Assembly: GCA_964504205.1 (NCBI GenBank)
Contig: CAZDDE010000001.1
Span: forward strand, 58,473 to 122,472
Length of the DNA: 64,000 nucleotides
Reading direction: 5' to 3'
DNA from: an uncultured Candidatus Saccharibacteria bacterium
GTDB taxonomy: Bacteria; Patescibacteriota; Minisyncoccia; Spechtbacterales; HO2-43-30
Below, one piece after another: positions 1 through 64,000 of this stretch (positions are counted from its first letter, which is position 1; each line of letters starts with the position of its first letter). The notes below the pieces were generated by a model. That model was not told the DNA's origin. It was given only the letters and a program-made list of their open reading frames with translations, and searched no databases. A program made the position numbers and the translations under genes.

Positions 1-31
1 CGAGAAAGAAATACGCAATAAAGCAAGCGGC

Positions 32-913
32 ATGATAAAAGTCTATAATGCTTATAGTTCAGCGCCGCAAAACCTTGTGCAAAATACACGATTTGTTTCG
101 GAAGACGGCAAGCTGTTCAGAACAGCCGAAAATATAGTTGTTCCCGGCGCAGAAGTAGAAGATGGGAAGATTTTGCCGAGTTTTACGACTGTGCGCGTGC
201 TTGCCTCGGAGCCCGGCGAGGAATATAACATTGGTCCGGAGTCCTTTTCTATACCAGGTTTTAAGGGCACCCCAAAATACCTTGGATTCTACGGAGAATC
301 TGATAAAGCGATGGACGGCGGAAAAATCGGCACCACAAAATTGATAACAGAAAGCGATTACAATTCTGCTCGCCGTGAACTGGAAAGTGAATTGCTTGCG
401 CTTGCAGATGATGAAGTTGATCTTTTGCTGCCGCAGGGACTAGTAATCCCCGAGGGCGCAAAAGACGAGGTCAAAGTAAAAATTACAAGCTCTGCCAACA
501 TTGGCGATACGGCGAATGATTTTGTGTTTAAGGGGGTTGCTACGATACGCGCTTTTGCGATAAGCGAAGGCAGCGTTTTAGATATGTTGACCGAAGATTT
601 TTTTGAGCGGTTCCCGGATAAAATACTGCTTGTCTCCGGAACGCATCCGCAATACAAAATATCGAAAACAGATTTTACAAAAGGCACTATAGCGTTTACG
701 ATTAGCGTTTCGCGGAACGTTTATAGCAGGGTGGATCCCAAAGAAATAATTGAAAACATATATGGAAAAAGCGAGAGAGATGTGCGTGAGCATCTTAGTG
801 GACTTAAGAATATAAAAGGGGCAAAAATAACCTTCTGGCCTTTTTGGGTGAAAGATATGCCTAATGAGCGCATGAAAATTAAAGTCATTGTTGAAGGTGT
901 GCCGACTCCTTGA
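32..913 (+). CDS. hypothetical protein. The frame is open back to position 2, so it is probably 5'-partial at the window edge.
   Basis: 293-aa ORF; no stop between positions 2 and 32 in the same frame; no recognisable motifs. Confidence 0.5.
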   Translation: MIKVYNAYSSAPQNLVQNTRFVSEDGKLFRTAENIVVPGAEVEDGKILPSFTTVRVLASEPGEEYNIGPESFSIPGFKGTPKYLGFYGESDKAMDGGKIGTTKLITESDYNSARRELESELLALADDEVDLLLPQGLVIPEGAKDEVKVKITSSANIGDTANDFVFKGVATIRAFAISEGSVLDMLTEDFFERFPDKILLVSGTHPQYKISKTDFTKGTIAFTISVSRNVYSRVDPKEIIENIYGKSERDVREHLSGLKNIKGAKITFWPFWVKDMPNERMKIKVIVEGVPTP

Positions 914-952
914 CTTTTTTAACCATATAGACAATAATAGGTACTAGCACGA

Positions 953-1174
953 ATGACTGCCGAATCTGTCAAGGAAAATCAAAAGATGGGTACGGTGCGC
1001 GAATCTTTGCCGAGTGCAAATTTTCGTGTACGTTTAGACGACGGCAAAGAGGTCTTAGCTCATCTATCAGGAAAAATGCGTATTAACTTTATCCGCATTT
1101 TGCCGGGCGATAGAGTGGCTGTCGAACTTTCTCCAGATGCCGAGCGAGGCAGAATAGTATATCGCTATAAATAA
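953..1174 (+). CDS. infA: translation initiation factor IF-1
   Basis: 73 aa; GTV..LP..FRV.L..G.E..AH.SGKMR.N.IRIL.GD.V.VEL.P....GRIV.R matches the IF-1 S1-like fold; located in the ribosomal cluster. Alternative start at 986. Confidence 0.9.
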
Positions 1175-1176
1175 TT

Positions 1177-1293
1177 ATGAAGGTTCGCTCGTCGGTACAC
1201 AAAATTTGCAGGTCGTGTAAAAGCATTCGGCGGAATGGTCGAGTTTTTATTATATGCAAAGCCAATCCTAAGCATAAACAGAGACAAGGTTAA
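1177..1293 (+). CDS. rpmJ: 50S ribosomal protein L36. Missed by the ORF track because it is under 60 aa.
   Basis: 38-aa [41 protein letters not shown] with the C-x2-C...C-x5-H zinc-ribbon pattern of L36; canonical position between infA and rpsM. Confidence 0.85.
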
Positions 1294-1294
1294 T

Positions 1295-1684
1295 ATGCCT
1301 CGTATTGCAGGGGTCAACATACCCGAGAACAAACAAATATGGGTTTCGCTGACCTACATATATGGCATAGGGCGCAGTTTAAGTTACAAAATTTTACAGC
1401 AATGCGGTATCAACCCGTCCTTAAAAATCGATCGGATAAGTGCCGAAGAGGTCAATGCATTACGAAGTGCTGTTGAGAGTAATTATAAGGTTGAGGGCGA
1501 GTTGCGGCGGGAAAAACAGATGAATATTAAGCGCTTAAAGGATATCAGCTGTTACCGTGGCATAAGGCATATCAAAGGTCTTCCGGTGCGCGGTCAGCAA
1601 ACGCGCACAAACGGCCGCACTATTCGCGGCAATGTTCGCCGTACTATGGGCAGCGGCCGCAAGCCAGCAGCAAGCCCAACATAA
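1295..1684 (+). CDS. rpsM: 30S ribosomal protein S13
   Basis: MPRIAGVNIP... canonical S13 N-terminus. Start moved from the track's 1235 to the conserved MPRIAGV methionine, one nucleotide after the rpmJ stop. Confidence 0.9.
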   Translation: MPRIAGVNIPENKQIWVSLTYIYGIGRSLSYKILQQCGINPSLKIDRISAEEVNALRSAVESNYKVEGELRREKQMNIKRLKDISCYRGIRHIKGLPVRGQQTRTNGRTIRGNVRRTMGSGRKPAASPT

Positions 1685-1713
1685 AATTAAGCTAGTAAAT
1701 ATATAAATAACAA

Positions 1714-2151
1714 ATGGGCAAGAAGCGTATTATACAACAAGAAGAGATTGCGGCAGGGTCCCAAGAGGGGAAACCAGTAAAGTCTAAGGGCGCAAGACAG
1801 AAGCAGTTTTCGCATTCCCGTATTTTTGTTTTAGCCAGCTATAACAATACCTTGGTTTCAGTCGGAGATGCAAATGGGAATATTATTTCGTGGTCAAGCG
1901 CTGGCACTCTTGGGTTTAAAGGACCAAGGAAGGCAACGCCATTTGCGGCCTCGAAAGTAGTCGAAAATATTTTTGAAAAGTTGGCGGGAGTTAATTTAGG
2001 GAAAGTCGCGATTTCGGTGCAGGGAGTAGGCGGAGGCCGGGACGCGGCGGTGCGCGCGCTTGCTTCGCGCGGACTTGATATTACTTCTCTGCGCGACGCG
2101 ACTCCGTTGCCGCACAACGGCTGTCGTCCACGCAAGGCACGGCGTGTTTAA
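1714..2151 (+). CDS. rpsK: 30S ribosomal protein S11
   Basis: IFVLASYNNTLVSVGDANGN..SWSSAG...KGPRKATPFAA S11 signature. Confidence 0.93.
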   Translation: MGKKRIIQQEEIAAGSQEGKPVKSKGARQKQFSHSRIFVLASYNNTLVSVGDANGNIISWSSAGTLGFKGPRKATPFAASKVVENIFEKLAGVNLGKVAISVQGVGGGRDAAVRALASRGLDITSLRDATPLPHNGCRPRKARRV

Positions 2152-2166
2152 TTTGTAATTTTAAGT

Positions 2167-2655
2167 ATGGCAAACCGACGTCCAAAACAGAAGTCAGAAT
2201 ACGGCAGGCAGCTTGATGAAAAGCAGGAGCTTAAAGCAACATACGCTTTGCGCGAGAGGCAGTTCAGGAAATTTTTCCGAGCGGGTTCCGATCCCGAGTT
2301 GATTTATCGGATGCTTGAATTGCGAGTTGACAACGTGGTATATCGCGCTGGTTTCGCGTCGACCATCCGCGCCGCACGGCAAATTGTTAGCCATGGGCAC
2401 ATCCTGATTAATGGCAAAAAGACGGATATTCCTTCAGTTGCGATAAAACTGAATGATGTGATTAGTTTTCATAGTTCCAGTGTTAAAAAAATTCCTTTCC
2501 AGGATTTAGTGGTTCAGCTCAAAAAATATGAGCCGCCGCCATGGATTACTTTAAATATGGAGGATTTGAGCGCTAAGATTACCGCGCTTCCGGTAAGTGC
2601 CGATTCAATGACTATAAATAGAATTAAACCAGTCATTGGGTTCTATTCTCGATAA
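2167..2655 (+). CDS. rpsD: 30S ribosomal protein S4
   Basis: S4 N-terminal motifs YALRERQ..RKFF and an S4 RNA-binding domain (IVSHGHILINGKKTDIPS). Confidence 0.9.
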   Translation: MANRRPKQKSEYGRQLDEKQELKATYALRERQFRKFFRAGSDPELIYRMLELRVDNVVYRAGFASTIRAARQIVSHGHILINGKKTDIPSVAIKLNDVISFHSSSVKKIPFQDLVVQLKKYEPPPWITLNMEDLSAKITALPVSADSMTINRIKPVIGFYSR

Positions 2656-2669
2656 TTAGCTGTAAAAAT

Positions 2670-3431
2670 ATGCAAATAACTTTACCGAAACTACCCAAAA
2701 TTAAAGAGGAAGAAAAAAATAGAGCCGTATTTGTAATCGAAGATTTGTATCCGGGTTATGGCGTTACTGTCGGTAATGCCTTGCGACGCGCGCTTTATTC
2801 GTCAATACCCGGCGCGGCGATATCGCAGGTTAAAATAAAAGGCGCATCCCATGAGTTTTCAACCTTGAAGGGAGTGCTTGAAGATATTCTCGAGATAACT
2901 CTGAATCTTAAACAAATTTGTATCAAATTGCATGGCGACGAACCGCAGACCGCTTCCGTTAAGGTTAAGGGCGTTCGTGAGGTTACAGCGGCCGACATTG
3001 ATGCTCCAAGTCAGGTCGAAGTTATAAACAAGGATGCACACATCGCGACATTAACCAGTAAAGACGCGTCTTTCGAAATAGAACTGCTTATTGAAGCCGG
3101 ACTCGGTTACGTTCCGGTAGAGCAGCGCCAAAATGTTGGGGCGGAGATCGGTTCAATACCTTTGGATGCTATTTTTACGCCAATGCGTAAAGTAAATTTT
3201 GAAATTGAGAATATGCGCGTTGGCGACCGAACGGATTATAATCGCTTGGCGCTTGAAATAGTTACTAACGGGGCTATTTCTCCGCGAGAAGCACTTGTCT
3301 ACGCGGCAAAACTTCTCACCGAGCACTTTGCATTGGCGGGTGATATTGAGTTGCCAAAGGATTCTGCCGGAAAAGATAAAACTAAGGATAAACCGAGAAA
3401 AAAGATAATACGAAAAAAGATCAAGAAATAA
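2670..3431 (+). CDS. rpoA: DNA-directed RNA polymerase alpha subunit. It has the N-terminal dimerisation/assembly domain only and ends in a lysine-rich tail with no alpha C-terminal domain.
   Basis: 253 aa; alpha N-terminal domain motifs (GYGVTVGNALRRAL.SSIPGAAI); rplQ starts 9 nt downstream, so there is no room for a C-terminal domain. Confidence 0.88.
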   Translation: MQITLPKLPKIKEEEKNRAVFVIEDLYPGYGVTVGNALRRALYSSIPGAAISQVKIKGASHEFSTLKGVLEDILEITLNLKQICIKLHGDEPQTASVKVKGVREVTAADIDAPSQVEVINKDAHIATLTSKDASFEIELLIEAGLGYVPVEQRQNVGAEIGSIPLDAIFTPMRKVNFEIENMRVGDRTDYNRLALEIVTNGAISPREALVYAAKLLTEHFALAGDIELPKDSAGKDKTKDKPRKKIIRKKIKK

Positions 3432-3439
3432 AATAGATC

Positions 3440-3787
3440 ATGAACAAAAATAATTCAAGGAGAAAGTTTGGCCGCAAACGCGACCAGCGCGAAGCTTTGT
3501 TGGAAGGTTTGGCAAATGCGCTCGTATTGCATGAGAAAATTTTAACGACTGCGCCGCGTGCGAAGGAATTGCGCAAATATATCGAACCGATTATAACCAA
3601 ATCAAAATTAGATACGGTGAAAAATCGGCGTCTCGTCGCGAGAAAAATAAATAGCGCAGCCGTAAAAAAGTTATTTAGTAGTATCGCTCCGCGCTATAAG
3701 GAAATTTTTGGCGGATATACGCGCATAGTAAAGCATTCTCCACGCAAGACCGACTCTTCGCCCCTTGCAGTAATTGAATTGCGATGA
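3440..3787 (+). CDS. rplQ: 50S ribosomal protein L17
   Basis: L17-like; follows rpoA as in the canonical cluster. Confidence 0.9.
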   Translation: MNKNNSRRKFGRKRDQREALLEGLANALVLHEKILTTAPRAKELRKYIEPIITKSKLDTVKNRRLVARKINSAAVKKLFSSIAPRYKEIFGGYTRIVKHSPRKTDSSPLAVIELR

Positions 3788-4122
3788 CTTATAAAATTGA
3801 TGCAACAGCTAAAATTCTTGGTCGTTTGGCAACAGAAATTGCGGTGATTTTGCGCGGGAAAAATTTAGCGAATTTTACGCTCAACAGAAAACCTTCCATT
3901 AAGGTTGAGATTAGTAATGTTGGCAAAATTAGAGTGAGCGGAGATAAGGAGAAGTCAAAATTGTATTGGCATTATAGTGGTTATCCGGGCGGCATATACA
4001 AAACAAATTATGCGGATTTAAAACGGCAGAATCATAGTTTGATATTAAAAAAAGCTGTTTATGGGATGCTGCCGAAAAATCGTCTTCGCGCAAAGATGAT
4101 GAAAAATCTAATCGTAAAGTAA
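3784..4122 (+). CDS. rplM: 50S ribosomal protein L13
   Basis: L13 family similarity (ILGRLAT.IA..LRGK), immediately upstream of rpsI. Confidence 0.85.
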   Translation: MTYKIDATAKILGRLATEIAVILRGKNLANFTLNRKPSIKVEISNVGKIRVSGDKEKSKLYWHYSGYPGGIYKTNYADLKRQNHSLILKKAVYGMLPKNRLRAKMMKNLIVK

Positions 4123-4132
4123 AAAGTATATT

Positions 4133-4624
4133 ATGGCTACCGCGAAATCTTCAAAAAAAATTAAAAAGGCTAAGGTGAAGGAAGTAAAGGCCAAGGTGAT
4201 GGAAACGGAGGCTCCGGCAGAATCAAAGTCTCCAAGCCGCTATTATGAGGGTCTTGGCAGACGAAAACGCGCAGTTGCCCGCGTGCGCCTTTTTACCAGA
4301 GGCGAAAAGGGATTTCTGATCAATAATGTTGCGCATATTCAATATTTTCCAACCGAGGAGCTGCGCCTTATTGCGGACGCGGCATTAAGGAGAATGAAAG
4401 TGCTGGACAAGTTTGTGGTCTCGGTCAAGGTGATGGGTGGAGGAACTGCCGGGCAGGCAGAGGCCGTGCGGCATGGCATCTCGCGTGCGCTTATCAAATT
4501 TAATCCGGATTTCCGCAAGCGTCTCAAAAAATCTGGATTTTTGCGCCGCGATCCGCGGGAAAAAGAACGGCGCAAATTTGGCCTTAAGAAAGCAAGGAGA
4601 GCCCCGCAGTGGCAAAAGCGGTAG
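4133..4624 (+). CDS. rpsI: 30S ribosomal protein S9
   Basis: C-terminal GGG..GQA.A...GI.RAL......R..LKK.G.L.RD.R..ERKK.G..KAR.....KR is the S9 signature; a lysine-rich N-terminal extension is present. Confidence 0.92.
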   Translation: MATAKSSKKIKKAKVKEVKAKVMETEAPAESKSPSRYYEGLGRRKRAVARVRLFTRGEKGFLINNVAHIQYFPTEELRLIADAALRRMKVLDKFVVSVKVMGGGTAGQAEAVRHGISRALIKFNPDFRKRLKKSGFLRRDPREKERRKFGLKKARRAPQWQKR

Positions 4625-4642
4625 TGGCTTAGCGATCGTCGT

Positions 4643-5914
4643 TCACTTGAGTTCTGCGGCGTAGAGCGATCCTCCAGAAAGAAAGTAAAGAGTATTGCGC
4701 GTGTCGTCATAAGATAGCTTTTGCGCGCGCATGCTAATAATTTTATAAAGATTCTGCCTGTCTCTAGTATCTAACTCAATAATTTTTATTGCCTCCTCTT
4801 CGGAAAATATTATGTATTCGTTGTTTTTTGTAAACCAAATAGCGTCAAAGACGGGCGAATCATTCCTGACTACCTTTATCGTATCGCCGGTGTCGCGGAA
4901 AGGCTGTGTGTGATTATTTTCTAGCCACTGCACCCATATATCGTTTTCTTCGATAACTAAGAATTTCTTTCTATCCGGTGTAAACACTTTATCTGTTTCG
5001 CGGTCATCCGCCGGATGAAATGTCAGCTGTCGGATGTCGCCGGTCTGAAGGTCCAGCAGACTTTTCGTTTGAGTAACGGTGGAAATATAGATAATGTTAT
5101 TATCGTTAATTGTGAAAGAGGAAACATCGTGCGCCAACGTTTGGGGCAGTTTTCGGTTTTTCGTGCTATGTTTTAAAAGCAGATTAAACTTTTCATTCGC
5201 GGCAGTGAATATAATATCATCGGTATCGAGCGGATTCCAGGCGATTTTTAGAATACGCGCCTGTGATATCCTCAACTCATAGCTTGTATAACCTTTAAGT
5301 TCCTTGATTATCAGGCGTGCGCGGCTGATTCCGTTAAGCAAGAGGGCCACTTTCGAGGAATCAGGACTCCAGACTATTGCGGTTGCCTCGAAATTTGTTG
5401 AGGTTGCGCTATCCTGGTAAAGCAGACTTTTCTTGTCGGTGCGCTTCTCATATATATGGATATTGAGAATGGGATTTGTTTCGACGATGGCAATACGTTC
5501 ATTATCCGGAGATGGATAAAATTCAGCAAGATTTGATGCAAGGATTTTAGGAACAACATTCTTGGGAAATAAATAAATATTTTTTGCTTCAGTAACAAGC
5601 TTTGGCAGAACGGTTAACTTTTTCCCCCAGGAGAAATATCCGTCTTTTTTAACTTCAATGAGATAAGACCTTGGGAAAAGATTTCCGATGTAGATATTTT
5701 GAAAAACAAAATTGCTTTGTTTCTTTAATTTGCCATCGAAATACGCCCCTACCGGCGCTGGACGCGGTTCGAGGAATAATGCGCCAGTCTTAATAATCGC
5801 GCCGTAACGTAAGTCAAAACGGTATCCCTGGGAATACATAATGATAAGCGGAGTAATCAAGATAAACAGCGCGGCCATGGTAAAGAAAAGTATAGAACGA
5901 GTAGATGTTTTCAC
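4643..5914 (-). CDS. membrane-anchored protein with a predicted beta-propeller/PEGA-like ectodomain
   Basis: N-terminal transmembrane helix (ILFFTMAALFILITPLIIM), then a 400-aa beta-rich region with WD/TolB-like repeats. No catalytic motifs. Confidence 0.6.
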   Translation of the reverse strand: MKTSTRSILFFTMAALFILITPLIIMYSQGYRFDLRYGAIIKTGALFLEPRPAPVGAYFDGKLKKQSNFVFQNIYIGNLFPRSYLIEVKKDGYFSWGKKLTVLPKLVTEAKNIYLFPKNVVPKILASNLAEFYPSPDNERIAIVETNPILNIHIYEKRTDKKSLLYQDSATSTNFEATAIVWSPDSSKVALLLNGISRARLIIKELKGYTSYELRISQARILKIAWNPLDTDDIIFTAANEKFNLLLKHSTKNRKLPQTLAHDVSSFTINDNNIIYISTVTQTKSLLDLQTGDIRQLTFHPADDRETDKVFTPDRKKFLVIEENDIWVQWLENNHTQPFRDTGDTIKVVRNDSPVFDAIWFTKNNEYIIFSEEEAIKIIELDTRDRQNLYKIISMRAQKLSYDDTRNTLYFLSGGSLYAAELK

Positions 5915-6007
5915 TAGTTTGAATAATTACTTTTAACTTTTATTCAGGCACTATAACTCAAAATTTAAAATATTGCTACAGCAGCAAATTTATAGTATGG
6001 TGATTGA

Positions 6008-7294
6008 ATGTCCACATATCTTGTAATCAAAGGCGGAAAACGTTTATCCGGCACAATCCCTGTTTATGGATCAAAGAACGCCGCTTTGCCGATCATTGCG
6101 GCAACAATCCTCACAAAAACCCCATGCGTTATACGCAATATTCCGCGTGTTACGGATGTTCATGTAATGATTGATGCCCTGCGCGATATGGGCGCAAAAG
6201 TCTTGTGGAAGGATCGGCGGACGGTTATTATTGAGAATAAAGAGATTGATCCTGACAAGCTAAGCCAAAGCGCTGTGCAGAAAATGCGCGCCTCCATACT
6301 CTTTTGCGGTCCGCTGCTTGCGCGGTTTGGCGAAGTACGCAAAATGCATTACCCCGGCGGATGCAGTATAGGCGCGCGCCCAATCGATGTTCATTTGCGT
6401 TCATTTGAAGATTTGGGCGCAAAAGTAATTCGCGCGAATAATTTTTTCTCTATCTACAGAGAAGCGCGTCCCCGGTCACAAAATTCAGTTGTTTTAAACG
6501 AATTCAGTGTTACAGCAACCGAAAATGTTTTATTATTTGCAAGCGCAGTGCCGGAGCAAACGACGATTAAAATTGCTGCCGCAGAACCGCATGTTGCTGA
6601 TCTCGCCAAATTCCTTACAAAGACAGGTGCGCGAATACATGGCGCTGGGACTGCGCAAATCTCTATACGCGGTTCTGCAAATTTAATTGGAGCAACGCAC
6701 AGGATAATTGCTGATTACATTGAGGCCGGCACCTTTATCCTCATGGCTTTGGTGGCTGGCAGGGCAATTGAAATAAAAAATGCCCCAATCGAACATCTGG
6801 ACCTTGTTATTAAAAAACTTCGCGCGGCTGGAGGAAACATCGCTTGCAATCATCGCAAAAAAACAATAACCGTTCAATCTGGACGAAAAAGTTTAATTCT
6901 CGATAAGGTGCAAATCATGCCTTATCCCGGCATACCCACAGATTTGCAATCCGCCTTTGGCGTTTTTGCGGCTCGAACCGTTGGAGAAACGCTTATTCAC
7001 GAACCATTATATGAAAATCGTTTTGCCTGCCTAAAGGAACTAGCAAAATTTGGCGTAAGAATTAAAGCGCTTGATCCGCACCGTGCGATTGTGCATGGGC
7101 CAACAAACTTAAATGCCGCGGAAGTCAGCGGACACGACTTGCGCAGTGTCGCGGCCTTGGTCATTGCCGGGCTTGCGGCAAAGGGCACGACAATTGTCCG
7201 CGGCGCCGAGCACGTGGAGCGCGGCTACGAAAATTTGGAAGGCCGCCTGCTCGCCCTCGGGGCGAATATAAAGAAGGTTACAACTGACGATTGA
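6008..7294 (+). CDS. murA: UDP-N-acetylglucosamine 1-carboxyvinyltransferase
   Basis: 428 aa; MurA/EPSP-synthase fold motifs (GGK.LSG...V.GSKNAALPI..A..L; active-site loop ...PGGCSIG.RPID.H). Confidence 0.92.
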   Translation: MSTYLVIKGGKRLSGTIPVYGSKNAALPIIAATILTKTPCVIRNIPRVTDVHVMIDALRDMGAKVLWKDRRTVIIENKEIDPDKLSQSAVQKMRASILFCGPLLARFGEVRKMHYPGGCSIGARPIDVHLRSFEDLGAKVIRANNFFSIYREARPRSQNSVVLNEFSVTATENVLLFASAVPEQTTIKIAAAEPHVADLAKFLTKTGARIHGAGTAQISIRGSANLIGATHRIIADYIEAGTFILMALVAGRAIEIKNAPIEHLDLVIKKLRAAGGNIACNHRKKTITVQSGRKSLILDKVQIMPYPGIPTDLQSAFGVFAARTVGETLIHEPLYENRFACLKELAKFGVRIKALDPHRAIVHGPTNLNAAEVSGHDLRSVAALVIAGLAAKGTTIVRGAEHVERGYENLEGRLLALGANIKKVTTDD

Positions 7295-7304
7295 CTTTTG
7301 TTAA

Positions 7305-8324
7305 TTGTTTTTCATGTTTTCTCCTCGTAAAATTGGTATAGATCTTGGCACCTCAAACTCGCTTGTTTATGTGCCGAAAAAAGGCATTGTCATCAACGAG
7401 CCTTCGGTGGTGGCAATTTCAGTTGGCGATGGGGAAGTGCTCGCAGTGGGCAATGCCGCAAAAGCGATGATCGGCCGCACGCCTGATACAATCGTTGCTC
7501 ATCGCCCATTGAAGGACGGAGTTATCGCAGATTACCGCGTAACCGAAGCAATGATACGTCATTTTATCAGCCAAGTCAGCGGAAGAATACGTTTGTTTAA
7601 GCCGGAGGTTATGGTTTCCGTTCCAGCAGGGATTACCTCCACCGAACGGCGCGCGGTTATCGAAGCAACCATAAAAGCCGGCGCAAAGGCGGCATATGTG
7701 GTGAAAGAGCCGATTGTTGCAGCGATCGGGGCGGGCATTCCGATAAATTCTTCAACAGGGCATATGGTTGTGAATATTGGCGGCGGTACAACGGAAGTTG
7801 CGGTGATTTCATTGGGCGGAATAGTTTTTGCGAGTTCCGCCCGCGTCGGAGGCAACAAGATAGATGCGGCTATTACGGCGCATATTAAGCAAAAGCACGA
7901 TCTTGCTATTGGTGAACAAACCGCCGAAGAAATTAAAAAATCAATCGGCAGCGCTATACCAATAAAAGATGAGGAGGAACTTGTCATTCGCGGTCGCGAT
8001 ATGCTTACTGGTTTACCGCGCAATATCACTATAAAAACCAACGAGGTTACCGAGGCAATGACTGATATTCTGCGCGTGATTGTGCAAACTGTTAAGGCGG
8101 TTTTGCGGGAAACTCCGCCCGAACTTTCGGCGGATGTTATGGATAAAGGTATGGTCCTCACTGGCGGCGGGTCGCTCTTGCGCAACATAGATACTCTGCT
8201 TACGGAAGCTACCGGCGTTGCCGCGCATCTTGCCGAGGACCCTCTCCTTTGCGTCGCCAAAGGCACCGGTGTTGCGCTCGAAAACTTGGAAGTGTACAAG
8301 CGCAGCATAATGAGTAAGAAATAG
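7305..8324 (+). CDS. mreB: rod shape-determining protein MreB, paralog 1
   Basis: IGIDLGTSNS phosphate-1 motif, NIGGGTTEVAVISLGG phosphate-2 motif, an adenosine motif and LTGGGSLL; actin/Hsp70 fold. Confidence 0.9.
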   Translation: MFFMFSPRKIGIDLGTSNSLVYVPKKGIVINEPSVVAISVGDGEVLAVGNAAKAMIGRTPDTIVAHRPLKDGVIADYRVTEAMIRHFISQVSGRIRLFKPEVMVSVPAGITSTERRAVIEATIKAGAKAAYVVKEPIVAAIGAGIPINSSTGHMVVNIGGGTTEVAVISLGGIVFASSARVGGNKIDAAITAHIKQKHDLAIGEQTAEEIKKSIGSAIPIKDEEELVIRGRDMLTGLPRNITIKTNEVTEAMTDILRVIVQTVKAVLRETPPELSADVMDKGMVLTGGGSLLRNIDTLLTEATGVAAHLAEDPLLCVAKGTGVALENLEVYKRSIMSKK

Positions 8325-9449
8325 ATGCTAGAGGCGATACACAATAAAAAGATTGCCTTGGTTCATGACTATTTATTGCGTTTTGGCGGAGCGGAAAGGG
8401 TGCTTAGAGTATTGCATAGAATGTTTCCGGAAGCGCCGATATATACTGTTGTATATGATAAGGAGTTTACAAAACGATTTCTTGGCGATTGTCATGAGGG
8501 AGCTTGCCCTGAGCTTGTCGAAGGGTCATTTTTGCAAAAATTGCCTTTCTTGCTACAGAGGCGCTATCAATACTTTTTGCCTTTGATACCTTCAGCAGTA
8601 GAAAACATAGATTTATCTGATTTTGATGTTGTAATTTCTTCATGCTCGGCGTTTTGCAAAGGTGTAATTACACGCCCCGATGCGCTGCATATATGCTATT
8701 GCCACACACCAACGCGATTTTTATGGGATTTGACGCATCAATACTCAAGCGCAAAAATTATTCTGCATTTTCTGCGATTTTGGGATAGGCAGGCGGCGGG
8801 ACGAGTTGACTATTTTATCGCCAATTCCAAGCATATCGCGGCGCGAATTAAAAAATTTTATGGCCGCGAAGCCCAGGTGATTTATCCCCCCGTCGCATTA
8901 CGAGTTACTCGTTGCCAGTTACCAGTTGCGCAAGGTGAGTATTTTCTCATCGTCTCCCAGCTTCGTCCATACAAACAAATAGATATCGCGTTAGAAGTGT
9001 TCAAGAAATTAGGATTTAATTTGATTGTTATAGGTGAAGGCAATGATAGAAAGCGGCTTGAGCGAATTGCCGGCGGCGCACGCAATATAAAATTCCTTGG
9101 TTTTTTGCCGGATGAAAAAGTTTTGGAGTATTATAGAAATTGTAAAGCGCTTATATTCTGCGGAGAGGAAGATTTTGGCATGGTGATGGCGGAAGCGATG
9201 CTCGCCGGCAAGCCGGTTTTAGCCCTGCGCCAAGGGGGGGCGAAGGAAATCATTGACGAGGGGATTACCGGCGAGTTTTTCGACGATGCGCACCCGTTGG
9301 TTTTGGCAGATGGCGTTCGGCGTTTGCTTGAAAATTACGTCAATTACAGCCCGCAGGTGATAAAATCGCGCGCAGAAAGATTTTCGTGTAATAAATTTGA
9401 AAAGTCGCTATTGGAATACATTGCGAAATGTTGTAAAATAAAGCCATGA
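8325..9449 (+). CDS. GT4-family glycosyltransferase (GT-B fold)
   Basis: KIALVHDYL..FGGAERV N-terminus and a C-terminal E..FG.V..EAM..G.PV motif typical of GT4. Confidence 0.7.
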   Translation: MLEAIHNKKIALVHDYLLRFGGAERVLRVLHRMFPEAPIYTVVYDKEFTKRFLGDCHEGACPELVEGSFLQKLPFLLQRRYQYFLPLIPSAVENIDLSDFDVVISSCSAFCKGVITRPDALHICYCHTPTRFLWDLTHQYSSAKIILHFLRFWDRQAAGRVDYFIANSKHIAARIKKFYGREAQVIYPPVALRVTRCQLPVAQGEYFLIVSQLRPYKQIDIALEVFKKLGFNLIVIGEGNDRKRLERIAGGARNIKFLGFLPDEKVLEYYRNCKALIFCGEEDFGMVMAEAMLAGKPVLALRQGGAKEIIDEGITGEFFDDAHPLVLADGVRRLLENYVNYSPQVIKSRAERFSCNKFEKSLLEYIAKCCKIKP

Positions 9450-10150
9450 TTGAACCCGAGATTATCCTTGCAAAACTTTTGCGAAGCGCAAATGTCCCGC
9501 ACGCGCTTTTGTTTACCGGCTTGGATGAAGGGCGCAAAACCAATGCCGCCTTTAATTTTATCAAAGGTTTGCTTACGGAGCGTGCCATGCCATTTGATTT
9601 TTTGCACGTCACAGATTCACCAGTACCAATAGAAAGAATCCGTGATCTAAAGTCAGCTTTTGCGAAGAGTCCATTGGCGGGCGCGCACAAAGCCGCACTT
9701 ATTGCCGATGCGGGCAGTTTCCGCGCGGATGCCGCAAATTCCTTTTTGAAGCTCCTTGAAGAACCCGCCGGCCAAGCGCTTTTTATTCTTATGGCCCATG
9801 CGCGTTCCAGCGTTTTACCGACAATTGTTTCCCGGACGCTCGAAGTTAGGTTTCCAGTGACGGGTAGAATCGGTCAAAAAACGGCCGGGGATGACGAGAC
9901 GTTTAACATCTTTATCGGCGATAACCTGACGGATAAATTGCGCGCAGCGCAAAAATACAGTTTGAAAAATAAATCCGAATTGTTAAGCATTTTAGATGTT
10001 TGGCTTATGAAACTGCGGAGTAAACTTTGTTTAGGCGAAGACATTAATGTTTGTTTTATAAAAAAGATATTGCAGCTGAAAAAAATTATTGTAAGTACCA
10101 ATGCTAATCCACAGCTACAGCTCGAAGAATTATTTGTAAGTTCGCTTTAA
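9446..10150 (+). CDS. holB: DNA polymerase III delta' subunit (clamp loader, AAA+ without a Walker A)
   Basis: HALLFTG (degenerate P-loop as in delta'), SR.. sensor motif (TIVSRT); 4-nt overlap with the upstream gene. Confidence 0.65.
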   Translation: MIEPEIILAKLLRSANVPHALLFTGLDEGRKTNAAFNFIKGLLTERAMPFDFLHVTDSPVPIERIRDLKSAFAKSPLAGAHKAALIADAGSFRADAANSFLKLLEEPAGQALFILMAHARSSVLPTIVSRTLEVRFPVTGRIGQKTAGDDETFNIFIGDNLTDKLRAAQKYSLKNKSELLSILDVWLMKLRSKLCLGEDINVCFIKKILQLKKIIVSTNANPQLQLEELFVSSL

Positions 10151-10152
10151 CT

Positions 10153-11250
10153 ATGCGCGATGCCGCTGTCATAACCATTACTCTTATCCTTGTTTTTTTG
10201 CTGTTAGGCTACACCTATAATTTAGTTTCGCCGTATTTGATAAAACTTGGTGTGATAGAAAAATCCGATAAGCGAGCTGTTCTTGCGCCGGACGGCGGGA
10301 TATTCCGCTCGGAAGATTTTGGCCGCACTTGGGCGCAAGCCAATAAGACAACCGACGGCGGAGAGCTTGAAAAAAGTGATGTTTTTGAGATAAAATTTTC
10401 ACCGAAGGACGCGCGCATGATTTATGCGGCAACGGCAAAGGGGCTGTTTGTAAGTCAGGACAGTGCAAATACCTGGCGCAATATTTTGGACGCAAAGATA
10501 GTTTTTTCAGACGAGGCGATTGTTGCATTTGCTTTGGATCAGAAAAATCCGCAAAGAATGTATCTTGCGGCCTTCGAGGTTAACAAACGAAGCCGTATAC
10601 TCAAGACAAAAGGAGTTGGATTTTATGAGGTTTATTCCACTGCCGCGGCTGAAAATAAAATTACCGGGCTTTGGGTTGATTCGTTTGATCCGAGTGTAAT
10701 TTATGCCGGCACGACTCAAGGTTTACTTCTTGTAAGCCGCGATTTTGGCGAATCTTGGGGAATAGTGCATGAATTTACAGGTCCGGTAGGTGAGCTTGAA
10801 ATGTTGCCTTCCGATACGCGCGTTATCCTTGTTGCCGCGGGAGGATCAATTTTTAAATCGCCGAATCAAGGGAATACTTTTAAGCAAATCTGGCAGGAGG
10901 GGGGTATCGGCGCAACTTCAACCTTGATAAACGACCTCTCTATTGATCCCCATGATGAGACTGTGATTTATGCGGCTACATCGCGCGGGCTGTTTAGATC
11001 CAGCGATAGCGGCCTTTCATTTACACAGCTCAAATTCCCAATCGCCGCTGAAGCGGCGAATGTAGCTACCGTTTATGCGGCGCGCGAAAAAAAGAATCTG
11101 CTTTTGCTTGGCATTAATTCCGATATTTACAAAAGCGAGGATGCTGGCGTAAGTTGGCAAATTCAGCAGCTCAACAGTTCGCGTAAAGTTAGCGTAGTTA
11201 AAATAAAACCAGGCGATCTGCAGACAATTTTTGCAGGCGTAAAGCAATAA
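10153..11250 (+). CDS. membrane-anchored BNR/Asp-box repeat beta-propeller protein (Ycf48/sialidase-like)
   Basis: N-terminal transmembrane helix plus five S-x-D-x-G-x-(T/S)-(W/F) Asp-box repeats (SEDFGRTW, SQDSANTW, SRDFGESW, SSDSGLSF, SEDAGVSW). Confidence 0.65.
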   Translation: MRDAAVITITLILVFLLLGYTYNLVSPYLIKLGVIEKSDKRAVLAPDGGIFRSEDFGRTWAQANKTTDGGELEKSDVFEIKFSPKDARMIYAATAKGLFVSQDSANTWRNILDAKIVFSDEAIVAFALDQKNPQRMYLAAFEVNKRSRILKTKGVGFYEVYSTAAAENKITGLWVDSFDPSVIYAGTTQGLLLVSRDFGESWGIVHEFTGPVGELEMLPSDTRVILVAAGGSIFKSPNQGNTFKQIWQEGGIGATSTLINDLSIDPHDETVIYAATSRGLFRSSDSGLSFTQLKFPIAAEAANVATVYAAREKKNLLLLGINSDIYKSEDAGVSWQIQQLNSSRKVSVVKIKPGDLQTIFAGVKQ

Positions 11251-11265
11251 TAATACCATACCGCT

Positions 11266-11802
11266 ATGATTCGCGATGAACTTGTAAAAATTCACGACTA
11301 CCTTAAATCAGAGTTTCTCAAAACGCGCGTCGGGCGCGCCTCCATCGATTTGGTTGAAGATATAAAAGTTGAAGTTTATGGCACAAAAATGCCGCTCAAC
11401 GAGCTCGCCACGCTTTCAGCGCCGGAGCCGCGGCTTGTTGTTGTGCAGCCATGGGATAAAAATATTTTAAAAAATATCGAAAAAGCTCTGCGGGAAAACT
11501 TAGCCGACTTCAACCCCATAATTGCTAGTGATTTAATACGCATTCCCTTCCCAGCCCCTAGCGCAGAGAGGAGAAAGGTGCTAGTAAAGGAAATTGGGAA
11601 GATTGCGGAAGAAGCAAGAATAAAAATTCGCCGCGCGCGGGAAGATGCTGTTTCCGCGATTGAAGCAGGGGAGCAGCGTGGTGAAATTTCCGAGGATGAA
11701 CTCCATCGCCAAAAAGATGCGGTGCAAAGGCAAGTTGATGAATTTAATCGTCTCGTGGAAGAAGAACGCAGAAAAAAGGAGGAAGAAATAATGAGTGTTT
11801 AA
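11266..11802 (+). CDS. frr: ribosome recycling factor
   Basis: 178 aa; RRF family (VYGTKMPLNELA..S.PE.R...V.PWD, coiled-coil C-terminus). Confidence 0.9.
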   Translation: MIRDELVKIHDYLKSEFLKTRVGRASIDLVEDIKVEVYGTKMPLNELATLSAPEPRLVVVQPWDKNILKNIEKALRENLADFNPIIASDLIRIPFPAPSAERRKVLVKEIGKIAEEARIKIRRAREDAVSAIEAGEQRGEISEDELHRQKDAVQRQVDEFNRLVEEERRKKEEEIMSV

Positions 11803-12881
11803 TGATTACCATTTTTTTACTTATCGCGATACTCGCGATTTTAATATTTGTTCACGAATTTGGCCATTTTATCATTGCGAAGCGCTCGGGAGCGCGCGTT
11901 GAAGAATTCGGTTTCGGATTTCCGCCGCGCGTTTTTGGCGTAAAAAAGGGAGAAACAGTTTACTCTCTCAACCTTTTGCCGATTGGTGGATTCGTGAAGA
12001 TTTTTGGCGAAGACGGCGACGAGCGAAAAGATAAACGCAGTTTTGGCTCAAAATCAATTGCAACGCGCGCTTTAATCATTGGCGCCGGAGTGATTATGAA
12101 TATGTTGCTTGCGGCAATCTTATTGTCATTTGGGCATATGATTGGGCTTCCGCAGGTTATCGACGGCGAAGGCGCTGGCGCCAATGTTAAAAATATCGCC
12201 ATTCGCGTTGCCGAAGTTGCTAAAAACTCACCAGCGGAATCTGCTGATATTAAAAATGGCGATGTAATTTATGCGATGGGTTTGGACCATCTTAGGGATG
12301 TTGCGGAGATTACGGAGATTCAGAATTTTACAAATGAACATCTTGGGGAAAAAATTAAAGTTGTTGTAAAGCGCGGCAATGCGGTTGTTACTAAAGAACT
12401 TGTTCCGAGGGTAGTTTATCCTGAAGGCGAAGGACCAATCGGCATTGCAATGGTGAAGACCGGCCAAATTTCTTATCCATTTTACATTGCGCCGTTTAAA
12501 GGCGTAGAAAGCACAGCTATTATTGCTTGGAATACCGTACAGGCATTCGTCAAAATTTTTGCGGATTTGTTTATGACCGGCAAACTTACGGAAGATCTCG
12601 CCGGACCAATCGGCATTGCGGTTATAACCGGCGAGGTTCAAAAAATGGGCTTCATCTTTCTTTTGCAGTTCGTTGCCTTAATGTCTATCAATTTAGCTAT
12701 AATCAATGTTTTGCCGATTCCAGCCCTTGATGGCGGGCGACTTTTATTCCTGGCTATTGAAAAAATTAAAGGATCACCAGTAAAGCAAAAATATGAAAAG
12801 ATGGCGCACACGATTGGTTTTGCAGTCTTAGTATTTTTGATGATCCTCGTAACTTTTCGGGATATAGGCAAGTTATTGTAG
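11802..12881 (+). CDS. rseP: RIP zinc metalloprotease RseP (site-2 protease)
   Basis: HEFGHF HExxH motif in TM1, a PDZ domain, and a C-terminal LDGG motif (PIPALDGGRLL). Confidence 0.88.
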   Translation: MITIFLLIAILAILIFVHEFGHFIIAKRSGARVEEFGFGFPPRVFGVKKGETVYSLNLLPIGGFVKIFGEDGDERKDKRSFGSKSIATRALIIGAGVIMNMLLAAILLSFGHMIGLPQVIDGEGAGANVKNIAIRVAEVAKNSPAESADIKNGDVIYAMGLDHLRDVAEITEIQNFTNEHLGEKIKVVVKRGNAVVTKELVPRVVYPEGEGPIGIAMVKTGQISYPFYIAPFKGVESTAIIAWNTVQAFVKIFADLFMTGKLTEDLAGPIGIAVITGEVQKMGFIFLLQFVALMSINLAIINVLPIPALDGGRLLFLAIEKIKGSPVKQKYEKMAHTIGFAVLVFLMILVTFRDIGKLL

Positions 12882-12941
12882 TCTTTAGTAAAGTTAGTAC
12901 TTACGCGTTTGCCGTATTTTATTCATAACTCCCCCTTGCCT

Positions 12942-13018
12942 CCCCCTCTTACCTTAAGAGGGGGAAACTCGGCACACGGCTTTGTGCTGCGCTCCCCTCT
13001 CTTAATGTAAGAGAGGGG
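12942..13018. repeat. pair of near-identical GC-rich palindromic hairpins (REP-like)
   Basis: CCCCCTCTTA-cct-TAAGAGGGGG (12942-12964) and CCCCTCTCTTA-atg-TAAGAGAGGGG (12994-13018), each a perfect 10-11-bp stem. No T-tract follows, so they are not classical terminators. Confidence 0.7.
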
Positions 13019-13075
13019 ACGGGGGTGAGTTATACAGTGCAAGCGCGTAAGTCCTAAAATTTAGGCATATCTAAA

Positions 13076-14066
13076 ATGGTTCAATAGAGCCAAAAATAGA
13101 AATCATCTACTAAAAAATGGTTCTACAAGGCCGTTTTTTAATATGTAACTACGTTTTCTAATCAATAGCTTTGCATCACCTCGTTCGGTGTTTTGAACTG
13201 TAATCCCATATGCGGTCGTTCCTCATTGTAGTATCGGAGATAATCCGGTATTTCTTTTTGCCACGATTTCAAACTCCTTGGGATACGGTTCAAACACTCG
13301 TCCTGTATGGTCCGATTGAACCTCTCAAGATGAGCGTTGTCGTTCGGTTTTCGGACTCGAGAATGGCGATGCGCGATCCCGTCAACCGCCACCATTTTCG
13401 TGAACCACTTCGAGAACTCCGGTCCGTGATCCGACTGCAGGGTCTTGACCAGAAATGGTAGTGACGCTGTCCGCACAAATTTCAGACTTCTATGGGTACT
13501 GATTCTCATTGCTGGCTCGGCCCTGGAACAAACATCCAGTATGGTATATACATACAATCTATTCTCATGCGGTCCATCGTGAATCGTGTCAATTTCCACT
13601 AATACGCCTGGTTTTTCAGCTAAAGGCCGTTCCGGATACTGATGCCACTTCTTCCAGCGGGAGTACCGGCTGCAGCCAAATCTCTTCAATACCCGCTTCA
13701 CCGAACTCAAGCTTGCCTGGTAGCCGTCATTCGTTAATCGATGGTGGAGAATCTCCGCGCACTGATGTCTTTCCGACCGGTATTCAAGAATCTTCCTTAC
13801 GATTTCTTGAGAAAGTTCCCGCGGATGATGATGGGGACGACAAGAGCGAGTGGGGATTACCAGTAAGTTAGAATTCCGCGCCTGTTCGACCCAGCGGACA
13901 ATGGAACTTTGATGGTATCCGGTGTGCCTGGAGACTCGTCTCGTGCTCCAGCCGTCACGAATTACCAACTGAGCGGCTTTCATCCGAAGCCGAGGAATAT
14001 ATTGATTTGTAGTGTATGGCATACCCATAGCTTAGAGCCATAGGTGATGCAAAGCTATTGAACCAT
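13076..14066 (-). mobile_element. IS481-family insertion sequence (single-ORF DDE transposase) with 24-bp terminal inverted repeats; the left repeat is interrupted
   Basis: Right inverted repeat GGTGATGCAAAGCTATTGAACCAT (14043-14066). Its reverse complement ATGGTTCAATAG|CTTTGCATCACC occurs on the left as 13076-13087 plus 13169-13180, split by about 75 bp followed by a repeated CAATAG. Confidence 0.7.
13162..14028 (-). CDS. IS481-family transposase (rve/DDE integrase core with N-terminal HTH)
   Basis: D (VEIDTIH), D (LQSDHGPEF), E (NDNAHLERFNRTIQDE), ERPHMGL motif; 288 aa single ORF. Confidence 0.88.
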   Translation of the reverse strand: MGMPYTTNQYIPRLRMKAAQLVIRDGWSTRRVSRHTGYHQSSIVRWVEQARNSNLLVIPTRSCRPHHHPRELSQEIVRKILEYRSERHQCAEILHHRLTNDGYQASLSSVKRVLKRFGCSRYSRWKKWHQYPERPLAEKPGVLVEIDTIHDGPHENRLYVYTILDVCSRAEPAMRISTHRSLKFVRTASLPFLVKTLQSDHGPEFSKWFTKMVAVDGIAHRHSRVRKPNDNAHLERFNRTIQDECLNRIPRSLKSWQKEIPDYLRYYNEERPHMGLQFKTPNEVMQSY

Positions 14067-14067
14067 A

Positions 14068-14889
14068 ACGAACTATTGACAAATATATTATTATATGCTA
14101 TAATGGGACTGTAAAATAAAGATACAAAAGTTCCTTGAAACAGAACAAGAGAAGAGAGACCCAACCCGAGGGCATCGGGATATAACCATAAGCAGGTTAA
14201 AGTATATGTTAAATAAGACGGTTGAGAAATCTCTTCTCTAGATGAAGTATCTAAGAAAAGATTTCCCAGCCGTTTTTCATTGCCCTTCCGAAGCTCCCGA
14301 GAGCGAAGGAGGGAGGAGAGAGTAATAAGATGGGTGGACACTAAACAACATATAATTGGTCTTAACCCACATCTTACAAAATTCATCCCGCACTTATTAT
14401 GAACAAGCTACGCTTAGAAACGCAGTCAGTTCATAATAAGTGCGGGACTCATCCTCCATCCTTGGCCCTCGAAGCTTTATGCGAAGTGGGCCTTCTCTCT
14501 AGATACGAGAGAAGATGTGAATTTAAGAGCTTGGGTAGTTCTTTCAAACGAAATAGTCATAGGTGGGGGACAAAGTGTCCTTGATGCAGAATTGAGGATA
14601 TCTCGTCCTTCACCTTCTCCGACTGCTCTGGATAAATTTCAAATCGTCCAGTGAAAGTGGAGGTCCCCTCAAGGTAAGGGAAAGGAGATAGACGTCGGCT
14701 TAGCCGACGTAATCCTCAGCATGGCATGGGTCTCGACCTGGCCATGTCTAAAGGGGCAGGATAACCTGCTCCGCGTGTCCTAACGAAAAGTTAGGGGAGC
14801 GCGTATTGCAAGATACGTAGCTCCCCGCTTCCACCGAATTTCTCACTTGCAAAAGTGGGAGATTCAGAGGAGGAGAGTTCTCTGAGAGA
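14068..14889. ncRNA. ORF-free, highly structured ~820-bp region; candidate large noncoding RNA of unknown class
   Basis: No ORF of 60 aa or more in any frame in an otherwise gene-dense genome. Many perfect or near-perfect local hairpins: 18-bp stem CCCGCACTTATTATGAAC/GTTCATAATAAGTGCGGG at 14383-14445; GCAGG-ataa-CCTGC; CGCG...CCTAAC-gaaaa-GTTAGG...CGCG (GNRA-like loop); GACGTCGGC-tta-GCCGACGT; CATGGC...GCCATG. Confidence 0.4.
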
Positions 14890-15147
14890 TTATCGATAGA
14901 TGTCTTTGCGATGGTCTATATCAAAAAAGACAGCGTGGTTTGTATCTTTGAAGTAAAAGAAAACCCGATATCGTCGGGTAATACGGAAAGAAAGCGCGTA
15001 ACCAAGACTTTGCACCTTCTTGATATGCAGACGGGAGTCTCGCCAGTTCAAAAAGAAGCGTTGTTGTTGTAGAGTGTAAATTTTCTGAATTTCTTTCGGG
15101 AGTTTGCGCGACGCTTTTTCAAAGTCGGCGGTCTTGATTATTTCCAT
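14890..15147 (-). CDS. type II toxin, RelE/ParE superfamily
   Basis: 85 aa; ...RITRRYRVFFYF.....AVFFDIDHRKDIY matches the RelE/ParE C-terminal beta-sheet and R/K catalytic pattern; overlaps the upstream antitoxin ORF by 10 nt. Confidence 0.7.
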   Translation of the reverse strand: MEIIKTADFEKASRKLPKEIQKIYTLQQQRFFLNWRDSRLHIKKVQSLGYALSFRITRRYRVFFYFKDTNHAVFFDIDHRKDIYR

Positions 15148-15353
15148 GAGAAAGGAGCAGGAGGATGCTTCCGTGTTGCGTTTTCATAGGAACGTTTGAG
15201 ACGAGTGGGATGGGCATAGTTTTTTAAACGATCCTGCGGGAGAAAAAGCATCATATCATTGCGAAGATAGCGCAATTCCTGCAGAATCGCTTGTAGTATC
15301 TCTGAATTTTCAGTAGTCTTTTTAGGAAAATTTGCTGTATTAGTTAAAGCCAT
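15138..15353 (-). CDS. putative antitoxin partner of the RelE/ParE-like toxin
   Basis: 71-aa ORF immediately upstream of the toxin with a 10-nt overlap; antitoxin-first gene order. Confidence 0.5.
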   Translation of the reverse strand: MALTNTANFPKKTTENSEILQAILQELRYLRNDMMLFLPQDRLKNYAHPTRLKRSYENATRKHPPAPFSWK

Positions 15354-15579
15354 ATACCTATTGTATCTTTCTAAATAAAAAAGTCAAATTTCTCCATCAA
15401 AGCGCGTCTTTCGGTAAACTCAAGATGCTTTTCGGTGGGGAAGTAAGCCCAAAATGATGAGGTTTTTCAAACAAATATTCCTCATGAGGCTGCCGAGTTA
15501 TGGGACATAAATCTCTCTTCTCACTCATCGCTTATGCGATGAGCTGTCCCGTGGCTCGCAGCCTCATGGTGAGTATTTA

Positions 15580-15615
15580 AAAATCCCCTGTCATCATATG
15601 ACAGGGGATTTTGCT
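15580..15615. terminator. bidirectional rho-independent terminator
   Basis: ATCCCCTGTCAT-cat-ATGACAGGGGAT perfect 12-bp stem flanked by an A-run on the 5' side and a T-run on the 3' side; 2 nt past the CDF transporter stop. Confidence 0.8.
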
Positions 15616-15616
15616 T

Positions 15617-16267
15617 TTAGACAGATTTTAATTCAGAGCGACTCTCGCGGATTGTCTTTGCCCCGAGGTACAAAGCGGCGAGGGCTATTGGGATAGCGGC
15701 GATACCATCGGCGCGATAAAATCCAGTCGTTAAAATAATCAAGCCGCCGATAAGCACGCCAATTGAGGAGAACATATCAATAAAATTATCGCGCAGGGCA
15801 ATTTTCATGAGAAACGTTTTGCGAGCTCGCGTACCTTTGTAAGTTACCGAGAGCATTAAAATTGCCTGGATGATTTCGCTTGTAAGCGCAATAGATGCAA
15901 CAACGATCATGTACGCGCTTAAAATTTCGCCAGGCGATATGATCCTGATGATCCCCGACGCGCCTATATATAGGGCAGTGCCGATGATGACCCATCCCAT
16001 ATACAATCCGGCGCGTGCCTGTTTGCGTCTGTGTCCGGCCGCATTGCCCCAAAGAGCTATTGAAAAAATGGCGGCATGAAAAAGACTATGCAAGGCATCG
16101 CCAAGCACGGCGGCGCTTCCTCCAGAAAGCCGCCAGAAAATAAGGCCAAGTATAAAAGTAGTTAGAGTAAAGGCGATTCCTAGCTTAAGCAGCCAAGGCG
16201 GCGCTTTAGCGTGCGAGTGACGGCCATGCATATGGTCGTTCTCGCCGTGCGATGCGTGACTATGCAT
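15617..16267 (-). CDS. cation diffusion facilitator (CDF) family transporter, transmembrane domain only
   Basis: His-rich N-terminus (HSHASHGENDHMHGRHSH), six transmembrane helices, a TM2 SAAVLGDALHSLFHA metal-site motif; 216 aa with no C-terminal cytoplasmic domain. Confidence 0.7.
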   Translation of the reverse strand: MHSHASHGENDHMHGRHSHAKAPPWLLKLGIAFTLTTFILGLIFWRLSGGSAAVLGDALHSLFHAAIFSIALWGNAAGHRRKQARAGLYMGWVIIGTALYIGASGIIRIISPGEILSAYMIVVASIALTSEIIQAILMLSVTYKGTRARKTFLMKIALRDNFIDMFSSIGVLIGGLIILTTGFYRADGIAAIPIALAALYLGAKTIRESRSELKSV

Positions 16268-16361
16268 AACCGTCCTCCCATTTTTAATGTACCGATGCCA
16301 ACATTAGCATATTTGCGTCGGCAAAGCAACCTGCTATAATATTTAGAAGCACATTTTATTT

Positions 16362-17627
16362 ATGAAATTTACGGAATTATTTACTAAAACTTTGAAAGAA
16401 GCGCCGGCAGACGAACCGGCGAAAAATGCGCAGCTTTTAACGCGCGGAGGTTTTGTTTACAAAAATTCGGCGGGAGTTTACTCGTACTTGCCGCTCGGCT
16501 GGCTGGTTATAAACAAGATCAATAAAATTGTGCGCGAAGAGATGAATGCCATTGGCGGAGTAGAGATGTTCATGCCCGCGCTTGTGGATAGAAAGTATCT
16601 GGAGACAACGGATCGGTTTAAGCTGGATGTCGGATTTGATGCCCTCGGGAAAAAAGATAAAAAAGCGCCGTATGCCTTGGGTTGGACGCACGAAGAAGTG
16701 CTGACCGATATTGTTTCAAAGTATATTTATTCATACAAAGATTTGCCTATCGCTGTTTATCAGATTCAGACAAAGTTTCGCAACGAAGCGCGCGCGAAAA
16801 GCGGCCTTTTGCGCGGCCGCGAATTTCTCATGAAGGATCTCTATAGTTTTCATGCGGACGAAAAAGATCTTTTTGCATACTACGAAAAAGTAAAGCAGGC
16901 CTATTTTAATGTTGCGAGACGATGCGGCTTAAACACTTACTACACTGTTGCCGGCGGGGGAGATTTCACTATGTCCAACACTCACGAATTTCAGGTTTTA
17001 TCTGATGTTGGCGAAGATGAAATATATTATTGCAGTGATTGCGGTTACTCTGAAAATAAAGAGATATCAAAGTTAAAGCAAGGCGAAAAATGCCCTGCCC
17101 AAGAATGCGCCGGACTGATTAAGCACGACAACGCGATAGAAGTGGGCAATATTTTTCCGCTTGGAACTAAATATTCCCAAGCATTTAATCTCAAATATAG
17201 CGATGAGACTGGCAATAAAAAATTCGTAGTTATGGGTTCATACGGCATTGGCATCAGCCGATTGATAGGCACGGTCGTTGAAATTTCGAGCGACACAAAA
17301 GGGATAATTTGGCCAAAAGAAATCGCGCCATTTGACGCGCATCTTGTTTATCTTGCAACGAGCAACACACATGTGAAAGAAGAAGCAGATAAGATTTATG
17401 GTCTTTTACAGAAGGAGGGGATTGGAGTATTATACGATAATCGGGAAAACGCGACTGCCGGCGAAAAATTTACTGACGCCGATTTGCTGGGCATGCCTTG
17501 GCGCATCGTTATAAGCGATAAAACCTTAGCGCATAATTCCAGCGTGGAATTAAAGCGGCGCGATGAAAAAAATGCAGTACTATGCTCTCTAAACTCTTCG
17601 GTTATTTCTCAAAAGATATCGGCATAG
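16362..17627 (+). CDS. proS: prolyl-tRNA synthetase, short form without the editing insertion
   Basis: class II aaRS motifs, an anticodon-binding domain, and an inserted Cys-cluster zinc ribbon (CSDCGY...CPAQEC); 421 aa. Confidence 0.85.
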   Translation: MKFTELFTKTLKEAPADEPAKNAQLLTRGGFVYKNSAGVYSYLPLGWLVINKINKIVREEMNAIGGVEMFMPALVDRKYLETTDRFKLDVGFDALGKKDKKAPYALGWTHEEVLTDIVSKYIYSYKDLPIAVYQIQTKFRNEARAKSGLLRGREFLMKDLYSFHADEKDLFAYYEKVKQAYFNVARRCGLNTYYTVAGGGDFTMSNTHEFQVLSDVGEDEIYYCSDCGYSENKEISKLKQGEKCPAQECAGLIKHDNAIEVGNIFPLGTKYSQAFNLKYSDETGNKKFVVMGSYGIGISRLIGTVVEISSDTKGIIWPKEIAPFDAHLVYLATSNTHVKEEADKIYGLLQKEGIGVLYDNRENATAGEKFTDADLLGMPWRIVISDKTLAHNSSVELKRRDEKNAVLCSLNSSVISQKISA

Positions 17628-18619
17628 ATTTAGGTACGGCAAATACCCTTGTTTATGTGCGCGGCCGCGGAATTGTCATCAACGAACCGTCGGTTGTGGC
17701 GATTAATCAAAAAACTGGACAGGTGCTTGCCATTGGCGAGGAAGCGCGGCGTATGGTTGGGCGCACTCCGGCGCACATTGTTGCGAGCCGTCCTCTTCGC
17801 GAGGGCGTTATTTCGGATTTCGAAGTAACCGAGCAGATGCTCAAGTACTTTATAAACAAGGTGCATAAAGGATCGCTTTTTCCATTTCCAAGGCCGCGTG
17901 TTGTTATTGGCATACCTTCCGGAGTTACTGAAGTAGAAAGAAAGGCCGTCCAGGACGCGGCTAAAAACGCCGGTGCGCGCGAAGTGTATCTCATCGAAGA
18001 GCCAATTGCTGCGGCGATTGGTGCGCGCATGCCTGTACAAGATGCTATTGGAAATATGATTGTGGATATCGGCGGCGGCACTACAGAAATAGCCGTGATC
18101 TCGCTTGGGGGTCTTGTTGTGGCAAAAAGCATCCGTATTGCGGGTGATAAAATGGACGAAGATATTATCAGTTTTGCGCGCGATGAGCTCAATCTTTTGC
18201 TCGGCGAACGTACTGCCGAGGAAATAAAAATTGAAATCGGCTCCTGTCTTCCCTTAGAGCAGTCACTTCCTGCAACTATGCGCGGACGCGATCTTGTTTC
18301 CGGCTTGCCACGGGAAATTGCGGTAACCGACAAGCAAATCCGCAACGCCCTTGAAAAATCAGTTAATTTCCTGGTGGCGAGGGTTAAGGAAACTATCGAA
18401 GCAACTCCACCAGAGTTGCTTGCTGATATTATGCGCAATGGCATAGTTCTTGCCGGCGGAGGCGGTTTGCTTAGGAAATTTGATGAGCTGCTTGCACGCG
18501 AAACGCAGGTTCCGGTGAAACTCGCCGAAGATCCCTTAACCGCGGTTGTGCGCGGCACGGGCGTTATTCTTGAAAATATAGAAAAACTCAAAGATACTTT
18601 CATTCCTGACGAATATTAA
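17582..18619 (+). CDS. mreB: rod shape-determining protein MreB, paralog 2
   Basis: IGIDLGTANTLVYV, DIGGGTTEIAVISLGG, LAGGGGLL motifs; overlaps the proS 3' end by 46 nt; directly upstream of mrdA. Confidence 0.88.
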   Translation: MLSKLFGYFSKDIGIDLGTANTLVYVRGRGIVINEPSVVAINQKTGQVLAIGEEARRMVGRTPAHIVASRPLREGVISDFEVTEQMLKYFINKVHKGSLFPFPRPRVVIGIPSGVTEVERKAVQDAAKNAGAREVYLIEEPIAAAIGARMPVQDAIGNMIVDIGGGTTEIAVISLGGLVVAKSIRIAGDKMDEDIISFARDELNLLLGERTAEEIKIEIGSCLPLEQSLPATMRGRDLVSGLPREIAVTDKQIRNALEKSVNFLVARVKETIEATPPELLADIMRNGIVLAGGGGLLRKFDELLARETQVPVKLAEDPLTAVVRGTGVILENIEKLKDTFIPDEY

Positions 18620-18626
18620 AAACATT

Positions 18627-20549
18627 GTGGATGAAACAAAATTTTCAAAATATAAAGTTCAGGTTTCGCTTCGCGAACAAATTGAACCCGACGAAATTTT
18701 TTTTGATGGTTCGAAGATTAAGGAATTTGAAGCTGGGGAATTAGAGGTCGGAAAATTTGAAACGCCAATATCCTCTGCCGCGTTTAGATTTTTTGCGGTT
18801 GTACAATTTGGAGCACTCATTTTTATTGGCGCAGTTACCGGATTCATGATTGTTTCAAGCGGTCATGACCATGTTGCGCAAGCTAACAAAAACACGGAGC
18901 GTGTTTTTCCAATTTTTGCGCCGCGCGGTTTGATTTTCTCATCGGATGGCGAAATTCTTGCGCAAAATGAACTATATTTTGATTTGCTCGTCAATTCGGC
19001 GGAAATTCCTCCAGCTGATGCGCTTGTGCGCGAAATCTCTGATGACATTAGTTCATCCTTAAACCTGAATTCCCTTGCTATTTATGAAAATTTGCGCCAA
19101 GCCGTTCAAAAACGTTTCGCCGAATACGTTTTATTGAAAGGAATGTCAAAGGAGGAACTGGATAAGATTGAAGGCATTATAGCCGGTAAATCATTTTTTG
19201 AAATACGGGAGGTTTATCGGCGGAATTATCCCGATGGACAAGCATTTGCGCATATACTAGGATATACCGGCGAGGTTCCGCCTGGGGAATTAAGCAATCG
19301 TGATTATTTCCCCGGGGAACGCATTGGAAAAGCCGGGATTGAAGCATTTTACGACGAAGTGCTTAGCGGCAAGAGTGGAATACTCATCAAAAAGACAAAT
19401 TCGCGCGGCGAGATATTTGGCCAGGATATTGAGCGTGAAGCACGCGCAGGGGAAGATATGCGCATTTCAGTTAACGCGAAACTTCAAAAAAAAATCTATG
19501 AAATCCTGAATCAGCATGTAAGGGCCTTGAAAATATCCTCCGCTGCGGCAGTTCTTCTAGATCCGCGATCTGGGGAAGTTTTAGCGCTAGTAAGTCTGCC
19601 GGGTTTCAACGCCAATTTATTTGAAGGAGGCATAACCGATAACAAACTCGCGGATATATTGAGCGATGAGAAAAAACCGCTGTTTAATCGCGCAGTAGCC
19701 GGCGAATACCCAAGCGGCTCAACAATTAAACCGCTGATTGCCGCGGCTGCGCTGGAGGAGAAGTTGATTTCGGCGGATTTTTTAGTTTACAGCGGCGGAG
19801 CAATTTCTGTGCCAAGCGCTTACAACAGCGCAATCACCTATGAGTTTAAAGATTGGAAAGCGCACGGCTGGACAGATTTGCGTAAAGCGATTGCCGATTC
19901 GGTTAACGTTTATTTTTATACTATCGGCGGAGGCTATAACAATCAGCAAGGACTCGGTATCAAAAAAATCAGTGAATATCTTCTAAGGTTTGGCTGGGGA
20001 GATATCCTTGGCATTGATATCATTGGAGAGAAAGGCGGTTTAATACCATCGCCAAAATGGAAAAAGGAAACAAAGGGCGAAAACTGGTATATCGGTGATA
20101 CGTATCTTACTTCTATCGGGCAAGGCGATATCCTTGTAACTCCATTGCAAATTGCAGCCGCGACAGCAGTTTTTGCAAATGGCGGTACGCTTTTTACCCC
20201 GCATTTTGCTGCGAAACAAAACAATGCGCCAAAGATTACCCGCCGCAATTTTGTAAGCAGTGAGAATATAGATATAATTCGCGAAGGAATGCGCCGAGCA
20301 GTAACTTCCGGATCCAGCAGGTTTTTATCGGATTTACCGTATACTGTTGCGGGAAAAACCGGTACCGCACAAACCGCTCGTGCGCGAAACCATGCTTGGT
20401 TCACCGGGTTTGCGCCATATGAAAATCCGGAAGTTGCAATCACCGTACTTCTCGAAGAGGGCGAGAGCAGCAATTACGCTGTGCGCGCCGCTAAAGACAT
20501 CCTTGACGCTTATTTTGAAATATTTTATCCACAAGATTCAAGTAGTTGA
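18627..20549 (+). CDS. mrdA: penicillin-binding protein 2 (elongasome transpeptidase)
   Basis: N-terminal transmembrane helix, RG.I.D..G..LA start motif, SGSTIKP (SxxK), SVN (SxN) and KTGTA (KTG) motifs. Confidence 0.85.
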   Translation: MDETKFSKYKVQVSLREQIEPDEIFFDGSKIKEFEAGELEVGKFETPISSAAFRFFAVVQFGALIFIGAVTGFMIVSSGHDHVAQANKNTERVFPIFAPRGLIFSSDGEILAQNELYFDLLVNSAEIPPADALVREISDDISSSLNLNSLAIYENLRQAVQKRFAEYVLLKGMSKEELDKIEGIIAGKSFFEIREVYRRNYPDGQAFAHILGYTGEVPPGELSNRDYFPGERIGKAGIEAFYDEVLSGKSGILIKKTNSRGEIFGQDIEREARAGEDMRISVNAKLQKKIYEILNQHVRALKISSAAAVLLDPRSGEVLALVSLPGFNANLFEGGITDNKLADILSDEKKPLFNRAVAGEYPSGSTIKPLIAAAALEEKLISADFLVYSGGAISVPSAYNSAITYEFKDWKAHGWTDLRKAIADSVNVYFYTIGGGYNNQQGLGIKKISEYLLRFGWGDILGIDIIGEKGGLIPSPKWKKETKGENWYIGDTYLTSIGQGDILVTPLQIAAATAVFANGGTLFTPHFAAKQNNAPKITRRNFVSSENIDIIREGMRRAVTSGSSRFLSDLPYTVAGKTGTAQTARARNHAWFTGFAPYENPEVAITVLLEEGESSNYAVRAAKDILDAYFEIFYPQDSSS

Positions 20550-20573
20550 CAGCGTTAATTGCTTCAATATAAT
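20546..20573 (+). promoter_or_regulatory. sigma70-type promoter for greA; TTGACA, 16-bp spacer, TATAAT; predicts a leaderless mRNA
   Basis: TTGACA 20546-20551 and TATAAT 20568-20573; the greA ATG at 20583 is only 9 nt past the -10 element. Confidence 0.55.
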
Positions 20574-20582
20574 TGATTGCAT

Positions 20583-21047
20583 ATGTCTAATGAATTTATC
20601 ACGCAAAAAGGCCTTGAAAAACTGCGTAAGGAATTGGAAAATCTCAAGAATACAAAGCGAATGGAAGTTACCGAAAAACTTCGCGTGGCTTTAAGCTTTG
20701 GTGATATTTCAGAAAACCCGGAATATGCCGAAGCAAAAGAAGAGCAGGCCTTTGTCGAGGGCCGCATCAGTGAGATCGAAAGTATTTTGCGTGGTTCCGT
20801 GCTTATCCAAACGGTAAGCGGCGGGCGATCGGAGGTTGTTGCAATTGGTTGTGCGGTAGAGCTTATTTCCGGCAGGCAAAAACGGCGATTTGTGTTGGTG
20901 GGCAGGGGTGAAGGCGATCCGATGAGCGGTGAAATTTCTTCAGATTCTCCGCTCGGGAGCGCGGTGCTTGGCAAGAGACTTGGCGCGCTTATTAAAGTAT
21001 CTATCCCATCCGGCAGAAAGCAGTATAAAATCGTACACATTTCATAA
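20583..21047 (+). CDS. greA: transcription elongation factor GreA
   Basis: N-terminal coiled-coil ITQKGLEKLRKELENL and a C-terminal FKBP-like domain. The track's TTG start at 20577 is replaced by the ATG at 20583. Confidence 0.88.
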   Translation: MSNEFITQKGLEKLRKELENLKNTKRMEVTEKLRVALSFGDISENPEYAEAKEEQAFVEGRISEIESILRGSVLIQTVSGGRSEVVAIGCAVELISGRQKRRFVLVGRGEGDPMSGEISSDSPLGSAVLGKRLGALIKVSIPSGRKQYKIVHIS

Positions 21048-21069
21048 ATTTGCTATGATGTAGATTGCT

Positions 21070-22542
21070 ATGGCACTTTACGATATCAAGCAAAATCGTT
21101 TCGAGAAAGGCGAAAGACTTAAATCCGCCAAGATTAATCCTTATCCGCTATGCGCACGGCGCACACATTTGTCCCAAGATGCCAATGCGCATTTCGATGC
21201 CTTGATGGCCTCGCAAGGCGAAGTGATTTTGGCTGGCCGCCTGATGTCTCTTCGCGAGCACGGCGGTTCAGCCTTTGCGCATATTCAGGACGGCGCAGGG
21301 AGATTTCAGATTTATCTTAAAAGGGATATTCTTGGTGAAAAATTCTATAACGATTTTTTTGACTTTTTTGATATTGGCGATATAGTGCAGGCGCGCGGAG
21401 TTTTGTTTAAAACAAAAAAAGGAGAAAAAACACTTGAAGTTCGCGATATTCAAATCTTGACCAAGGCCCTTCTGCCGCTGCCGGAAAAATGGCATGGGTT
21501 AAAGGATATCGAAGAGAGATTTCGCAAAAGGTATCTAGATATTTTAATGAACGAGGATGTCCGCCGTATTTTTGAAGTAAGAAGTAAAATTATTAAAGCG
21601 ACCCGCGAGTTTCTGGATAAAAATGGTTTTCTTGAAGTAGAGACTTCTATTCTCCAACCGATTCCGGGCGGCGCTTCAGCGCGTCCCTTTAAGACTCATC
21701 TTAATGCGCTGGATATGGATTTGTATTTGCGCGTCGCTCCGGAGCTTGACTTGAAAAAATTGCTTGTTGGCGGATTTGAAAAGGTTTATGAAATTGGCCG
21801 CTCGTTTCGCAACGAAGGTATGGATTATGCGCATAATCCAGAGTTTACTTCACTTGAGTTTTATTGGGCGTATACTGACTATAAAGAATTGATGAAATTT
21901 TCCGAGGAACTATTTGCGCACGTTTTTAAATCAATCAATGTTTATCCAGAACTTGTCCACGAGAGCAAGAGTATTGATCTTGCGCCTCCATGGCCGCGCG
22001 TAGAATTTACGGCGCTTTTTCAGAAATACTTGGATATTGATTATACAGCGTTAAATCGCGATGCGCTTAGCAAAAAGGGTGAGGAGCTGGGAATAAAAGC
22101 AGAGGGCCATCTTAGCAAAGGCCAGGTTGCCGACCAGATTTATAAAAAGGCCATCCGTTCCAAAATTAAAAATCCGACATTTATTATTCATCACCCCGCT
22201 GAACTTGCGCCGCTTGCAAAGCCCCTTCCCGATAATCCAAGTTATGACGCCCGCTTTCAGCTGGTCATAGATGGGTGGGAAGTGGTGAATGCCTTTTCCG
22301 AGTTAAATGATCCCGTTTTACAGCGCCAGTTTTTTGAAGAGCAGGAAAAGCAGCGCAAGCGCGGCGATGAGGAAGCCCAGCACTTAGACGATAGCTTTCT
22401 TGAAGCCCTTGAATACGGCCTTCCTCCAGCCGCCGGGTTTGCTTTTGGCGTGGATCGCCTCACAGCTCTTTTAACAAATTCTCATTCCCTGCGAGAGGTC
22501 ATTTTATTCCCCACGATGCGGCCAAAAAAGAATGATGGATAA
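21070..22542 (+). CDS. lysS: lysyl-tRNA synthetase, class II
   Basis: 490 aa; OB anticodon-binding domain plus class II motifs (FRNEG, GGFEKVYEIGR.FRNE, GLPP.AG...G.DRL). Confidence 0.95.
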   Translation: MALYDIKQNRFEKGERLKSAKINPYPLCARRTHLSQDANAHFDALMASQGEVILAGRLMSLREHGGSAFAHIQDGAGRFQIYLKRDILGEKFYNDFFDFFDIGDIVQARGVLFKTKKGEKTLEVRDIQILTKALLPLPEKWHGLKDIEERFRKRYLDILMNEDVRRIFEVRSKIIKATREFLDKNGFLEVETSILQPIPGGASARPFKTHLNALDMDLYLRVAPELDLKKLLVGGFEKVYEIGRSFRNEGMDYAHNPEFTSLEFYWAYTDYKELMKFSEELFAHVFKSINVYPELVHESKSIDLAPPWPRVEFTALFQKYLDIDYTALNRDALSKKGEELGIKAEGHLSKGQVADQIYKKAIRSKIKNPTFIIHHPAELAPLAKPLPDNPSYDARFQLVIDGWEVVNAFSELNDPVLQRQFFEEQEKQRKRGDEEAQHLDDSFLEALEYGLPPAAGFAFGVDRLTALLTNSHSLREVILFPTMRPKKNDG

Positions 22543-23221
22543 ATACCAAATTAAGCTTACCAAACGAGAAGTAATCGCTACTGGCACGATGGCATTTTAC
22601 TTTGAAAAACCAGTAAAGTTCGATTTTATTGCTGGTCAGCATGTCGTGCTTGAACTTATCAACCCTCCAGGGGTCTATGATGACGGCAACAGGCGGGTTT
22701 TTTGTTTTGCGAGCGCTCTTTATGAGAAAGACCTGGTCTTTGCGACGCGCATGCGCGACACCGCCTTTAAGTGGGTACTAAAGACCATGCCGCTCGGGAC
22801 TGAACTTACAATGACAGGTCCCTATGGTTCGTTTGTCTTACATGAAGATGCCTTACGACCAGCAATTTTTCTTGTCGGCGGCATTGGCATTACTCCAATC
22901 CGAAGCATGCTTCTACAAGCGGCTCTTGAAAAGTCTCCGCGCGAATTTTATTTATTTTATTCTAACCGCCGGACTGCAGAGGCCGCTTTTCTTGATGAAT
23001 TAAAAAGTCTTGCTCTTTCGCATTATAAATTTATTCCGATTATGTCGGACGCCGAGGGTTACATTGATCAAACAAAATTATCGCAACGTCTAGGTAATAT
23101 GATTGGGCCAATTTATTATGTTGTGGGCCCGCCGGGATTTGTTTTGGCGATGTGCGGAATGCTTAATGAAATGGGCATCAACCCCGACGATATAAAGACC
23201 GATCAATTTTCTGGATACTAA
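22532..23221 (+). CDS. FAD/NAD(P)-binding oxidoreductase, ferredoxin-NADP reductase-like
   Basis: FAD-binding beta-barrel (R.F..AS) and an NAD-binding GGIGITP glycine motif. Confidence 0.6.
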   Translation: MMDKYQIKLTKREVIATGTMAFYFEKPVKFDFIAGQHVVLELINPPGVYDDGNRRVFCFASALYEKDLVFATRMRDTAFKWVLKTMPLGTELTMTGPYGSFVLHEDALRPAIFLVGGIGITPIRSMLLQAALEKSPREFYLFYSNRRTAEAAFLDELKSLALSHYKFIPIMSDAEGYIDQTKLSQRLGNMIGPIYYVVGPPGFVLAMCGMLNEMGINPDDIKTDQFSGY

Positions 23222-23222
23222 T

Positions 23223-23648
23223 ATGCAAAACTTTGAAATCATAGCTCGCGCGGTGATCATAGACAATGATAAAATTTTGCTCTGCAAGCGCAAAGATCGC
23301 GATTACTATTTTTTGCCCGGCGGGCATGTTGAGTTTGGCGAAAAAACGGAAGACGCGCTCGCGCGCGAAATAAAGGAAGAACTTGGCGCAGTTAGTAGCG
23401 AGATAAATTTTATAGGCGCGTGTGAGAATATTTTTACACAAGATGGGCAAAAACGCCATGAGTTAAATTTGGCCTTTGCGGCAAAACTCGCCGCGTCAAG
23501 AACAATAAGCATGGAGGATCATCTTGAATTTAAATTAGTTGACTTCAGTGAATTCACAGACACCAACGTTCTTCCAGTTGCGTTAACGCAAGGTGTAGTC
23601 AGGTGGCTAAGCGACAAGCAGCTTTTTTGGGTTGCTTATCAGTCTTGA
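23223..23648 (+). CDS. NUDIX hydrolase
   Basis: Nudix box GGHVEFGEKTEDALAREIKEELG (G-x5-E-x7-REUxEExGU). Confidence 0.75.
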   Translation: MQNFEIIARAVIIDNDKILLCKRKDRDYYFLPGGHVEFGEKTEDALAREIKEELGAVSSEINFIGACENIFTQDGQKRHELNLAFAAKLAASRTISMEDHLEFKLVDFSEFTDTNVLPVALTQGVVRWLSDKQLFWVAYQS

Positions 23649-23672
23649 CAGAGGATTGATAATGGCTATAAT
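23645..23672 (+). promoter_or_regulatory. sigma70-type promoter overlapping the hrcA start region; TTGACA, 16-bp spacer, TATAAT
   Basis: TTGACA 23645-23650 and TATAAT 23667-23672. This implies a transcript start near 23679-23680, and the in-frame GTG at 23680 gives MLTERQ..., the canonical HrcA N-terminus. Confidence 0.5.
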
Positions 23673-24357
23673 GGAAAATGTGCTGACAGAACGGCAGGAG
23701 AAAATTTTATATTCCATCATTGATGAATACATCCAGACTGCAGATCCGGTGAGTTCCGGGGCTATTTTCGGTATAGCAAATTTTGGCGTGAGTTGCCCGA
23801 CAATTCGCAACGAAATGGCGGAGCTCACGGAACTTGGCTATCTTGCCCAGCCGCATACCTCAGCCGGTCGCGTGCCAACTGAACAAGGTTATCGTTTTTT
23901 TGTGGACAAGCTTATGGATGATTATGCTAGCAATTTAGTGAAAAAAATTCGTCGCCCGAGAAAAGCAAATACTCGCACCAATATCAACTTTGCGGCAAAA
24001 GAAATCTCCGTACAAAGCGGCGACGCAGTAATACTTGCAGATGACGAAGGTGAAATAAAATATTTTGGGCTTAAAAAATTGTTTTCCAATCCCGAATTTA
24101 AAACTAGCGAAGCAATTGTTGCCCTGATAGGGGAGTTGGAAAAGTTTGAAAATGCCATTGAAGATGCCTTTGCGCAGATTCGTGCATTTGACAATGACGT
24201 CGAAGTTTTTATCGGTAGCGAAAATCCGTTTTTCGCAAGTTCTAGTTACAGTCTTATTGTTTCTCGGCTTTCCAATGAATACGCATTCATTTCTCTGCTT
24301 GGTCCAACCCGAATGGATTACCGGCGCAATATCGCCATACTTAACAAATTTCTATGA
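23662..24357 (+). CDS. hrcA: heat-inducible transcription repressor HrcA, short form. The start is uncertain among ATG 23662, ATG 23671 and a leaderless GTG at 23680.
   Basis: N-terminal winged HTH LTERQ..IL..II..Y....PVSS..I.......S.ATIRNEMAELTELGYL..PHTSAGRVPTEQGYRFFVD matches HrcA; sits first in a grpE-dnaK-dnaJ operon. Confidence 0.72.
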   Translation: MAIMENVLTERQEKILYSIIDEYIQTADPVSSGAIFGIANFGVSCPTIRNEMAELTELGYLAQPHTSAGRVPTEQGYRFFVDKLMDDYASNLVKKIRRPRKANTRTNINFAAKEISVQSGDAVILADDEGEIKYFGLKKLFSNPEFKTSEAIVALIGELEKFENAIEDAFAQIRAFDNDVEVFIGSENPFFASSSYSLIVSRLSNEYAFISLLGPTRMDYRRNIAILNKFL

Positions 24358-24890
24358 GTACAACCGAAGAAAGGCAATATATCAATGAGGAAAGTAGCGT
24401 TGATAATGACGCTGCAAGTTTGCGCATTAAAAAGATAAAACGCGTACTTAAAAGATGCCGCGCGGAAAAGCAGGAGTATCTTGCCGGTTGGCAGCGCGCG
24501 ATGGCAGATTTTCAAAATTATAAAAAACAGCAAGGCGCTGAAAGAGAGGAATTTATAAAATTTGCCAACACCAGTCTGCTTTTGAGGTTCTTGCCTGTTT
24601 TAGATAATCTGGTTCTGACGTGCGAAACGATGCCCGAAAACGAACGCGAAAGTTCATGGGCAAAAGGCGTTTTGAGTATCTTGCGGCAATTTGAAGGACT
24701 GCTTACAGTAGAGGGGTTAGAAGAAATAAAAGTTCAAACGGGCGATAAATTTAATCCCGAAATACACGAAGCAATTGGAGAAACTACGGGTGGGGGAGAG
24801 CCGGGAACTGTGGCGGAAGTTCTGCGGAGAGGCTATAAGCTTCATGATAAAGTTATTCAAGTTACGAGAGTAAAAGTAATTAAGCAATAA
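24354..24890 (+). CDS. grpE: nucleotide exchange factor GrpE
   Basis: GrpE coiled-coil plus a C-terminal beta domain (FNPE.HEA). Confidence 0.9.
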   Translation: MSTTEERQYINEESSVDNDAASLRIKKIKRVLKRCRAEKQEYLAGWQRAMADFQNYKKQQGAEREEFIKFANTSLLLRFLPVLDNLVLTCETMPENERESSWAKGVLSILRQFEGLLTVEGLEEIKVQTGDKFNPEIHEAIGETTGGGEPGTVAEVLRRGYKLHDKVIQVTRVKVIKQ

Positions 24891-24902
24891 AGTAATAAAC
24901 AT

Positions 24903-26768
24903 ATGAGCAAAATTTTAGGAATAGACCTGGGCACAACTAATTCAGCAATGGCAATCATTGAGGCGGGTCAGCCGAGAATCATTGAGAATAAAGAGGGCAA
25001 CCGCACGACACCTTCGGTTGTCGCTATTTCGAAAGCCGGCGAGCGACTTGTTGGCGTGCTTGCAAAACGGCAGGCCGTTACGAATCCCCCAAACACTATT
25101 TATTCAGCCAAACGTCTTATCGGCCGAAAATTTTCTGACGCTGAAGTTCAGCGCGATAAAAAACATTTAAGCTATGAGATTAGAGAATCAAAGGAAAGCG
25201 GCGTTGAAATTAAAATGGGCGAAAAATATTATCGTCCGGCGGAAATTTCCGCGATGGTTTTGGCAAAATTAAAGCAAGATGCCGAAGCCAGACTTGGCGA
25301 AACGATAACTGAAGCAGTTATTACGGTGCCAGCGTATTTTGATGATTCGCAGCGCAAGGCAACAAAGGACGCCGGAGAAATAGCCGGATTTACAGTGAGA
25401 AGAATAATTAACGAACCGACCGCGGCCGCTCTTGCTTATGGCTTGGAGAAGAAAAAGAACGAGCAAATAGTTGTTTATGATTTTGGCGGCGGAACATTTG
25501 ATGTTTCGGTGCTTGAAGTTTCCCAAGATACAGTTGAAGTTAAATCAACCGGCGGAGATACGCACCTTGGGGGAGATGATTTTGATCAGAAAATAATTGA
25601 CTGGTTGACTGCCGAGTTCAAAAAACAAGAAGGCATCGATCTTTCTAGAGATACCCTTGCCCTGCAGCGTCTCAAGGATGCTGCGGAAAAAGCTAAGCAC
25701 GAGCTGTCAAGTTCGCTGGAAACTGCTATTAATATCCCATTTATTACATCGGATGCAAATGGCCCCAAGCACCTAGATTTGAAATTCGCGCGCGCAAAAC
25801 TGGAGGAGTTGGTGGGAGAATTTATCGTGCGGGCCGAAGAACGTACGCGCGCTACAGTTAGCGATTCTGGTTTTAAGATAGAAGATATTAACCAAGTTGT
25901 TTTGGTTGGCGGACAAACGCGGATGCCGGCTATTCAGGAATCGGTTAAAAAGATGTTTGGCAAAGAGCCGCACATGGGCATTAATCCCGATGAGGTTGTG
26001 GCTGTCGGCGCGGCAATCCAAGGCGGCATCTTTCAAGGTGAAGTTAAAGACGTTTTGCTTTTAGATGTTACGCCCCTTTCCCTTGGCATTGAAACTCTTG
26101 GCGGCGTTATGACAAAACTTATTGAAAAAAATACAACTATCCCGACTGCAAAGTCCCAAGTATTTTCAACTGCCGCTGACAATCAGCCATCGGTTGAAAT
26201 TCATGTCTTACAAGGAGAACGCGAAATGGCTTCTGACAACAAAACGCTCGGACGTTTCATCCTGGATGGCATCCCTCCGGCTCCGCGCGGTCTGCCGCAA
26301 GTTGAAGTAACTTTTGATATAGATGCCAACGGCATTTTAAGCGTTAAAGCAGTTGACAAAGCAACGAACAAGGAACAGTCCATTCGCATTGAGGCATCTT
26401 CCGGTTTATCCAAAGAAGATATTGAAAAAATGAAGAAAGAAGCCGCGCAATATGCCGAAGAAGATAAGAATAATCGCGAGAAAGTTGAAGTCAAGAACAG
26501 CGCAGAGCAGATTGTTTACTTGGCGGAAAAATCCTTGCGCGAAGCTGGCGATAAAGTGAGCGAAGATATAAAAAAAGAGGTTCAGGAAAAAATTGACGCG
26601 CTTAAAAAAGTTAAAGATGGCGATGACGTTGAAGTTATAAAAGCTAAACTTCAAGAGCTCAGTACAACCTTGCAAAAAATAGGGCAGGCAATGTATCAGC
26701 AATCTCAACAACAACAGTCGCCGCCAAATCAGGATAATCCGCCAGGTAATGATGGAAAAAAGGAATGA
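24903..26768 (+). CDS. dnaK: molecular chaperone DnaK (Hsp70)
   Basis: [18 protein letters not shown] and the full Hsp70 nucleotide-binding and substrate-binding domains; 621 aa. Confidence 0.97.
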
Positions 26769-26787
26769 TGTGATATAGTAGCCCTGT

Positions 26788-27861
26788 ATGAAAAATTATT
26801 ATGAGATTCTCGGCGTCCCTAAAAACGCAAGCAAGGAAGAAATCAAGCAAGCGTATCGTAAACTTGCGCATCAATATCATCCCGACAAAGGGGGCGACGA
26901 GAAAAAATTTAAGGAAATTAACGAAGCATATCAGGTTCTTGGCGATGAACGCAAAAAGGCCCAGTATGATCAGTTCGGGTCGTCTTTTGGGTCGCAAGGA
27001 TCTGCGGGTTTTGAGGGTTTTGATTTCCGAAATTTTTCCGGATTTGGCAGAGAGGGGTTCACCCAGGACTTTGATTTAGGCGATATTTTCTCCGAATTTT
27101 TCGGCGGAGGCGCGCGGAGCCAAACGCAGGCGAGAAAGAATGTTGGCCAGCATATCCAGATTGATATTATGATTACTTTGGAAGAGGCGTATCGGGGAAC
27201 TGAAAACACATTTTCGTTGAAGAAGTATAATATGTGCGACAGGTGCCGGGGCGAAAAAAATGAGCCGGGCAGTGGATTTAAAAATTGCAAAAATTGCGGC
27301 GGCACGGGAGAAATACGCAGACAGCAAAGGATTATGTTTGGCGCATTTACGCATGTTTCAGAATGTCCGGAGTGCCGAGGCGCCGGGAAGATTCCCGAGA
27401 AAAAATGCGAGAAATGCCATGGTTTAGGACGTATGCTGTGCGTAGAAAGCATCGCGATCAGGATACCGGCTGGTATACATTCCGGGGAATCAATAAGGGT
27501 GGCCGGCAAAGGGGAAGCGGGAGAAGGCGGTTACGGCGATCTCTACGCAAATGTTCACGTCAAAGATCACAAGCTTTTTGCCCGTGATGGCGATAATATC
27601 TTTTCACAAATCGCGCTGGCGTTTTCCCAAGCGGCGCTGGGCGCGGATATTTTAGCGAAAACACTTGCGGGCGATGTGTACATTAAAATACCCTCTGGTA
27701 TTCAATCGGGCGAGATGATAAAATTGAATGGTAAGGGCATGCCGCGCTTGCATGGATCGGGATATGGCGATCACTATGTTAAAATTACAGTAACTACTCC
27801 CCAAAAGTTTTCCCGCAAAGCGCGGGAATTATTCGCGGAATTAAGAAAGGAGGGCATTTAA
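26788..27861 (+). CDS. dnaJ: molecular chaperone DnaJ
   Basis: J-domain with HPD (YHPDKGGD), a Gly/Phe-rich region and four CxxCxGxG zinc-finger repeats. Confidence 0.95.
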   Translation: MKNYYEILGVPKNASKEEIKQAYRKLAHQYHPDKGGDEKKFKEINEAYQVLGDERKKAQYDQFGSSFGSQGSAGFEGFDFRNFSGFGREGFTQDFDLGDIFSEFFGGGARSQTQARKNVGQHIQIDIMITLEEAYRGTENTFSLKKYNMCDRCRGEKNEPGSGFKNCKNCGGTGEIRRQQRIMFGAFTHVSECPECRGAGKIPEKKCEKCHGLGRMLCVESIAIRIPAGIHSGESIRVAGKGEAGEGGYGDLYANVHVKDHKLFARDGDNIFSQIALAFSQAALGADILAKTLAGDVYIKIPSGIQSGEMIKLNGKGMPRLHGSGYGDHYVKITVTTPQKFSRKARELFAELRKEGI

Positions 27862-28382
27862 TGCAATATCTAGTGGCACTATCTCAAAATTTTGTCCTAT
27901 CTTGGGATCTCGTTATAGTGGTTTTCTTATTCTTTGCCGCTTTTTTCTATGGTTTTAGCGCAGGATCGCGCAAGATCGGCACTCTCCTTGTAAGTTTCTA
28001 TTTTAGTTATACGCTTATCGGGATTGCGCCGTATCTTGAGTTTTTTCTTGATGAAATGTCCGATTATCGCGCCGCGATCATGAAAGTTGCGCTTTTTGTT
28101 CTGCTAGGTTTTGTTTTATTTTTTCTGCTTACTGGCTCAATCCTGCGCTCTTCGCTTGGATTGCCGAAGAAAGAAGATAATCAGTGGTGGCACTTTTTGC
28201 TGCTGGGCATAGTTTCTGCCGGATTTTTAATTTCTTCAGCGCTTGTATTTACACCCGAGTCGTTTTATGATAAACTTTCTACTATCACGCGCGAGAGTTT
28301 TTTGGAAAACAATGCGCAATTTTGGTGGGCGCTGGGGGGAGTAGCCGCGCTTGTAATTTTACGAAAAACGAAAAAAGGGTAG
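27861..28382 (+). CDS. small integral membrane protein, CvpA-like topology
   Basis: 173 aa with four predicted transmembrane helices; no catalytic motifs. Confidence 0.4.
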   Translation: MQYLVALSQNFVLSWDLVIVVFLFFAAFFYGFSAGSRKIGTLLVSFYFSYTLIGIAPYLEFFLDEMSDYRAAIMKVALFVLLGFVLFFLLTGSILRSSLGLPKKEDNQWWHFLLLGIVSAGFLISSALVFTPESFYDKLSTITRESFLENNAQFWWALGGVAALVILRKTKKG

Positions 28383-28501
28383 CGACAATGTACTCTCGCC
28401 TTCGGCGAGAGCCCGGGGAAACCTTTGTTATGCCGTCCCGCTTCGCGGGACATGGCAAACTAAGGTAGGTTTCCCGCAAAAAGCCAAGCAGTTGGCTTTT
28501 T
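28383..28501 (+). ncRNA. compact structured element (three nested hairpins, two with a UUCG loop) ending in a terminator-like hairpin, immediately 5' of tRNA-Lys
   Basis: CTCTCGC-CTTCGG-CGAGAG; long-range GGGAAACCT...AGGTTTCCC stem enclosing GTCCCG-CTTCG-CGGGAC; then GCCAA-gcagt-TGGC followed by TTTTTG. Confidence 0.4.
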
Positions 28502-28575
28502 GCCCCTATAGCTCAACGGCAGAGCAATGGCCTTTTAAGCCACTGATGAAGGTTCGATTCCTTCTGGGGGCACCA
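28502..28575 (+). tRNA. tRNA-Lys (anticodon UUU), with encoded CCA
   Basis: Manual cloverleaf: acceptor GCCCCTA/TGGGGGC, D-stem GCTC/GAGC, anticodon stem TGGC/GCCA with loop CTTTTAA, T-arm GAAGG-TTCGATT-CCTTC; 74 nt. Confidence 0.9.
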
Positions 28576-28703
28576 GATAATACTTTCACGATCTTGGGGG
28601 AAAGAAAACTTTGGGATGAATGACTAAATTTGGTTGATACTAAATAAGGGAAAGTAGCTCTTTTCCAAGCTCATTTGGTTGTTTTCTGCCATGATTCGCG
28701 TGT

Positions 28704-29696
28704 ATGAAAACACTACACGCGAAATCTCCTTGTTGCCGAGGGAATATAAATCGTTTCGGCAAGCGTCGCAGACAATGTTCGATATGCAAGCGCACATGGC
28801 GCATCCGGCAAAAAAGCCGTGGCAGGAAGCGGAAACGCGTTGATCGCCGACTGGTTCACCGGATACTCGTCGAGCATCGGACTTTTCAGCATCACTGTCG
28901 CAAAGGAGCGATTTCACAAAGCGGTTTCAGCAAACGATTTTCAAAAGCCATCCGTTCCGATCCGCAACTCGGATCGCGCCTGCGTTTTCCATCTGGCCCA
29001 TACGCGCTATTGGGCGATGGCTTGTATTTCAAATTCAAACGGATGGACTGGGTAATGTATGTTATGGCGGTGAAGCCGGTTAAATCTCGTCGAGCTTTCT
29101 TTCTTGATCCTGTCTTGCTTCAAGGAAAAGAATGTTATGAGCGATGGCGCATGGCTTTAGATACACTGCGACCAGAGACCAAGAAGCGCATTAAGGCCTT
29201 TGTTTCCGATGGCTTTCGAGGATCCAAGCTCATCGCCAAGGAAGATGACTGGATTCATCAACGCTGTCATTTCCACCTCTTGATGGCGCTGATCCGCAGA
29301 CACGGCAGGCGATCGTATCGCACCAAGGGCGCGGGTATTCGTGAAAAATTGTTGGGAGTTGTTCGGATATTGCTTACTACTCCGGACAGTACCGCTTTGA
29401 AAAGGCAGACGCTTAAAGCCCGACGACTAATCTCACATCCGCTTTGTCCGCCTTGGATCCGCATCCAGACCGTTGAGTTTCTTCGCACCCTCGATGATTT
29501 CCGCGCTTATCTTATACATCCAGAATTGAATCTGCCGACAACCAACAACTCAATCGAATCCAGCGGAAAGATTATTAGAAAAGCAACAAGTACCGCGCGA
29601 ACACCGCAGTCGGTTCTACTTCGCGCGACGGCGTTTCTGCGGCTCAAGAAATCTATTACTTGCAACGGCAAATCTTCAACCAAATTACGTCAATGA
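28704..29696 (+). CDS. IS1-family-like DDE transposase with an N-terminal InsA-type zinc finger
   Basis: CC..(11)..QCSICKRTW resembles the InsA CxxC...CxxC-RKTW finger; central ..VSDGFRGSKLI.... and C-terminal TTNNSIESSGKIIRK recall DDE transposases (IS1/IS66-like); 11-bp inverted repeats AATTTGGTTGA at 28627-28637 and 29677-29687 (reverse complement); sits next to a tRNA. Confidence 0.55.
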   Translation: MKTLHAKSPCCRGNINRFGKRRRQCSICKRTWRIRQKSRGRKRKRVDRRLVHRILVEHRTFQHHCRKGAISQSGFSKRFSKAIRSDPQLGSRLRFPSGPYALLGDGLYFKFKRMDWVMYVMAVKPVKSRRAFFLDPVLLQGKECYERWRMALDTLRPETKKRIKAFVSDGFRGSKLIAKEDDWIHQRCHFHLLMALIRRHGRRSYRTKGAGIREKLLGVVRILLTTPDSTALKRQTLKARRLISHPLCPPWIRIQTVEFLRTLDDFRAYLIHPELNLPTTNNSIESSGKIIRKATSTARTPQSVLLRATAFLRLKKSITCNGKSSTKLRQ

Positions 29697-29840
29697 ACCC
29701 AAAACTTTTCATAAGATTCTTTCCAAGAGGCGGCGCGTGCCGCATCTTGACTTTTATGGTCTGATATACTATCTTTGATTGAAGCTTTGGCATGGTGCTG
29801 AAGCAGGAATCAACCTGTACCTTGAAAGGAGGATAGACAA

Positions 29841-30473
29841 GTGGAAAGAATCTACGCATTCCTTCCGTCCGTTTTGGTCATGGCCTGTATCGCTGGTGTC
29901 ACGTTTCTCTACGTGAAGTGGGTCATCAAGCGGTTCGGCGACAACTTCAAGAGCGTCGAGTGGCATGAGAAGAATCAGCGGAAGGTCATCTGGGCCGTCG
30001 GCACGCCACTGGCCCATGTGTGGGCACCAGCAGTGGAGGAATTGATCTTCCGCGCTCCACTCATCATCGCGTTTGGTGCGATGTCTTCAGTCGCATGGTA
30101 CGGAGTTTTCGCGTCAAGCGGGCTCTTCGCGTTATCACACTGGTTCGGAAAGAAAATCTGGATGCCAGATATTCTTTCCGCGCGAGAGAATGGCAACCAC
30201 AAGACAGACGATGTGGTGGCAGAAGCGAATCGGCTCCACGCAGAGGAGGGGAAGATGATTATGGTGCGTAAGGTGCTCCATGTTGTCTTCACTCTACCCC
30301 TCGGCATCTTGGCTGGATACTACGGTATCAAGTATCAATCCATCTGGGTGGCCTTCGGGATTCACTCGGTGTGGAACCTCGTCATGCCGATCGTGGTTTC
30401 AATCCTCATGCTCTTGGGAGTGCTCACCCTCGTCGGCATCTCGTCTCTGTGGGACAGAGTAAGGTCGTGGTAA
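29841..30473 (+). CDS. CPBP-family (CAAX protease / Abi) intramembrane metalloprotease
   Basis: EELIFR (EExxxR motif 1), FALSHWF (FxxxH motif 2), HSVWN (HxxxN motif 3); GTG start with an AAGGAGG RBS. The gene uses mainly G/C-ending codons (GTC, ACG, TTC, GGC, AAG), whereas the flanking housekeeping genes use mainly A/T-ending codons (AAA, GAA, ATT). Confidence 0.75.
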   Translation: MERIYAFLPSVLVMACIAGVTFLYVKWVIKRFGDNFKSVEWHEKNQRKVIWAVGTPLAHVWAPAVEELIFRAPLIIAFGAMSSVAWYGVFASSGLFALSHWFGKKIWMPDILSARENGNHKTDDVVAEANRLHAEEGKMIMVRKVLHVVFTLPLGILAGYYGIKYQSIWVAFGIHSVWNLVMPIVVSILMLLGVLTLVGISSLWDRVRSW

Positions 30474-30488
30474 CTCAGCAAACAGTCA

Positions 30489-30545
30489 AGCGAGCACAAC
30501 TCGCTCCATATAGCTCCTCGCTCACGCGCGGAGCTATTTCTTTTT
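30489..30545 (+). terminator. rho-independent terminator downstream of the CPBP protease gene
   Basis: AGCTCC-tcgctcacgcgc-GGAGCT followed by ATTTCTTTTT. Confidence 0.6.
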
Positions 30546-30844
30546 AATAATTTGAAAGAACAAAGAATTTGCCGCCAAGACTGAAATTCGTTAGAATTTC
30601 AGTAATCCGAATGCCGCCAAAGAAAAACTTGAAATTGTCATTCGTGCGGCTCCGCCGCCTTTCCGGATTTTCGCGGGGGGACTTCCTCGCTCCGACGCAG
30701 GTCGGAGCGAAAGCGGTTCGGACTAATTCAAGTATCCTACATTTTAATCCGATATTATTAAGAAGGAGTACGCCGAGCCACTCGCTAAGAGGGTTTAAGC
30801 CCGAGCAGAACGCCACCTTAAACCTCTTCTGACCTGTCTTAAAT

Positions 30845-30882
30845 AAAAAAAACGTTCTGCCCGAGAATAATACGGCAGAACG
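30845..30882 (-). terminator. rho-independent terminator for the minus-strand gene 30907-31335
   Basis: CGTTCTGCC / GGCAGAACG 9-bp stem with an 8-nt T-run on the minus strand (A8 on plus at 30845-30852). Confidence 0.7.
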
Positions 30883-30906
30883 TGCCTTACGCAATAGTTT
30901 TGTTTA

Positions 30907-31335
30907 TTAATCCTGCGCATCGCCTTTTTGCCAGGGAAGCTTTAGGACTTCACAAACTTTATACTCCCCGGTCTCCTCTTCCCTTTCAATACAACCAACA
31001 AGTTTTCCTTCCTCCGTCTTCTCTACGCACCAAGAAACGACAAGGAGCGCGTATTTTATCAATTCATCAGCGGTTTTACTGCCAGTTTTCGCGATTAAAT
31101 TGTTCAATGACTCTGTAGCAGCAAGACCACTTTGCTCCCTTGACGTTATTGTTACGCATCTTGCGCACCATTCTCCTATTTCCCCATCTTCTGTTCTATA
31201 TATTCGCAGCCTTCTCTGACATAATGGGTGGACGTAAAAGCTAGCAACAGAGCGACCCGGCTTAACAGATATATCCGTTTCCCCACAGTCTATTATTCCT
31301 AACCTTCTCGCTTTGGCGTTTATGTTGCCAAACAT
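30907..31335 (-). CDS. hypothetical Cys-containing protein. Start placed at the internal ATG with a GGAGG RBS; the track's GTG start at 31401 has no RBS.
   Basis: 142-164 aa; strong GGAGG 5 nt upstream of ATG 31335; HPLC....EWCARC cysteine cluster; no family recognised. Confidence 0.45.
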   Translation of the reverse strand: MFGNINAKARRLGIIDCGETDISVKPGRSVASFYVHPLCQRRLRIYRTEDGEIGEWCARCVTITSREQSGLAATESLNNLIAKTGSKTADELIKYALLVVSWCVEKTEEGKLVGCIEREEETGEYKVCEVLKLPWQKGDAQD

Positions 31336-31401
31336 CTCAACCTCCGCTGTATCTTTGGCTAATTTACAACCTAGGGCTAGATTAACATTTCTTATGCCCA
31401 C

Positions 31402-31429
31402 ATGTCAAGGCATTACGCCGCTTGACATA
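31402..31429. promoter_or_regulatory. palindromic operator/divergent promoter element ATGTCAAG-N11-CTTGACAT. Each arm carries a TTGACA -35 hexamer on the opposite strand.
   Basis: Perfect 8-bp inverted repeat between divergent genes 30907-31335 (-) and 31505-31798 (+). Confidence 0.5.
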
Positions 31430-31504
31430 CGCTTTATGCTGTGCTTCAATGGAGTCATAGTAGCTCGATAACAGCACATTTCACAACAGAAAGGAGCGAA
31501 AGTT

Positions 31505-31798
31505 ATGGCAAAGAAGATTCCCGGACTGAAACTGATCAGGCACAACGCCAGTGGCGTAGACTTGCCGGACGACCCGTCCTTCCCATTCAAGCTGGAGGCC
31601 AACTTCAGCTCCCCGAAGTTCATGGAGTTCGCGTTCGTTTCGATATGCGGTGGGAGCGAGGAAATCGTCGTGCGGGGCATGACGAAGGAGTCGCTGGACG
31701 AGTTCGTGGAGATGAACCATCTTAGCACTCATGCGAGGCTCCGTGGGCTCACGATAACCGGTCCCGACGGCATCGTGGAGCAAATACCGAAAGTCTAG
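31505..31798 (+). CDS. hypothetical small protein
   Basis: 97 aa; AAAGGAG RBS 7 nt upstream; mainly G/C-ending codons like the CPBP gene; preferred over the overlapping minus-strand ORF 31405-31728. Confidence 0.55.
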   Translation: MAKKIPGLKLIRHNASGVDLPDDPSFPFKLEANFSSPKFMEFAFVSICGGSEEIVVRGMTKESLDEFVEMNHLSTHARLRGLTITGPDGIVEQIPKV

Positions 31799-32028
31799 CT
31801 CCGCAACTCGAAGTGAGCCGAGCAAATGTTCACGCCAGGGCCCCTCGCGGAATTCAATTCTGCTTGGGGCTCTACTTTTTTCTAAAATTGAAAGATAATC
31901 ATGTTTTATCGGGCAGGGCCGAGATATGTGATATTGTTCGCTTGACACAAAGTATCGGCGGTGTTAATGTTAAGATAGTTTAGATAATTTACAGTACATG
32001 GCACATTAAAAATTTTGAGGGAGGTAAT

Positions 32029-32826
32029 ATGACTACTCCAGCCGACCGCAACAAGCAAGAAATAGTTTTTTTGGGTGAGCTATTAGAGCTATTAGGCCAC
32101 GGTGGTGCGATTGTAAAATGGCAGCGCGATGAACTAAAGGAAGTATTGCTTGCCAATCTTATACCCGATCGTGTTTCGGCAAAGTATACAGCAGTATTTG
32201 TCGTTGATATGATCAATGATTTCTGCAGGCCCGGCGGAGCTTTGTACGATCCGCGCATCGAAGCGATTATTCAACCTGTGGTTGACTTGCTTAAATCCGC
32301 GCATGCGCTCGGAGTTGAAAAATTTATCCTTGTTCAGGAGGGCCATTCGCCCGACGCAAAAGAGTTTAACCAGTTTCCTGCGCATGGCGTATGGGGGACT
32401 GAAGGTGCCGAAGTAATTGATGAAATAACGCGGCTTCCTTTTGCCCAAAAGTTTGTTGTTTTTCGCAAAAATGCCATCCCGCCGATATTTGCCCGCGAGC
32501 AAATCATGATTGCAAACCGCGTTCCCGCGCTTGGTATGACCATGGAGCAGTTTATGCGCCGTCTTGACGCAAAACTAGTCATTAACATTGGCGACTGCAC
32601 GGACCTTTGTGCGCGTGAAATGCCGATGTATCAAAAGTATTGGGCTAATCAGTTCCAGCGCGATTTGCGGATTATTGTCCCCGAAAACTGCGTCGCCACA
32701 TTTCACTTGGCAGTGGAAACCGCCAAACAACTCGGATTAAAATCGCATCCGGCGGAAGTAATGCATCTTCTCGCCCTTTATGAAATGTCCCGTCACGGAA
32801 TCGAAGTTGTGAAAAGGTTAGTGTAA
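32029..32826 (+). CDS. pncA: isochorismatase-family cysteine hydrolase, nicotinamidase-like
   Basis: AVFVVDMINDFC (Asp of the catalytic triad), GDCTDLC (catalytic Cys), strong GAGGGAGG RBS; 1-nt overlap with pncB. Confidence 0.7.
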   Translation: MTTPADRNKQEIVFLGELLELLGHGGAIVKWQRDELKEVLLANLIPDRVSAKYTAVFVVDMINDFCRPGGALYDPRIEAIIQPVVDLLKSAHALGVEKFILVQEGHSPDAKEFNQFPAHGVWGTEGAEVIDEITRLPFAQKFVVFRKNAIPPIFAREQIMIANRVPALGMTMEQFMRRLDAKLVINIGDCTDLCAREMPMYQKYWANQFQRDLRIIVPENCVATFHLAVETAKQLGLKSHPAEVMHLLALYEMSRHGIEVVKRLV

Positions 32827-34061
32827 TGGAACCGATTTTCAATTCACAGCTCGATGTAGATTTCTATAAATTTCCGATGGCACAGATGGTTTTTCATAAG
32901 TATCCCGATGTTCCCGTACGATATGCGCTAACGAACAGAACATCTGGCGTGAATCTAGCAGATCATATTCGCCAAGGGGATGTGCGATATGAACTGGATC
33001 ATGTACGCACGCTCCGATTTGGCAATAGTGATTTGCATTATCTTCGCGGCACAAATGAACATGGCATGCGCATGTTTGCGGAGGATTATCTTGATTTTCT
33101 GCGCACACTTCAACTGCCTCCTTACGACCTTTTTGTTTCTGCCGGCCAATTAAAACTGGAGTTTAGCGGCCGCTGGTGCGAGGCGATATATTGGGAGACG
33201 ATCGCTCTTTCTATAATTAACGAATTATATAACCGTTCGCAATTAAATCGGTTGAGCAAATTTGCACAGGATTTAGTATATGCCGAAGGCAAACAGCGAC
33301 TCGGAAAAAAGATCATACAATTGCGCCACGAGGCTTTTCCTGTGATGTTTTCTGATTTCGGCACGCGCCGCCGCTTTTCCCGCGAATGGCAAGATTATGT
33401 AATCGGCGTCTTGGTTGAAGAATTGCCGAAAAACTTTATTGGAACGTCCAATGTCGCGTTTGCCCAAAAGTATAACATAGTGCCGATGGGTACATCTGCA
33501 CATGAGCTTTATATGGCGATGGGCGCTATAATGGAAGCGCGCGGTAGAAGTGTTAAAGAAGCCCAACAGCAAGTTATGCAGGACTGGTGGGATGAATTCG
33601 GCTGGGGCTTGTCTATAGCTCTTACAGATACGTGGGGCACAGATTTTTTCTTTGAGCAAATGACTCATGAGCAGGCAAGAGACTGGAAGGGTTTAAGACA
33701 AGATTCTGGAGATCCTTTTGCGTTTGGGGAGAAAGCCTTGCGCTTTTACAAATTTCACAACGTTGATTCGCAGGGGAAAATGATTATTTTCAGTGATGGA
33801 TTAGATGTCGCGACGATGATTGAATTAAACAAACGGTTCCGTGATTACATACGTGTTAGTTTCGGATGGGGTACAAATCTCACTAACGACCTTGGAATTC
33901 CAGCGCTTTCGCTTGTGGTAAAGCTCATCGAAGCGATGGGCCGAGGAACCGTAAAGTTAAGCGATAATCTCGCGAAAGCCGTCGGCAGGGCAGAAGATAT
34001 AGAACGTTATAAACGAGAACTTGGCTACACAAATACATTCTTTCAAAACTGCAAATACTAA
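32826..34061 (+). CDS. pncB: nicotinate phosphoribosyltransferase
   Basis: SDFGTRRR, GTSAHE and a C-terminal S.GL motif typical of NAPRTase. Confidence 0.85.
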   Translation: MEPIFNSQLDVDFYKFPMAQMVFHKYPDVPVRYALTNRTSGVNLADHIRQGDVRYELDHVRTLRFGNSDLHYLRGTNEHGMRMFAEDYLDFLRTLQLPPYDLFVSAGQLKLEFSGRWCEAIYWETIALSIINELYNRSQLNRLSKFAQDLVYAEGKQRLGKKIIQLRHEAFPVMFSDFGTRRRFSREWQDYVIGVLVEELPKNFIGTSNVAFAQKYNIVPMGTSAHELYMAMGAIMEARGRSVKEAQQQVMQDWWDEFGWGLSIALTDTWGTDFFFEQMTHEQARDWKGLRQDSGDPFAFGEKALRFYKFHNVDSQGKMIIFSDGLDVATMIELNKRFRDYIRVSFGWGTNLTNDLGIPALSLVVKLIEAMGRGTVKLSDNLAKAVGRAEDIERYKRELGYTNTFFQNCKY

Positions 34062-34135
34062 CCCCGCTTGCCAAAGGCGGGTTTTTTGTTAGGATGATCT
34101 TAGAACCTTTAGCAAAACGCAAAACGGAGGCTAAG

Positions 34136-34768
34136 ATGGGAAATCGGGCAGTTTGGCTTGCGGCTGTTGACCATATAACCTATGTTGTTAGCCCACATAC
34201 GATCAAGCGATGGGCATGGTATTATACCGAAATCTTGGGCGGAAAACTCACTAAGAGAATAGATGATGTTGACCCCAAAGGCAAATCTAGTATGATGCTT
34301 TGGGAGATCGATTTTGGCAGTTTTGCAATCGCTCTTGTCGCTGGGATAGATCGTAAAGAGAAGTCGCACATCACCACTTTTTGGCGTATGCACGGCGACC
34401 GCACTGTTCAGCACGTCGCCTTTCGACCGCGAGGCGAAGATCTAGATGGCCTTAATGCACGCCTTGAGCAATACGGCGCTCGCTTTCAAGGCAAGCTTCT
34501 GGTTCGACAGGAAGGCGATGATTTAGTGAAACAAATCTTCTTAGCGCCGGCAGATGAGATGGTTAATCCGGCGGAGTCTAGTTTTGACGAGCTCCAACGC
34601 AGACCGGGCAAAGATTCACCAATAACATTTGATGAAAATGTCGCGGAAAATCTATACCACTCAGCTCAAGAACGGATGACGAGCGGTACCTGTGTGCCCA
34701 TGGTTGACTGGTCGCTGATGCCCAAGGACTGGGAGCCGCCAGAGCCAGAGCCAGAACCAGAAAGCTAG
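34136..34768 (+). CDS. hypothetical protein, possibly VOC/glyoxalase-like, with a C-terminal PEPEPE tail
   Basis: GGAGG RBS before ATG 34136 (the track start at 34094 lacks an RBS); weak similarity to beta-alpha-beta-beta-beta VOC modules; low confidence in function. Confidence 0.4.
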   Translation: MGNRAVWLAAVDHITYVVSPHTIKRWAWYYTEILGGKLTKRIDDVDPKGKSSMMLWEIDFGSFAIALVAGIDRKEKSHITTFWRMHGDRTVQHVAFRPRGEDLDGLNARLEQYGARFQGKLLVRQEGDDLVKQIFLAPADEMVNPAESSFDELQRRPGKDSPITFDENVAENLYHSAQERMTSGTCVPMVDWSLMPKDWEPPEPEPEPES

Positions 34769-34810
34769 GGAAACCTAGCTTTTTTACTTCTCCTGTGATA
34801 TATTGTCCAC

Positions 34811-35473
34811 ATGACGCATCAAGATCAAAATATCAAAGTTGCCGTTGACATTGTCATTTTTACAATACTGGATAATGCCCTGCAGGTTATTTTAATTCAA
34901 ATGAAGAAACGGCCATTGACAAAAAAATGGGCTTTCCCGGGCGGGCTGATCGCGAATTCTGAATCTCTTGATGACGCGGCGAAACGAGAACTTGCCGAAA
35001 AAGCCGGCGTAAAAAATGTCTATCTTGAACAGCTTTATACTTTCGGCCACCCTAAGCGCGATCCGTATGGCCGGGTTGTATCTTGTGCCTATTTTGCGCT
35101 TATCAACAGCGAGAGCATCAAATTAGAGACAACCGAAAAATACTCTGGCGTTAAATGGTTTAATGTTAAAAAACTTCCAGAATTTGCGTACGATCATGTA
35201 AAGTTAGCAAAATATGCCCTCCAGCGCCTGCACTGGAAGCTTGAATATACTAATGTTGTCTATAGCCTTCTGCCGCGGCGTTTTACGCTTTCCAATTTGC
35301 GCCGTGTTTACGAAATAATTCTTGGTCGTAAAATAGACCGGCGCAATTTTCAGCGCAAAGTCCTTTCACTGAATTTGCTTAAAACAACACGGCGAAGACA
35401 ATTTGGCAAACATAGACCGGCAGTACTTTATGAATTTAAAATACGGAAACCAGCGATTGTGGAGGTATTGTAG
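34811..35473 (+). CDS. nrtR: NrtR-type Nudix-related transcriptional regulator of NAD metabolism
   Basis: N-terminal Nudix fold (GGLIANSESLDDAAKRELAEKAGV) fused to a C-terminal winged-helix domain (FTLSNLRRVYEIILGRKIDRRNFQRKV) characteristic of NrtR; sits within the pncA-pncB...nadK cluster. Confidence 0.72.
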   Translation: MTHQDQNIKVAVDIVIFTILDNALQVILIQMKKRPLTKKWAFPGGLIANSESLDDAAKRELAEKAGVKNVYLEQLYTFGHPKRDPYGRVVSCAYFALINSESIKLETTEKYSGVKWFNVKKLPEFAYDHVKLAKYALQRLHWKLEYTNVVYSLLPRRFTLSNLRRVYEIILGRKIDRRNFQRKVLSLNLLKTTRRRQFGKHRPAVLYEFKIRKPAIVEVL

Positions 35474-36465
35474 TGAACATCGAAAAATGGCGGAGCAATT
35501 TTATCCGATGCCCAAGCCGTTTGTGCAAAAATCCCAAAATGGGCTGGACTGTTGTGCGACAACTCGGTAACGGTCTTCGTGAGTATAAATGCTCTTGTTG
35601 CGCGAGGTCATTCTACTTTAATGTAAAGACTTGGCAGATGTTTCGCTGGCATCCCAAATATAGTTCCTTGAAATATCTGCCGTTTGCAAAGAGAATGGAT
35701 GAAACGGATCAAAACACCATTAATAGATTCTCGAGCCGCGCGCGAAAACTCGGCATTACCCCTGAATTTAATGCGCAAGATTGCGATTTTCTGCTCGTTC
35801 TTGGCGGCGATGGCACCATGCTTAAAGCGGTGCATAACTTTGCTGAATTCCATAAACCCTTTGTGGGTATAAATTATGGTCATCGCGGATTTCTGCTTAA
35901 CGAAAAGGACGAATTTTTCTTTGAAAAAATCCGCGACGAGGATTATGATATTTTCAGCGCGCCCTTACTTGAGGCAATAATCACAATGGAAGACAACAGC
36001 CAAGTTCGCGAACTCGCCCTGAACGACATCATAATCAGTGAAGATAGCGGACAAAGCGCCTTGCTTGAAGTCATGATCAACGACGTCATTCTTGACAGCG
36101 GCCTATTTGGCGATGGGTTGATTGTAAGCACGCCTCTTGGCTCCACGGCATACACAGCTAATGCCGGCGGCGTGCCAATAGCGCCAACCCTGCCAGTCCT
36201 TGAACTTACCCCGATTGCTCCTCAACCGCGGAATCGCATACCGCTCGTTGTGCCGGAAACGAGCATCGTTACGATAAAAGCGCTTGAATTGCCGAAACGC
36301 AAGGTAAAAGTTAATCAGGGGAGTATTTTTCAGCATAGTGATGTGTCCAAGGTAGAAGTGCGCCTTGCAAAGGAACGTGTCGAGTTAGTATTCTTTAAAC
36401 CGCGCGATATATCTTGGGACAACTTTTTCCTTGAGCGATTTTGCGAAAAAGTATATAAAGTATAA
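35473..36465 (+). CDS. nadK: NAD kinase with an N-terminal C4 zinc-ribbon extension
   Basis: GGDGT, NYGHRGFL (NxGxxGFL) and DGLIVSTPLGSTAYTANAGGVPI motifs; the N-terminal 40 aa CPSRLC...(17)...CSCC resemble an InsA-type transposase zinc ribbon. Confidence 0.85.
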   Translation: MNIEKWRSNFIRCPSRLCKNPKMGWTVVRQLGNGLREYKCSCCARSFYFNVKTWQMFRWHPKYSSLKYLPFAKRMDETDQNTINRFSSRARKLGITPEFNAQDCDFLLVLGGDGTMLKAVHNFAEFHKPFVGINYGHRGFLLNEKDEFFFEKIRDEDYDIFSAPLLEAIITMEDNSQVRELALNDIIISEDSGQSALLEVMINDVILDSGLFGDGLIVSTPLGSTAYTANAGGVPIAPTLPVLELTPIAPQPRNRIPLVVPETSIVTIKALELPKRKVKVNQGSIFQHSDVSKVEVRLAKERVELVFFKPRDISWDNFFLERFCEKVYKV

Positions 36466-36480
36466 AAGGAGCATTAAATT

Positions 36481-36837
36481 ATGCCGGAAGCACAACCAAG
36501 ATACACAACTGATTTAGATGCTTTGGCGAAGGAATGCGTATTTGAGTTCTTTCGATCTTCCGGTCCTGGCGGGCAGAACGTTAATAAAGTAGAGAGCGGC
36601 GTGCGCCTGCGGCACATTCCAAGCGGCATCACTATACGCGTGGAAGAAACACCCAGTCAGGCGCGCAACCGCGAGATTGCGTTTGAGCGATTGCGGGCGA
36701 TCTTGGAGAAGCTCAATAATCCACCCCCGAAACGCAAGCCCACTAAGATTCCTTTTCACGAAAAAATAAAAAGGCGCATTGAAAAACATCGTCGCAGTGA
36801 AGTAAAGGAGTTGCGTAAGCCGCCTGCTATTGACTAA
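36481..36837 (+). CDS. arfB: alternative ribosome-rescue factor ArfB (peptidyl-tRNA hydrolase, ICT1/YaeJ family)
   Basis: GGQ motif (SGPGGQNVNKVESGVRLRH) and a basic C-terminal tail. Confidence 0.8.
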   Translation: MPEAQPRYTTDLDALAKECVFEFFRSSGPGGQNVNKVESGVRLRHIPSGITIRVEETPSQARNREIAFERLRAILEKLNNPPPKRKPTKIPFHEKIKRRIEKHRRSEVKELRKPPAID

Positions 36838-36894
36838 TTATAAAGAATGAGTTATGATTATATCAAGCAACTTTATTCAAGAAGGAGATGGAGA

Positions 36895-37098
36895 ATGATT
36901 GATTTTAAGGCGTGTCCAAGGTGCAGGGGGGATTTAACGGAGGATATAGATATGTACGGCAAGTATATCAAGTGCCTGCAGTGCGGTCATATTGTGACGG
37001 ATCTAGAAATTAAACAAACCGCACTGCAAGTTCAGCAGGAATTTCCACCGGTTGCCCACAAACCTCCAAAACATCCGGCAAAGCCAGGGGCGTTATAA
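36895..37098 (+). CDS. small zinc-ribbon protein
   Basis: CPRC...(17)...CLQC; AAGGAG RBS before ATG 36895 (the track start at 36847 is in the same frame). Confidence 0.5.
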   Translation: MIDFKACPRCRGDLTEDIDMYGKYIKCLQCGHIVTDLEIKQTALQVQQEFPPVAHKPPKHPAKPGAL

Positions 37099-37125
37099 AT
37101 CGGCATAGCATACTCTCACCAAGTT

Positions 37126-38535
37126 TTAGGTGAGAGTTTTTATTTCGGGGCCTCGATCGGTGTCATCAATCTTATATCCCATAGATTCTATTTTACGGCG
37201 AATGATATCGGCTTCCTCCCAGTTTTCCTCTCGCCGCATTTGTTCGCGCTTGGCCGCGAGCACGACTATTTCTTCCGGGATTATTTCGCCGCGCATCGCC
37301 GGAATTATTCCAAAAATTTTATCTACATCATTTAAAAATTTTACTATTTCGCTCGCGGCAACGGCCGTAATTTTGTTTTTGGCAAGAAGCGCGTTGCCCG
37401 CGCGCATCAAATCGAAAAGTGCGGCAAGGGCTTTTGGAGTGTTAAAGTCGTCGTTGAGATTAGAAAAAAAATCAGCAATTCCCCTCGTTGCTAAGTGGGG
37501 GAGGGGGTTGGCAGAGGAAGCATTCTGTTCCACTCTAGCTAGCGCAGATATTTTCGTACAGAACTCGCCTAACCGCTTCACATTCACCTCCGCCTGCTTT
37601 ACCGCCGCCTCGCTGTAATCAATCGGTGAGCGATAATGGCTGGATAGTATAAACAGCCGGAAAGTTTCTTTTGAATATTTTTGCAGGAATTCATGGATAG
37701 TTACAAAGTTGCCGAGCGACTTGGACATCTTTTCGCCATTGATCGTAAGAAAACCGGTATGCATCCAGAAATTCACAAGCGGCTCTTTCCCCGAAATTGC
37801 TTCCATTTGGGCAATTTCCGATTCGTGATGCGGAAAGATTAAATCGCGCGCGCCGCCATGAATATCATATTGCTGTCCAAGTTCAGCTTCGCTGATCGCT
37901 GTATCCTCAATATGCCAGCCGGGTCGGCCTTTTCCCCATGAGCTGTCCCAAGACGGTTCGCCCGATTTAGAAAATTTCCACAAAGCAAAATCTCCTTTGT
38001 TGCGCTTATTGAGAGAATCATCTATTCGTGACACGGCATCTTCTGCCGCCACAGCCGTTCGTCCTGATAGTTTCCCGTAATTTTCAAATTTAGAAATATC
38101 GTAGTACACGCCATCACCCGCGATAATATAGGCATAGCCATTCGTGATCAGCCGTTCAACTTGCGAAACTATTTGCGGAATATAATCTGTCGCTCGCGCG
38201 TATTTATCCACCGAGTCAATGTCAAGTTTTTCCATATCGTGATAGTATTCCGTTTCAAAATTGCGGGCGAGTTCCTGCGGCGTCTGATGTAATTCATTGG
38301 CGCGCGCGATTATTTTATCGTCTAAATCCGTGATATTCTGCACATAACGGACTTCGTATTCTAAATGGCGAAGATACTTGATAAATGCGTCAAAAGCAAT
38401 ATATGTGCGCGCGTGGCCGATATGCGCATAATCATAAACAGTTGGCCCGCAAACGAAAAAATTAACCCTCTTATCTTGGAGGGGCAAAAATTCCTTTACG
38501 GCTTTGGATCGCGTGTCGTATAGCGTTAGAGCCAT
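37126..38535 (-). CDS. cysS: cysteinyl-tRNA synthetase
   Basis: CGPTVYDYAHIGHARTY (HIGH), KMSKS, class I Rossmann fold; 469 aa. Confidence 0.95.
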   Translation of the reverse strand: MALTLYDTRSKAVKEFLPLQDKRVNFFVCGPTVYDYAHIGHARTYIAFDAFIKYLRHLEYEVRYVQNITDLDDKIIARANELHQTPQELARNFETEYYHDMEKLDIDSVDKYARATDYIPQIVSQVERLITNGYAYIIAGDGVYYDISKFENYGKLSGRTAVAAEDAVSRIDDSLNKRNKGDFALWKFSKSGEPSWDSSWGKGRPGWHIEDTAISEAELGQQYDIHGGARDLIFPHHESEIAQMEAISGKEPLVNFWMHTGFLTINGEKMSKSLGNFVTIHEFLQKYSKETFRLFILSSHYRSPIDYSEAAVKQAEVNVKRLGEFCTKISALARVEQNASSANPLPHLATRGIADFFSNLNDDFNTPKALAALFDLMRAGNALLAKNKITAVAASEIVKFLNDVDKIFGIIPAMRGEIIPEEIVVLAAKREQMRREENWEEADIIRRKIESMGYKIDDTDRGPEIKTLT

Positions 38536-39437
38536 TTCTTTTTCTTAAAATAGCCAATCATCAAAATTACCATCAGTCCCATTACTGCGGTAATAATCCA
38601 GAAGGAGCCGGTTTCCCGAAGGGGCATGCCGTCTATATTCATTCCCCAGATGTTCGCTAAAAATGTAACTGGCATAAAAATTGTCGAAACGATCGTCAGA
38701 ATTTTGATTATTTCATTTATTTTTGTGGAAAGCAATGAGCTATTTGTGTCGGCAAGCGCGGCGAGAGTTTCGCGCTGTTCCTCCAGCTCATTCCAAACAT
38801 TATCAAAATTTCCGTGCAAGTTGGCAAGATGCGGCGCAAACTCTTCGCCAAAAAAAACGCGGCTATCTGCAACGAGAGACGCGAAAACCGATCTTTGCGG
38901 CGCAAGAATTCGGCGGAAATCAATGATATCGCGCTGGGTTTCGGAAATTTCAAAGACCATTTCTTTTTCGCGGCCCTTAAATATCGCTTTTTCAATGTAA
39001 TCAACCCTATGCTCGATGTGTTCTAGTTTGGTCAGTACGTTGGCGAGGATTGAACGAATCAGATAAAAAAACAGATAAGCCGTTCCCTCGGACATATATT
39101 CCTTCTTTGCGTCATTGTGAAGATTGATCCGAGCGAATAGTGATTTTAACGGCAGAATTGTTTTGTAGTGGCTAGTGATAAGGTGGCTTTTGGTAACAAT
39201 AATATCCAACTCTCGGGCAAAAGCCTCACTCTTTTTTTTGTTGAAGGCGGGGTAGTAAAGTACCATAAAGAGATAATCCCCGTGATTTTCAACCTTTGGC
39301 CGATGACTCGCCGGAATTATTTCTTTCAAAACAATTTCATGGAAATTAAAGTTATCCTGCAAAAATTGTATATCTTCTTTTTGCGGGTTCTGGATATTTA
39401 TCCACTTTAAGTTATTGTGCTCGATAGATTGCCTCAT
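38526..39437 (-). CDS. corA: magnesium/cobalt transporter CorA
   Basis: C-terminal two transmembrane helices with the GMN motif (IWGMNIDGMP). Confidence 0.9.
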   Translation of the reverse strand: MRQSIEHNNLKWINIQNPQKEDIQFLQDNFNFHEIVLKEIIPASHRPKVENHGDYLFMVLYYPAFNKKKSEAFARELDIIVTKSHLITSHYKTILPLKSLFARINLHNDAKKEYMSEGTAYLFFYLIRSILANVLTKLEHIEHRVDYIEKAIFKGREKEMVFEISETQRDIIDFRRILAPQRSVFASLVADSRVFFGEEFAPHLANLHGNFDNVWNELEEQRETLAALADTNSSLLSTKINEIIKILTIVSTIFMPVTFLANIWGMNIDGMPLRETGSFWIITAVMGLMVILMIGYFKKKKWL

Positions 39438-39570
39438 GCCTCAACTATACCATATGGGCAGGCTGTGTATAACTAGATAGGGGACACCGTACACTTGACA
39501 AAATTTTTAGCTAAAGCATAATGCATTTAGGCTCGCGAAGAACAATAATACAAAAATAAGGAGGTAGAAT

Positions 39571-40206
39571 ATGAGCGCAAGAACAAAGAAGGCTCTGCTG
39601 GTTACGCTCGTGTGTGTTTTTGTAGCTGTGCTCTTCTTTGGAGCGCTACCGCTTCTAGCACGTCACCTTGGAGATACAAAAGAGGGAGTAGTCGCTGTAC
39701 CGCGCAACGTTGAGAGCGCGCTTGAGACGGAAAATCTCACTTTTGGTTTCGTCGCGTCTACCGATAAGTTTTTCACGATCTTTTACAAAGAAACAAAAAA
39801 TTCCCCTGGTTATATCCAGATATATTCAAGCGCTGAATTTGTCCTTTGGTTTAAAGCAGGAAACGGAACAGAGCTTTCTAAGGCATATATCAGAACAGGG
39901 ATTGGTCACTACTTTGTCTACTGGGCGCCGCTGTTTAACGGATTGGCTAATGTGGTCTATTATGAAAAGATTGATTTTTCTCCCTATCCCTTCTTATTTG
40001 CAGAAGTCAATCTCAAAGAAACGCCATCGGCAGTAGATACACAGATTCTTGTTAGCTACACTCAAAAAGAATTTTTTTGGATATTCGCAATGTTTGGGGG
40101 AGTGATGATAGTACTGTTAGGCTTAGTAATCTTTCTTAACTTTAATCGACGTGCTTATACGCGCGCCCAGCGCGCGGCGAGACGTTCTGATGCGCAGCAT
40201 CCTTAA
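39571..40206 (+). CDS. hypothetical membrane protein (N- and C-terminal transmembrane helices)
   Basis: AAGGAGG RBS; a terminator hairpin at 40205-40234 follows. Confidence 0.5.
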   Translation: MSARTKKALLVTLVCVFVAVLFFGALPLLARHLGDTKEGVVAVPRNVESALETENLTFGFVASTDKFFTIFYKETKNSPGYIQIYSSAEFVLWFKAGNGTELSKAYIRTGIGHYFVYWAPLFNGLANVVYYEKIDFSPYPFLFAEVNLKETPSAVDTQILVSYTQKEFFWIFAMFGGVMIVLLGLVIFLNFNRRAYTRAQRAARRSDAQHP

Positions 40207-40329
40207 ACGCCTTTCTAAAAGGCGTTTATTTATTGTTATCATGCTTGCAAAGCTTGAGTTTCTATGTGAGTATATTTTGAAAGTTCGTTGACAAAAATTT
40301 TATAAAATAGAATCGCCAGGAGGAGGATT

Positions 40330-42804
40330 ATGAAAGATCACGCAATGATTCTGTCATCGCAGGAGTTGCTGGAATTGCATAAACTGTTATGTCGCACGGG
40401 GGCTCTTAATCTAGCGATAACGCATCTGCGCCGCGAGGTTTTTGGGGCGTGTCTTTTAGGCACGCTCATGGAGACGGTTTCCGTTGTGCCGATGTTTGCT
40501 TTATTAAAGAAAGGCATTTTATTTGAAAGTGATGTCAGTGGCGATCACCGCACCAATTGGGGAGTTCTTACGGTTAAAGACGAGGTCACGCGCCCAATCA
40601 ACGGGCACGATCATATTCGTGAGATATTTCGCAATCATTTTAACCGCGCCACCGGCGGCAACCGCGGCCGTGACGGCAATATTCATTTGGGGTGTCTGGA
40701 CTGCAATATCGTTCCATTTATGTATTCTGATATGGGCGGCATGACTGGTATCATGGCCGGACGCGCCGAGAAATTGGCGCGGCAATGGCACGATCTTCCG
40801 CGCAAACAGCGCCCCATTGCCGTATCATTCTATGGCGAAGGCGCTGAACAGCAGGGCCTTTTGCATGAAACGCGCAACGCCGTGGCTGTAAGCAACTTCA
40901 AGTGGGATCTGGAAGAATTCTCCAAACGTTATGGCGAACAATTTATAACTCCGCTTATGCGCGAGCTAAAAGTTTCGCGCGGCGCGCCCACTCTTTACAT
41001 AATTGTACTTAACCACCGATCGCTTTTTGCTGACGCAATAGAGGAATACGCTAATTCCGATCTTGTTAAGAGGGCCTTGGGCTATGGCGATATGGTCGGC
41101 GTGCAAGTGAATAGTTTTGATGTGCTGAAATACTACGCCGAGTGCGAAAAGGCGATAGAGCGCGCGCAAGAATGCGTAGCCACATTAATGGTTGTGGATA
41201 CTTATCGCGGCACCGGGCACAATCAGGAACAAATTCAGTATGAAAAAGCCCTATCGGATATTGCAACGCGCGAAGATCTCGCAAGAGTTAAACGCGTTTG
41301 GGGAGTATATGACTTAAGTGAATTCCACGCGGCGTGGAAGAAAGATCCCATTTTATACCCTAATTATATTCTCGCTACCGAAACTGCGAATAAGGAAACT
41401 TTGGATAGAATACGTGTCCAAGAAGAAAGAAACGTGCTTGCTCTTGCCGCGGAAGTGCTTAAAGAGCCGCCAATTACGGTTCTGGAAGATAAAAAAGACC
41501 GTAATATTTTTCCGCCGATTGACCTGGCGCTTTTGCCAAAAGAACCAAGCGCGGCCTCTCTGCTTAAAACTGATCCGGGCAACACACGGCTTGTTATAGC
41601 GCGGCAAGCGCGTGAGATGGGGTATGTGCTGGACGGGAGCAAGGCAAATAAATGGGGATACAACGAAGCATATACGCGAACAGTCAAGCAGTTGATGCGC
41701 GATGACAAAATGGTTATCTACTATGGCGAGGACGTCGGTTCTAGAGAAGGCGGGGTTCTTAGTCTAACTCGCGCCAGAGGCGACATTTCGCTCGCGGAAG
41801 AATTTGGTCCCGGTCGCGTGCCTAATTTTCCGATATCCGAAGAGGCCGGCCTTTCTATGGTCGCTGGTCATGCGTTGAATGGCCCGAAGGGTTTTTGGGA
41901 AAATCAGTTTGGCTGGTTCTTTGCCGATTCCTACCGAGTTATGGATGGTACGGGCCCTCAGTATTATCAGAAAAAAATGAAGTTTCGTTATATTGCTGTT
42001 TTCCCCTGTGGAAAAGTGCACGGCGGAGGAAGCGGCGATTTTCACGAGCGTTATGTTGAGGAAATTATTCAAACTATGGGTGGAATTGCGATACTATTTC
42101 CAAGCAATGCCTATGATCTGGTTGGACTTTTACGCACAGCTTATTTATACGATGGGCCGGTCGCGCTGATCCTTGAAATATCCGCAAGCAACTCTTCGGA
42201 GTTTGCGCATCTTGCGCGCAACTGGGCGACTGATGAAATTGATCTTACCATGCCGCAAGGCGTGCCCATTGAGCCATATGCTATTCCCTTTGGCACGGCA
42301 AGGATCGTGCGGCCGGGCAAAGATTTTACTGTCGTTGCATACGGCGCCTGCGCGGTTGCCGCGGCCAAAAACGAGGCGGATTTTCTTTATAAGGAAGAGG
42401 AGATTGATGCGGAAGTAATAGATTTGCGCACGGTGCATCCATTTGACATTGAAGCTGTAAAGTTTTCTGTAGTCAAAACCGGACGAATGGTTGTTATGCA
42501 GTCGGCCAATGAATTTCGCGGCGCCGGGCATTACATTCAATCTAAACTGATCGAAGAAGATGATATTTTCTGGAATCTTCTTTCCAAGCCCAAACTTATT
42601 TATGCCGGCATGGAGGGAGATATTTTTGTCCCTACGGCAAAGACATTACTCGAAGCTCGTTTGCCGTGGCAGGAGATTGAAGTTTCCGTCTTTGATTTAG
42701 AGAGCCGTAAAGATGCCGAGAACGAACAGAAATACTATACCCAGCGCATTCATCGCTCGCATCAGTTGGCCGAGTGTATACTCGCTGGTATGAAAGATCG
42801 ATAG
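40330..42804 (+). CDS. 2-oxoacid (pyruvate/acetoin-type) dehydrogenase E1 component, fused alpha-beta single chain
   Basis: N-terminal half E1-alpha-like (GDHR, TGGNRGRDGNIH, FYGEGA...N TPP/Mg motif with GEG in place of GDG); C-terminal half E1-beta-like (YYGEDVGSREGGVLSLTRA..FGPGRVPNFPISEE); 824 aa; AGGAGGAGG RBS. Confidence 0.78.
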   Translation: MKDHAMILSSQELLELHKLLCRTGALNLAITHLRREVFGACLLGTLMETVSVVPMFALLKKGILFESDVSGDHRTNWGVLTVKDEVTRPINGHDHIREIFRNHFNRATGGNRGRDGNIHLGCLDCNIVPFMYSDMGGMTGIMAGRAEKLARQWHDLPRKQRPIAVSFYGEGAEQQGLLHETRNAVAVSNFKWDLEEFSKRYGEQFITPLMRELKVSRGAPTLYIIVLNHRSLFADAIEEYANSDLVKRALGYGDMVGVQVNSFDVLKYYAECEKAIERAQECVATLMVVDTYRGTGHNQEQIQYEKALSDIATREDLARVKRVWGVYDLSEFHAAWKKDPILYPNYILATETANKETLDRIRVQEERNVLALAAEVLKEPPITVLEDKKDRNIFPPIDLALLPKEPSAASLLKTDPGNTRLVIARQAREMGYVLDGSKANKWGYNEAYTRTVKQLMRDDKMVIYYGEDVGSREGGVLSLTRARGDISLAEEFGPGRVPNFPISEEAGLSMVAGHALNGPKGFWENQFGWFFADSYRVMDGTGPQYYQKKMKFRYIAVFPCGKVHGGGSGDFHERYVEEIIQTMGGIAILFPSNAYDLVGLLRTAYLYDGPVALILEISASNSSEFAHLARNWATDEIDLTMPQGVPIEPYAIPFGTARIVRPGKDFTVVAYGACAVAAAKNEADFLYKEEEIDAEVIDLRTVHPFDIEAVKFSVVKTGRMVVMQSANEFRGAGHYIQSKLIEEDDIFWNLLSKPKLIYAGMEGDIFVPTAKTLLEARLPWQEIEVSVFDLESRKDAENEQKYYTQRIHRSHQLAECILAGMKDR

Positions 42805-42815
42805 GAGGTGATGCG

Positions 42816-44168
42816 ATGAGGATAAAGTTTGGATTTTTACTAAGCATGGTCAAGGAAACAGTCGGCGGTGCGTATGATCCTGTAGCGAATTTTAGAGAAC
42901 AGCGCATCACGGCATGGCTTGTGAAGGTTGGCGATAAAGTAACTGAAGATTCGTTGATCGTTCAATTTGCCACAGATAAAGTTGATGTCGAAGTGCCGTT
43001 GGCTGGTCTTTGCAATACGATAAAAAGCGGAGTAATCGCTAAACTCAATTACAATACTGGCGATACCTGGAAATATCTGGGCGTCGCAGAGGTCCCGGGC
43101 GACGATAAAATGTTTTTGCCCGAGCTTGGCTGGATTGAAACCGATGAGAATAGTCACGAGACGCTTCAACCTTCTTTACCCGCCGAAACGGCCGAAGTTT
43201 CTGTGGAAAAGAAACCTGCGTCTGCAAGTCCAGCGGCACGCAAGCTTGCCCATGAAAACGGTGTTGATATCAACGCCGTGAAAGGCACGGGATCTTTCGG
43301 CAAAGTCATGCGCAAGGATGTGGAGTGGGTAGTCGCTGAAATAAAAAGACGGGAGACTCTGCCGCCGCAGTCGGCCGTAAAGCCAACTAGCGAAAGGGCA
43401 GTAGCGGATGACCGCGTGCCGCTTAACGCGACCCAAATTCGCAAGACTATCGCTTACTTTATGCAAAAGAGCCACGCGGAGATCCCCAAAGCCGGCGATG
43501 CGATTACAGTGGATATAACTAATCTCTGGGAGTTTTACCAAAAGCGGCAAATTGCATGGCGCGAGGATACCAGAACTGACTTTAGCTTCACAGGCATTTT
43601 TATGTTCCTTTCCGCAAAATTACTGCACGAGCAAAAAGATAGATTCGGCATAATCAACGCTTACTGGGATAAGGATGAAAGCGAAGCATATCTATTCAAG
43701 CATGTCAATATCGGCATCGCGGTGCAGACGGCGGATGGTCTAATGGTCCCGGTTATTCATAACGCCGAGGCATTATCGTTTCGCGAATTTATGACTGCGG
43801 TGCATGCCAAAATTCAGGGCGCAATGAGCCGCAAAATTACCATGCCGGAATTGCGCGACCTGACTTTCACTGTAAATAACGTTGGCGCTATGGGCGGCGA
43901 GAGCCCGGATTCAATTGTGCCCTATACACGCGAAGCAAATGGCAAAGAACGGCCGACCGGCATGATCTTGGTGCTTACGGCTAAATGGGAAGTATCCGAT
44001 AGGCAATATATGCGGTTGGCATTCAGTTTTGATCATCGTTTGTTTGACGGAGCGCCGGGATTGGAGTTTGTGCGCGCGATACGCAGCTATATTGAAAGCA
44101 AGAGATATCCCGACGAATTTCGCGAATTGTTCAGCGAAGATTTTTCGCTTTTACAAAGCGAAAAATAA
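42816..44168 (+). CDS. dihydrolipoamide acyltransferase E2 component
   Basis: lipoyl domain (FATDKVDVEVP), E3/E1-binding domain (SPAARKLAHENGVDINAVKGTG), catalytic DHRLFDG motif; start at ATG 42816 after an AGGAGGTG RBS. Confidence 0.85.
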   Translation: MRIKFGFLLSMVKETVGGAYDPVANFREQRITAWLVKVGDKVTEDSLIVQFATDKVDVEVPLAGLCNTIKSGVIAKLNYNTGDTWKYLGVAEVPGDDKMFLPELGWIETDENSHETLQPSLPAETAEVSVEKKPASASPAARKLAHENGVDINAVKGTGSFGKVMRKDVEWVVAEIKRRETLPPQSAVKPTSERAVADDRVPLNATQIRKTIAYFMQKSHAEIPKAGDAITVDITNLWEFYQKRQIAWREDTRTDFSFTGIFMFLSAKLLHEQKDRFGIINAYWDKDESEAYLFKHVNIGIAVQTADGLMVPVIHNAEALSFREFMTAVHAKIQGAMSRKITMPELRDLTFTVNNVGAMGGESPDSIVPYTREANGKERPTGMILVLTAKWEVSDRQYMRLAFSFDHRLFDGAPGLEFVRAIRSYIESKRYPDEFRELFSEDFSLLQSEK

Positions 44169-44192
44169 CCCCTTTGGATGAAGGGGTTTTAT
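44160..44192. terminator. bidirectional rho-independent terminator between convergent E2 and lipoyl-transferase genes
   Basis: AACCCCTT-tggatg-AAGGGGTT flanked by an A-run and a T-run. Confidence 0.75.
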
Positions 44193-45160
44193 ATTAACTC
44201 GTGCGCCTTGCCAGAAATTTCCGAGAATTGTTTGACCAGCGCTATGGCGAGCATTTTGGCGACCTTGGGCAAACTGTGCTTTTCTCCGGTGATCTTGTGC
44301 ACTGAAGTCATCCTTAAATTTAAGCCGCAAGGAAATATAGCGTCATAATACGATAAATCCGTTGACAGATTCAGAGCAAAACCGAAAAGGGTAAAGATTC
44401 TTTCCGTGCCACTACTGTAATGCTGCCGGACGGCTTTTATCCCACGCGACATTATTTTAGATGGCAAGCCATCCGCGATCATCCATACTCCGCTTGCAGC
44501 GAGATTAATCGTGCGTTTTCCCGTTTCATCACTTGAAACTGCGCCCTGCAAAATAAGATCGTTCTGTATCGCCGGATCCGCAAGATCGTATGTTTCTTTT
44601 AAGGTATAAGCTTTTACGCCCAAAGACATAAGAACATCTTTGACAGCTCCCTCCATCGCCTTATTTAGATCCAGTAAACTAATTCCAATCGTTTGAAGAT
44701 CACAGATAAGATAAAGTATAAGTTGTCCGGGACCATGATAGGTTATTGAACCGCCATGATTTGCCACTGGCAGGCAATGCGGTCTTGCGGGAAGCGTCTC
44801 AAGCGTAAAACCTGGCTTGATAAGCGTTTGGCATGCCACAGAATCCTCGAGCTTCTCCTCGTCTAATTTGGGAAAAGTATAAACGGAATCAAGTTCGGCA
44901 AAGAGTAGAAAATTTGGCGTGTCTTGACTAGTTTGCGCGGGAAACAAGCTGGGAATGGGAAGTTGAGCATTTTGGATATACTTTTGCCACTCGGCCTTGG
45001 TGTATATGGGTTTAATCGCCTTGCCGTGTTCTGCGGTCAGGGCGTTGATTTTTCTTTCCAGTAAAAAAATTTGCCACTCAAGCGCTTCTTCGATAGAGGA
45101 GAGGCGCTCGTGATCAAAGCTTGGCAGGATGTTTAGGTAGTTCCAGAAAAATTTGGCCAC
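44189..45160 (-). CDS. lipB: lipoate-protein ligase / octanoyltransferase (BPL_LplA_LipB family) with an N-terminal extension
   Basis: NHGGSITYHGPGQLILY matches the LipB/LplA R-GG-xTYHGPGQ catalytic motif. Confidence 0.65.
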   Translation of the reverse strand: MAKFFWNYLNILPSFDHERLSSIEEALEWQIFLLERKINALTAEHGKAIKPIYTKAEWQKYIQNAQLPIPSLFPAQTSQDTPNFLLFAELDSVYTFPKLDEEKLEDSVACQTLIKPGFTLETLPARPHCLPVANHGGSITYHGPGQLILYLICDLQTIGISLLDLNKAMEGAVKDVLMSLGVKAYTLKETYDLADPAIQNDLILQGAVSSDETGKRTINLAASGVWMIADGLPSKIMSRGIKAVRQHYSSGTERIFTLFGFALNLSTDLSYYDAIFPCGLNLRMTSVHKITGEKHSLPKVAKMLAIALVKQFSEISGKAHELI

Positions 45161-45322
45161 AGCGTCTCACCTCCTTTATTTTAAGTTGCTAGTTAAACTC
45201 TAGCACATCTTGACAATTTTTGCCAGAGATGCAAATATATCGTATGCTCTGTTGCGCAGAGCTAGTCCTGGCGATAGTGTCGCCGAGGCTTGTCCCAAAC
45301 TTTAACTTTAAGGAGGGGCAAA

Positions 45323-46078
45323 GTGGAGAACCTTGAAAATCTAAAAAATCTAGCACGCGAAGCCGCTGTTTCGCATTTCCTGTGGGAATTGGGTATACGC
45401 GTGCCTTCTGCAAACCAAGCGCGCAAAGTGTGCCAAATACTTGGATTAAACTTGGCAGATGAAAAGCGTGTCAAAGCGGTTTTGCGAATGCGCGAAGAAA
45501 ATCCCGATATTCTCCTTGAAATTTGCGGTGAAGCGGCTAACGAAGGAGAAAAAGAGATGGTGGAAGTAATTGCCGGCCCCAAGCACTATGAGCGAGAAGC
45601 CGAAATAAAGGATAGCGAACTGTGGGAGAAAATTGCACGAGACTGTAATATTCATACTGCGGGTAGCCAGAATCCTGCAGCTTATCCCTTTATGCGTTTT
45701 TCGACAAATGAGGAACAGTTGCGCTACCCGAATTCTGACTACCTTTCGTTTCCGGTCACAATACATTTTGAATCATCAAGGTACATGATTAAAATTTTAC
45801 CGGTAAGGTACTATCCGTTGAATTTCGCAAAAGGGGTAGAAACGCTATTAAGAAATATTAATGAGATACGGGTCGAATCTTTTTTCGTTGATGTGCGAGC
45901 ATTTGGTGCAACAGGTAAAGAAGATAGAGTGTATAATGGAAGATATTGGAATACCGCAGTTCTTATTGCTGAGCACAAAGACGTGTTAAAGCTCGCCACT
46001 CGGCTCGCCGCGGCCTACGAAGCCGAGACTGCCCGCCGCAAAAAGCCGGCCAAAGCAATCGTGCTGAAGAATTACTAA
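45323..46078 (+). CDS. hypothetical protein
   Basis: GTG start 45323 preceded by an AAGGAGG RBS (the track ATG at 45290 has no RBS); a structured ~80-nt leader; a terminator hairpin at 46088-46118. Confidence 0.5.
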   Translation: MENLENLKNLAREAAVSHFLWELGIRVPSANQARKVCQILGLNLADEKRVKAVLRMREENPDILLEICGEAANEGEKEMVEVIAGPKHYEREAEIKDSELWEKIARDCNIHTAGSQNPAAYPFMRFSTNEEQLRYPNSDYLSFPVTIHFESSRYMIKILPVRYYPLNFAKGVETLLRNINEIRVESFFVDVRAFGATGKEDRVYNGRYWNTAVLIAEHKDVLKLATRLAAAYEAETARRKKPAKAIVLKNY

Positions 46079-46136
46079 GAGCTATGTACTCCGTATTTAA
46101 ATACGGAGTTTTATTTATGGTGAGTTTGCCAAACCC

Positions 46137-46165
46137 TTGACAATTTTTTGCCATGGTCTTATAAT
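46137..46165 (+). promoter_or_regulatory. consensus sigma70 promoter for groES-groEL; TTGACA, 17-bp spacer, TATAAT
   Basis: TTGACA 46137-46142 and TATAAT 46160-46165, with exact consensus and spacing. Confidence 0.7.
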
Positions 46166-46188
46166 GGGGTGTACATTAAAATTATCAG

Positions 46189-46295
46189 TCAAAGGTCAAG
46201 TTTGATAAAAGGTCATGAAACCTGAAACCTGAAACCTGAATTATTTTTTCAACAAAGGATCATGTTTCAGTAGTTGTGTTTCGTGTTTCATGTTT
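46189..46295 (+). promoter_or_regulatory. repeat-structured groES leader: GGTCA repeats, (TGAAACC)x3 and an imperfect inverted (GTTTCA) repeat set; candidate non-CIRCE heat-shock control element
   Basis: AGTCAAAGGTCAAG...GGTCA; TGAAACCTGAAACCTGAAACCTGAA (46216-46240); CATGTTTCAGTAGTTGTGTTTCGTGTTTCATG (46261-46292) can pair with the heptad array. Confidence 0.5.
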
Positions 46296-46303
46296 TAAGT
46301 TAC

Positions 46304-46594
46304 ATGAAGTTACGTCCGCTTCGTGATCATGTCGTCCTTGAGGCAATCAAGGAAGACAAAAAAAGCAAGGGAGGCATTGTGCTTCCGGATACGGCTTCAA
46401 AAGAGAGGCCGGAGCAGGGCAAAGTGGTGGCTGTTGGGCCCGGCCGCCTAAATTTGAAGGGGCAAAGAGTGCCGATGGAAGTGAAAAAAGGCGATACTGT
46501 CTTATTTTCTAAATACGGCCCAAACGAAATCAAGGTCGATGAAAAAGAATATTTAGTCGCGAAAGAGGAGGATATATTAGCTATTCTTGAATAA
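46304..46594 (+). CDS. groES: co-chaperonin GroES
   Basis: MKLRPL.D.V......E....GGI.LP mobile-loop region; start moved to ATG 46304. Confidence 0.9.
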   Translation: MKLRPLRDHVVLEAIKEDKKSKGGIVLPDTASKERPEQGKVVAVGPGRLNLKGQRVPMEVKKGDTVLFSKYGPNEIKVDEKEYLVAKEEDILAILE

Positions 46595-46616
46595 ATTCAA
46601 GAATAGCAATTCCTAA

Positions 46617-48290
<1,674 letters not shown>

Positions 48291-48294
48291 TACT

Positions 48295-48334
48295 AAAACA
48301 AATCATCGGGGTCAGCCCCGATGATTTGTTTTAG
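48295..48334 (+). terminator. rho-independent terminator after groEL
   Basis: AAACAAATCATCGGGG-tcag-CCCCGATGATTTGTTT perfect 16-bp stem followed by T-rich sequence. Confidence 0.85.
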
Positions 48335-48460
48335 TCTGTGGTTTTATTTTGGCGCATATTACCCTCTGTTTTTTCTTACCGAAGAGTGGTATGAAAAAGA
48401 TGGCTCATTAAAATTTTTATATTCTCCCCCGTAAGAATAGGGGAGTAGGAGGTGATCGTT

Positions 48461-49939
48461 ATGCCTGCATACGCGGTTATCGGCGGACAATGGGGCGATG
48501 AAGGCAAGGGTAAAGTAGTTGATTATTGCGCGAGCGATGCGCGCGTGCTTAATCCGGAGATTAAAAGCAAAAAAGCGGTGCCGGTTGATATAGTCGTGCG
48601 GTTTAACGGAGGGAATAATGCCGGACACACGGTGTTTAATCCGGCGGGCGAATTCAAGTTGCATCTTGTGCCCTGCGGAATTGCCATACCAGGCGTTGAG
48701 CTAAATATCATCGGACCAGGATGTGCGGTTGACCCAGTCGCTCTTGTGGACGAACTTGAAACCACTAGCAGAATACTTGGTGTTCCAGTAGAAGATCTGT
48801 TAGAACGGCTGATGGTTAGCCCCAAAACTCACTTGGTGTTTCCATGGCATATTGCCGAAGATATGGCGTTAGAAATTTTGCGTGATAATCTTGAAATAGG
48901 CACAACCAAGCGCGGCATGGGCCCGGTCTTTGCCGATAAAGCCTTGCGTATCGGGTTTAGGGTGGGAGAAGTGCTTGATACTAAAGTATTTTCTGATAAC
49001 TTCGCAAGCGCGTGGAAAAAAAAAGCCGAGCAATTTAACAATTTTTATTTAGATTACATTGTTGATGCACTTAATCTTCCCAAGCAGGACGAACAGGACT
49101 TACGGCATAAATTAGTTCTTGCTTTTCAGGGAGGATATGAGAAGGGGTTTTACAAAAAAATCCTCGATCAAGTGATCGCTTTTGCGGAAAAGTTCAGAAA
49201 GCGCATTCAGAATGTGGAATATTTGCTGCAGGAGGCAAATGCGCAGGGCAAAAATATTCTTTTTGAAGGCGCGCAGGGAGCGCTGTTGGATATAGACCAC
49301 GGTACTTATCCGTATGTCACCTCATCGCATTGCGGTATATCTGCGGCATACGGCAGCGGCATAGACAGATTTGACAAAGTGATAGGTGTATTCAAATTTC
49401 CCTACTGTACGCGCGTGGGCGGCGGGCCTTTTCCAAGCGAGATGCGCGATGAAGACGCAGAAACCGCAGTGCATATTCGTGATATTGCCAATGAATACGG
49501 TGTAACGACCGGCCGGCCGCGGCGGATTGGCTGGTTTGATTATACTGCGGCAAAATATTCTCTTATGATAAACGGCGCAACGCATCTTGCCCTAACTCGC
49601 CTTGATATTTTTGATGAAGAAAAAACTATCAAAGTCGGCGTGGGCTACGACTGCATGCATAATGGTTTCGCCGCCGGCAAGGCAATGCCGCAAGTAAATG
49701 ATCTTTACTGTCAAGATTTTAACCATGTCATGCAAAACGGCGAAGTGCGCGCGGTACTCGCAGAGCGCGATGGCTGGGCCGACCGCGGAGGAAAAGTCCA
49801 TGGCAAGCGGCGCTTTGCGAACTTGCCGCAAGAAGCGCAAAAACTTTGCTTAGAAACAGAAGAAAAGACCGGTATGCCGATTTTACTTGTTTCCACGGGA
49901 GCGAAGAGACAGGAAACGATAGTTATGTCCTCGCATTAA
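48461..49939 (+). CDS. purA: adenylosuccinate synthetase
   Basis: GGQWGDEGKGK P-loop, GGNNAGHTV, TKRGMGP and GTTGRPRRIGW motifs; ATG 48461 with an AGGAGG RBS at 9-nt spacing (the track's GTG at 48452 abuts the RBS); 30-aa insertion after the P-loop. Confidence 0.9.
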   Translation: MPAYAVIGGQWGDEGKGKVVDYCASDARVLNPEIKSKKAVPVDIVVRFNGGNNAGHTVFNPAGEFKLHLVPCGIAIPGVELNIIGPGCAVDPVALVDELETTSRILGVPVEDLLERLMVSPKTHLVFPWHIAEDMALEILRDNLEIGTTKRGMGPVFADKALRIGFRVGEVLDTKVFSDNFASAWKKKAEQFNNFYLDYIVDALNLPKQDEQDLRHKLVLAFQGGYEKGFYKKILDQVIAFAEKFRKRIQNVEYLLQEANAQGKNILFEGAQGALLDIDHGTYPYVTSSHCGISAAYGSGIDRFDKVIGVFKFPYCTRVGGGPFPSEMRDEDAETAVHIRDIANEYGVTTGRPRRIGWFDYTAAKYSLMINGATHLALTRLDIFDEEKTIKVGVGYDCMHNGFAAGKAMPQVNDLYCQDFNHVMQNGEVRAVLAERDGWADRGGKVHGKRRFANLPQEAQKLCLETEEKTGMPILLVSTGAKRQETIVMSSH

Positions 49940-49967
49940 TGCGGGGATTTTTGTTATAATAAATACG

Positions 49968-52583
49968 ATGATCCATTGGCACGCTTTAACAACCGAAGAA
50001 GTTTTTAAAAAACTCGTAACGAGCGAAGATGGCATAAGCATGGAAGAAGCGCAGAAGCGCCTGAAAAAATACGGCCCTAATAAACTGCCGGAAGCAAAGC
50101 GCTTCACGCGTTTAGAAATATTTTCGCGCCAGTTTAAAAGCCCGCTCATCTACTTATTGGTTATTGCAAGCGGCGTATCTTTTTTTCTGCACGATGCCAT
50201 AAACGCCTATATTATTCTCGCCGCGGTCGTACTTTCCGTGGTTTTTGGCTACCTACAGGAGCAAAAAGCCGAAGGAACGCTTGCTAAGCTCGAAAAAATG
50301 GTCAGGTATAAAACGCGAATTATTCGCGGCGGCGCAGAAACCGAACTTTCGGCTGCAGAGCTTGTGCCGGGCGATTTCGTTTTAATTGCTTCCGGGGACA
50401 AGGTGCCGGCAGATCTTCGGCTGGTCTCGGCAAGAAATTTAGAAATCCAGGAAGCCGCTTTGACCGGAGAGTCCATGCCGGTGTTTAAAAACTCCAAGTC
50501 CTTGCTGGCCGGAACTGTTTTGAACGAGCGCGCTAACATCGCTTTTATGGGGACGGTTGTCGCCAAGGGACGCGCCAGCGGAGTCGTTGTTGCAACTGGC
50601 CTTGAAACCGAATTTGGAAAAATTGCCGAAAGCGTTGCAACTATAAGCGAAGAAAAAACTCCTTTTCAGACAAAAATTGCCTATCTGGCGCGATGGATTT
50701 CGCTTATCATTTTAGGCGTTGTTTTCTTGACTTTTATCGGCGGGTTATGGCGCGGCATTGCGTTTACGGAGATGTTTGCGGCATCGGTGGCGGTGGCGGT
50801 GGCGGCGATACCAGAGAGTTTGGTCATTGCCGTAACTGCTATTTTAGCGATAGGCATGATGCGCCTTTTGCGCAAGAAAGCGCTCGTGCGCAAACTTGCT
50901 TCGGCCGAAACTTTAGGTAGCACAACGGTAATTTGCGCAGACAAGACCGGCACACTTACGGAAGGTGAAATGAAAGTAGCTGAAGTCTATGTGGAGAATG
51001 GCGCGGAGACACGGGAGCTCGCTTTAGAAATCGGCATGATTGCGAACGAAGGCTTTATTGAGAACCCGCGAGAGGATGTTTCAAAGTGGCATATTCATGG
51101 CGATCCGACAGAGAAGGCGTTGATTAAAGCGGGGATAGAAGCCGGATTAGCTGAAAAACTTCTGGCAAGCGAGGAACAAATTTTAGACGAGATGCCGTTT
51201 GAATCGCAGAATCAGTTTATGGCAACTTTGCTTAAGGGGCATGGGAATGTAATTTACTACAAAGGGGCTCCGGAAAAGATATTGGCCGCATCAATCTATA
51301 TTCACGATCCAGGAGCACGTGATATGAACACAAAACTTTATGCTGCGCATTTTAAAAAATTGGAAAAAATTTACGAGGATTTTTCTAAAAATGGCCTGCG
51401 CGTACTCGCGGTGGCGTATCGCAACATAGATCCTATAAATTTTTTAAGTGAAATAAGCGCTGTATTATCAAACCTAACTTTTGTCGGCTTTATTGCCCTG
51501 CACGACCCTATTCGCTTGAACGTCAAAGAGACGATTCAAGAAGCGCACGGTGCCGGCATAAAAGTCGTTATGGTTACCGGCGATAACAAATATACTGCAA
51601 GCTCCGTGGCAAAGGAGCTCGGGCTTCTTGATCACGAGAAAATAATCGAAGGCCGGGAACTCACCGCAATGGATTATGAAACTTTGAAGCGCCAAGTAAA
51701 AAATATATCGGTGTATGCGCGCATCCTTCCGCACGATAAACTGCGCATTATTGAGGCGTTTCAGGCGAATGGCGAAGTAGTCGCCATGACCGGTGATGGC
51801 GTCAACGATGCTCCGGCTCTTAAAAAAGCCGACATTGGCGTGGCGATGGGCTCGGGCACGGACGTTGCCAAAGAAACTTCCGATATGATAATTTTGGATA
51901 ACAATTTCAAAAGTATCGTTCACGCCGTTGAGCAGGGCAGAGTAATTTTTGATAACTTAAAAAAAGTCGTCACTTATCTTTTGGCCGATAGTTTCACCGA
52001 AGTTATCTTGATTGCCGGGAGTATCATAGCCGGCCTTCCTCTGCCGGTGCTCGCCGGACAGATTCTTTGGGTTAATCTTGTGTTAGACGGTCTGCCAAGT
52101 TTTGCTTTGGCTTACGAACCAAAGGAAAAGGATGTGATGAAACTGCCGCCGACTGGCCGCCAAGCGCCAATACTAGACAGAGCAATGAAGGCGATTATTT
52201 TTATCGTTGGCATTGTTTCAGATTTAATTTTACTTGGTCTTTTCTTGTTCTTATTGCATAAAACCCAGGACATCAATTATGTCCGTACTGTTGTCTTTTC
52301 GGCGCTTGGGATGAATTCATTGCTGTACATATTTTCAATCAAGAGTTTGCGCCGTTCTATATTTAGTGTGGATTTGCTGAACAATCTTTACCTTATCGCT
52401 GCGGTCCTGTTTGGTTTCGCCATGCTTTTTGCGGCAATTTACCTGCCATTCTTGCAAAATATTCTGCGCACGGTGCCGCTTTCCGGAAGCGACTTAGCTA
52501 TAATCTTTGCGCTTGGCGCGCTTGAAATAATTAGTATTGAAATTGCCAAGAAAGTGTTTATGATAAAGAGAAAACATGGCTAA
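49968..52583 (+). CDS. P-type ATPase, type IIA/IIB-like (Ca2+/Mg2+-transporting)
   Basis: DKTGTLT, TGDGVNDAPALKKADIGVAMG, ten transmembrane helices with a PE..L motif in TM4; 871 aa. Confidence 0.88.
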   Translation: MIHWHALTTEEVFKKLVTSEDGISMEEAQKRLKKYGPNKLPEAKRFTRLEIFSRQFKSPLIYLLVIASGVSFFLHDAINAYIILAAVVLSVVFGYLQEQKAEGTLAKLEKMVRYKTRIIRGGAETELSAAELVPGDFVLIASGDKVPADLRLVSARNLEIQEAALTGESMPVFKNSKSLLAGTVLNERANIAFMGTVVAKGRASGVVVATGLETEFGKIAESVATISEEKTPFQTKIAYLARWISLIILGVVFLTFIGGLWRGIAFTEMFAASVAVAVAAIPESLVIAVTAILAIGMMRLLRKKALVRKLASAETLGSTTVICADKTGTLTEGEMKVAEVYVENGAETRELALEIGMIANEGFIENPREDVSKWHIHGDPTEKALIKAGIEAGLAEKLLASEEQILDEMPFESQNQFMATLLKGHGNVIYYKGAPEKILAASIYIHDPGARDMNTKLYAAHFKKLEKIYEDFSKNGLRVLAVAYRNIDPINFLSEISAVLSNLTFVGFIALHDPIRLNVKETIQEAHGAGIKVVMVTGDNKYTASSVAKELGLLDHEKIIEGRELTAMDYETLKRQVKNISVYARILPHDKLRIIEAFQANGEVVAMTGDGVNDAPALKKADIGVAMGSGTDVAKETSDMIILDNNFKSIVHAVEQGRVIFDNLKKVVTYLLADSFTEVILIAGSIIAGLPLPVLAGQILWVNLVLDGLPSFALAYEPKEKDVMKLPPTGRQAPILDRAMKAIIFIVGIVSDLILLGLFLFLLHKTQDINYVRTVVFSALGMNSLLYIFSIKSLRRSIFSVDLLNNLYLIAAVLFGFAMLFAAIYLPFLQNILRTVPLSGSDLAIIFALGALEIISIEIAKKVFMIKRKHG

Positions 52584-53670
52584 TCTCGTTTTATATCGCA
52601 AATATCGCCCGCAGAAATTTTCGGATGTCGTCGGGCAGGAGCACATTACGCGTACGCTTGCGAATGCGATTTCCATGAACGAAGCGGCGCATGCGTATCT
52701 TTTCGCGGGGCCGCGCGGCACCGGCAAGACCACTCTCGCGCGCCTTTTGGCTAAATCCTTAAATTGCGAGGGACGAAAAAAGGGGAGTTACGAACCGTGT
52801 CTCAAATGTCTTTCCTGCGATGAAGTTTCGCGCAACATTTCGCCGGATATAATTGAAATAGATGCCGCGAGCAATCGCGGCATAGATGAGATTCGTTTAC
52901 TGAAGGAAGCGGTGCGTTTTGCGCCAACGCGGGGAGAGTACAAAGTTTATATCGTAGATGAGGTGCATATGTTGACAAAGGAAGCGTTTAATGCTCTATT
53001 AAAAACATTGGAGGAGCCGCCTTCGCATGTGATATTCGTTATGGCAACTACAGAAATTAACAAAGTTCTGCCAACGATTATTTCGCGTTCGCAGAGGTTT
53101 GATTTTCGCCGTTTGCGTCATAGCGAGATAAGAGACCGTCTTGCCTATCTTGCCAAGTGCGAAGCCAAAAAGATTGATCCCAAAATTTTAGATATGATCG
53201 CCGCTCGTTCCGACGGCTGTGCGCGCGACGCGGAAAGCTTGCTTGGGCAGATTTTCGTAGTCGGCGACGGCTTGAATTTGGATGAAATTCGTTCGTTGCT
53301 CGGGCTTACGGACATTCAAGCGATTTCAGAGTTTATTGGGCATATTGCCGCGGGTTCGCGCAAAGAAGCGCTTACGCACTTGAGCGCGCTTGGCGAAAAA
53401 GGGGTGGACTGCGAAGAATTTATAAAAAGTTTGCTTGGATACTTGCGCTGGATGATGTATCTTAAGGTGGACGAAAAATTAAGCGACATTGTCTCGCGCG
53501 AGATTTCCGAAGAAGATTTGGCCGTAATTAAAGCGATGACGCAGAAATTTGAAATGCACAAGCTTCAACAGGCGTCACGGCTGTTTTTAGAAGCAATGCA
53601 GAATATCAAATATTCGCCTATTCCCGAGTTGCCGATAGAATTGGCAGTAGTAGAGTTGCTGGGTTCGTAA
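52576..53670 (+). CDS. dnaX: DNA polymerase III subunit gamma/tau (short, gamma-like)
   Basis: GPRGTGKTT Walker A, a zinc module C..C..C (CEGRKKGSYEPCLKCLSC), DEVHML Walker B, SRSQ sensor; 364 aa. Confidence 0.85.
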   Translation: MANLVLYRKYRPQKFSDVVGQEHITRTLANAISMNEAAHAYLFAGPRGTGKTTLARLLAKSLNCEGRKKGSYEPCLKCLSCDEVSRNISPDIIEIDAASNRGIDEIRLLKEAVRFAPTRGEYKVYIVDEVHMLTKEAFNALLKTLEEPPSHVIFVMATTEINKVLPTIISRSQRFDFRRLRHSEIRDRLAYLAKCEAKKIDPKILDMIAARSDGCARDAESLLGQIFVVGDGLNLDEIRSLLGLTDIQAISEFIGHIAAGSRKEALTHLSALGEKGVDCEEFIKSLLGYLRWMMYLKVDEKLSDIVSREISEEDLAVIKAMTQKFEMHKLQQASRLFLEAMQNIKYSPIPELPIELAVVELLGS

Positions 53671-53671
53671 T

Positions 53672-53742
53672 TCCGGGCTCGTCTAATGGCAGGACAGGGG
53701 CCTTTGAAGCCCTCAATCTACGTCCGAATCGTAGGCCCGGAA
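53672..53742 (+). tRNA. tRNA-Gln (anticodon UUG); no encoded CCA; atypical T-loop (UCCGAAU, C at position 55)
   Basis: Manual cloverleaf: acceptor TCCGGGC/GCCCGGA, D-stem GTCT/GGAC, anticodon stem GGGGC/GCCCT with loop CTTTGAA, T-arm CTACG-TCCGAAT-CGTAG; starts 1 nt after the dnaX stop. Confidence 0.6.
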
Positions 53743-53820
53743 CAATAGTGGTTCGCCCCGTCATGCGATGGGGCGGGGGGTCGTATGACCCCTCGAATCC
53801 TAGTCCCCGAGCTATTCAGC

Positions 53821-53852
53821 AATAAATACGCACGTCGACGTGCGTATTTATT
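53821..53852. terminator. perfect 32-bp palindrome hairpin between the tRNA and the DEAD-box helicase 3' end
   Basis: AATAAATACGCACGTC|GACGTGCGTATTTATT. Confidence 0.6.
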
Positions 53853-53869
53853 GGCTCTTTGAAGCTTTT

Positions 53870-55171
53870 CTAGCGGTGCCTTAGGCGGCCAGAGGGCCCG
53901 GATCGGCGCCTTGCTCCGAGATAAAACGCGCTCCTGCTGTGCGCGGAATCGTCTCGTTTGAACTGTCTTTCCGGCGGAAGCTCGGGGAGTCTGGAAATCG
54001 GAAGGCTTGCCTTGATCAAGCGCTCAATGCGCCCCACTTCGCCTCGCTGTTCCGGCATAACAAACGATATCGCGTGGCCCCCCGCGCCCGCGCGGGCAGT
54101 GCGGCCAATCCTATGGACATAGTCTTCGGGACCATTTGGCATATCATAGTTCATCACAAGGCCGATGTCGGCGACATCAATGCCGCGCGAGGCGATGTCT
54201 GTCGCTACAAGCACCAGGTACTTACCCGATCTGAACCCTTCAAGCGCCTCGCGCCGCTGGAAAACCGATCTATTGGAATGGATTTCGGCGGCACTATAGC
54301 CCATAGCGCGAACTTTTTGCGTAAGCCGCTTTGCGCCATGTTTTGTTCTCGCAAAAATAAGGGTGGTCCTTGAATATTGCTCAAGGAGCTTTTCCATAAG
54401 GCGATCCTTGTTGCCCCTTTCAATTATGAAGACTTCTTGCGTCACGCGCTCCACCGTGGTCCCCGAAGGGGCAACCTCCACGCGAATTGGCAATTTCATA
54501 TATCTTGTCGCGATTTTCATAATTCCCTGCGGCATTGTCGCGCAGAACAGCAATGTCTGTCGATCTTGAGGAACCGCGTCAAAGATTTTTTTTATTTGCG
54601 GCGCAAAGCCCATATCAAGCATGCGGTCCGCCTCATCCAAAACAACAATGCGCATGCCCTTGAGCGTAACATTTCTGTGCTCTAAGTGATCAATCAATCT
54701 GCCCGGTGTCGCGACGATGATATGAGGATCTTTCCTAAGCGCTCTTTCTTGTGCCCGTGAGTCAACACCGCCGATAAGAACCGCGACTCTAAGATTGATT
54801 GCATGGCCTACTTGTCGCAAAACCCCTTCTACTTGAGTGGCAAGTTCGCGCGTTGGCAGAACCACGAGGCCTTGGCCTTTAGTCTGGGCCAGCCTTTGAA
54901 TCATGGGGATTCCAAACGCAAATGTTTTGCCGGTTCCGGTTTGCGCTATGCCGACAATGTCGTTGCCCCCAAGCGCCACAGGAATGGCTTGCTGTTGAAT
55001 CGGAGTGGGGTTTACGCATTTCAACCTCGTCAACGCCTCAACAAGTGCCGGAGCAACGCCAAGAGCCGTAAAGCCAGGAGCTGCTTGTGCGGAAACGCTG
55101 TATTTTGTTTTGCTTGCTTGATTTTCCATTTTTCTATATTCTTTTATAGCATAGGCGAAAGTACTTGTCAA
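53870..55171 (-). CDS. DEAD-box ATP-dependent RNA helicase with an Arg/Gly-rich C-terminal tail
   Basis: Q-motif, AQTGTGKT (motif I), PTRELA, DEAD (VLDEADRMLDMGF), SAT and HRIGRTAR motifs. Confidence 0.9.
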   Translation of the reverse strand: MTSTFAYAIKEYRKMENQASKTKYSVSAQAAPGFTALGVAPALVEALTRLKCVNPTPIQQQAIPVALGGNDIVGIAQTGTGKTFAFGIPMIQRLAQTKGQGLVVLPTRELATQVEGVLRQVGHAINLRVAVLIGGVDSRAQERALRKDPHIIVATPGRLIDHLEHRNVTLKGMRIVVLDEADRMLDMGFAPQIKKIFDAVPQDRQTLLFCATMPQGIMKIATRYMKLPIRVEVAPSGTTVERVTQEVFIIERGNKDRLMEKLLEQYSRTTLIFARTKHGAKRLTQKVRAMGYSAAEIHSNRSVFQRREALEGFRSGKYLVLVATDIASRGIDVADIGLVMNYDMPNGPEDYVHRIGRTARAGAGGHAISFVMPEQRGEVGRIERLIKASLPISRLPELPPERQFKRDDSAHSRSAFYLGARRRSGPSGRLRHR

Positions 55172-55246
55172 TCATTACGTCTAACTCTGGACAATTTGTT
55201 TCTTTGTTGTATTATGAAATGACCCGCGCACGCTGGGTCGTTTTCT

Positions 55247-57034
55247 ATGGAAATACGCAACATCGCAATCATTGCCCATGTGGATCATGGCAAGACAACT
55301 CTTACCGATGCCATTATGCGCGAGACCGGTATGTTTGTGGACGGTATGAGCATGGACACAAATGCGCTCGAGCAGGAGCGCGGTATTACGATTTACTCAA
55401 AAAATTCTGCGTTTTTTTACAAAGGCACAAAAATTAACATCGTTGACACTCCGGGGCACGCGGATTTTGGATCGGAGGTGGAACGAGTTCTGCGATCCAT
55501 TGATTCGGTCGTTCTTGTCGTTGACGCGCAGGATGGGCCGATGCCGCAAACCCGTTTTGTGCTGAAAAAATCTCTTGAACTCGGATTAAAGCCAATCGTC
55601 GTTATCAATAAAATTGATAAAGCGGCCGCGAATCCAAAACTTTGCGAAGAGCAAGTTCTGGAACTTTTCTTTGATCTTGGCGCCGACGAAGAACAGCTTA
55701 ACTTCTCGCTTGTCTACGCGATTGGCCGCGAAGGAATCGCGAAGCGGAATCTTACTGACGAAGGGAAGGATTTGAGTCCGCTTCTTGATCTAATTCTTGA
55801 GAAGGTGAAGCGAGCTCCGGCTGAAGTTGGAATTCCGTTGCGCGCCCAGCCATTTAATCTTGGGTACGATAATTTTCTTGGGAGGCTCGCTATTGTGCGA
55901 ATATATGAAGGGATGATTCACGTCGGAGACAATGTGTATGTGAAAAACTCCATTGGCGAAAGCCGCAGTGGAAAAGTTACAAAACTTTTTACGTTTCGGG
56001 GCCTTGCGCGGGAGGAAGTGAGTGAAGCGTACGCGGGTGATATTGTAATGATTGCCGGCCTTGCGGATATTACGATAGGAGAGACGATCTGTGAATCGCC
56101 TGCGCAAGATCCGCTTCCGGCGATCAAAGTTGACGAGCCGACGATTGTGCTTTATTTTTTGGTCAATGATTCGCCCTTCGCGGGGCGGGAAGGAAAGTTT
56201 GTGACTTCGCGGCAGATTCGCGAGCGGCTGGAAAAAGAACTTGAAGTAAATGTCGGTTTACAGGTGGACTTTAATGATGCGGCTGGATTTAAGGTCTATG
56301 GCCGGGGAGAACTGCACATCGCGATTCTTCTTGAAAATATGCGGCGCGAAGGATACGAAACGCAGGTTTCTCAACCGCAAGTGATTATCAAAAAAATAGA
56401 CGGAGTGAAAATGGAGCCGTTTGAAGAAGTGACGGTTGATGTGCCGCTTGAATTTCAGGGGCAAGTTATTGAGAAAATGGCAAAGCGAGCCGCCAGATTA
56501 CTCGATGTCAAACAGCAAGAAGAGACGATCCGGCTTATCTTTAAGGGGCCGACAAGAGGACTTTTCGGGTATCGCGGAGAATTTATGATTGAAACGAAAG
56601 GAGAAGGGATATTTTCAAGCAGGGTTGTGGGCTTTGAGCCATATGCCGGGGAAATCCAGAAACGCAAGGTTGGCTCCATGACTTCCATGATGACAGGCAA
56701 AGCCCTGGCGTTTCCTCTTTGGAATCTTCAGGAGCGCGGCATGCTGTACATCGAGGCCAATACGGAAGTCTACGAGGGTATGGTTATCGGCAATACGACC
56801 AAGGGTTTTGAGATGGCGGTCAATCCAATCAAGGGGAAGGATCTTACCAATATGCGGAGATCGGTCAAGGAAGAATCAGTTCATCTTACCACGCCGCAAC
56901 TTTTAACAATCGAGCGAGGCCTTGAAATAATGCGCGATGACGAATATCTTGAGATTACCCCCCAAAGCATCCGTCTGCGCAAAAAATATCTTAGTGCAGC
57001 GGATAGAAGAAAGTTTGAGAGGGCAAAGGAATGA
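55247..57034 (+). CDS. typA: translational GTPase TypA/BipA
   Basis: NIAIIAHVDHGKTTL, DTPGHADF, NKIDK, EF-G-like domain architecture; 595 aa. Confidence 0.9.
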   Translation: MEIRNIAIIAHVDHGKTTLTDAIMRETGMFVDGMSMDTNALEQERGITIYSKNSAFFYKGTKINIVDTPGHADFGSEVERVLRSIDSVVLVVDAQDGPMPQTRFVLKKSLELGLKPIVVINKIDKAAANPKLCEEQVLELFFDLGADEEQLNFSLVYAIGREGIAKRNLTDEGKDLSPLLDLILEKVKRAPAEVGIPLRAQPFNLGYDNFLGRLAIVRIYEGMIHVGDNVYVKNSIGESRSGKVTKLFTFRGLAREEVSEAYAGDIVMIAGLADITIGETICESPAQDPLPAIKVDEPTIVLYFLVNDSPFAGREGKFVTSRQIRERLEKELEVNVGLQVDFNDAAGFKVYGRGELHIAILLENMRREGYETQVSQPQVIIKKIDGVKMEPFEEVTVDVPLEFQGQVIEKMAKRAARLLDVKQQEETIRLIFKGPTRGLFGYRGEFMIETKGEGIFSSRVVGFEPYAGEIQKRKVGSMTSMMTGKALAFPLWNLQERGMLYIEANTEVYEGMVIGNTTKGFEMAVNPIKGKDLTNMRRSVKEESVHLTTPQLLTIERGLEIMRDDEYLEITPQSIRLRKKYLSAADRRKFERAKE

Positions 57035-57131
57035 ATAGAAAGGGGCTGTGAATGCGGAAAATTTGACAAGGTTATAATTTTATGCTAGTTATAAGTATTC
57101 GGATTCAGGTCACCCCCTAAGGAGATGTTAA

Positions 57132-57512
57132 ATGTTAAAATTTCTGATGGATGCTTACTTCGCTCCGAAGTTATTTGAGAAAGACGGTAAAGATATACGA
57201 ACTTTTGGGAGTTCGTATCTTCAAGAAGTTCCTACCGACTTGTGGAGATTATATGCTTCGATATACAGGACTTCGACTCCTAAACTATGGCTCTTCGGAG
57301 ACGCTCAAGCGCTGGGAGATTTTCACAAGGCTATACGAAACAGCACATCTAGTTTTCTTCGTAATAATGTTCGTACTAATGCTCTACGGTCTTCTGGGTT
57401 CTTTTTCGGTGCTAGCATTTGTTCTGAATCTTGTAGTGAATCTTGTAGTGAATGTCTACCCGATGATGGTTCAACGTTACAACAGAGGAAGAATCTACAG
57501 GATACTTCATAA
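57132..57512 (+). CDS. hypothetical protein, frame A of two overlapping open frames; has the strong RBS
   Basis: TAAGGAG 9 nt upstream of ATG 57132; third codon positions are strongly T-biased; a 12-nt tandem repeat encodes SCSESCSEC. Confidence 0.35.
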   Translation: MLKFLMDAYFAPKLFEKDGKDIRTFGSSYLQEVPTDLWRLYASIYRTSTPKLWLFGDAQALGDFHKAIRNSTSSFLRNNVRTNALRSSGFFFGASICSESCSESCSECLPDDGSTLQQRKNLQDTS

Positions 57513-57555
57513 AAGAGAGGCAAGCAGAGCGACCACTAGCGTTCAAAGACTTTGA
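57151..57555 (+). CDS. hypothetical small membrane protein, frame B overlapping frame A; no RBS of its own
   Basis: 134 aa with a 40-residue uncharged hydrophobic hairpin (HLVFFVIMFVLMLYGLLGSFSVLAFVLNLVVNLVVNVYPMMV) and a basic tail. This may be a shadow of a T3-biased frame A. Confidence 0.3.
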   Translation: MLTSLRSYLRKTVKIYELLGVRIFKKFLPTCGDYMLRYTGLRLLNYGSSETLKRWEIFTRLYETAHLVFFVIMFVLMLYGLLGSFSVLAFVLNLVVNLVVNVYPMMVQRYNRGRIYRILHKREASRATTSVQRL

Positions 57556-57601
57556 CATTGGTCATCTGACAGCTAATACGAGTACGAGACGAAGTAGAAG
57601 G

Positions 57602-57647
57602 GGTTCTAACCGTTCATGCGGGTACCCAAAGTTAGAACCTTTTTTTG
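57602..57647 (+). terminator. rho-independent terminator
   Basis: GGTTCTAAC...GTTAGAACC 9-bp stem followed by TTTTTTT. Confidence 0.8.
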
Positions 57648-57699
57648 TTTCCGCTCTTGTGCTAATCACAGGATTATCTTTTTGTGCTATAATTTGCAT

Positions 57700-58287
57700 A
57701 TGGCTAGAATTAACTTTTTATTTTTACAAAAAATTGCTGTTTCCCTAGGCATTGTTATTGTGTTGAATCTGCTTTTTAACATTGCCGTAGGAACTTTTTA
57801 TAATACGCCAAAATATGACGATTTTTGCCGTGAGGAACATCGCAGGTACTACGATAACAAAGAGGCGTGTTCGGCAGTGGGCGGAGAATGGGGCGCGTAT
57901 ATTGATGGGCCGTATTATCCGCGGTCGGCTCCGGCAAAAGTTGTTGGGGAGGAAAACGAATCTGATGAACCAAAAGAATACTGCAACCCCGCTAAAACTT
58001 GCCAGAAGGAATACGACAGCGCGCGCAATTTATACAATCGCAACGTGTTTATAGTTTTAGTTTCGCTTGGCGCTGTATCCATTATCTTATCTATATTTTT
58101 GGTACAAGTAAGAGCTGTGTCCTCCGGCTTTCTGTTCGGTGGCCTCTTATCTATATTCATCGGAACAACGCGATACTGGTCTGATATGGACGAGTATTTG
58201 CGCCTGATAGCGCTCGCTATCGTTTTAGCGGGGTTGGTATGGGTAGGGTACAAAAAGCTCAAGGATAAAAGAGATATGCCAAAATAA
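57700..58287 (+). CDS. hypothetical membrane protein with a Cys-containing extracytoplasmic loop; predicted leaderless
   Basis: Extended -10 TGcTATAAT (57685-57693) ends 6 nt before ATG 57700; N-terminal transmembrane helix, four Cys in the loop, two C-terminal transmembrane helices. Confidence 0.5.
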   Translation: MARINFLFLQKIAVSLGIVIVLNLLFNIAVGTFYNTPKYDDFCREEHRRYYDNKEACSAVGGEWGAYIDGPYYPRSAPAKVVGEENESDEPKEYCNPAKTCQKEYDSARNLYNRNVFIVLVSLGAVSIILSIFLVQVRAVSSGFLFGGLLSIFIGTTRYWSDMDEYLRLIALAIVLAGLVWVGYKKLKDKRDMPK

Positions 58288-58291
58288 CAAT

Positions 58292-59845
58292 ATGGTCTCC
58301 AGCGACAAGGAAAACAATGTGAATATGTACGAATCTGACCCGGAAGGGAGCAGGTATGTGCATGTTGATTATGTTGCAAGTAAGGTCTCGTTTCTCTATG
58401 AAAAGATTCGTCAGGTTATTGATTATCATGAGGAACATTTGTTGCGCGAGAATGCGATAGAGCGCAGCATCCGGCGGCATCTTCTACTTACGCAAACTCC
58501 TGCGCCATTTGCACGTGATCTCATCGAAGAGATGATACGCGGCGGGTACTTTGCGAACGACACAATTTTAAACACGAGCATTGTAAAAGTTCAAAAAATT
58601 CTTGATAGATATACTGAAACATTACGGATTGCGGTCGCAAAGAAATTAAGGGACAAAAATCTTGCAAACTTTCTTTACGGCATCGCGTCTTGCGAAATCG
58701 AAGAGTTTCTTGATTATCCGTCTAAAGAACTTTTGCTTCTGGAGTTTGAATATGCGACTCTCAAAAATCATTTGCGCATCTTTGGCGCTGAAATTGGGGA
58801 AGATGACAAAGAAATGCTTCTTTTTATTGCTATCAACCAAACCCTTCTGCGTGCCGACCAAAGACGGATTTATTTTCGGCTGATGCAAAAAATGCATCCC
58901 GAATGGTTTGAAAAGGAAGCGTCTGAAGCCGCCGAATTTCTTCCGATTATTTCACGCGCAAAAATGCGTTTTGAATCTTTATTTCATAATTCTGCGCTGA
59001 AACGGATAAAAAACAGAGCAGGGCAGTTTGCGATAATTTTTCAAACACTCTCCGATATTTCCGGGGACGATCCCCAGCGCCTCGCCGGTTTTGCTGAAGA
59101 TCCGCAGGAATTATCAAAAGCTGTCGGAAAATCGTATACTCGCCGTTTTAACAATTTGAGGACAAAATTGAAGCGAGCTGGTTTCCGGTCAGTCCTCTCC
59201 ATATTTTTTGGGAAAATTCTTATTGCGCTCGCTATCGAGGTTCCAGCTGAATTGCTCTTTGCCGGACAAATTATTCCTTATGCGCTTATGCTAAGCATTA
59301 TTTTTCCGCCATCGATCATGCTTTTTGCCGTATTATCGATCCGCATGCCTTCGCGCGATAACTTGCAAAAATTAATCGGGCAGGTATCAAGTATTATGCA
59401 GGGCGCTTTTGAATATGAACCGATAGAAATCACGAACCGGAAGAGAAGTTCGTTTATTTCCTTTATACTCACCATTCTTTATATTTTGACGTTCGCAATT
59501 TCTTTTGGCGGTGTGATAGCTGGTTTAAACATGCTTCATTTCAACGTATTAAGCATTATTGTATTTTGGCTTTTCCTCTCACTCATTATTTTTTCCGCAA
59601 TGCGCATCAAGCAGTGGGCTAGGGAACTTAATGTTGGTCCGCAAAAAGAAGGATTTGGAGGATTCTTCCTTGACATTTTCACTATTCCAATTGTGGGTTT
59701 TGGAAAATTTTTATCCGGCGAGCTAAGCCGCTTTAACATCTTGGTTTTACTTTTCAATCTCTTTTTCGAAGCACCGTTTCAAAGCTTTGTACAGTTTATT
59801 GAGGAGTGGAGAAGATTTATCCGCGAAAAAAAGGAGGAGTTGTAA
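58292..59845 (+). CDS. hypothetical protein: ~300-aa soluble N-terminal domain plus C-terminal polytopic membrane domain
   Basis: 517-aa ORF, no recognisable motifs; four to five C-terminal transmembrane helices. Confidence 0.5.
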   Translation: MVSSDKENNVNMYESDPEGSRYVHVDYVASKVSFLYEKIRQVIDYHEEHLLRENAIERSIRRHLLLTQTPAPFARDLIEEMIRGGYFANDTILNTSIVKVQKILDRYTETLRIAVAKKLRDKNLANFLYGIASCEIEEFLDYPSKELLLLEFEYATLKNHLRIFGAEIGEDDKEMLLFIAINQTLLRADQRRIYFRLMQKMHPEWFEKEASEAAEFLPIISRAKMRFESLFHNSALKRIKNRAGQFAIIFQTLSDISGDDPQRLAGFAEDPQELSKAVGKSYTRRFNNLRTKLKRAGFRSVLSIFFGKILIALAIEVPAELLFAGQIIPYALMLSIIFPPSIMLFAVLSIRMPSRDNLQKLIGQVSSIMQGAFEYEPIEITNRKRSSFISFILTILYILTFAISFGGVIAGLNMLHFNVLSIIVFWLFLSLIIFSAMRIKQWARELNVGPQKEGFGGFFLDIFTIPIVGFGKFLSGELSRFNILVLLFNLFFEAPFQSFVQFIEEWRRFIREKKEEL

Positions 59846-59948
59846 TACAAAGAAGCTTTGCGTGGCTATTCGTAAAAGCGAGATTTTGGAGATTGTACAC
59901 AGGATAGAGATATTTACTTGACTGGAGAAAATATATTATAATAAATGT

Positions 59949-60365
59949 ATGTTTGATACATTTGGCAATCGTTTTCAAAAATACGCCTCTCTTTTTTTGC
60001 GTTTGGGATTGGGAATAGTATTTTTTCTGTTTGGATTGAAGAAACTGATGGACCCCGAACAGAGCACGGCCGAGGTTCAACTGCTTTTGAGTTTTGAATT
60101 GGCCGATGCCGCGGCGCTAAGTTTTTATCTTGGTTTGGTTGAAATAATGGTGGCTCTATCTTTTCTAACCGGTCTTAAGGTGCGCGCGTTTGCCTTGATT
60201 GCGGCCGCTCTGACCATTTTGTTTTTCACCTCCTTTTTGGCAAAATATGGCCTTTCGATCAATCCGGATCTCTATCGAGATGTTGGTCTCTTCGGTGCTT
60301 CTATCGCTTTATTTCTCTTGGGCGCGGGGCCAATAAGTTTGGATAATAGATTCAGGCATGAATAA
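59949..60365 (+). CDS. DoxX-family membrane protein
   Basis: 138 aa, four transmembrane helices, DoxX-like LRLGLGIVFFLFGLKKL N-terminus. Confidence 0.65.
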   Translation: MFDTFGNRFQKYASLFLRLGLGIVFFLFGLKKLMDPEQSTAEVQLLLSFELADAAALSFYLGLVEIMVALSFLTGLKVRAFALIAAALTILFFTSFLAKYGLSINPDLYRDVGLFGASIALFLLGAGPISLDNRFRHE

Positions 60366-60789
60366 ATATGTCAGCTTATTTCTTTTTGGATTTTTTCTAT
60401 TTGGGAGCGGCTATGTTTACGCGCACTTTTATCGTCCGGCGGAAATAGGCGGCGTTCCCTCTTCGGGAAATGTGGCGGAGATGGAAATGCGGGTGTCCAA
60501 GAATAAATGGCAGTGGGAACCAAACGTAATCAGGGTTCAGCCGGGCGACAAAGTAGTCTTGCATATTTTTAACGAGGATGATTTTGATCATGGTTTCGCG
60601 ATAGACGTGCTAGGTGTGAATCGCCGGCTTTTTCCGGAACGTACAACAACGGTTGAATTTAAGGCTTCTTTGAGGGGGAAGTTCGCTTTTTACTGTTCCG
60701 TGCCTTGCGGTGAGGGGCATTATGATCAGATTGGGACTATAATTATTGGGAATGAAACAGACGAACTGCACCCGATTTATACACAATGA
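60358..60789 (+). CDS. cupredoxin-fold (CuA/plastocyanin-like) protein with an N-terminal signal/transmembrane helix
   Basis: FYCSVPCGEGH resembles the CuA-type C-x3-C-x2-H copper site; precedes copA with a 4-nt overlap. Confidence 0.55.
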   Translation: MNKYVSLFLFGFFLFGSGYVYAHFYRPAEIGGVPSSGNVAEMEMRVSKNKWQWEPNVIRVQPGDKVVLHIFNEDDFDHGFAIDVLGVNRRLFPERTTTVEFKASLRGKFAFYCSVPCGEGHYDQIGTIIIGNETDELHPIYTQ

Positions 60790-63209
60790 AAGTCCAAAAA
60801 CTATACAGAATTGAGGGCATGCACTGCGCGTCGTGCGCCGTGCTGATCAATAAAGTCCTTGCGAAACAAAAAGGCGTTCAATCGGTCAACGCCAGTTTTG
60901 GCGCGGAAAAGTTAGTCATAGAATTTGATCATGAGCTTATCACCGAAGAGAAGATCAAGCAGCTTGTCAAAGCGCTTGGTTACACGCTTATTTTAGAGGA
61001 AGAAAAGACCGAAGAGGAGTTTAAGAAAGAACGCGATGCGCGCATGCGCGGTTTACGCAACCGCACGATCATAAGCTTTCTTTTGGCAAGCCCGATCATC
61101 GGCTATTATATGGCGGTGCACATGCTTAATTTGCAGCACGTGCACGCAATTACAGTTTCGGGAATTTTTATTGATTTAAACTGGATTTATCTTGTTATGA
61201 CCATTCCCATTCAATTTTGGGTGGGGTGGATATTTTATAAAAGCGCGTGGACGGCATTTAAAGTTGGTTCAACGTCCATGGATACACTTGTCGTCTTGGG
61301 CACCAGCGCCGCGTTTTTTTACAGCTTGTTCGGATTTCTGTTTTCAATAACTTATAATAACATGTGTCACGGAATCTTTAATATTCTTGCCTTTCGTTGC
61401 CAAAGCATTTGGTTTGGTATTGACCATCCATTCTGGGAATCATCGGCGGCGCTGATGTCATTTTTGATTTTAGGACGATACCTTGAAGGTATCTCGCGCG
61501 GCAAGGTTTCTGAAGCCGTCGGCAAACTTTTAGATCTTGCTCCGCAGGGCGCGATTATTGTTGATGAGAGCGGCCATGAAAAGGAAATTCTAGCCAAAGA
61601 TTTGAAAAAGGATGATATTTTTTTGGTCAAACCGGGATCAAAAGTTCCGACCGACGGGATTGTGCTTGACGGCGAAAGCTCGGTTGATGAAAAAATTGTT
61701 ACCGGCGAATCAATGCCGGTTGGCAAAAATCCCGGCGATGAAGTGATCGGCGCCACAATCAATACTTATGGATTATTAAAATGCCGGGCGACAAAAGTCG
61801 GCAAGGAGACATTGCTTTTCCAGATTGTACGGCTGGTGCGCGAGGCGCAGGCGACTCGCGCACCTATGCAAAGGGTCGCCGATTGGCTTTCCGAGCGATT
61901 TGTGCCGGCAGTTATTGCTTTAAGCTTAATTGCTTTTAATTATTGGTTTTTTATTCAGGGCAACGATTTTGCGCCTTCGCTTTTGTTTATGGTGGCGGTT
62001 TTGGTCATTTCCTGTCCTTGCGCTTTGGGTCTTGCGACACCGATTGCGACAATGGTTGGCACGACCAAAGGCGCCGAGTCGGGAATTCTGATTAAAGGCG
62101 GCGAAGCATTGGAAAAAGCGCATAAAATTACGGCGGTGGCGTTTGATAAAACCGGCACGATCACCAAAGGGGAACCGGCTGTTACCGATATTGTGCCATT
62201 CGGAGGCATCAGTAAAGAACAAATGCTTGAGATTGCGGCGATTGCCGAAAGAGGGTCGGAACACCCGTTGGCAAAGGCAGTCATAAAGAGGGCGAATGAC
62301 CTTGGATTTGATGTTCCTGAACCTAAAAATTTTAAGGCGATATCCGGCATGGGAGTTTACGCCGAGCATAACGATTTGAAGATTCTTGTCGGCAATAAAA
62401 TGTTTTTGGAAAAAGAGGGGATTGGCGTCAAAGAATACGCAAAAGAGGTTGATCGTTTAAGCATGGAGGCAAAAACAGTCGTTTTTGTCGCGTATGGGCA
62501 AAAAGTCATTGGCCTTCTTGCACTGGCGGATACTTTGAAAGAATACGCCAAAGAAGCAATCGCGGAGCTGAAGCGGCGCAAGAAAGAGATTATCATGATT
62601 ACCGGCGACAATGAGCATACCGCTCAAGCCATTGCGAAAAAACTTGGTATAGACAAGACCTACGCGAATGTTTTGCCGGAAAAGAAGGAAGAGCTCATAG
62701 AATCAATCAAAAAAGAAGGGAAAGTTGTCGCAATGGTCGGCGACGGCATCAATGATGCGCCAGCGCTTGCGAAGGCCGATTTAGGCCTTGCGGTCGGTTC
62801 AGGCACCGATGTGGCAATTGAGACTGGGGATATTATTTTAATTAAAGATGACCTGCGCGATGTTGTAACCGCAATCGATCTTTCCAGTAAAACTATCTTT
62901 AAGATTTGGCAAAACTTTTTTTGGGCATTTGTGTATAATGTTGTTGCGATTCCAGTTGCGGCGGGTCTGCATTTGGTGCTTACTGTGCGCCAGGGCGAGC
63001 TTGCCGCATGGGCTGTTTCTTTTGGAAATATCCTTGCGTCTATTCCCGCGGCCGGCGAAGTGATACAATCAATATGGGAGAATTTTGCGCAAAGCGGATT
63101 GCGTCCGGAAATCGCCGGTTTCGCGATGGCGTTCAGCTCAATATCAGTCGTGCTGAACTCGTTATTATTGCGATTATATAAAGAGCCCAAATTTGCGCGG
63201 GCAAAATAA
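60786..63209 (+). CDS. copA: copper-translocating P1B-type ATPase
   Basis: HMA domain GMHCASCA, CPC transmembrane motif (SCPCALGLATP), DKTGTIT, GDGINDAPAL, HP motif (SEHPLA). Confidence 0.95.
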   Translation: MKVQKLYRIEGMHCASCAVLINKVLAKQKGVQSVNASFGAEKLVIEFDHELITEEKIKQLVKALGYTLILEEEKTEEEFKKERDARMRGLRNRTIISFLLASPIIGYYMAVHMLNLQHVHAITVSGIFIDLNWIYLVMTIPIQFWVGWIFYKSAWTAFKVGSTSMDTLVVLGTSAAFFYSLFGFLFSITYNNMCHGIFNILAFRCQSIWFGIDHPFWESSAALMSFLILGRYLEGISRGKVSEAVGKLLDLAPQGAIIVDESGHEKEILAKDLKKDDIFLVKPGSKVPTDGIVLDGESSVDEKIVTGESMPVGKNPGDEVIGATINTYGLLKCRATKVGKETLLFQIVRLVREAQATRAPMQRVADWLSERFVPAVIALSLIAFNYWFFIQGNDFAPSLLFMVAVLVISCPCALGLATPIATMVGTTKGAESGILIKGGEALEKAHKITAVAFDKTGTITKGEPAVTDIVPFGGISKEQMLEIAAIAERGSEHPLAKAVIKRANDLGFDVPEPKNFKAISGMGVYAEHNDLKILVGNKMFLEKEGIGVKEYAKEVDRLSMEAKTVVFVAYGQKVIGLLALADTLKEYAKEAIAELKRRKKEIIMITGDNEHTAQAIAKKLGIDKTYANVLPEKKEELIESIKKEGKVVAMVGDGINDAPALAKADLGLAVGSGTDVAIETGDIILIKDDLRDVVTAIDLSSKTIFKIWQNFFWAFVYNVVAIPVAAGLHLVLTVRQGELAAWAVSFGNILASIPAAGEVIQSIWENFAQSGLRPEIAGFAMAFSSISVVLNSLLLRLYKEPKFARAK

Positions 63210-63218
63210 ATTAATGGT

Positions 63219-64000
63219 ATGGAAATAAACAAAATTTACAATGGCGATTTTTTTGAGCTAATAAAACAGATTGATGACAAGTCAATAGACTTGATCGTAT
63301 GCGATGGCCCTTATGGAGTGACTAATCAAGAGTGGGATAGGATAAACAATATTCAGGAATATAATTTGAATTTGATCAAATTATATTCAAGGGTGCTAAA
63401 GGATAATGGGGCTCTTTACTTATTCGGCAAACATGATTGCATTGATTTTATTGATTATCGTCCTTACCTGCAGTTAAATTCTAAAATTGTTTGGTATCAA
63501 CCTAGCAGGTTAGCTCAAGGCAGAATAAGTTATACAAACAATTACGATATTATTGCCTACTTCAGTAAGAGCAAAGTCAAAACCTTTAATCTTGACGATA
63601 TACGAGTCCCGCAATTAGTAGAGTTGGAGCACAGGTTAAGGGTTGAAAAAGTGCCCTCTGTTACTAACGGCAAATTTCACAAAACAAAATTCAATGGGGA
63701 TGGGAAAAATCCGGGTGATGTTTGGGGGGATATAAAACAGCTCACTTATAAATCAAGGGAGTTGATAAATAGAGAATTATTAAATACAATACAAAAACCT
63801 ATTAAATTGATCGATAGAATAGTTAAGGCAAGCTCAAAAGAGGGTAATTTGGTTTTAGATCCATTTGCTGGAGTCGGGACCACATTTGTCGTTTGCAAAG
63901 AGCTTAAAAGAAATTTTATAGGTTTTGAAATCAATCCAGATTATGTTGAGATTTGTAACGAACGAATAAAAGAAGTTGAATTGAAGCAAAGTAGTAAACT
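63219..64000 (+). CDS. DNA methyltransferase (N6-adenine/N4-cytosine, beta-class; motif IV before motif I), 3'-partial
   Basis: CDGPYGV (D/SPPY-like motif IV) near the N-terminus and DPFAGVGTT (FxGxG motif I) near the C-terminus. The track's 63214 ATG hits a stop after 4 codons; ATG 63219 stays open to the window end. AT-rich relative to the flanks. Confidence 0.8.
   Translation, partial: MEINKIYNGDFFELIKQIDDKSIDLIVCDGPYGVTNQEWDRINNIQEYNLNLIKLYSRVLKDNGALYLFGKHDCIDFIDYRPYLQLNSKIVWYQPSRLAQGRISYTNNYDIIAYFSKSKVKTFNLDDIRVPQLVELEHRLRVEKVPSVTNGKFHKTKFNGDGKNPGDVWGDIKQLTYKSRELINRELLNTIQKPIKLIDRIVKASSKEGNLVLDPFAGVGTTFVVCKELKRNFIGFEINPDYVEICNERIKEVELKQSSK

What the first reader, a model, noticed from the sequence alone, without database searches (positions are those of the whole stretch)
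28383..31990. tRNA-Lys-associated island: structured RNA, IS1-like transposase, and a GC3-rich cargo with a CPBP protease and a palindrome-controlled divergent gene pair
Immediately 3' of tRNA-Lys(UUU), a classic integration site, lies a transposase with an InsA-type zinc finger (QCSICKRTW) and DDE-like core, flanked by 11-bp inverted repeats AATTTGGTTGA. It is followed by about 2.2 kb whose genes use mainly G/C-ending codons (GTC, TTC, GGC, AAG), clearly unlike the host. These encode a CPBP/CAAX-family intramembrane protease (Abi-like, often immunity or abortive-infection related) and two small unknown proteins. The two small genes are transcribed divergently from a perfect palindrome ATGTCAAG-N11-CTTGACAT, whose arms are opposite-strand -35 boxes. 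A degenerate copy of the tRNA 3' end (GGAATTCAATTCTGCTTGGGGCTC, 31849-31872, about 15/22 identical to GGTTCGATTCCTTCTGGGGGCAC) sits at the far edge and could be an eroded attR. The cargo function is unknown. It may be an immunity, defense or regulatory module.
Basis: partly seen in the sequence, partly recalled or inferred. Interest (0 to 1): 0.6.

Follow-up and report, generated by a model that had tools for sequence, protein, structure and literature searches.

The report
Decayed mobile-gene patchwork beside tRNA-Lys
Next to a lysine tRNA gene of an uncultured CPR-type bacterium lies a patchwork of imported DNA: an insertion sequence and small foreign gene cassettes, one ending in a recombination scar that other CPR genomes show intact beside a serine recombinase, so the island is ordinary but the cassette system may be undescribed.

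Summary

**Confirmed**
- tRNA-Lys(UUU) lies at 28502-28575.
- A strongly folding 119-nt spacer precedes it.
- The 330-aa transposase, an intact CPBP protease gene, the divergent small-gene pair and the 8-N11-8 palindrome are all present.

**Corrected**
- The transposase is IS256/Mutator-type, not IS1. The IS spans 28604-29710.
- Only the CPBP gene (GC3 0.71) and orf97 (0.79) are GC3-rich against a host mean of 0.46±0.05. orf142 is host-like.
- The "eroded attR" matches the tRNA no better than chance. It is the loop of orf97's terminator.
- The palindrome is two back-to-back copies of this organism's extended -35 box (CTTGACA).

**New**
- dnaK-dnaJ-tRNA-Lys is conserved in at least 55 of 80 related CPR loci, and the DNA after the tRNA always differs.
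- The spacer after the CPBP gene carries a junction (A5·A3 then element X). The same junction closes unrelated gene cassettes in four other CPR genomes.
- Twice that junction lies next to a large serine recombinase, whose own coding sequence contains the A and B motifs.
- In one genome (L102) an orf97 homologue is such a cassette.

The window holds no recombinase and no left junction, so I read it as a fixed relic. The recombination mechanism is inferred, not shown.

The parts
28383..28501 (+). 119-nt hairpin-rich spacer between orf173 and tRNA-Lys. It has two UUCG-type hairpins, one nested in a long stem, then an A5-stem-T5 hairpin that abuts the tRNA. Function unknown.
   Evidence: Minimum free energy -59.2 kcal/mol, z -6.7. 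No Rfam match. Absent from the closest relative L016, where the orf173 stop abuts the tRNA. No other copy in the window.
28502..28575 (+). tRNA-Lys(UUU). It marks the conserved end of the dnaK-dnaJ-(orf173) block and the start of the variable region.
   Evidence: ARAGORN and Rfam, 71 bits. dnaJ is followed by tRNA-Lys(UUU) within 2.5 kb in at least 55 of 80 related loci.
28604..29710 (+). Insertion sequence, 1107 bp, IS256/Mutator-type with an N-terminal Cys-rich segment. Terminal inverted repeats GAAAAyTTTGGGATGAATGAC... lie at 28604-28637 and 29676-29710. Transposase ORF 28704-29696.
   Evidence: Ends defined by four other copies at 74-89% identity with unrelated flanks. 879 homologues, mostly on contigs of 1.1-1.3 kb. 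Pfam PF00872 in 8 of 16 members. NCBIfam IS256 models match at about 1e-4. Invariant D105, D169, E285 and R292. No target-site duplication at any copy.
29746..30546 (+). CPBP (Rce1-like) intramembrane protease gene unit. It comprises the extended -35 box CTTGACT at 29746-29752, a Shine-Dalgarno sequence, the CDS 29841-30473 and an intrinsic terminator 30510-30546. GC3 0.706, so foreign-looking.
   Evidence: Pfam 8e-12. Catalytic motifs intact. GC3 z about +4.6. Promoter-like site. A 42% homologue also lies 1 kb after tRNA-Lys in L069, but with native composition.
30562..30639 (+). Cassette-end motif. A5 (AAAGAATTTGCCGCCAAG, 30562-30579) is followed by a 32-nt hairpin insertion (30580-30611) flanked by a TGCCGCCAA repeat. 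Then comes GCCGCCAAAG plus A3 (AAAAACTTGAAATTGTC), 30612-30639.
   Evidence: 28/28 and 17/17 identical to the 5' coding region of a serine recombinase in L013, and 27/28 to that of L102. The same motif follows unrelated genes in L013, L035 (three times), L072 and L102. nhmmer E 2e-7.
30640..30747 (+). Element X, about 100 nt. It has two or three hairpins and a conserved tail, ..GCGGTTCGGACTAATT... In other genomes it stands where a tRNA 3' end stands. Here it is the outer half of the junction.
   Evidence: nhmmer E 4e-21. Seven copies in five loci. Hairpin 2 has three different stem sequences. In L102 the same S module follows both X and the genuine tRNA-Arg.
30845..31409 (-). orf142 unit. It comprises the -35 box TTGACA (complement of 31403-31408), a GGAGG Shine-Dalgarno sequence, the CDS 31335-30907 and a terminator hairpin 30882-30853 with a T-run. 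It encodes an orphan protein with an invariant H36/C39/C57/C60 zinc-ribbon-like motif. Composition is host-like (GC3 0.41).
   Evidence: Only itself among 5.8 billion clusters. Two remote homologues among 1.84 billion representatives. AF2 model pLDDT 50, unusable. No Pfam, NCBIfam, PHROG or PADLOC hit.
31421..31895 (+). orf97 cassette remnant. It comprises the promoter (CTTGACAT 31421-31428, with -10 TTCAAT 31445-31450), the 5' UTR, the CDS 31505-31798 (GC3 0.786), the 3' UTR and terminator T46 (stem 31840-31844 / 31866-31870, T-run, ...CTAAAATTGAAAGA).
Evidence: About 70 homologues at 52-78% identity, strongly conserved. DNA homology to L102 runs 31474-31887, through the UTRs and terminator. 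There the gene lies between RC(X)|B and A5·A3|X next to a 499-aa serine recombinase. GC3 exceeds the host in all six genomes checked. The terminator resembles the one after CPBP (D1).
31941..32028 (+). Promoter and leader of the pncA-like gene (CTTGACA 31941-31947, 17 nt, TAATGT 31965-31970). Host-like composition resumes from here.
   Evidence: Read. CTTGACW list. pncA-like GC3 0.48.

Best explanation
The stretch between tRNA-Lys and the pncA-like gene is a decayed mosaic of independently acquired mobile DNA. It sits at a lineage-wide hot spot and is not one island with one function.

**Components**
1. An IS256/Mutator-type insertion sequence.
2. A compositionally foreign CPBP protease gene. 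Its 3' end still carries a hybrid recombination junction, cassette half-site A5·A3 joined to chromosomal element X.
3. An orphan zinc-ribbon gene of native composition on the other strand.
4. A foreign 97-aa gene with its own promoter, UTRs and terminator. In another CPR genome the same unit is a complete cassette.

**Proposed mechanism (inferred, not shown)**
- Small circular cassettes carry a site of the form A5·A3|B.
- A large serine recombinase inserts them into a palindromic, tRNA-3'-end-like site (RC(X)·X) next to tRNA genes.
- This produces RC(X)|B ... cassette ... A5·A3|X.
- Repeated events build arrays.

**State in this window.** There is no recombinase. The left junction is missing; an IS now occupies the start of the variable region. 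Only one A|X junction survives. The genes are therefore fixed passengers, each transcribed from its own consensus promoter.

**Gene functions.** The CPBP protein is a catalytically intact membrane protease. The biological roles of orf97 and orf142 remain unknown.
For: **Hot spot**
- dnaJ is followed by tRNA-Lys in at least 55 of 80 loci, and no downstream gene is shared.
- L016 has a 43-nt perfect tRNA 3' repeat and a gene with GC3 0.75 against a flank of 0.33-0.41.
- L072 and L035 share the backbone tRNA-Lys ... dinB, with about 1 kb (one cassette) and about 5.5 kb (several small gene units) in between.

**Composition**
- CPBP has GC3 0.706 and orf97 0.786, against a host mean of 0.46±0.05.

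**Junction**
- A5·A3 is 28/28 and 17/17 identical to L013. By contrast, IS copies in the same two genomes are 74% identical, and the orf97 units of the window and L102 are 67% identical.
- The A5·A3-X order follows five unrelated genes: window CPBP, the L013 DUF5654-like gene, the L072 PsbP-like gene, L035 pyrFE and the L102 orf97 homologue.
- The full architecture, LSR gene - S - RC(X)|B - cassette - A5·A3|X, occurs in two independent loci: L013 (next to tRNA-Leu) and L102 (tRNA-Arg).
- The L013 fragment matches Pfam Resolvase at 2.9e-15. The L102 protein is 499 aa, with a Cys-rich motif (CASCGCS...YYRC) read as a zinc ribbon.
- L035 shows direct cassette-to-cassette junctions (A5|CAGTAAA...), a duplicated 86-aa cassette and 66-nt tandem junction-like repeats.

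**Assembly breaks**
- Two independent assemblies of this genome break at 30605 and 30653, beside A3. That is what repeated DNA produces.

**Independent promoters**
- Five of the window's 23 CTTGACW boxes fall in these 3.6 kb.
Against: - Only five loci (seven X copies) carry the junction. All were found incidentally, and no systematic census was possible.
- No empty site (RC(X)·X) and no circular junction (A3|B) has been observed.
- The identity of A5, A3 and B to the recombinase's own coding sequence is unexplained. In the CDS they are separated by a 17-nt palindrome that is absent from the junctions.
- The window lacks the B, S and RC(X) modules and any recombinase. The link between the window and the system therefore rests on one 186-nt junction plus homology of the orf97 unit.
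- A CPBP homologue at 42% identity sits after tRNA-Lys in L069 with native composition. DnaJ identity to the same locus is 48%, so vertical inheritance of that gene is possible.
- Three of seven orf97 contexts show no tRNA nearby and no junction motif.
Confidence: 0.6

Rival explanations
1. Classical tRNA-gene genomic island. A single element was integrated by a (now lost) tyrosine integrase at the tRNA-Lys 3' end. It is bounded by the tRNA and an eroded attR at 31849-31872 and carries one functional immunity or defence module.
For: The position directly 3' of a tRNA is typical. The closest relative, L016, does show a true 43-nt tRNA 3' duplication at the same place. Two genes are compositionally foreign.
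Against: - There is no integrase in the window.
- The attR candidate is at chance level. It is the loop of a terminator that is conserved with the orf97 unit in L102 and L013.
- No tRNA repeat occurs anywhere in the 64 kb.
- Composition is mosaic: 0.71, 0.41, 0.79.
- The three genes are not linked in any other locus.
- PADLOC and PHROGs give no hits.
Confidence: 0.1
2. Mostly native DNA. On this view, CPBP, orf142 and orf97 are resident genes of the lineage. The high GC3 reflects selection (expression level, mRNA structure) rather than transfer. The A5·A3-X sequence is a REP-like repeat or a terminator/UTR element with no role in recombination. Only the IS is mobile.
For: - A CPBP homologue sits in the same relative position in L069 at 42% identity and native composition.
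- orf142 is compositionally native.
- orf97 homologues have GC3 above the host in every genome. That could be an intrinsic property of the gene.
- X folds into hairpins with compensatory changes, as a transcript element might.
Against: - dnaK, which I take to be a highly expressed gene (my assumption), has GC3 0.41.
- orf97 sits in wholly different contexts in each genome, and in L010 within a 700-bp GC-rich islet.
- A5, A3 and B are identical to parts of a recombinase CDS.
- The inverted X copies bracket exactly one gene beside that recombinase in two independent genomes.
- L072 and L035 differ by cassette content between the same flanking genes.
Confidence: 0.15
3. The junction is the wreck of a serine recombinase gene that once lay after the CPBP gene. 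On this view, an autonomous serine-recombinase element integrated here and its gene then decayed to about 45 nt. The shared boundaries in other genomes reflect a common ancestral deletion derivative that spread, like a MITE derived from its parent.
For: - A5·A3 equals recombinase codons 28-42.
- Cassette left ends (B plus B-ext) equal codons about 44-50 fused to the C-terminal coding end (..KNIGSNHIL..) of the L102 recombinase.
- So cassette ends look like a recombinase gene with its middle removed.
Against: - The order is circularly permuted (B ... cargo ... A), not A ... B.
- Homology starts sharply at A5 in every copy, with unrelated terminators upstream.
- Intact recombinase genes coexist beside the junctions.
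- This reading is compatible with, rather than opposed to, trans-mobilised non-autonomous cassettes.
Confidence: 0.15

Closest known systems
tRNA-gene genomic islands built by serial site-specific integration (Islander-type islands; tycheposons of Prochlorococcus, bioRxiv 10.1101/2020.12.28.424599)
   Same: Variable DNA piles up on the 3' side of particular tRNA genes in small streamlined genomes. Newer elements push older ones inward. Degenerate elements, fragmented integrases and partial tRNA-like repeats are left behind. A minority of tycheposons use large serine recombinases.
   Different: - The units here are single small genes of 0.5-2 kb, without replication modules.
- The boundary is not a plain partial tRNA. 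It is a conserved A5·A3 / B motif joined to a roughly 100-nt hairpin element X.
- The motifs are identical to parts of the recombinase coding sequence.
- The window itself has no integrase and no tRNA repeat.
Integron gene-cassette arrays (IntI tyrosine recombinase, attI, attC)
   Same: Arrays of mostly single-gene cassettes in one orientation are separated by a conserved junction with hairpin-forming sequence. The stem of that hairpin varies while the structure is kept. A recombinase gene sits at one end (L035, L102, L013).
   Different: - The associated recombinase is a large serine recombinase (Pfam Resolvase), not IntI.
- I saw no GTTRRRY core site (by eye only).
- The cassettes carry their own promoters.
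- The platform is tRNA-adjacent.
- Membership is not supported.
Large serine recombinase (serine integrase) mobile elements. My own examples from memory, not checked here: phiC31/Bxb1-type phages, Tn4451 TnpX, SCCmec CcrAB.
   Same: A roughly 500-aa recombinase with an N-terminal resolvase domain and a Cys-rich motif read as a zinc ribbon lies adjacent to hybrid junctions. Those junctions look like the attL/attR products of two sites with dyad character.
   Different: - The mobilised unit does not contain the recombinase.
- The cassette half-sites duplicate sequence from inside the recombinase gene.
- The inferred chromosomal site is a long near-perfect palindrome resembling a tRNA 3' end.
- None of this has been tested biochemically.
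IS256 family / Mutator-superfamily insertion sequences
   Same: Single DDE transposase with profile similarity to IS256 and Transposase_mut. Invariant D-D-E with spacings of 64 and 116 residues and a basic residue 7 after E. Imperfect terminal inverted repeats of about 33 nt. Many copies in metagenomes.
   Different: - Shorter than the 1.2-1.5 kb I recall as typical for IS256 (1.1 kb; 330-aa transposase).
- It has an N-terminal CC...C..C segment.
- Scores are below the curated cut-offs.
- No 8-9-bp target duplication, which I recall as typical of the family, at any of five copies.
CPBP / Rce1-like ("Abi") intramembrane proteases
   Same: Pfam PF02517 match above threshold. All three catalytic motifs are present.
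   Different: No partner gene (bacteriocin, immunity or ABC transporter gene) is adjacent, so the specific role cannot be assigned.

Membership tests
IS1 family | Profile match to the IS1 transposase (InsA zinc-ribbon/HTH and DDE_Tnp_IS1) and the InsA-InsB frameshift arrangement | tested here: not met
   No IS1-type family appears among the Pfam or NCBIfam hits at E<=0.1 for the window protein, or at E<=0.05 for 16 family members. A single uninterrupted 330-aa ORF.
IS256 / Mutator superfamily | Profile similarity to the IS256 / Transposase_mut models | tested here: inconclusive
   NF033543 at 1.3e-4 and NF048019 (Zn variant) at 1.7e-4, both far below the curated 150 bits. PF00872 at 0.029 for the window protein, but it hits 8 of 16 homologues, best 6.6e-7. 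Precomputed PF00872 appears on several homologues.
IS256 / Mutator superfamily | Conserved DDE triad with a basic residue about 7 after E | tested here: met
   Invariant D105, D169, E285 and R292 in 16 sequences down to 56% identity.
IS256 / Mutator superfamily | Terminal inverted repeats and an 8-9-bp target-site duplication (the duplication length is from my own knowledge of the family) | tested here: inconclusive
   33-nt inverted repeats at 79% are present. No direct repeat flanks any of five copies.
CPBP / Rce1-like intramembrane protease | Pfam PF02517 above the gathering score, plus the EExxxR, FxxxH and HxxxN/D motifs | tested here: met
   45.7 bits against a cut-off of 22.4. EELIFR at 66, FALSH at 96, HSVWN at 175.
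tRNA-integrated genomic island (tyrosine integrase type) | Integrase gene inside the island | tested here: not met
   No integrase or recombinase ORF lies in 28.3-32.1 kb. tblastn with the L102 serine recombinase finds nothing in the 64 kb. No search with a tyrosine-integrase profile was run outside the finding region.
tRNA-integrated genomic island (tyrosine integrase type) | Direct repeat of the tRNA 3' end at the distal boundary (attR) | tested here: not met
   The claimed repeat is at chance level. There is no repeat in the window. The feature is met in relative L016, with a 43-nt repeat at 100%.
Integron | IntI tyrosine recombinase and attC sites with R''/R' core (RYYYAAC / GTTRRRY) | tested here: not met
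   The associated recombinase is of the Resolvase type. I saw no GTTRRRY core in the junctions by eye. No attC covariance model was run.
Large-serine-recombinase cassette system (proposed here) | Cassette bounded by RC(X)|B on the left and A5·A3|X on the right | tested here: inconclusive
   The right junction is present (30562-30747). The left junction, the S module and B are absent from the window.
Large-serine-recombinase cassette system (proposed here) | Cognate large serine recombinase in the genome | tested here: not met
   None in the 64-kb window. The other 122 kb of the source contig could not be read.
Large-serine-recombinase cassette system (proposed here) | Recombination between the cassette site and the chromosomal site | not testable with these tools
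   This needs read-level junction evidence or biochemistry.
Known anti-phage defence systems | Match to a PADLOC model | tested here: not met
   No hit at E<=0.1 for the transposase, CPBP, orf142 or orf97.

The most novel reading that the evidence does not exclude
CPR/Patescibacteria may possess an undescribed, integron-like gene-capture system run by a large serine recombinase. Single-gene cassettes with their own promoters would be inserted next to tRNA genes at a palindromic, tRNA-3'-end-like hairpin site (X). The cassette half-sites (A5·A3 and B) would be copies of sequence inside the recombinase's own gene. The window's CPBP and orf97 genes would be two captured cassettes, and the orf97 family (no Pfam match, no fold match) a frequent passenger.
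Probability: 0.3. Interest if true: 0.75.

Novelty: new variant of a known kind. Interest (0 to 1): 0.5.

Why it matters

The junction it preserves is what matters. As far as I know, how CPR bacteria, with tiny genomes and few recognisable mobile elements, acquire flexible genes is poorly understood. A serine-recombinase-driven cassette platform at tRNA genes would be one concrete mechanism. It is directly testable:
- the att-like half-sites are defined to the base;
- a full-length recombinase sequence is in hand (L102);
- the predicted excision and empty-site junctions can be searched for in existing read sets.

It would also add a natural single-gene cassette system to the serine integrases already used in genome engineering. 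Finally, it would mark the strongly conserved 97-aa orf97 family as cargo worth characterising.

Tried and rejected
- **GTDB genome scan with pncB.** It returned only 50-59% relatives in unrelated phyla, so there was no synteny information.
- **Metagenome scan with DnaJ.** No relative was closer than 61%. The test "do close relatives have tRNA-Lys directly followed by pncA" could therefore only be answered at long range. None of 32 loci has pncA or pncB after the tRNA.
- **orf97 function.**
  - No Pfam hit for 52 members.
  - PDB sequence search gave nothing significant.
  - Foldseek against BFVD gave nothing at E<=0.001.
  - afdb50 was not available.
- **orf142.**
  - It is an orphan.
  - An exhaustive HMMER search found two real remote homologues.
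  - The AF2 model had pLDDT 50, so it was not searched.
  - The genomic context of homologue P0215 is not on record.
  - tblastn found no orf142 relative beside any orf97 homologue.
- **Rfam.** A permissive threshold over 28200-32100 found nothing beyond the tRNA.
- **Viral contigs.** An exact search for the A motif gave zero hits. Recombinase relatives there (L100, L101) were truncated and uninformative.
- **Other modules in the window.** A search for the S, B and B-ext modules and for further X or A5 copies was negative.
- **CRISPR considered and rejected.** The 66-nt tandem repeats in L035 are junction-like sequence (TTTTTATTTCTGAAAGAAAC...), not a repeat-spacer array.
- **tRNA-like RNA considered and rejected.** X has no cloverleaf, and ARAGORN calls nothing there.
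- **Literature.** No paper describing such a system in CPR was found.

Full report
**What is in the window**

The window is a 45% GC genome of CPR/Patescibacteria type. The only source-given names among the protein matches point that way: "Minisyncoccia bacterium" for a transposase homologue and "Patescibacteria group bacterium" for an orf97 homologue.

Around the finding the gene order is as follows:
- dnaK 24903-26768
- dnaJ 26788-27861
- a 173-aa membrane ORF, 27861-28382
- a 119-nt spacer
- tRNA-Lys(UUU) 28502-28575
- a transposase ORF, 28704-29696
- a 210-aa ORF, 29841-30473
- 433 nt without a convincing ORF
- a 142-aa ORF on the minus strand, 30907-31335
- a 97-aa ORF, 31505-31798
- a pncA-like isochorismatase gene (32029-32826), pncB, a NUDIX/NrtR-like gene and nadK

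Three public contigs carry the identical sequence, so the arrangement is not an assembly accident.

**Checking each observation**

*The 119-nt spacer.* It folds at -59.2 kcal/mol against -35.1±3.6 for shuffles (z -6.7). It matches no Rfam family even at E<=5. It is absent from the nearest relative, L016, where the orf173 stop abuts the tRNA.

*The transposase.* It is real and very widespread: 879 homologues, mostly on contigs of 1.1-1.3 kb, which is the signature of a multi-copy repeat.
- Four other copies at 74-89% identity, with unrelated flanks, fix the element at 28604-29710. The terminal repeats are 33 nt, not 11.
- It is not IS1. The only profile similarities are to IS256 and Mutator: NF033543 and NF048019 at about 1e-4, and PF00872 in 8 of 16 family members, best 6.6e-7.
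- The family keeps an invariant D105-D169-E285 triad with R292.
- Because the IS ends at 29710, it does not carry the downstream genes.
- None of the five copies has a target-site duplication. That is unexplained.

*The CPBP protein.* It matches Rce1-like at 8e-12, and all three catalytic motifs are present.

*Composition.* GC3 is 0.706 for CPBP and 0.786 for orf97, against 0.46±0.053 for genes of at least 150 aa in the window. orf142 is 0.41 and the transposase 0.49. The "cargo" is therefore a compositional mosaic, not one block.

*The proposed attR.* 17% of shuffles match the 23-nt tRNA end as well, and 63% do for the 3' half. Nothing in the 64 kb repeats the tRNA.

*The palindrome.* It is there. 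However, CTTGACW is the over-represented extended -35 box of this genome: 23 occurrences against 9.9±3.1 expected, with none of 100 shuffles reaching 23, and many just upstream of genes. The right arm, CTTGACAT, travels with orf97 in another genome that has no left arm. It is best read as two back-to-back consensus promoters. An operator role is not excluded but is not needed.

**The comparative picture**

No genome closer than 61% DnaJ identity (83% for DnaK) could be found. At that range:
- dnaJ is followed within 2.5 kb by tRNA-Lys(UUU) in at least 55 of 80 loci.
- What follows the tRNA is different almost every time, and never pncA or pncB.

In the closest relative, L016, the tRNA is followed after 61 nt by a perfect 43-nt copy of its own 3' part. 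A different gene with GC3 0.75 comes next, against 0.33-0.41 for dnaK, dnaJ and orf173. The 3' flank of this tRNA is thus a hot spot for GC-rich foreign DNA across the lineage.

One exception is L069. It has tRNA-Lys, then a LAGLIDADG-type gene, then a CPBP homologue at 42% identity with native composition. For that gene, old synteny cannot be excluded.

**The hidden junction**

The 433 nt after the CPBP gene fold unusually well on both strands (z -6.0 and -4.7). Two independent assemblies break inside it, at 30605 and 30653.

A blastn search against the loci fetched for other reasons gave an unexpected hit. Window 30612-30639 is 28/28 identical to L013 5398-5425, and 30562-30578 is 17/17 identical to L013 5390-5406. 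In L013 this sequence lies inside the 5' coding region of a serine recombinase: MKYIIYARKSTEEDDRQVLSIEAQLVELKEFAAKEKLEIV..., Pfam Resolvase 2.9e-15.

In the window the two pieces are called A5 and A3. They are separated by a 32-nt hairpin insertion flanked by a TGCCGCCAA repeat. They are followed by a roughly 100-nt hairpin element, which I call X (30640-30747).

The same order, gene then terminator then A5·A3 then X, closes unrelated genes elsewhere:
- in L013, a DUF5654-like membrane protein, next to tRNA-Leu;
- in L072, a PsbP-like secreted protein;
- in L035, pyrF-pyrE;
- in L102, L103 and L104, an orf97 homologue at 72% identity.

These are documented. Profile searches recover exactly these copies and no others in about 1.2 Mb of fetched loci.

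The A motifs are far better conserved than their surroundings. A3 is 100% identical. By contrast, the orf97 unit shared by the window and L102 is 67% identical, and the IS copies shared by the window and L013 are 74% identical. This argues for a functional site rather than a dead relic.

**The architecture where it is complete**

In L102 the order is:
1. tRNA-Arg
2. an S module
3. a 499-aa large serine recombinase on the minus strand, with a resolvase domain and a Cys-rich motif (CASCGCS...YYRC) read as a zinc ribbon
4. S again, inverted
5. X inverted
6. motif B (AAAAACTGCCAAAGAAC) plus B-ext
7. the orf97 promoter, gene, 3' UTR and terminator
8. A5·A3
9. X

L013 shows the same plan around a different gene, next to tRNA-Leu, with a copy of the IS inserted at the B side.

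L072 has tRNA-Lys | B - gene - A5·A3 - X - dinB.

L035 has the same tRNA-Lys ... dinB backbone with about 5.5 kb in between. This stretch holds:
- several small gene units;
- A5 junctions at 11912-11960, 13703-13749 and 14685-14733;
- direct cassette-to-cassette joints (A5|CAGTAAA...);
- a duplicated 86-aa cassette;
- four 66-nt tandem junction-like repeats.

X ends in ..GTTCGAACTATTTTAAGAATAGAGCACCA. It is followed by the same S module that follows the genuine tRNA-Arg, so X stands where a tRNA 3' end stands. Its second hairpin has three different stems: GCTCCGAC/GTCGGAGC, CGCCGCC/GGCGGCG and TTGCCG/CGGCAA.

**Interpretation and its limits**

The junction types are A3|X and RC(X)|B. These are what recombination between a cassette site A3|B and a palindromic chromosomal site RC(X)·X would produce. 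The adjacent large serine recombinase is the obvious catalyst.

On that reading:
- the window's CPBP gene is a captured cassette that keeps its right junction;
- orf97 is a second cassette that has lost A5·A3-X. Its terminator, 31840-31895, resembles the one after CPBP (repeat D1), the L013 unit, the L102 unit and, by eye, one in the L035 array;
- orf142 is a native-looking orphan between them.

The window has no recombinase, no B, no S and no inverted X. It is a relic.

Several things remain unshown:
- any recombination event;
- the empty site;
- the circular form;
- the reason why A5, A3, B and B-ext are copies of the recombinase's own coding sequence. In the CDS, A3 and B are separated by a 17-nt palindrome that is absent from the junctions. 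B-ext equals the C-terminal coding end.

The sample is five loci, all found by accident. I therefore give the serine-recombinase cassette reading 0.6. The stronger claim of a distinct integron-like system gets 0.3.

**The cargo**

*orf97* belongs to a tightly conserved family: about 70 clusters at 52-78% identity, with invariant K9, I11, D22, D23, P27 and R57.
- It has no Pfam match.
- A confident α/β model (pLDDT 88) has no informative neighbour in PDB or BFVD.
- Its GC3 exceeds the host's in all six genomes checked.
- In four of seven contexts it lies within 3 kb of a tRNA gene.
- Relatives at 46-50% identity sit on IMG/VR contigs of 111-512 kb.

*orf142* has only two remote homologues among 1.84 billion representatives. 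They share H36, C39, C57 and C60, which suggests a zinc ribbon.

PADLOC and PHROGs give nothing for any of the genes. The three genes are never found together elsewhere. The "immunity/defence module" idea has no support.

**Comparison with known systems and verdict**

The nearest described phenomena are:
- tRNA-linked islands built by serial integration, such as tycheposons, a minority of which use large serine recombinases;
- integron cassette arrays, by analogy only.

Literature searches found no description of such a system in CPR.

The finding as written is a mostly ordinary variable region with several mislabelled parts. The junction it contains is a lead to a possibly new variant of recombinase-driven gene capture.

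Noticed in passing
L016:9943-10488: The closest relative has a perfect 43-nt direct repeat of the tRNA-Lys 3' part (9979-10021 and 10080-10122). The second copy is preceded by a 29-nt insertion in what looks like a copied anticodon arm. A partial gene with GC3 0.75 follows at the contig end.
   Followed up: partly
L013:5388-5459 and L102:4400-4470 (minus strand): The large serine recombinase coding sequence contains A5-A3, then a 17-nt palindrome (GCCTCGCTGTGCGAGGC or GCCTCTTTTCAAGAGGC), then B. A homologue at 75% protein identity (L100) has a different palindrome at the same place (GCTTCCTTCGAGGAAGC). The ends of the cassettes copy these coding stretches.
   Followed up: partly
L035:16490-16750: Four tandem 66-nt repeats (TTTTTATTTCTGAAAGAAACAAAGTTCTTGAGCCGAAGCCCCGCTTAGCGGGGCGAAGGCGAAAGG) lie just before dinB at the end of the cassette region. 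They resemble empty cassette junctions rather than a CRISPR array.
   Followed up: no
L035:11555-11960 and 14330-14740: A whole small cassette (5' leader, 86-aa ORF, terminator and A5 junction) is present twice in the same array at high identity.
   Followed up: no
L069:2206-3069: A LAGLIDADG-type homing-endonuclease-like ORF (Pfam 5e-7) begins 8 nt after tRNA-Lys in another relative. The only other CPBP homologue found in these loci follows it.
   Followed up: no
window 32029-36465: In the GTDB species representatives, the best relatives of pncB, from the pncA-pncB-NUDIX/NrtR-nadK NAD-salvage cluster, are 50-59% identical. They lie in Entotheonellaceae, Aenigmatarchaeota and Latescibacterota, not CPR. 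The cluster may itself be an older acquisition despite its host-like GC3.
   Followed up: no
window, whole (e.g. 29746, 31403, 31421, 31941, 39494, 45209, 46136, 59917): CTTGACW is strongly over-represented (23 occurrences against 9.9±3.1 expected) and often sits just upstream of genes. This points to an extended -35 consensus for this organism.
   Followed up: partly
window 28604 / 29710; L012-L015: None of the five copies of the IS256-like element is flanked by a target-site duplication. In both the window and L013 the IS sits at the upstream edge of a cassette, next to an AAAGAAAA-type motif that resembles its own terminal repeat.
   Followed up: partly
L096-L099 (IMG/VR contigs of 111-512 kb): orf97 relatives at 46-50% identity occur on very large contigs classified as viral. 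These could be huge phages or misclassified CPR genomes.
   Followed up: no
L010:5600-6400: An orf97 homologue (GC3 0.73) lies in a roughly 700-bp GC-rich islet (52-58% GC) within a 41% GC genome. It starts about 680 nt downstream of tRNA-Gln and has no A/X motifs.
   Followed up: partly
window 30580-30611: A 32-nt hairpin (CTGAAATTC-GTTA-GAATTTCAG plus tail) is inserted between A5 and A3 and flanked by a TGCCGCCAA direct repeat. L013, L035 and L102 have different hairpin insertions at the same point.
   Followed up: no

What the first reader, a model, noticed from the sequence alone, without database searches (positions are those of the whole stretch)
46137..46303. groESL carries a long repeat-structured leader instead of CIRCE despite an HrcA-operon in the window
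No TTAGCACTC-N9-GAGTGCTAA (CIRCE) was found upstream of hrcA, dnaK or groES. Instead, between a perfect consensus promoter and the groES ATG there are about 130 nt with GGTCA repeats, (TGAAACC)x3, and a downstream imperfect inverted array (CATGTTTCAG...TGTTTCGTGTTTCATG). The two arrays can pair into a ~27-bp interrupted stem around a U-rich loop. The HrcA here is also shortened (225-241 aa versus about 340). This could be a divergent HrcA operator, a different repressor site, or an RNA thermometer-like structure.
Basis: seen in the sequence. Interest (0 to 1): 0.5.

Follow-up and report, generated by a model that had tools for sequence, protein, structure and literature searches.

The report
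Variant HrcA operator plus heptad-repeat leader hairpin
The groES leader of this tiny-genome (Parcubacteria) bacterium does have its heat-shock repressor site, in a clade-specific altered spelling that changes together with the repressor's DNA-reading helix, and the 7-base repeat hairpin behind it is a non-conserved add-on of a kind common in these genomes.

Summary
The described features are real: a 12/12 consensus promoter, a 138-nt leader, (TGAAACC)x3.6, an imperfect inverted array and a short HrcA. The interpretation "instead of CIRCE" is wrong. A variant CIRCE, TTATCAGTC-N9-GTTTGATAA, lies at 46182-46208, about 10 nt after the likely transcription start. The "GGTCA repeats" lie in and next to it. 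The same variant (TTATCAGTC-N9-GATTGATAA, 23636-23662) covers the hrcA promoter.

All five closest groES loci keep this TTATCA/TGATAA form; most other Parcubacteria have TTAGCA/TGCTAA. In 12 hrcA promoters the operator type matches the HrcA recognition helix without exception: S-x-P-T-I-R-N goes with TTATCA (7/7) and S-x-A-T-I/V-R-N with TTAGCA (5/5). Short HrcA (about 206-261 aa) is the lineage norm.

The heptad hairpin is not the operator. The nearest relatives have a short leader, an unrelated hairpin, or a different heptad hairpin at the same spot. Heptad arrays are common in Parcubacterial intergenic DNA, especially before the Shine-Dalgarno-less groES, groEL and dnaK starts. In silico folding shows no 30-to-42 C switch. 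The hairpin most likely dampens translation or affects mRNA fate, or is nearly neutral. Overall this is a new variant of a known system.

The parts
46088..46109 (+). Terminator-like hairpin of the upstream gene (ACTCCGTATTT/AAATACGGAGT followed by a T-run); marks the start of the groESL transcription unit
   Evidence: terminator scan; I5 (11-nt perfect inverted repeat)
46137..46165 (+). Sigma-70-type promoter: TTGACA (46137-42), 17-nt spacer, TATAAT (46160-65); the transcription start is inferred near 46172-46173
   Evidence: 12/12; -35 and -10 conserved in the four closest relatives
46182..46208 (+). Variant CIRCE, the inferred HrcA operator: TTATCAGTC-AAAGGTCAA-GTTTGATAA. It has 9-9-9 geometry, and the arms are 7/9 complementary.
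   Evidence: exact pattern, 2 hits in the window; conserved in the closest relatives, at the position where other Parcubacteria have TTAGCA-N15-TGCTAA
46191..46215 (+). Two AAAGGTCA copies (46191-98 inside the operator spacer, 46208-15 abutting it). AAAGGTC is a motif conserved in Parcubacterial groES leaders; its function is unknown.
   Evidence: D5
46216..46240 (+). 5' heptad array (TGAAACC)x3.6, perfect copies; 5' arm of the leader hairpin
   Evidence: (D2, I1, I3, I4)
46241..46259 (+). U-rich loop region (TTATTTTTTCAACAAAGGA)
46260..46295 (+). 3' imperfect inverted array (TCATGTTTCAG..TGTTTCG TGTTTCA TGTTT). It pairs with the 5' array with roughly one mismatch per heptad.
   Evidence: (MFE -24.8 kcal/mol, z -2.3)
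46287..46308 (+). Small local hairpin TTCATGT / ACATGAA that pairs the groES AUG (46304-06) in predicted structures
   Evidence: I10; (P(unpaired) of the AUG about 0 at 10-60 C)
46304..46594 (+). groES (96 aa); no Shine-Dalgarno sequence upstream
   Evidence: Cpn10, E 3e-33
46580..46607 (+). 13-nt perfect inverted repeat spanning the groES stop codon
   Evidence: read; analogous hairpins in relatives
46608..46642 (+). Heptad array (AATTTCT)x4.7 filling the groES-groEL spacer up to the groEL ATG; no Shine-Dalgarno sequence
46644..48290 (+). groEL (548 aa), followed by a 20-bp-stem terminator at 48292-48335
23636..23662 (+). Second copy of the variant CIRCE: TTATCAGTC-TTGACAGAG-GATTGATAA. It lies on the hrcA promoter: the -35 TTGACA (23645-50) is inside its spacer, and the -10 TATAAT (23667-72) lies 4 nt after it.
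   Evidence: the same architecture in L161-L164, L170, L172
23680..27861 (+). hrcA (short form; probable leaderless GTG start at 23680) - grpE - dnaK - dnaJ operon
   Evidence: for the start position in homologues

Best explanation
groES-groEL is transcribed from a consensus sigma-70-type promoter. It is repressed by HrcA binding a clade-specific variant of CIRCE at 46182-46208 (about +10 to +36). In this variant the core half-sites read TTATCA/TGATAA instead of TTAGCA/TGCTAA. The same variant operator overlaps the -35 of the hrcA-grpE-dnaK-dnaJ promoter, so both chaperone operons form an ordinary autoregulated HrcA regulon. The operator change is matched by a change at the N-terminus of the HrcA recognition helix: S-(S/A/P)-A-T becomes S-(C/S)-P-T.

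The heptad arrays are a separate and evolutionarily young element. They are heptanucleotide simple-sequence repeats of a kind common in Parcubacterial intergenic DNA. They sit between the operator and the start codon in inverted orientation, so the 5'-UTR folds into an imperfect hairpin that reaches the Shine-Dalgarno-less start region.

The hairpin's most likely effect is inferred, not shown: it reduces access of the 30S subunit to the groES start, or alters mRNA processing or stability. It is a tunable accessory, not the primary heat-shock switch.

Shown here: the sequence features, their conservation or lack of it, and the covariation. Inferred: HrcA binding, the transcription start, and any effect of the hairpin.
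For: Operator in the window:
- The exact variant pattern occurs twice in 64 kb, at the groES leader and the hrcA promoter. About 0.55 hits are expected by chance even at up to 3 mismatches.

Operator in relatives:
- 106 of 157 Parcubacterial groES upstream regions carry TTAKCA-N15-TGMTAA at exactly 27 bp. None occurs elsewhere in 909 kb of flanking DNA.
- The window and its four closest relatives (GroES identity to the window 79-89%) all have the TTATCA/TGATAA form. Promoter and operator are conserved, and sequence diverges right after TGATAAA.
- hrcA promoters of the clade have TTATCA(N)TC-TTGACAnnn-GA(Y)TGATAA (L161-164, L170, L172). Other Parcubacteria have canonical or near-canonical TTAGCACTC-N9-GA(G/T)TGCTAA after or overlapping the promoter, over the -35 or -10 in L165-167 and L171.

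HrcA:
- A wHTH plus HrcA C-terminal domain are detected.
- The model has pLDDT 89.7, with helix 42-54 starting C42-P43-T44. It matches T. maritima HrcA 1STZ with TM 0.78 over the query.
- S-x-P-T occurs in 55 of the 57 clade HrcAs (the other two gave no motif match). S-x-A-T occurs in all 52 others that gave a motif match.
- Operator type follows the motif in 12 of 12 sampled loci.

Hairpin:
- TRF and inverted-repeat results are; folding z is -2.3 to -2.5.
- Relatives have 33-34-nt leaders (L081, L001), an unrelated 166-nt hairpin (L082), or a different heptad hairpin (L083).
- Long Parcubacterial groES leaders are generally structured: median z -4.7 and 42/48 at z <= -2, against -0.7 and 19/58 for control 5' regions, p 2e-11.
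- The hairpins end a median of 7 nt before the AUG and lower predicted accessibility: P(unpaired) over -18..+6 is 0.43 against 0.57 for short leaders.
- Arrays per kb: leader 1.6, groES-groEL spacer 5.7, other intergenic 1.0, coding 0.18. Period 7 is the dominant period.
- groES, groEL and dnaK lack a Shine-Dalgarno sequence, while about 10 of 50 genes in the window have GGAGG.
Against: - No binding, transcription-start or expression data exist. HrcA-operator pairing is inferred from position, geometry, conservation and covariation.
- The right arm of the groES operator is only 7/9 complementary to the left arm.
- The covariation comes from essentially one clade, so it may be a single evolutionary event. 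It is phylogenetically non-independent. Three groES loci outside the clade carry a TGATAA right half-site: two have TTATCA on the left (L025, L068) and one has TTAACA (L096). None could be checked for its HrcA.
- For the hairpin, the window's z-score is at the weak end of the class.
- Enrichment of arrays in groES leaders over other intergenic DNA is modest (1.6 against 1.0 per kb), which fits a neutral slippage product.
- The 'long leader' set was selected on length, which inflates the structure contrast.
- The conserved AAAGGTC motif inside the operator spacer is unexplained and could mean that a second factor acts here.
Confidence: 0.75

Rival explanations
1. The heptad hairpin is a functionless by-product. 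Polymerase slippage and template switching generate heptanucleotide arrays and quasi-palindromes in permissive intergenic DNA of these genomes, and the groES leader merely tolerates one.
For: - It is absent from the four closest relatives.
- Heptad arrays occur at about 1 per kb in other intergenic DNA of Parcubacteria, and period 7 dominates everywhere.
- The 5' array is 100% identical, so it is recent.
- Over-representation of heptameric repeats in bacteria is known and has been attributed to slippage (PMC4692102).
- The window's folding z-score is weak.
Against: - Hairpins recur independently at the same site in about 45% of CIRCE-bearing lineages, and they are far more structured than control 5' regions.
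- They consistently end within 0-15 nt of the AUG.
- Arrays are about 5.6-fold enriched in the groES-groEL spacer.
- In the window, 4 of 5 period-7/8 arrays lie at the groES, groEL and dnaK 5' regions.
Confidence: 0.35
2. The hairpin is an RNA thermometer. At low temperature it occludes the groES start region, and it melts on heat shock, adding translational control to HrcA control.
For: - The AUG and the -20..-1 region are predicted to be largely paired.
- The stem is imperfect, with roughly one mismatch per heptad, as in known thermometers.
- There is precedent: an RNA thermometer upstream of Salmonella groES (PMC4166951).
- The hairpins of relatives abut the AUG.
Against: - There is no predicted switch. 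P(unpaired) of the AUG is about 0 from 10 to 60 C, and -20..-1 moves only from 0.35 to 0.43 between 30 and 42 C.
- There is no Shine-Dalgarno sequence to mask.
- No ROSE, fourU or other Rfam family matches.
- The hairpin is not conserved in close relatives.
- Many analogous hairpins are far too stable to melt, at -30 to -45 kcal/mol.
Confidence: 0.12
3. The hairpin is an mRNA processing or stability element. For example, it could be an RNase III substrate or a protective stem that separates the CIRCE-containing 5' end from the coding part and sets the mRNA half-life.
For: - Long double-stranded stems are typical of the class.
- A further hairpin spans the groES stop codon, which suggests structured processing of this operon.
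- 5'-UTR structure, RNase III and repeat-number variation are linked in another bacterium (PMC12721329, abstract seen).
Against: - The window's stem is short helices interrupted by mismatches.
- It is internal, not at the 5' end.
- No RNase data exist for this lineage.
- It is not conserved in close relatives.
Confidence: 0.15
4. The heptad arrays (TGAAACC direct repeats), or the GGTCA repeats, are a DNA operator. The binding protein would be HrcA itself or a different repressor such as a CtsR-like protein.
For: - Direct heptad repeats resemble the CtsR box format.
- AGTCAAAGGTCAAG resembles CtsR half-sites.
- AAAGGTC is conserved across Parcubacterial groES leaders, so some factor may recognise that motif.
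Against: - The TGAAACC array is absent from every relative examined.
- It is absent from the hrcA/dnaK upstream region. Hits in the window outside the leader are at the chance level: 9 observed against 5.6 +/- 2.2 expected.
- The CtsR pattern gives no hit in the leader at up to 3 mismatches.
- A 7-bp period puts successive sites on different faces of the helix (established DNA geometry).
- A proper CIRCE-geometry operator is already present.
Confidence: 0.04

Closest known systems
HrcA-CIRCE heat-shock regulon (consensus TTAGCACTC-N9-GAGTGCTAA; revised core TAGCA-N15-TGCTAA, PMC8762339)
   Same: - A 27-bp inverted repeat with 9-9-9 geometry.
- It lies after or over a sigma-70-type promoter of groESL and of hrcA-grpE-dnaK.
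- The hrcA gene is present and apparently autoregulated.
- Flanking arm positions (xTC/GAx) are retained.
   Different: - The core G:C at position 4 of each half-site is T:A (TTATCA/TGATAA), so the element fails consensus searches at up to 3 mismatches.
- HrcA is about 110 aa shorter than the T. maritima protein.
- HrcA has Pro instead of the otherwise invariant Ala at the start of the recognition helix.
- The groES operator spacer carries a conserved AAAGGTC.
Intergenic heptanucleotide tandem repeats: TAACTGA repeats of Beggiatoaceae, Cyanobacteria and Bacteroidetes (PMC4679880), GGGAATC of Xanthomonas, and the heptamers of Calothrix and Nostoc (PMC4692102)
   Same: - 7-nt units in 3-8 tandem copies in intergenic DNA.
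- They often lie immediately upstream of start codons that lack a Shine-Dalgarno sequence.
- Length and sequence vary between close relatives.
- Inverted pairs able to form stem-loops have been noted.
- A translational role has been proposed but not proven.
   Different: - The units here differ (TGAAACC, AATTTCT and others) and vary from lineage to lineage.
- They are commonly arranged as two inverted arrays forming one hairpin.
- Within the loci held here (all groESL neighbourhoods) they are densest in the groES leader and the groES-groEL spacer.
- They have not been described for Parcubacteria in the library searched.
RNA thermometers of heat-shock genes (ROSE, fourU; Salmonella groES thermometer, PMC4166951)
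   Same: A 5'-UTR hairpin with mismatches next to the start codon of a heat-shock gene, acting in addition to transcriptional control.
   Different: - There is no Shine-Dalgarno sequence to mask.
- No family motif is present.
- No predicted melting occurs in the physiological range.
- The element is not conserved.

Membership tests
CIRCE (HrcA operator) | Inverted repeat with 9-bp arms and a 9-bp spacer (27 bp) | tested here: met
   46182-46208 TTATCAGTC-N9-GTTTGATAA (arms 7/9 complementary) and 23636-23662 TTATCAGTC-N9-GATTGATAA (8/9)
CIRCE (HrcA operator) | Sequence consensus TTAGCACTC-N9-GAGTGCTAA (or core TAGCA-N15-TGCTAA) | tested here: not met
   There are 0 hits at up to 3 mismatches. 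The groES element has 5 of 18 arm mismatches. The core hexamers differ by one symmetric position (G>T / C>A).
CIRCE (HrcA operator) | Located at the promoters or leaders of groESL and hrcA/dnaK operons | tested here: met
   Its only two exact occurrences in 64 kb are these two sites. It occupies the position where canonical CIRCE lies in sister lineages.
CIRCE (HrcA operator) | Cognate HrcA encoded in the genome | tested here: met
   PF01628 E 2e-15 plus a wHTH; 1STZ E 6e-20; the structure model matches 1STZ with TMq 0.78
CIRCE (HrcA operator) | Bound by HrcA, with repression relieved by heat | not testable with these tools
   There is only indirect support: the operator type covaries with the recognition-helix motif in 12 of 12 hrcA loci.
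RNA thermometer (ROSE / fourU type) | Family sequence-structure motif | tested here: not met
   No Rfam family matches at gathering score or near it in a sensitive scan of 46100-46700.
RNA thermometer (ROSE / fourU type) | Shine-Dalgarno sequence or AUG masked at low temperature and released at heat-shock temperature | tested here: inconclusive
   The AUG is predicted paired at all temperatures from 10 to 60 C, and there is no Shine-Dalgarno sequence. Accessibility of -20..-1 rises only from 0.35 to 0.43 between 30 and 42 C. This is in silico only.
RNA thermometer (ROSE / fourU type) | Conserved upstream of the orthologous gene in relatives | tested here: not met
   The closest relatives lack it. 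Only analogous, non-homologous hairpins occur.
Intergenic heptanucleotide simple-sequence repeats | At least 3 tandem 7-nt units in non-coding DNA | tested here: met
   TGAAACC x3.6, GTGTTTC x2.9, AATTTCT x4.7
Intergenic heptanucleotide simple-sequence repeats | Positioned just upstream of start codons lacking a Shine-Dalgarno sequence | tested here: met
   The 3' array ends 9 nt before the groES ATG, and the AATTTCT array ends 1 nt before the groEL ATG. Neither gene has a Shine-Dalgarno sequence.
Intergenic heptanucleotide simple-sequence repeats | The same unit dispersed at many loci of one genome | tested here: inconclusive
   TGAAACC arrays occur nowhere else in the 64-kb window, and the rest of the genome is not available. 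AATTTCT recurs in 9 relatives' spacers, and L057 and L025 reuse their own units at other loci.
CtsR operator | Direct heptad repeat RGTCAAA-NAN-RGTCAAA | tested here: not met
   No match in the groES leader at up to 3 mismatches; the window total is at the chance level.

The most novel reading that the evidence does not exclude
Parcubacteria may use hairpins built from inverted heptanucleotide arrays, placed directly against Shine-Dalgarno-less start codons, as a lineage-wide post-transcriptional control layer. In the loci examined these hairpins are concentrated in the groES leader and groES-groEL spacer, with a related repeat before dnaK in the window. Their strength would be re-tuned quickly by repeat slippage. 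They might be read by S1, a cold-shock protein or RNase III, or respond to temperature. Separately, the Ala-to-Pro change in the HrcA recognition helix together with the G-to-T change in both half-sites may be a true specificity switch. If so, it pinpoints which HrcA residue reads position 4 of CIRCE.
Probability: 0.2. Interest if true: 0.65.

Novelty: new variant of a known kind. Interest (0 to 1): 0.42.

Why it matters
- Annotation: consensus-based searches will report 'no CIRCE' for a whole clade (Spechtbacteria-like Parcubacteria) whose HrcA regulon appears to be intact. That would wrongly suggest that regulation has been lost or replaced in reduced genomes.
- HrcA-DNA recognition: a symmetric operator change co-occurs with a single recognition-helix change in 12 of 12 loci. 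This natural experiment gives a directly testable prediction: residue 42/43 reads base pair 4. I know of no HrcA-DNA co-structure (from memory), and a search for HrcA, 'recognition helix' and CIRCE together found no paper.
- Short HrcA: the roughly 220-aa form (wHTH plus GAF-like core, without the insert of about 100 aa seen in 1STZ) is the norm in the lineage. In the four clade-external hrcA promoters read, it pairs with full canonical CIRCE. This form bears on how GroEL-dependent thermosensing works.
- Heptad hairpins: those next to Shine-Dalgarno-less starts of chaperone genes are a recurring, undescribed feature of Parcubacterial 5'-UTRs. They extend the unresolved question of what intergenic heptamer repeats do in bacteria.

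Tried and rejected
- Canonical CIRCE search at up to 3 mismatches: 0 hits. This led to the variant search.
- CtsR-box search: nothing in the leader.
- Heptad search across the window: no array outside the groES leader, and the remaining 3-mismatch hits are at the chance level.
- Rfam: only two tRNAs at gathering threshold in the window. The sensitive scan of 46100-46700 gave only far-sub-threshold eukaryotic snoRNA/miRNA noise.
- Temperature-series folding, 10-60 C: no switch.
- Repeat copy-number variation: the only other contig encoding the identical GroES is base-for-base identical, so nothing was learned about slippage.
- hrcA, grpE or dnaK within the 160 groES loci: none found. No CIRCE-like element lies outside groES leaders there.
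- Mini-ORFs in the leader (ATG 46214, MKPET*; ATG 46262, MFQ*): rejected as leader peptides. The SD-like AAAGG lies only 2 nt from each ATG, and neither ORF is conserved.
- AAAGGTC as a Shine-Dalgarno sequence or a reverse-strand -35: rejected. Its distance to the ATG varies from about 20 to 200 nt, and the majority form AAAGGTCG does not give TTGACC on the other strand.
- A Fur-box reading of TGATAA: rejected. The element keeps CIRCE 9-9-9 geometry and flanks, and it replaces canonical CIRCE position for position (L171 against L172).
- Literature: no paper combines CIRCE with the Candidate Phyla Radiation in any relevant way, and none links HrcA, 'recognition helix' and CIRCE.
Full report
OBSERVATION

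A 12/12 sigma-70-type promoter is present: TTGACA 46137-42, a 17-nt spacer, and TATAAT 46160-65. It follows the terminator-like hairpin of the upstream gene at 46088-46109. groES starts at ATG 46304 (Cpn10 E 3e-33) and groEL at 46644.

Between the -10 and the ATG lie 138 nt containing:
- two AAAGGTCA copies;
- (TGAAACC)x3.6 at 46216-46240, all units identical;
- an imperfect inverted array at 46260-46295.

The longest arm pairing is 28 nt at 79% complementarity (I1). The leader folds better than dinucleotide shuffles, with z -2.5 and -2.3. An independent contig of the same strain is identical, so this is not an assembly artefact. The textbook CIRCE is absent from the whole window at up to 3 mismatches.

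ORGANISM

The 160 GroES-related loci retrieved from genomes and metagenomes are, wherever named, Patescibacteria of the Parcubacteria/Paceibacteria group (some records are labelled 'Saccharibacteria'). The closest named genome is a Candidatus Spechtbacterales MAG, with 85% GroES identity.

THE MISSED ELEMENT

In most relatives the promoter is followed by TTAGCA(N)TC-AAAGGTCG(N)-(NNN)TGCTAA. This is CIRCE geometry with the core hexamers of the revised CIRCE consensus TAGCA-N15-TGCTAA (PMC8762339). At the same position the window has TTATCAGTC-AAAGGTCAA-GTTTGATAA (46182-46208). The G of TTAGCA and the complementary C of TGCTAA are both replaced, giving TTATCA and TGATAA.

Searching for this variant gives exactly two perfect hits in 64 kb. 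One is the groES site. The other is 23636-23662, TTATCAGTC-TTGACAGAG-GATTGATAA, directly on the hrcA promoter. There the -35 hexamer is inside the spacer and the -10 lies 4 nt downstream.

COMPARATIVE SUPPORT

- Of 157 usable groES upstream regions, 106 carry TTAKCA-N15-TGMTAA with at least 11 of 12 core matches at exactly 27 bp. Of these, 98 are the G/C type and 8 the T/A type.
- No such element occurs anywhere else in the 909 kb of flanking sequence held.
- The window and its four closest relatives (L081, L082, L001, L083; GroES identity to the window 89, 87, 85 and 79%) are all T/A type.
- In their alignment the -35, the -10 and the operator are conserved, and similarity ends right after TGATAAA.

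For hrcA I fetched eleven homologous loci.
- Six from the Spechtbacteria-like clade (HrcA 43-70% identical to the window's) have TTATCA(N)TC-TTGACAnnn-GA(Y)TGATAA with the same promoter overlap.
- Five from other Parcubacteria have TTAGCACTC-N9-GA(G/T)TGCTAA after or overlapping the promoter; in L165-167 and L171 it covers the -35 or the -10.

HrcA ITSELF

The window protein has the HrcA wHTH: residues 5-82 align to 1STZ residues 15-92 with E 6e-20. It also has the second half of the Pfam HrcA C-terminal domain.

An AlphaFold model built on 28 homologues has pLDDT 89.7. It superposes on T. maritima HrcA with TM 0.78 normalised to the query and 0.58 normalised to the target. This means a wHTH plus a GAF-like core, without an insert of roughly 100 residues. 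Of the 120 best database hits, 116 are 206-261 aa long; the rest are two fragments (151 and 168 aa), one of 279 aa, and two of 345-350 aa that match only 35% of the query. In the four clade-external hrcA promoters read, short HrcA pairs with full canonical CIRCE. The short form is therefore the lineage norm and not a sign of decay.

The model's third helix (42-54), the wHTH recognition helix by topology, begins C42-P43-T44-I-R-N-E-M. Of the 57 clade HrcAs in the hit list, 55 have S-(C/S)-P-T-I-R-N-E-M here and the other two gave no motif match. All 52 others that gave a motif match keep S-x-A-T-(I/V)-R-N. Across the 12 hrcA promoters read, Pro goes with TTATCA/TGATAA in 7 of 7 and Ala with TTAGCA/TGCTAA in 5 of 5. 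One Pro protein has Ser instead of Cys, so Pro is the better marker. This fits co-evolution of a dimeric repressor with its palindromic operator. It is essentially one clade, so it may be a single event.

THE HEPTAD HAIRPIN

The hairpin is not part of the conserved apparatus. After the identical or near-identical operator:
- L081 and L001 have 33-34-nt AT-rich leaders;
- L082 has an unrelated 166-nt hairpin-forming insert;
- L083 has a hairpin built from a different heptad, CTAAAAG/AGCTAAA.

The TGAAACC array is found nowhere else in the window.

At the class level the picture changes. The CIRCE-to-ATG distance is spread widely, with quartiles of 21, 54 and 95 nt. The 48 distinct leaders of at least 55 nt are strongly structured, with median z -4.7 and 42 of 48 at z <= -2. 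Control 5' regions from divergent intergenic spacers give a median of -0.7 and 19 of 58, p 2e-11. Selecting on length biases this comparison.

Many of these leaders are pairs of inverted short-period arrays with unrelated units. Their 3' ends lie a median of 7 nt before the AUG. Predicted accessibility of -18..+6 is lower than in short leaders, 0.43 against 0.57.

Tandem arrays with period 5-12 and at least 2.8 copies occur at these densities:

| Region | Arrays per kb |
|---|---|
| groES leaders | 1.6 |
| groES-groEL spacers | 5.7 |
| other intergenic DNA | 1.0 |
| called coding sequence | 0.18 |

Period 7 is the most common in every class.

In the window, four of the five period-7/8 arrays lie just upstream of the groES, groEL and dnaK start codons. 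These genes lack a Shine-Dalgarno sequence, although about 10 of 50 genes in the window have a clear GGAGG.

MECHANISM

The primary control is an ordinary HrcA-CIRCE circuit in variant spelling. This is inferred from position, geometry, conservation and covariation; binding was not tested.

The hairpin is best read as a young, slippage-prone insertion of heptanucleotide repeats that happens to fold. Its arm reaches the ribosome landing zone of a Shine-Dalgarno-less gene, so the most likely consequence is damped or tunable translation initiation. An effect on mRNA processing or stability is the next option, and near-neutrality is a serious alternative.

A thermometer is not supported in silico. 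The AUG stays paired from 10 to 60 C through the local stem TTCATGT/ACATGAA, and upstream accessibility changes little between 30 and 42 C. No Rfam family matches.

A DNA operator role for the heptads is very unlikely for three reasons: they are not conserved, they are absent at hrcA and dnaK, and a 7-bp period is unfavourable for repeated binding on one face of the helix.

COMPARISON WITH KNOWN SYSTEMS

- The operator is a member of the CIRCE kind by geometry, location and partner protein, but it fails the sequence-consensus test. I therefore class it as a variant.
- The arrays fit the known but unexplained phenomenon of intergenic heptameric repeats. Examples are the TAACTGA repeats, which lie immediately upstream of start codons without Shine-Dalgarno sequences and have S1, Csp or CsrA proposed as readers (PMC4679880). 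Others are Xanthomonas GGGAATC and the cyanobacterial heptamers, where heptamer over-representation has been attributed to slippage (PMC4692102).
- A thermometer upstream of Salmonella groES is the nearest functional precedent for dual control (PMC4166951).
- I found no paper describing CIRCE or these repeats in the Candidate Phyla Radiation.

VERDICT

Its headline, that the leader stands 'instead of CIRCE', is wrong. What remains of interest is a clade-wide respelling of a highly conserved operator with a matching recognition-helix change, and a recurrent class of heptad-repeat hairpins at chaperone gene starts in Parcubacteria.

Noticed in passing
window 46191-46198 and 46208-46215; L002, L006, L026, L042, L058, L073 leaders: AAAGGTC(G) is conserved at 70-84% per position in the spacer of Parcubacterial groES CIRCE elements (64 of 106 loci). 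When the spacer lacks it, a separate 'AAAGGTCGnnnnTGCTAA' unit follows downstream. Sixteen loci with no recognisable CIRCE still carry AAGGTC in the leader. It is absent from hrcA operators, whose spacer holds the -35 or -10. Only 5 AAAGGTC occur in the 64-kb window on both strands, and 2 of them are here. Its function is unknown; it may be a second factor's site or an RNA motif.
   Followed up: partly
window 46580-46607: A perfect 13-nt inverted repeat (GCTATTCTTGAAT aa ATTCAAGAATAGC) spans the groES stop codon. Analogous stop-spanning hairpins, complementary to each species' own groES 3' end, occur in L085, L087, L090, L099 and L125. This may be a processing, stability or attenuation site between groES and groEL.
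   Followed up: no
window 46608-46642; L096, L117, L125, L127 spacers; L025 and L057 leaders: The groES-groEL spacer is filled by (AATTTCT)x4.7 up to the groEL ATG, with no Shine-Dalgarno sequence. The same heptad, on the same strand, is the commonest spacer unit among relatives (9 loci). It also builds the groES leader hairpins of L025 and L057. Spacer arrays are about 5.6-fold denser than in other intergenic DNA.
   Followed up: partly
window 24873-24899: (AAAGTAAT)x3.4 spans the grpE stop and ends 4 nt before the dnaK ATG. dnaK also lacks a Shine-Dalgarno sequence.
   Followed up: no
window 23667-23682; L161-L164, L170, L172: hrcA appears to be transcribed as a leaderless mRNA. The -10 (TATAAT 23667-72) is followed after 7 nt by an in-frame GTG (23680) that gives MLTERQ.... 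In the homologous loci the ATG lies 6-7 nt after the -10-like hexamer. The ATG at 23671 overlaps the -10 and would lie upstream of the inferred transcription start.
   Followed up: partly
L082:1030-1205 (also L026, L042, L069 leaders): The 87%-identical relative carries, at the site of the heptad hairpin, an unrelated 166-nt palindromic insert. It contains 'gagcgaacgaagtgagtcgaaggg / ccctcgacaggctcgggg'-type sequence that recurs in the leaders of unrelated Parcubacteria. This suggests a dispersed palindromic repeat element that lands in groES leaders.
   Followed up: no
window-wide (gene starts listed): Shine-Dalgarno use is patchy. About 10 of 50 genes have a clear GGAGG-type site. Most others, including all the chaperone genes, have AT-rich upstream regions without one.
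   Followed up: partly
L025, L068, L096 (groES leaders): Three loci outside the Spechtbacteria-like clade (about 65% GroES identity) also have T/A-type or mixed operators: TTATCA...TGATAA in L025 and L068, and TTAACA...TGATAA in L096. Unique operators also include mixed G/A and T/C states at positions 4/24 (3 each). These may be independent or intermediate steps of the operator switch.
   Followed up: no

What the first reader, a model, noticed from the sequence alone, without database searches (positions are those of the whole stretch)
57080..59850. Compositionally distinct block with two overlapping open frames, a 12-nt tandem repeat and three unknown membrane proteins upstream of the copper module
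Between typA and DoxX the sequence switches to AT-rich DNA with different codon usage from the host (CGA, AGA, CTA, GTA). Two frames are simultaneously open for about 400 nt (57132-57512 and 57151-57555). Frame A has a textbook RBS and T3-biased codons. Frame B encodes a 40-residue uncharged hydrophobic hairpin. A tandem 12-mer GAATCTTGTAGT x2 (57426-57449) keeps both frames open (SCSESCSEC versus LVVNLVVN). A strong terminator follows. Next are a predicted leaderless 196-aa membrane protein with a four-Cys loop and a 517-aa protein with a soluble N-domain and polytopic C-domain, neither recognisable. This may be a foreign cassette (phage- or defense-related membrane proteins) or copper-associated accessory genes. 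The dual coding could reflect a programmed frameshift or a shadow ORF.
Basis: partly seen in the sequence, partly recalled or inferred. Interest (0 to 1): 0.55.

Follow-up and report, generated by a model that had tools for sequence, protein, structure and literature searches.

The report
Frameshifted acquired gene beside native membrane genes
The two overlapping open frames are the front and back halves of one small, recently acquired membrane-enzyme gene broken by a single extra base. The two "unknown" membrane proteins next to it are ordinary, widely conserved genes of the host's own lineage (Patescibacteria), not a foreign cassette.

Summary
The sequence features are real, but the block is not one unit.

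**Frames A and B (57132-57512, 57151-57555)** are one gene of Pfam family PF18927 (CrtO, small membrane acyltransferase).
- The strong ribosome-binding site (RBS), the ATG and codons 1-20 lie in frame A. Codons 21-140 lie in frame B.
- Intact homologues read straight through. The window carries one extra base at GGT-AAA-G-ATA (57189-57192).
- The extra base is identical in three assemblies, so it is not a one-off assembly error.
- Only this ~600-bp gene has foreign codon usage (z = 5.6), and a close relative lacks it.
- Most likely it is a recently acquired gene inactivated by a +1 frameshift mutation. Frame A's long tail is out-of-frame read-through.
- That tail is unexpectedly free of stops (about 7 expected). 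With the AAA_G site and an adjacent 9-bp hairpin, this keeps a programmed +1 shift possible but unlikely.

**The 195-aa and 517-aa proteins** have host-like codon usage.
- Both belong to conserved Patescibacteria-only families with no Pfam, phage, defence or solved-structure relative. The 517-aa family has more than 1,100 clusters at 50% identity.
- The 195-aa four-Cys protein sits by the DoxX-cupredoxin-CopA module only in close relatives.
- The 517-aa family usually sits among housekeeping genes.

Their functions remain unknown. Overall the finding is ordinary.

The parts
57119..57124 (+). Shine-Dalgarno AAGGAG, 7 nt upstream of the true start codon of the CrtO-family gene
   Evidence: Sequence. 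The 5' region is homologous to that of the intact homologue L029.
57132..57191 (+).
   Evidence: Matches the N-termini of P0104 and P0105. Adding it to frame B raises the PF18927 score from 76.7 to 86.4 bits and extends profile coverage to positions 3-122 of 123.
57189..57192 (+). Frameshift site AAA_G: one extra base relative to intact homologues (GGT AAA G ATA in the window against GG- ACG A ATA in L029)
   Evidence: DNA alignment with L029 shows a 1-nt gap exactly here. The site is identical in the window, L001 and L002.
57193..57555 (+). 3' piece of the CrtO-family gene: codons 21-140 plus the stop, in frame B. It encodes the hydrophobic hairpin (fused-protein residues about 66-114) and the conserved NVYPMMVQRYNR motif
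   Evidence: PF18927 E = 2.5e-21 for frame B alone. Substitutions against L029 fall at codon positions 1/2/3 as 26/18/51. Hydropathy profile.
57192..57512 (+). Out-of-frame tail of frame A: 106 codons with no homologue. This is what public gene callers annotate as a 126-aa protein
   Evidence: No family hits. The annotated protein is a singleton cluster. The same frame carries 2-22 stops in all homologues. Its lack of stops is unexpected.
57195..57218 (+). Perfect 9-bp hairpin with a 6-nt loop, starting 3 nt after the AAA_G site. Significance unknown
   Evidence: The sequence of the intact homologue L029 at this position does not appear to form the stem; this was judged by eye, not folded.
57358..57381 (+). 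Older in-frame 12-nt tandem duplication (FVIM/FVLM) inside the hydrophobic hairpin
   Evidence: TRF reports 2 copies at 91%. It coincides with an insertion relative to L029.
57425..57453 (+). Recent in-frame 12-nt tandem duplication (LVVN LVVN) inside the hydrophobic hairpin
   Evidence: TRF reports 2.4 copies at 100%. It coincides with an insertion relative to L029.
57602..57646 (+). Intrinsic-terminator-like hairpin (9-bp perfect arms, 20-nt loop) plus a T7 run, closing the CrtO-like unit
   Evidence: The consensus scan missed it because of the long loop.
57665..57693 (+). Promoter-like site with an extended -10 (TGcTATAAT; -10 hexamer at 57688-57693), ending 6 nt before ATG 57700. This predicts a leaderless ORF3-ORF4 transcript
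   Evidence: Scores 10 of 12 with a TG extension. L008 has the same TATAAT + 6 nt + ATG geometry. There is no SD.
57700..58287 (+). ORF3: 195-aa, 4-TM protein with an extracytoplasmic loop holding four conserved Cys (C43, C57, C95, C101). Member of a family seen here only in Patescibacteria
   Evidence: 52 homologues at 40-83% identity. AF2 pLDDT 75. Host-like codon usage, z = 0.28.
58292..59845 (+). ORF4: 517-aa protein with a cytoplasmic all-alpha domain (about 1-290) and at least 4 TM helices. Member of a large Patescibacteria family. It starts 4 nt after the ORF3 stop
   Evidence: 51 homologues. 1,114 representatives at 50% identity. AF2 pLDDT 82, pTM 0.79. No structural relative. Codon usage z = 0.87.
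59913..59942 (+). Separate promoter-like site (TTTACT-18-TATAAT) ending 6 nt before the DoxX ATG at 59949. The copper module therefore looks like its own (leaderless) transcription unit

Best explanation
The block holds three unrelated things.

**1. A disrupted acquired gene (57119-57646).** This is a self-contained unit of about 600 bp with its own RBS and terminator. It encodes a small membrane protein of the CrtO family (PF18927). The family is named after the acyltransferase that adds a fatty acid to a glycosylated carotenoid in Staphylococcus.
- The unit was acquired recently by horizontal transfer.
- It then gained one extra base, most simply AA to AAA in an ancestral GGT-AAG-ATA, after codon 20.
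- Ribosomes start at ATG 57132 and read 20 correct codons. They then run out of frame for 106 codons to TAA 57510-57512 and make a non-homologous, non-membrane 126-aa product.
- The conserved 120-codon remainder in frame B is not translated, or only through rare spontaneous +1 slips.
- The gene is therefore most likely a young pseudogene. The 12-nt repeats are in-frame slippage duplications that lengthened its hydrophobic hairpin.

**2 and 3. ORF3 and ORF4.** These are native genes of a Patescibacteria genome. They are probably co-transcribed as a leaderless bicistron from the extended -10 promoter at 57685-57693.
- ORF3 is a 4-TM protein, N- and C-termini inside, that displays a four-Cys (probably two-disulfide) loop outside the cell.
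- ORF4 has a conserved cytoplasmic helical domain on a membrane anchor of four or more TM helices.

**Shown versus inferred.** Shown: the single-gene architecture, the 1-nt insertion, the atypical codon usage of that gene only, and the family membership and distribution of ORF3 and ORF4. Inferred: pseudogene status, leaderless transcription, topology and the disulfides.

**Functional guesses (low confidence).** ORF3 may be an envelope thiol- or metal-related accessory. This rests on its adjacency to DoxX-cupredoxin-CopA in close relatives and to a DCC1-like thiol oxidoreductase in L011. ORF4 may be a housekeeping cell-envelope protein. This rests on its recurrent adjacency to GT2, galT, a DedA-like (VTT-domain) gene and gpsA.
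For: **One gene, two frames**
- Frame B hits PF18927 with E = 2.5e-21.
- Homologues P0104 and P0105 begin MLKFL..YFxPKxFEKxG(K/R)IYELLGV. That is frame A residues 1-20 followed by frame B from residue 15.
- The fused protein scores 86.4 bits, covering profile positions 3-122 of 123.
- DNA alignment to the intact L029 shows a 1-nt gap at 57188-57192.

**The frameshift is real DNA.** The window and two ENA assemblies are 100% identical over 561 nt. The exact 126-aa frame A product is also on record from NCBI, ENA and Logan.

**Not conserved, so mutational**
- The 13 best genome homologues, from phyla ranging from Woesearchaeota to Bacteroidota, read through in one frame. L029 does too. L025, L027 and L028 show disruptions at other sites.
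- All 17 carry 2-22 stops in the frame A equivalent.
- Substitutions against L029 fall at frame B codon positions 1/2/3 as 26/18/51.

**Acquired.** Codon-usage z = 5.6 for this gene, against 0.28, 0.87, 0.84 and 0.02 for ORF3, ORF4, DoxX and cupredoxin. The gene is absent from the close relative L008.

**ORF3 and ORF4 are native and conserved.** Their neighbourhoods are housekeeping ones. They have no phage or defence hits.

**Leaderless geometry.**
Against: - Frame A is free of stops for 106 codons past the shift. About 7 stops are expected (P about 0.0004-0.002 for this gene). A plain recent mutation does not predict this.
- The shift site AAA_G would let tRNA-Lys re-pair in the +1 frame. 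A perfect 9-bp hairpin starts 3 nt downstream.
- Frame B carries no second lesion, and both tandem duplications are multiples of three. Decay has therefore not visibly begun, which would also fit a gene that is still expressed.
- No sister genome with the orthologous gene was found, so the age and conservation of the shift could not be tested.
- The functions proposed for ORF3 and ORF4 rest only on variable gene neighbourhoods in compact genomes.
Confidence: 0.72

Rival explanations
1. Programmed +1 ribosomal frameshift. Ribosomes with tRNA-Lys on AAA (57189-57191) slip to AAG (57190-57192), helped by the hairpin at 57195-57218. This would produce both the 126-aa frame A protein and the 140-aa CrtO-family protein from one mRNA.
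For: - AAA to AAG re-pairing gives exactly the homologous junction ...FEKDGK-IYELLGV.
- A perfect 9-bp hairpin starts 3 nt downstream.
- Frame A is kept open far beyond expectation.
- Frame B is otherwise intact.
- The shift is fixed in all assemblies.
Against: - None of the 17 homologues is shifted at this site, and L029 lacks both the extra base and, as far as the sequence shows by eye, the hairpin.
- The 0-frame A-site codon is an ordinary GAT, not a stop or a rare codon.
- There is no SD-like element 3 nt upstream. prfB-type sites are defined by an in-frame premature stop and an internal SD (PMC12421855, PMC10798248).
- The local fold has z = -0.86, which is not exceptional.
- The gene is a recent acquisition, leaving little time for a recoding signal to evolve.
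Confidence: 0.08
2. Frame B is translated on its own from ATG 57151. This would give a functional CrtO-like protein with a scrambled 14-residue N-terminus, so the gene survives the frameshift.
For: - Frame B has an in-frame ATG upstream of the lesion.
- The genome makes little use of SD sequences, only 11 of 53 ORF starts, so SD-independent initiation is conceivable.
- Frame B has no further lesions.
Against: - There is no SD or leaderless geometry for ATG 57151, which lies 19 nt inside an efficiently initiated ORF.
- The product would lack the D-x-YF-x-PK-x-FEK-x-G motif, which is invariant in the three-sequence alignment A5 and part of the Pfam profile.
Confidence: 0.08
3. Sequencing or assembly artefact. 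The gene is intact in the cells and the extra base is an error.
For: A single-base indel in a short A-run is a typical kind of error. Other family members from public MAGs also show frame breaks (L027, L028).
Against: - Two separate short-read-style assemblies (contig names k139_ and k119_) and the window are identical over 561 nt.
- The exact frame A product is also on record from the Logan assemblies.
- The run is only three A's long.
Confidence: 0.05
4. Genuine dual coding (overprinting). Frame A's 126-aa product is a functional new protein maintained by selection alongside frame B.
For: Frame A is stop-free with P about 0.0004-0.002, and it has the strong RBS.
Against: - Frame A's tail has no homologue and no family hit, and the annotated protein is a singleton cluster.
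- The equivalent frame is full of stops in every relative.
- The substitution pattern fits frame B only.
- The tail is Ser/Thr-rich and low in complexity, with no hydrophobic segment.
Confidence: 0.04
5. One reading: the whole of 57080-59850 is one foreign (phage- or defence-related) membrane-protein cassette.
For: GC is somewhat lower than in typA (0.40-0.44 against 0.48-0.50). The three proteins match no annotated family.
Against: - ORF3 and ORF4 have host-like codon usage and GC within the host range.
- Their families have more than 50 and more than 1,100 members respectively. Every source-named hit is from Patescibacteria, and the neighbourhoods are housekeeping ones.
- There are no PHROG, PADLOC or phage tblastn hits.
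- A terminator and a promoter separate the CrtO-like unit from ORF3.
Confidence: 0.03

Closest known systems
Pfam PF18927 CrtO family (glycosyl-4,4'-diaponeurosporenoate acyltransferase of Staphylococcus aureus staphyloxanthin synthesis)
   Same: The fused A+B protein matches the profile almost end to end (86.4 bits, positions 3-122 of 123). It has the family's layout: an N-terminal YFxPKxFE motif, a hydrophobic hairpin and a C-terminal NxYPxMVQRYNR motif.
   Different: - The reading frame is broken after codon 20.
- The hairpin is about 14-17 residues longer than in the nearest homologue, through two 12-nt duplications.
- No carotenoid genes appear in the ±6 kb neighbourhood. The substrate in a Patescibacteria host, or in the unknown donor, need not be a carotenoid.
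- The family name describes the annotated function of the Staphylococcus member (for example PMC3825675, PMC9598406). It was not tested here.
prfB-type programmed +1 frameshift sites
   Same: A shift-prone P-site codon whose tRNA can re-pair one base downstream (AAA to AAG here, CUU to UUU in prfB). The shift comes early in the gene and restores the conserved frame.
   Different: - There is no in-frame stop or slow codon after the slip codon.
- There is no internal SD.
- The site is not conserved in homologues. The prfB features are taken from PMC12421855 and PMC10798248.
Frameshift pseudogenes / split genes in metagenome-assembled genomes
   Same: A single-base indel in a short homopolymer splits one gene into two overlapping ORFs. 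Gene callers then annotate the wrong piece.
   Different: The out-of-frame piece is unusually long: 106 codons without a stop, where about 7 stops are expected.
Conserved hypothetical membrane-protein families restricted to Patescibacteria (CPR)
   Same: ORF3 and ORF4 are uniform in length. Every hit that carries a source name comes from Patescibacteria. Neither has a Pfam or NCBIfam model or a solved-structure relative.
   Different: No named family could be assigned. ORF3 members give only sub-threshold hits to DUF2157 (20 of 49).

Membership tests
Pfam PF18927 (CrtO family) | Profile score above the curated gathering cut-off (27.3 bits) | tested here: met
   76.7 bits for frame B alone and 86.4 bits for the fused A(1-20)+B protein.
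Pfam PF18927 (CrtO family) | Near full-length match, including the N-terminal YFxPKxFE and C-terminal NxYPxMVQRYNR motifs that flank a hydrophobic hairpin | tested here: met
   Profile positions 3-122 of 123 are covered. Motifs are invariant in A5. Hydrophobic stretch at residues 66-114.
Pfam PF18927 (CrtO family) | Uninterrupted reading frame (a functional gene) | tested here: not met
   A 1-nt insertion at 57189-57192 relative to the intact L029, identical in three assemblies.
Pfam PF18927 (CrtO family) | Carotenoid-pathway gene neighbourhood, as for S. aureus crtOPQMN | tested here: not met
   Genes within ±6 kb are a DEAD-box helicase, typA, ORF3, ORF4, DoxX, cupredoxin and CopA. The rest of the genome was not examined.
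Pfam PF18927 (CrtO family) | Acyltransferase activity | not testable with these tools
   Needs biochemistry.
Programmed +1 ribosomal frameshift (prfB type) | The P-site tRNA can re-pair in the +1 frame at the shift codon | tested here: met
   AAA_G: AAA and AAG are both Lys codons, and the junction reproduces the homologous GK-IYE.
Programmed +1 ribosomal frameshift (prfB type) | In-frame stop or slowly decoded codon in the A site | tested here: not met
   The next 0-frame codon is GAT.
Programmed +1 ribosomal frameshift (prfB type) | SD-like stimulator a few nt upstream of the slip codon | tested here: not met
   The upstream sequence GAGAAAGACGGT contains no GGAGG-like core.
Programmed +1 ribosomal frameshift (prfB type) | The shift is conserved among orthologues | tested here: not met
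   L029 and the 16 genome homologues show no frame change at this site. True orthologues in sister genomes were not available.
Overlapping (dual-coding) genes | Both frames open and constrained in relatives | tested here: not met
   There are 2-22 stops in the frame A equivalent of every homologue. Substitutions peak at frame B's third codon position.
Phage- or defence-related cassette | Similarity to phage or defence protein families, or to phage genomes | tested here: not met
   No significant PHROGs or PADLOC hits. tblastn against 50,697 phage records found nothing.
Phage- or defence-related cassette | Composition and codon usage foreign to the host across the block | tested here: not met
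   Only the CrtO-like gene deviates (z = 5.6). ORF3 and ORF4 give z = 0.28 and 0.87.
Copper-module accessory genes | Conserved adjacency to DoxX-cupredoxin-CopA across relatives | tested here: inconclusive
   ORF3: 3 of 6 contexts (window, L008, L031), all close relatives; not in L011, L012 or L033. ORF4: only the window and L008, of 7 distinct contexts. DoxX has its own promoter-like site.
Leaderless mRNA (ORF3) | -10 hexamer about 6-7 nt upstream of the start codon, and no SD | tested here: met
   TGcTATAAT ends at 57693 and the ATG is at 57700. L008 has the same geometry. The transcription start itself cannot be tested here.

The most novel reading that the evidence does not exclude
The AAA_G site with its adjacent 9-bp hairpin is a working +1 recoding signal in a Patescibacteria bacterium. 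One horizontally acquired mRNA would then yield two proteins that share 20 N-terminal residues: a soluble 126-aa frame A product and the 140-aa CrtO-family membrane protein. Selection for the first product would explain why frame A is kept free of stops. This would be a +1 frameshift of a type not described in bacteria, with no stop codon and no internal SD.
Probability: 0.07. Interest if true: 0.6.

Novelty: new member of a known kind. Interest (0 to 1): 0.27.

Why it matters
**Annotation.** Public records (NCBI, ENA, Logan) carry the out-of-frame 126-aa product as a singleton hypothetical protein and miss the CrtO-family gene altogether. They also start ORF3 inside the upstream terminator, giving a 223-aa version. 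This case shows how one indel creates a false orphan protein.

**Biology.** A CPR genome picked up, and probably already lost the use of, a small lipid-modifying membrane enzyme.

**A more durable point.** ORF4 belongs to a family of more than 1,100 clusters at 50% identity. The family has a confident predicted fold with no solved relative and no function. It is a reasonable target for anyone working through the conserved unknowns of Patescibacteria cell-envelope biology.

If the small chance of a programmed +1 shift were real, it would be a new recoding signal.

Tried and rejected
- **Library scans.** Pfam, NCBIfam, PHROGs and PADLOC scans of ORF3, ORF4 and frame A found nothing above threshold.
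- **Member-by-member Pfam scans.** ORF4 members gave only scattered chance hits. ORF3 gave sub-threshold DUF2157 hits in 20 of 49 members.
- **Solved-structure sequence search.** Profiles of both families found nothing.
- **Exhaustive profile search with the ORF4 family.** It showed the size of the family. Only the 150 best hits were listed, all full-length members, so no bridge to a known family was seen.
- **Search for close relatives of the CrtO-like gene.** The aim was to date the frameshift. The results were 2 word-sharing proteins, 16 distant genome loci and 1 metagenome locus, with no sister orthologue.
- **Flanking repeats.** A search for direct repeats around the CrtO-like unit that would mark an insertion found none.
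- **Rfam.** Only two tRNAs elsewhere in the window.
- **GT2/galT/map cluster.** tblastn for the cluster that accompanies ORF4 in other genomes found nothing in this window.
- **Host codon usage as a test of frames A and B.** Uninformative, because the gene is foreign in either frame.

Full report
**1. What is in the sequence**

The + strand between typA (55247-57034) and DoxX (59949-60365) holds four ORFs:
- frame A, 57132-57512, 126 aa
- frame B, 57151-57555, 134 aa, offset +1 from frame A
- ORF3, 57616/57700-58287
- ORF4, 58292-59845, 517 aa

- AAGGAG lies 7 nt before ATG 57132.
- The 12-nt tandem repeat at 57425-57453 has 2.4 copies at 100% identity. An older one lies at 57358-57381.
- A hairpin with 9-bp perfect arms plus a T7 run lies at 57602-57646.

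**2. The two open frames are one gene with a frameshift**

Frame B matches Pfam PF18927 (CrtO, glycosyl-4,4'-diaponeurosporenoate acyltransferase) at E = 2.5e-21. Frame A matches nothing.

The two word-sharing homologues in 5.8 billion proteins, P0104 and P0105, are both PF18927 members. Around their conserved N-terminal motif they read MLKFLLNLDFYFTPKFFEKSGRIYELLGVRIFKKFLPT (P0104) and ...DMYFRPKEFEKDGKIYEKLGV (P0105). In the window the first part, MLKFLMDAYFAPKLFEKDGK, is frame A codons 1-20. The continuation, IYELLGVRIFKKFLPT..., is frame B from codon 15.

Joining the two pieces gives a 140-aa protein. It scores 86.4 bits instead of 76.7 and covers profile positions 3-122 of 123.

The intact homologue L029 comes from a groundwater metagenome contig. 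At the DNA level it reads GG-ACGAATATAC where the window reads GGTAAAGATATAC. The window therefore has one extra base at 57189-57192. The simplest origin is AA to AAA in an ancestral GGT-AAG-ATA.

Substitutions between the window and L029 fall at frame B codon positions 1/2/3 as 26/18/51. This is the pattern of a gene that evolved in frame B.

Frame A's apparent T3 bias is frame B's T-rich second codon position, 42% T, which is typical of a membrane protein.

**3. Is the extra base real?**

The window and two separate ENA assemblies are identical over 561 nt that include the site. The contig names (k139_, k119_) suggest short-read assemblies. The exact 126-aa frame A product is on record from NCBI, ENA and Logan. 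Frame B is not called anywhere. A one-off assembly error is unlikely.

**4. Mutation or programmed recoding?**

Evidence for a mutation:
- The 13 best of the 16 genome homologues read through in one frame. They span Woesearchaeota, Edwardsbacteria, Burkholderiales, Vicinamibacterales, Pontibacter, Saccharibacteria and others. L029 also reads through.
- Three weaker hits (L025, L027, L028) show disruptions at other sites.
- All 17 carry 2-22 stops in the frame A equivalent.
- The site lacks the hallmarks of the bacterial +1 paradigm prfB, which are an in-frame premature stop and an internal SD (PMC12421855, PMC10798248). Here the next codon is GAT and there is no SD-like element upstream.

Three observations keep recoding from being excluded:
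- AAA_G allows tRNA-Lys to re-pair in the +1 frame, and this gives exactly the homologous junction.
- A perfect 9-bp hairpin starts 3 nt downstream. L029's sequence there does not appear able to form it.
- Frame A stays stop-free for 106 codons past the shift. Synonymous-codon permutations of frame B give 7.2 stops on average, and none of 20,000 is stop-free. Codon shuffling gives P = 0.0004.

For calibration, host genes carry about 6.5 stops per 100 codons in that frame, and their longest open run is 104 codons. The excess is therefore borderline, and I record it as unexplained.

I put the overall account given here, with a plain frameshift mutation (a young pseudogene) at its centre, at about 0.72. 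I put programmed +1 shifting at about 0.07-0.08. Independent initiation of frame B at ATG 57151 gets about 0.08; it would lose the conserved N-terminal motif. A sequencing artefact gets 0.05 and true dual coding 0.04.

**5. Only this gene is foreign**

I measured codon-usage distance from the pool of 47 host ORFs, against simulated genes with the same amino-acid sequence.

| Gene | z |
|---|---|
| CrtO-like gene (frame B) | 5.6 |
| ORF3 | 0.28 |
| ORF4 | 0.87 |
| DoxX | 0.84 |
| cupredoxin | 0.02 |

The CrtO-like gene is the second most atypical gene in the window. The GC of ORF3 (0.423) and ORF4 (0.413) lies within the host range of 0.41-0.54.

The close relative L008, whose ORF4 is 66% identical, has ORF3 directly after the upstream gene with no CrtO-like gene between them.

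The CrtO-like unit has its own RBS and terminator. Its 5' leader is homologous to that of L029. No flanking repeats were found.

The two 12-nt tandem repeats coincide with insertions relative to L029. They lengthen the hydrophobic hairpin in frame.

**6. ORF3**

The start at 57700 gives 195 aa. It matches the N-termini of 52 homologues, most of them 180-200 aa long and 40-83% identical. The only homologue that carries a taxon name is from Candidatus Spechtbacterales.

Hydropathy and the AF2 model (pLDDT 75) give four TM helices, with positive charges at both termini. The loop of about 75 residues after TM1 holds C43, C57, C95 and C101, each conserved in at least 90% of members. Placing this loop outside the cell, with two disulfides, is an inference.

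TGcTATAAT ends 6 nt before the ATG and there is no SD. L008 has the same geometry, so a leaderless transcript is plausible.

Contexts found for ORF3:
- window and L008: ORF3-ORF4-DoxX-cupredoxin-CopA
- L031: histidine kinase-ORF3-response regulator-DoxX-cupredoxin-CopA
- L011: ORF3 followed by a DCC1-like/LMF1 membrane protein
- L012: ORF3 followed by a class I aminoacyl-tRNA synthetase (probably leuS)
- L033: cold-shock protein-ORF3-CAP domain-sortase

The copper link therefore holds only among close relatives.

**7. ORF4**

There are 51 word-sharing homologues at 24-66% identity, and those that carry a name are from Patescibacteria. An exhaustive profile search finds 1,114 representatives at 50% identity. 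Of these, 704 have E of 1e-30 or better, and the 150 best are 505-596 aa long.

The AF2 model is confident (pLDDT 82, pTM 0.79). It shows an all-helical N-terminal domain of about 290 residues and then helices that include four strongly hydrophobic TM segments.

Invariant residues are Y36, E37, R40, R58 and R62 in the soluble domain, and E316, P318, P353, P466, G471, N482 and P495 in the membrane part.

The neighbourhoods of ORF4 are housekeeping ones:
- thrS-X-miaA
- galT-X
- DUF502-X-map-GT2-galT-VTT (DedA-like)-tpiA-pgk
- map-X-gpsA-GT2-galT
- X-GT2-galT

In those loci the gene often has its own TGnTATAnT + 6 nt + ATG leaderless geometry. In the window it starts 4 nt after the ORF3 stop and has no such promoter, so it is probably co-transcribed with ORF3.

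A cell-envelope role is a weak inference from these neighbourhoods.

**8. Relation to the copper module**

DoxX has its own promoter-like site ending 6 nt before its ATG. DoxX, cupredoxin and CopA overlap start-to-stop. The copper module therefore looks like a separate transcription unit. ORF4 is not copper-linked outside the window and L008. ORF3 may be, in this clade.

**9. Verdict**

The unifying idea of a compositionally distinct foreign cassette is not. The dual-frame puzzle resolves into one acquired CrtO-family gene broken by a single extra base. The two unknown proteins are native members of conserved Patescibacteria families. The finding is an ordinary case with a useful annotation correction, one small unexplained statistical oddity, and a pointer to a large uncharacterised family.

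Noticed in passing
window 58178 and 58187 (L001 2752, 2761): Over 10.4 kb, the ENA assembly L001 differs from the window at only two bases. Both lie in ORF3 and are 9 nt apart. G to A turns the family-invariant Trp160 codon TGG into TAG (stop). T to A changes Met163 to Lys. This explains the 187-aa product P0053. It is either a loss-of-function strain variant or a local error.
   Followed up: partly
window 57132-57512 and 57616-58287: Public annotation (NCBI, ENA, Logan) carries the out-of-frame 126-aa frame A product as a singleton protein. It never calls the CrtO-homologous frame B. It also starts ORF3 at 57616, inside the loop of the upstream terminator hairpin (223 aa), rather than at 57700.
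   Followed up: yes
window-wide, e.g. 59949 (DoxX), 49968 (P-type ATPase), 34811; L009 3251, L010 6001, L032 109: Only 11 of 53 ORF starts have an SD-like motif. Several genes have a TATAAT-like hexamer, often with a TG extension, ending 6-7 nt before the ATG. Leaderless mRNAs may therefore be common in this genome and its relatives. Start codons were taken as the longest ORF, so the count is rough.
   Followed up: partly
window 29841-30473 (+): An Rce1-like CAAX protease (PF02517, E = 8e-12) with GC3 of 0.71 and the most atypical codon usage in the window (z = 8.3). It is another candidate for recent acquisition.
   Followed up: partly
window 13162-14028 (-): An integrase-core transposase (rve_3, rve, HTH_23) with mildly atypical codon usage (z = 2.5). 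It is an insertion-sequence remnant or copy.
   Followed up: no
window 63200-64000: GC drops to 0.33-0.36 just after CopA. In L001 the gene there is an N6_N4 DNA methyltransferase. It is followed by an HMA (CopZ-like) protein and a 614-aa DsbD_TM protein beyond the window end.
   Followed up: no
L031 1-4695: In a relative whose DoxX and cupredoxin are 72% identical to the window's, the ORF3 homologue lies between a histidine-kinase gene and a response-regulator gene, directly upstream of DoxX-cupredoxin-CopA. This hints at a sensory or accessory role in that clade.
   Followed up: partly
L027 3950-4251 and L028 3947-4391: Two other CrtO-family loci in public MAGs (Lysobacterales and a Gammaproteobacteria bin) also show internal stops or frame changes, at sites different from the window's. 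Disrupted copies, or assembly indels, are not rare in this family.
   Followed up: no
window 57125-57139: A 7-nt tandem repeat, ATGTTAA x2.1, spans the start codon. It creates a second ATG (57125) abutting the SD, in the third frame, with a 17-codon ORF. L029 has a similar ATGCCAAATGCTCAA, so the pattern predates the split.
   Followed up: no
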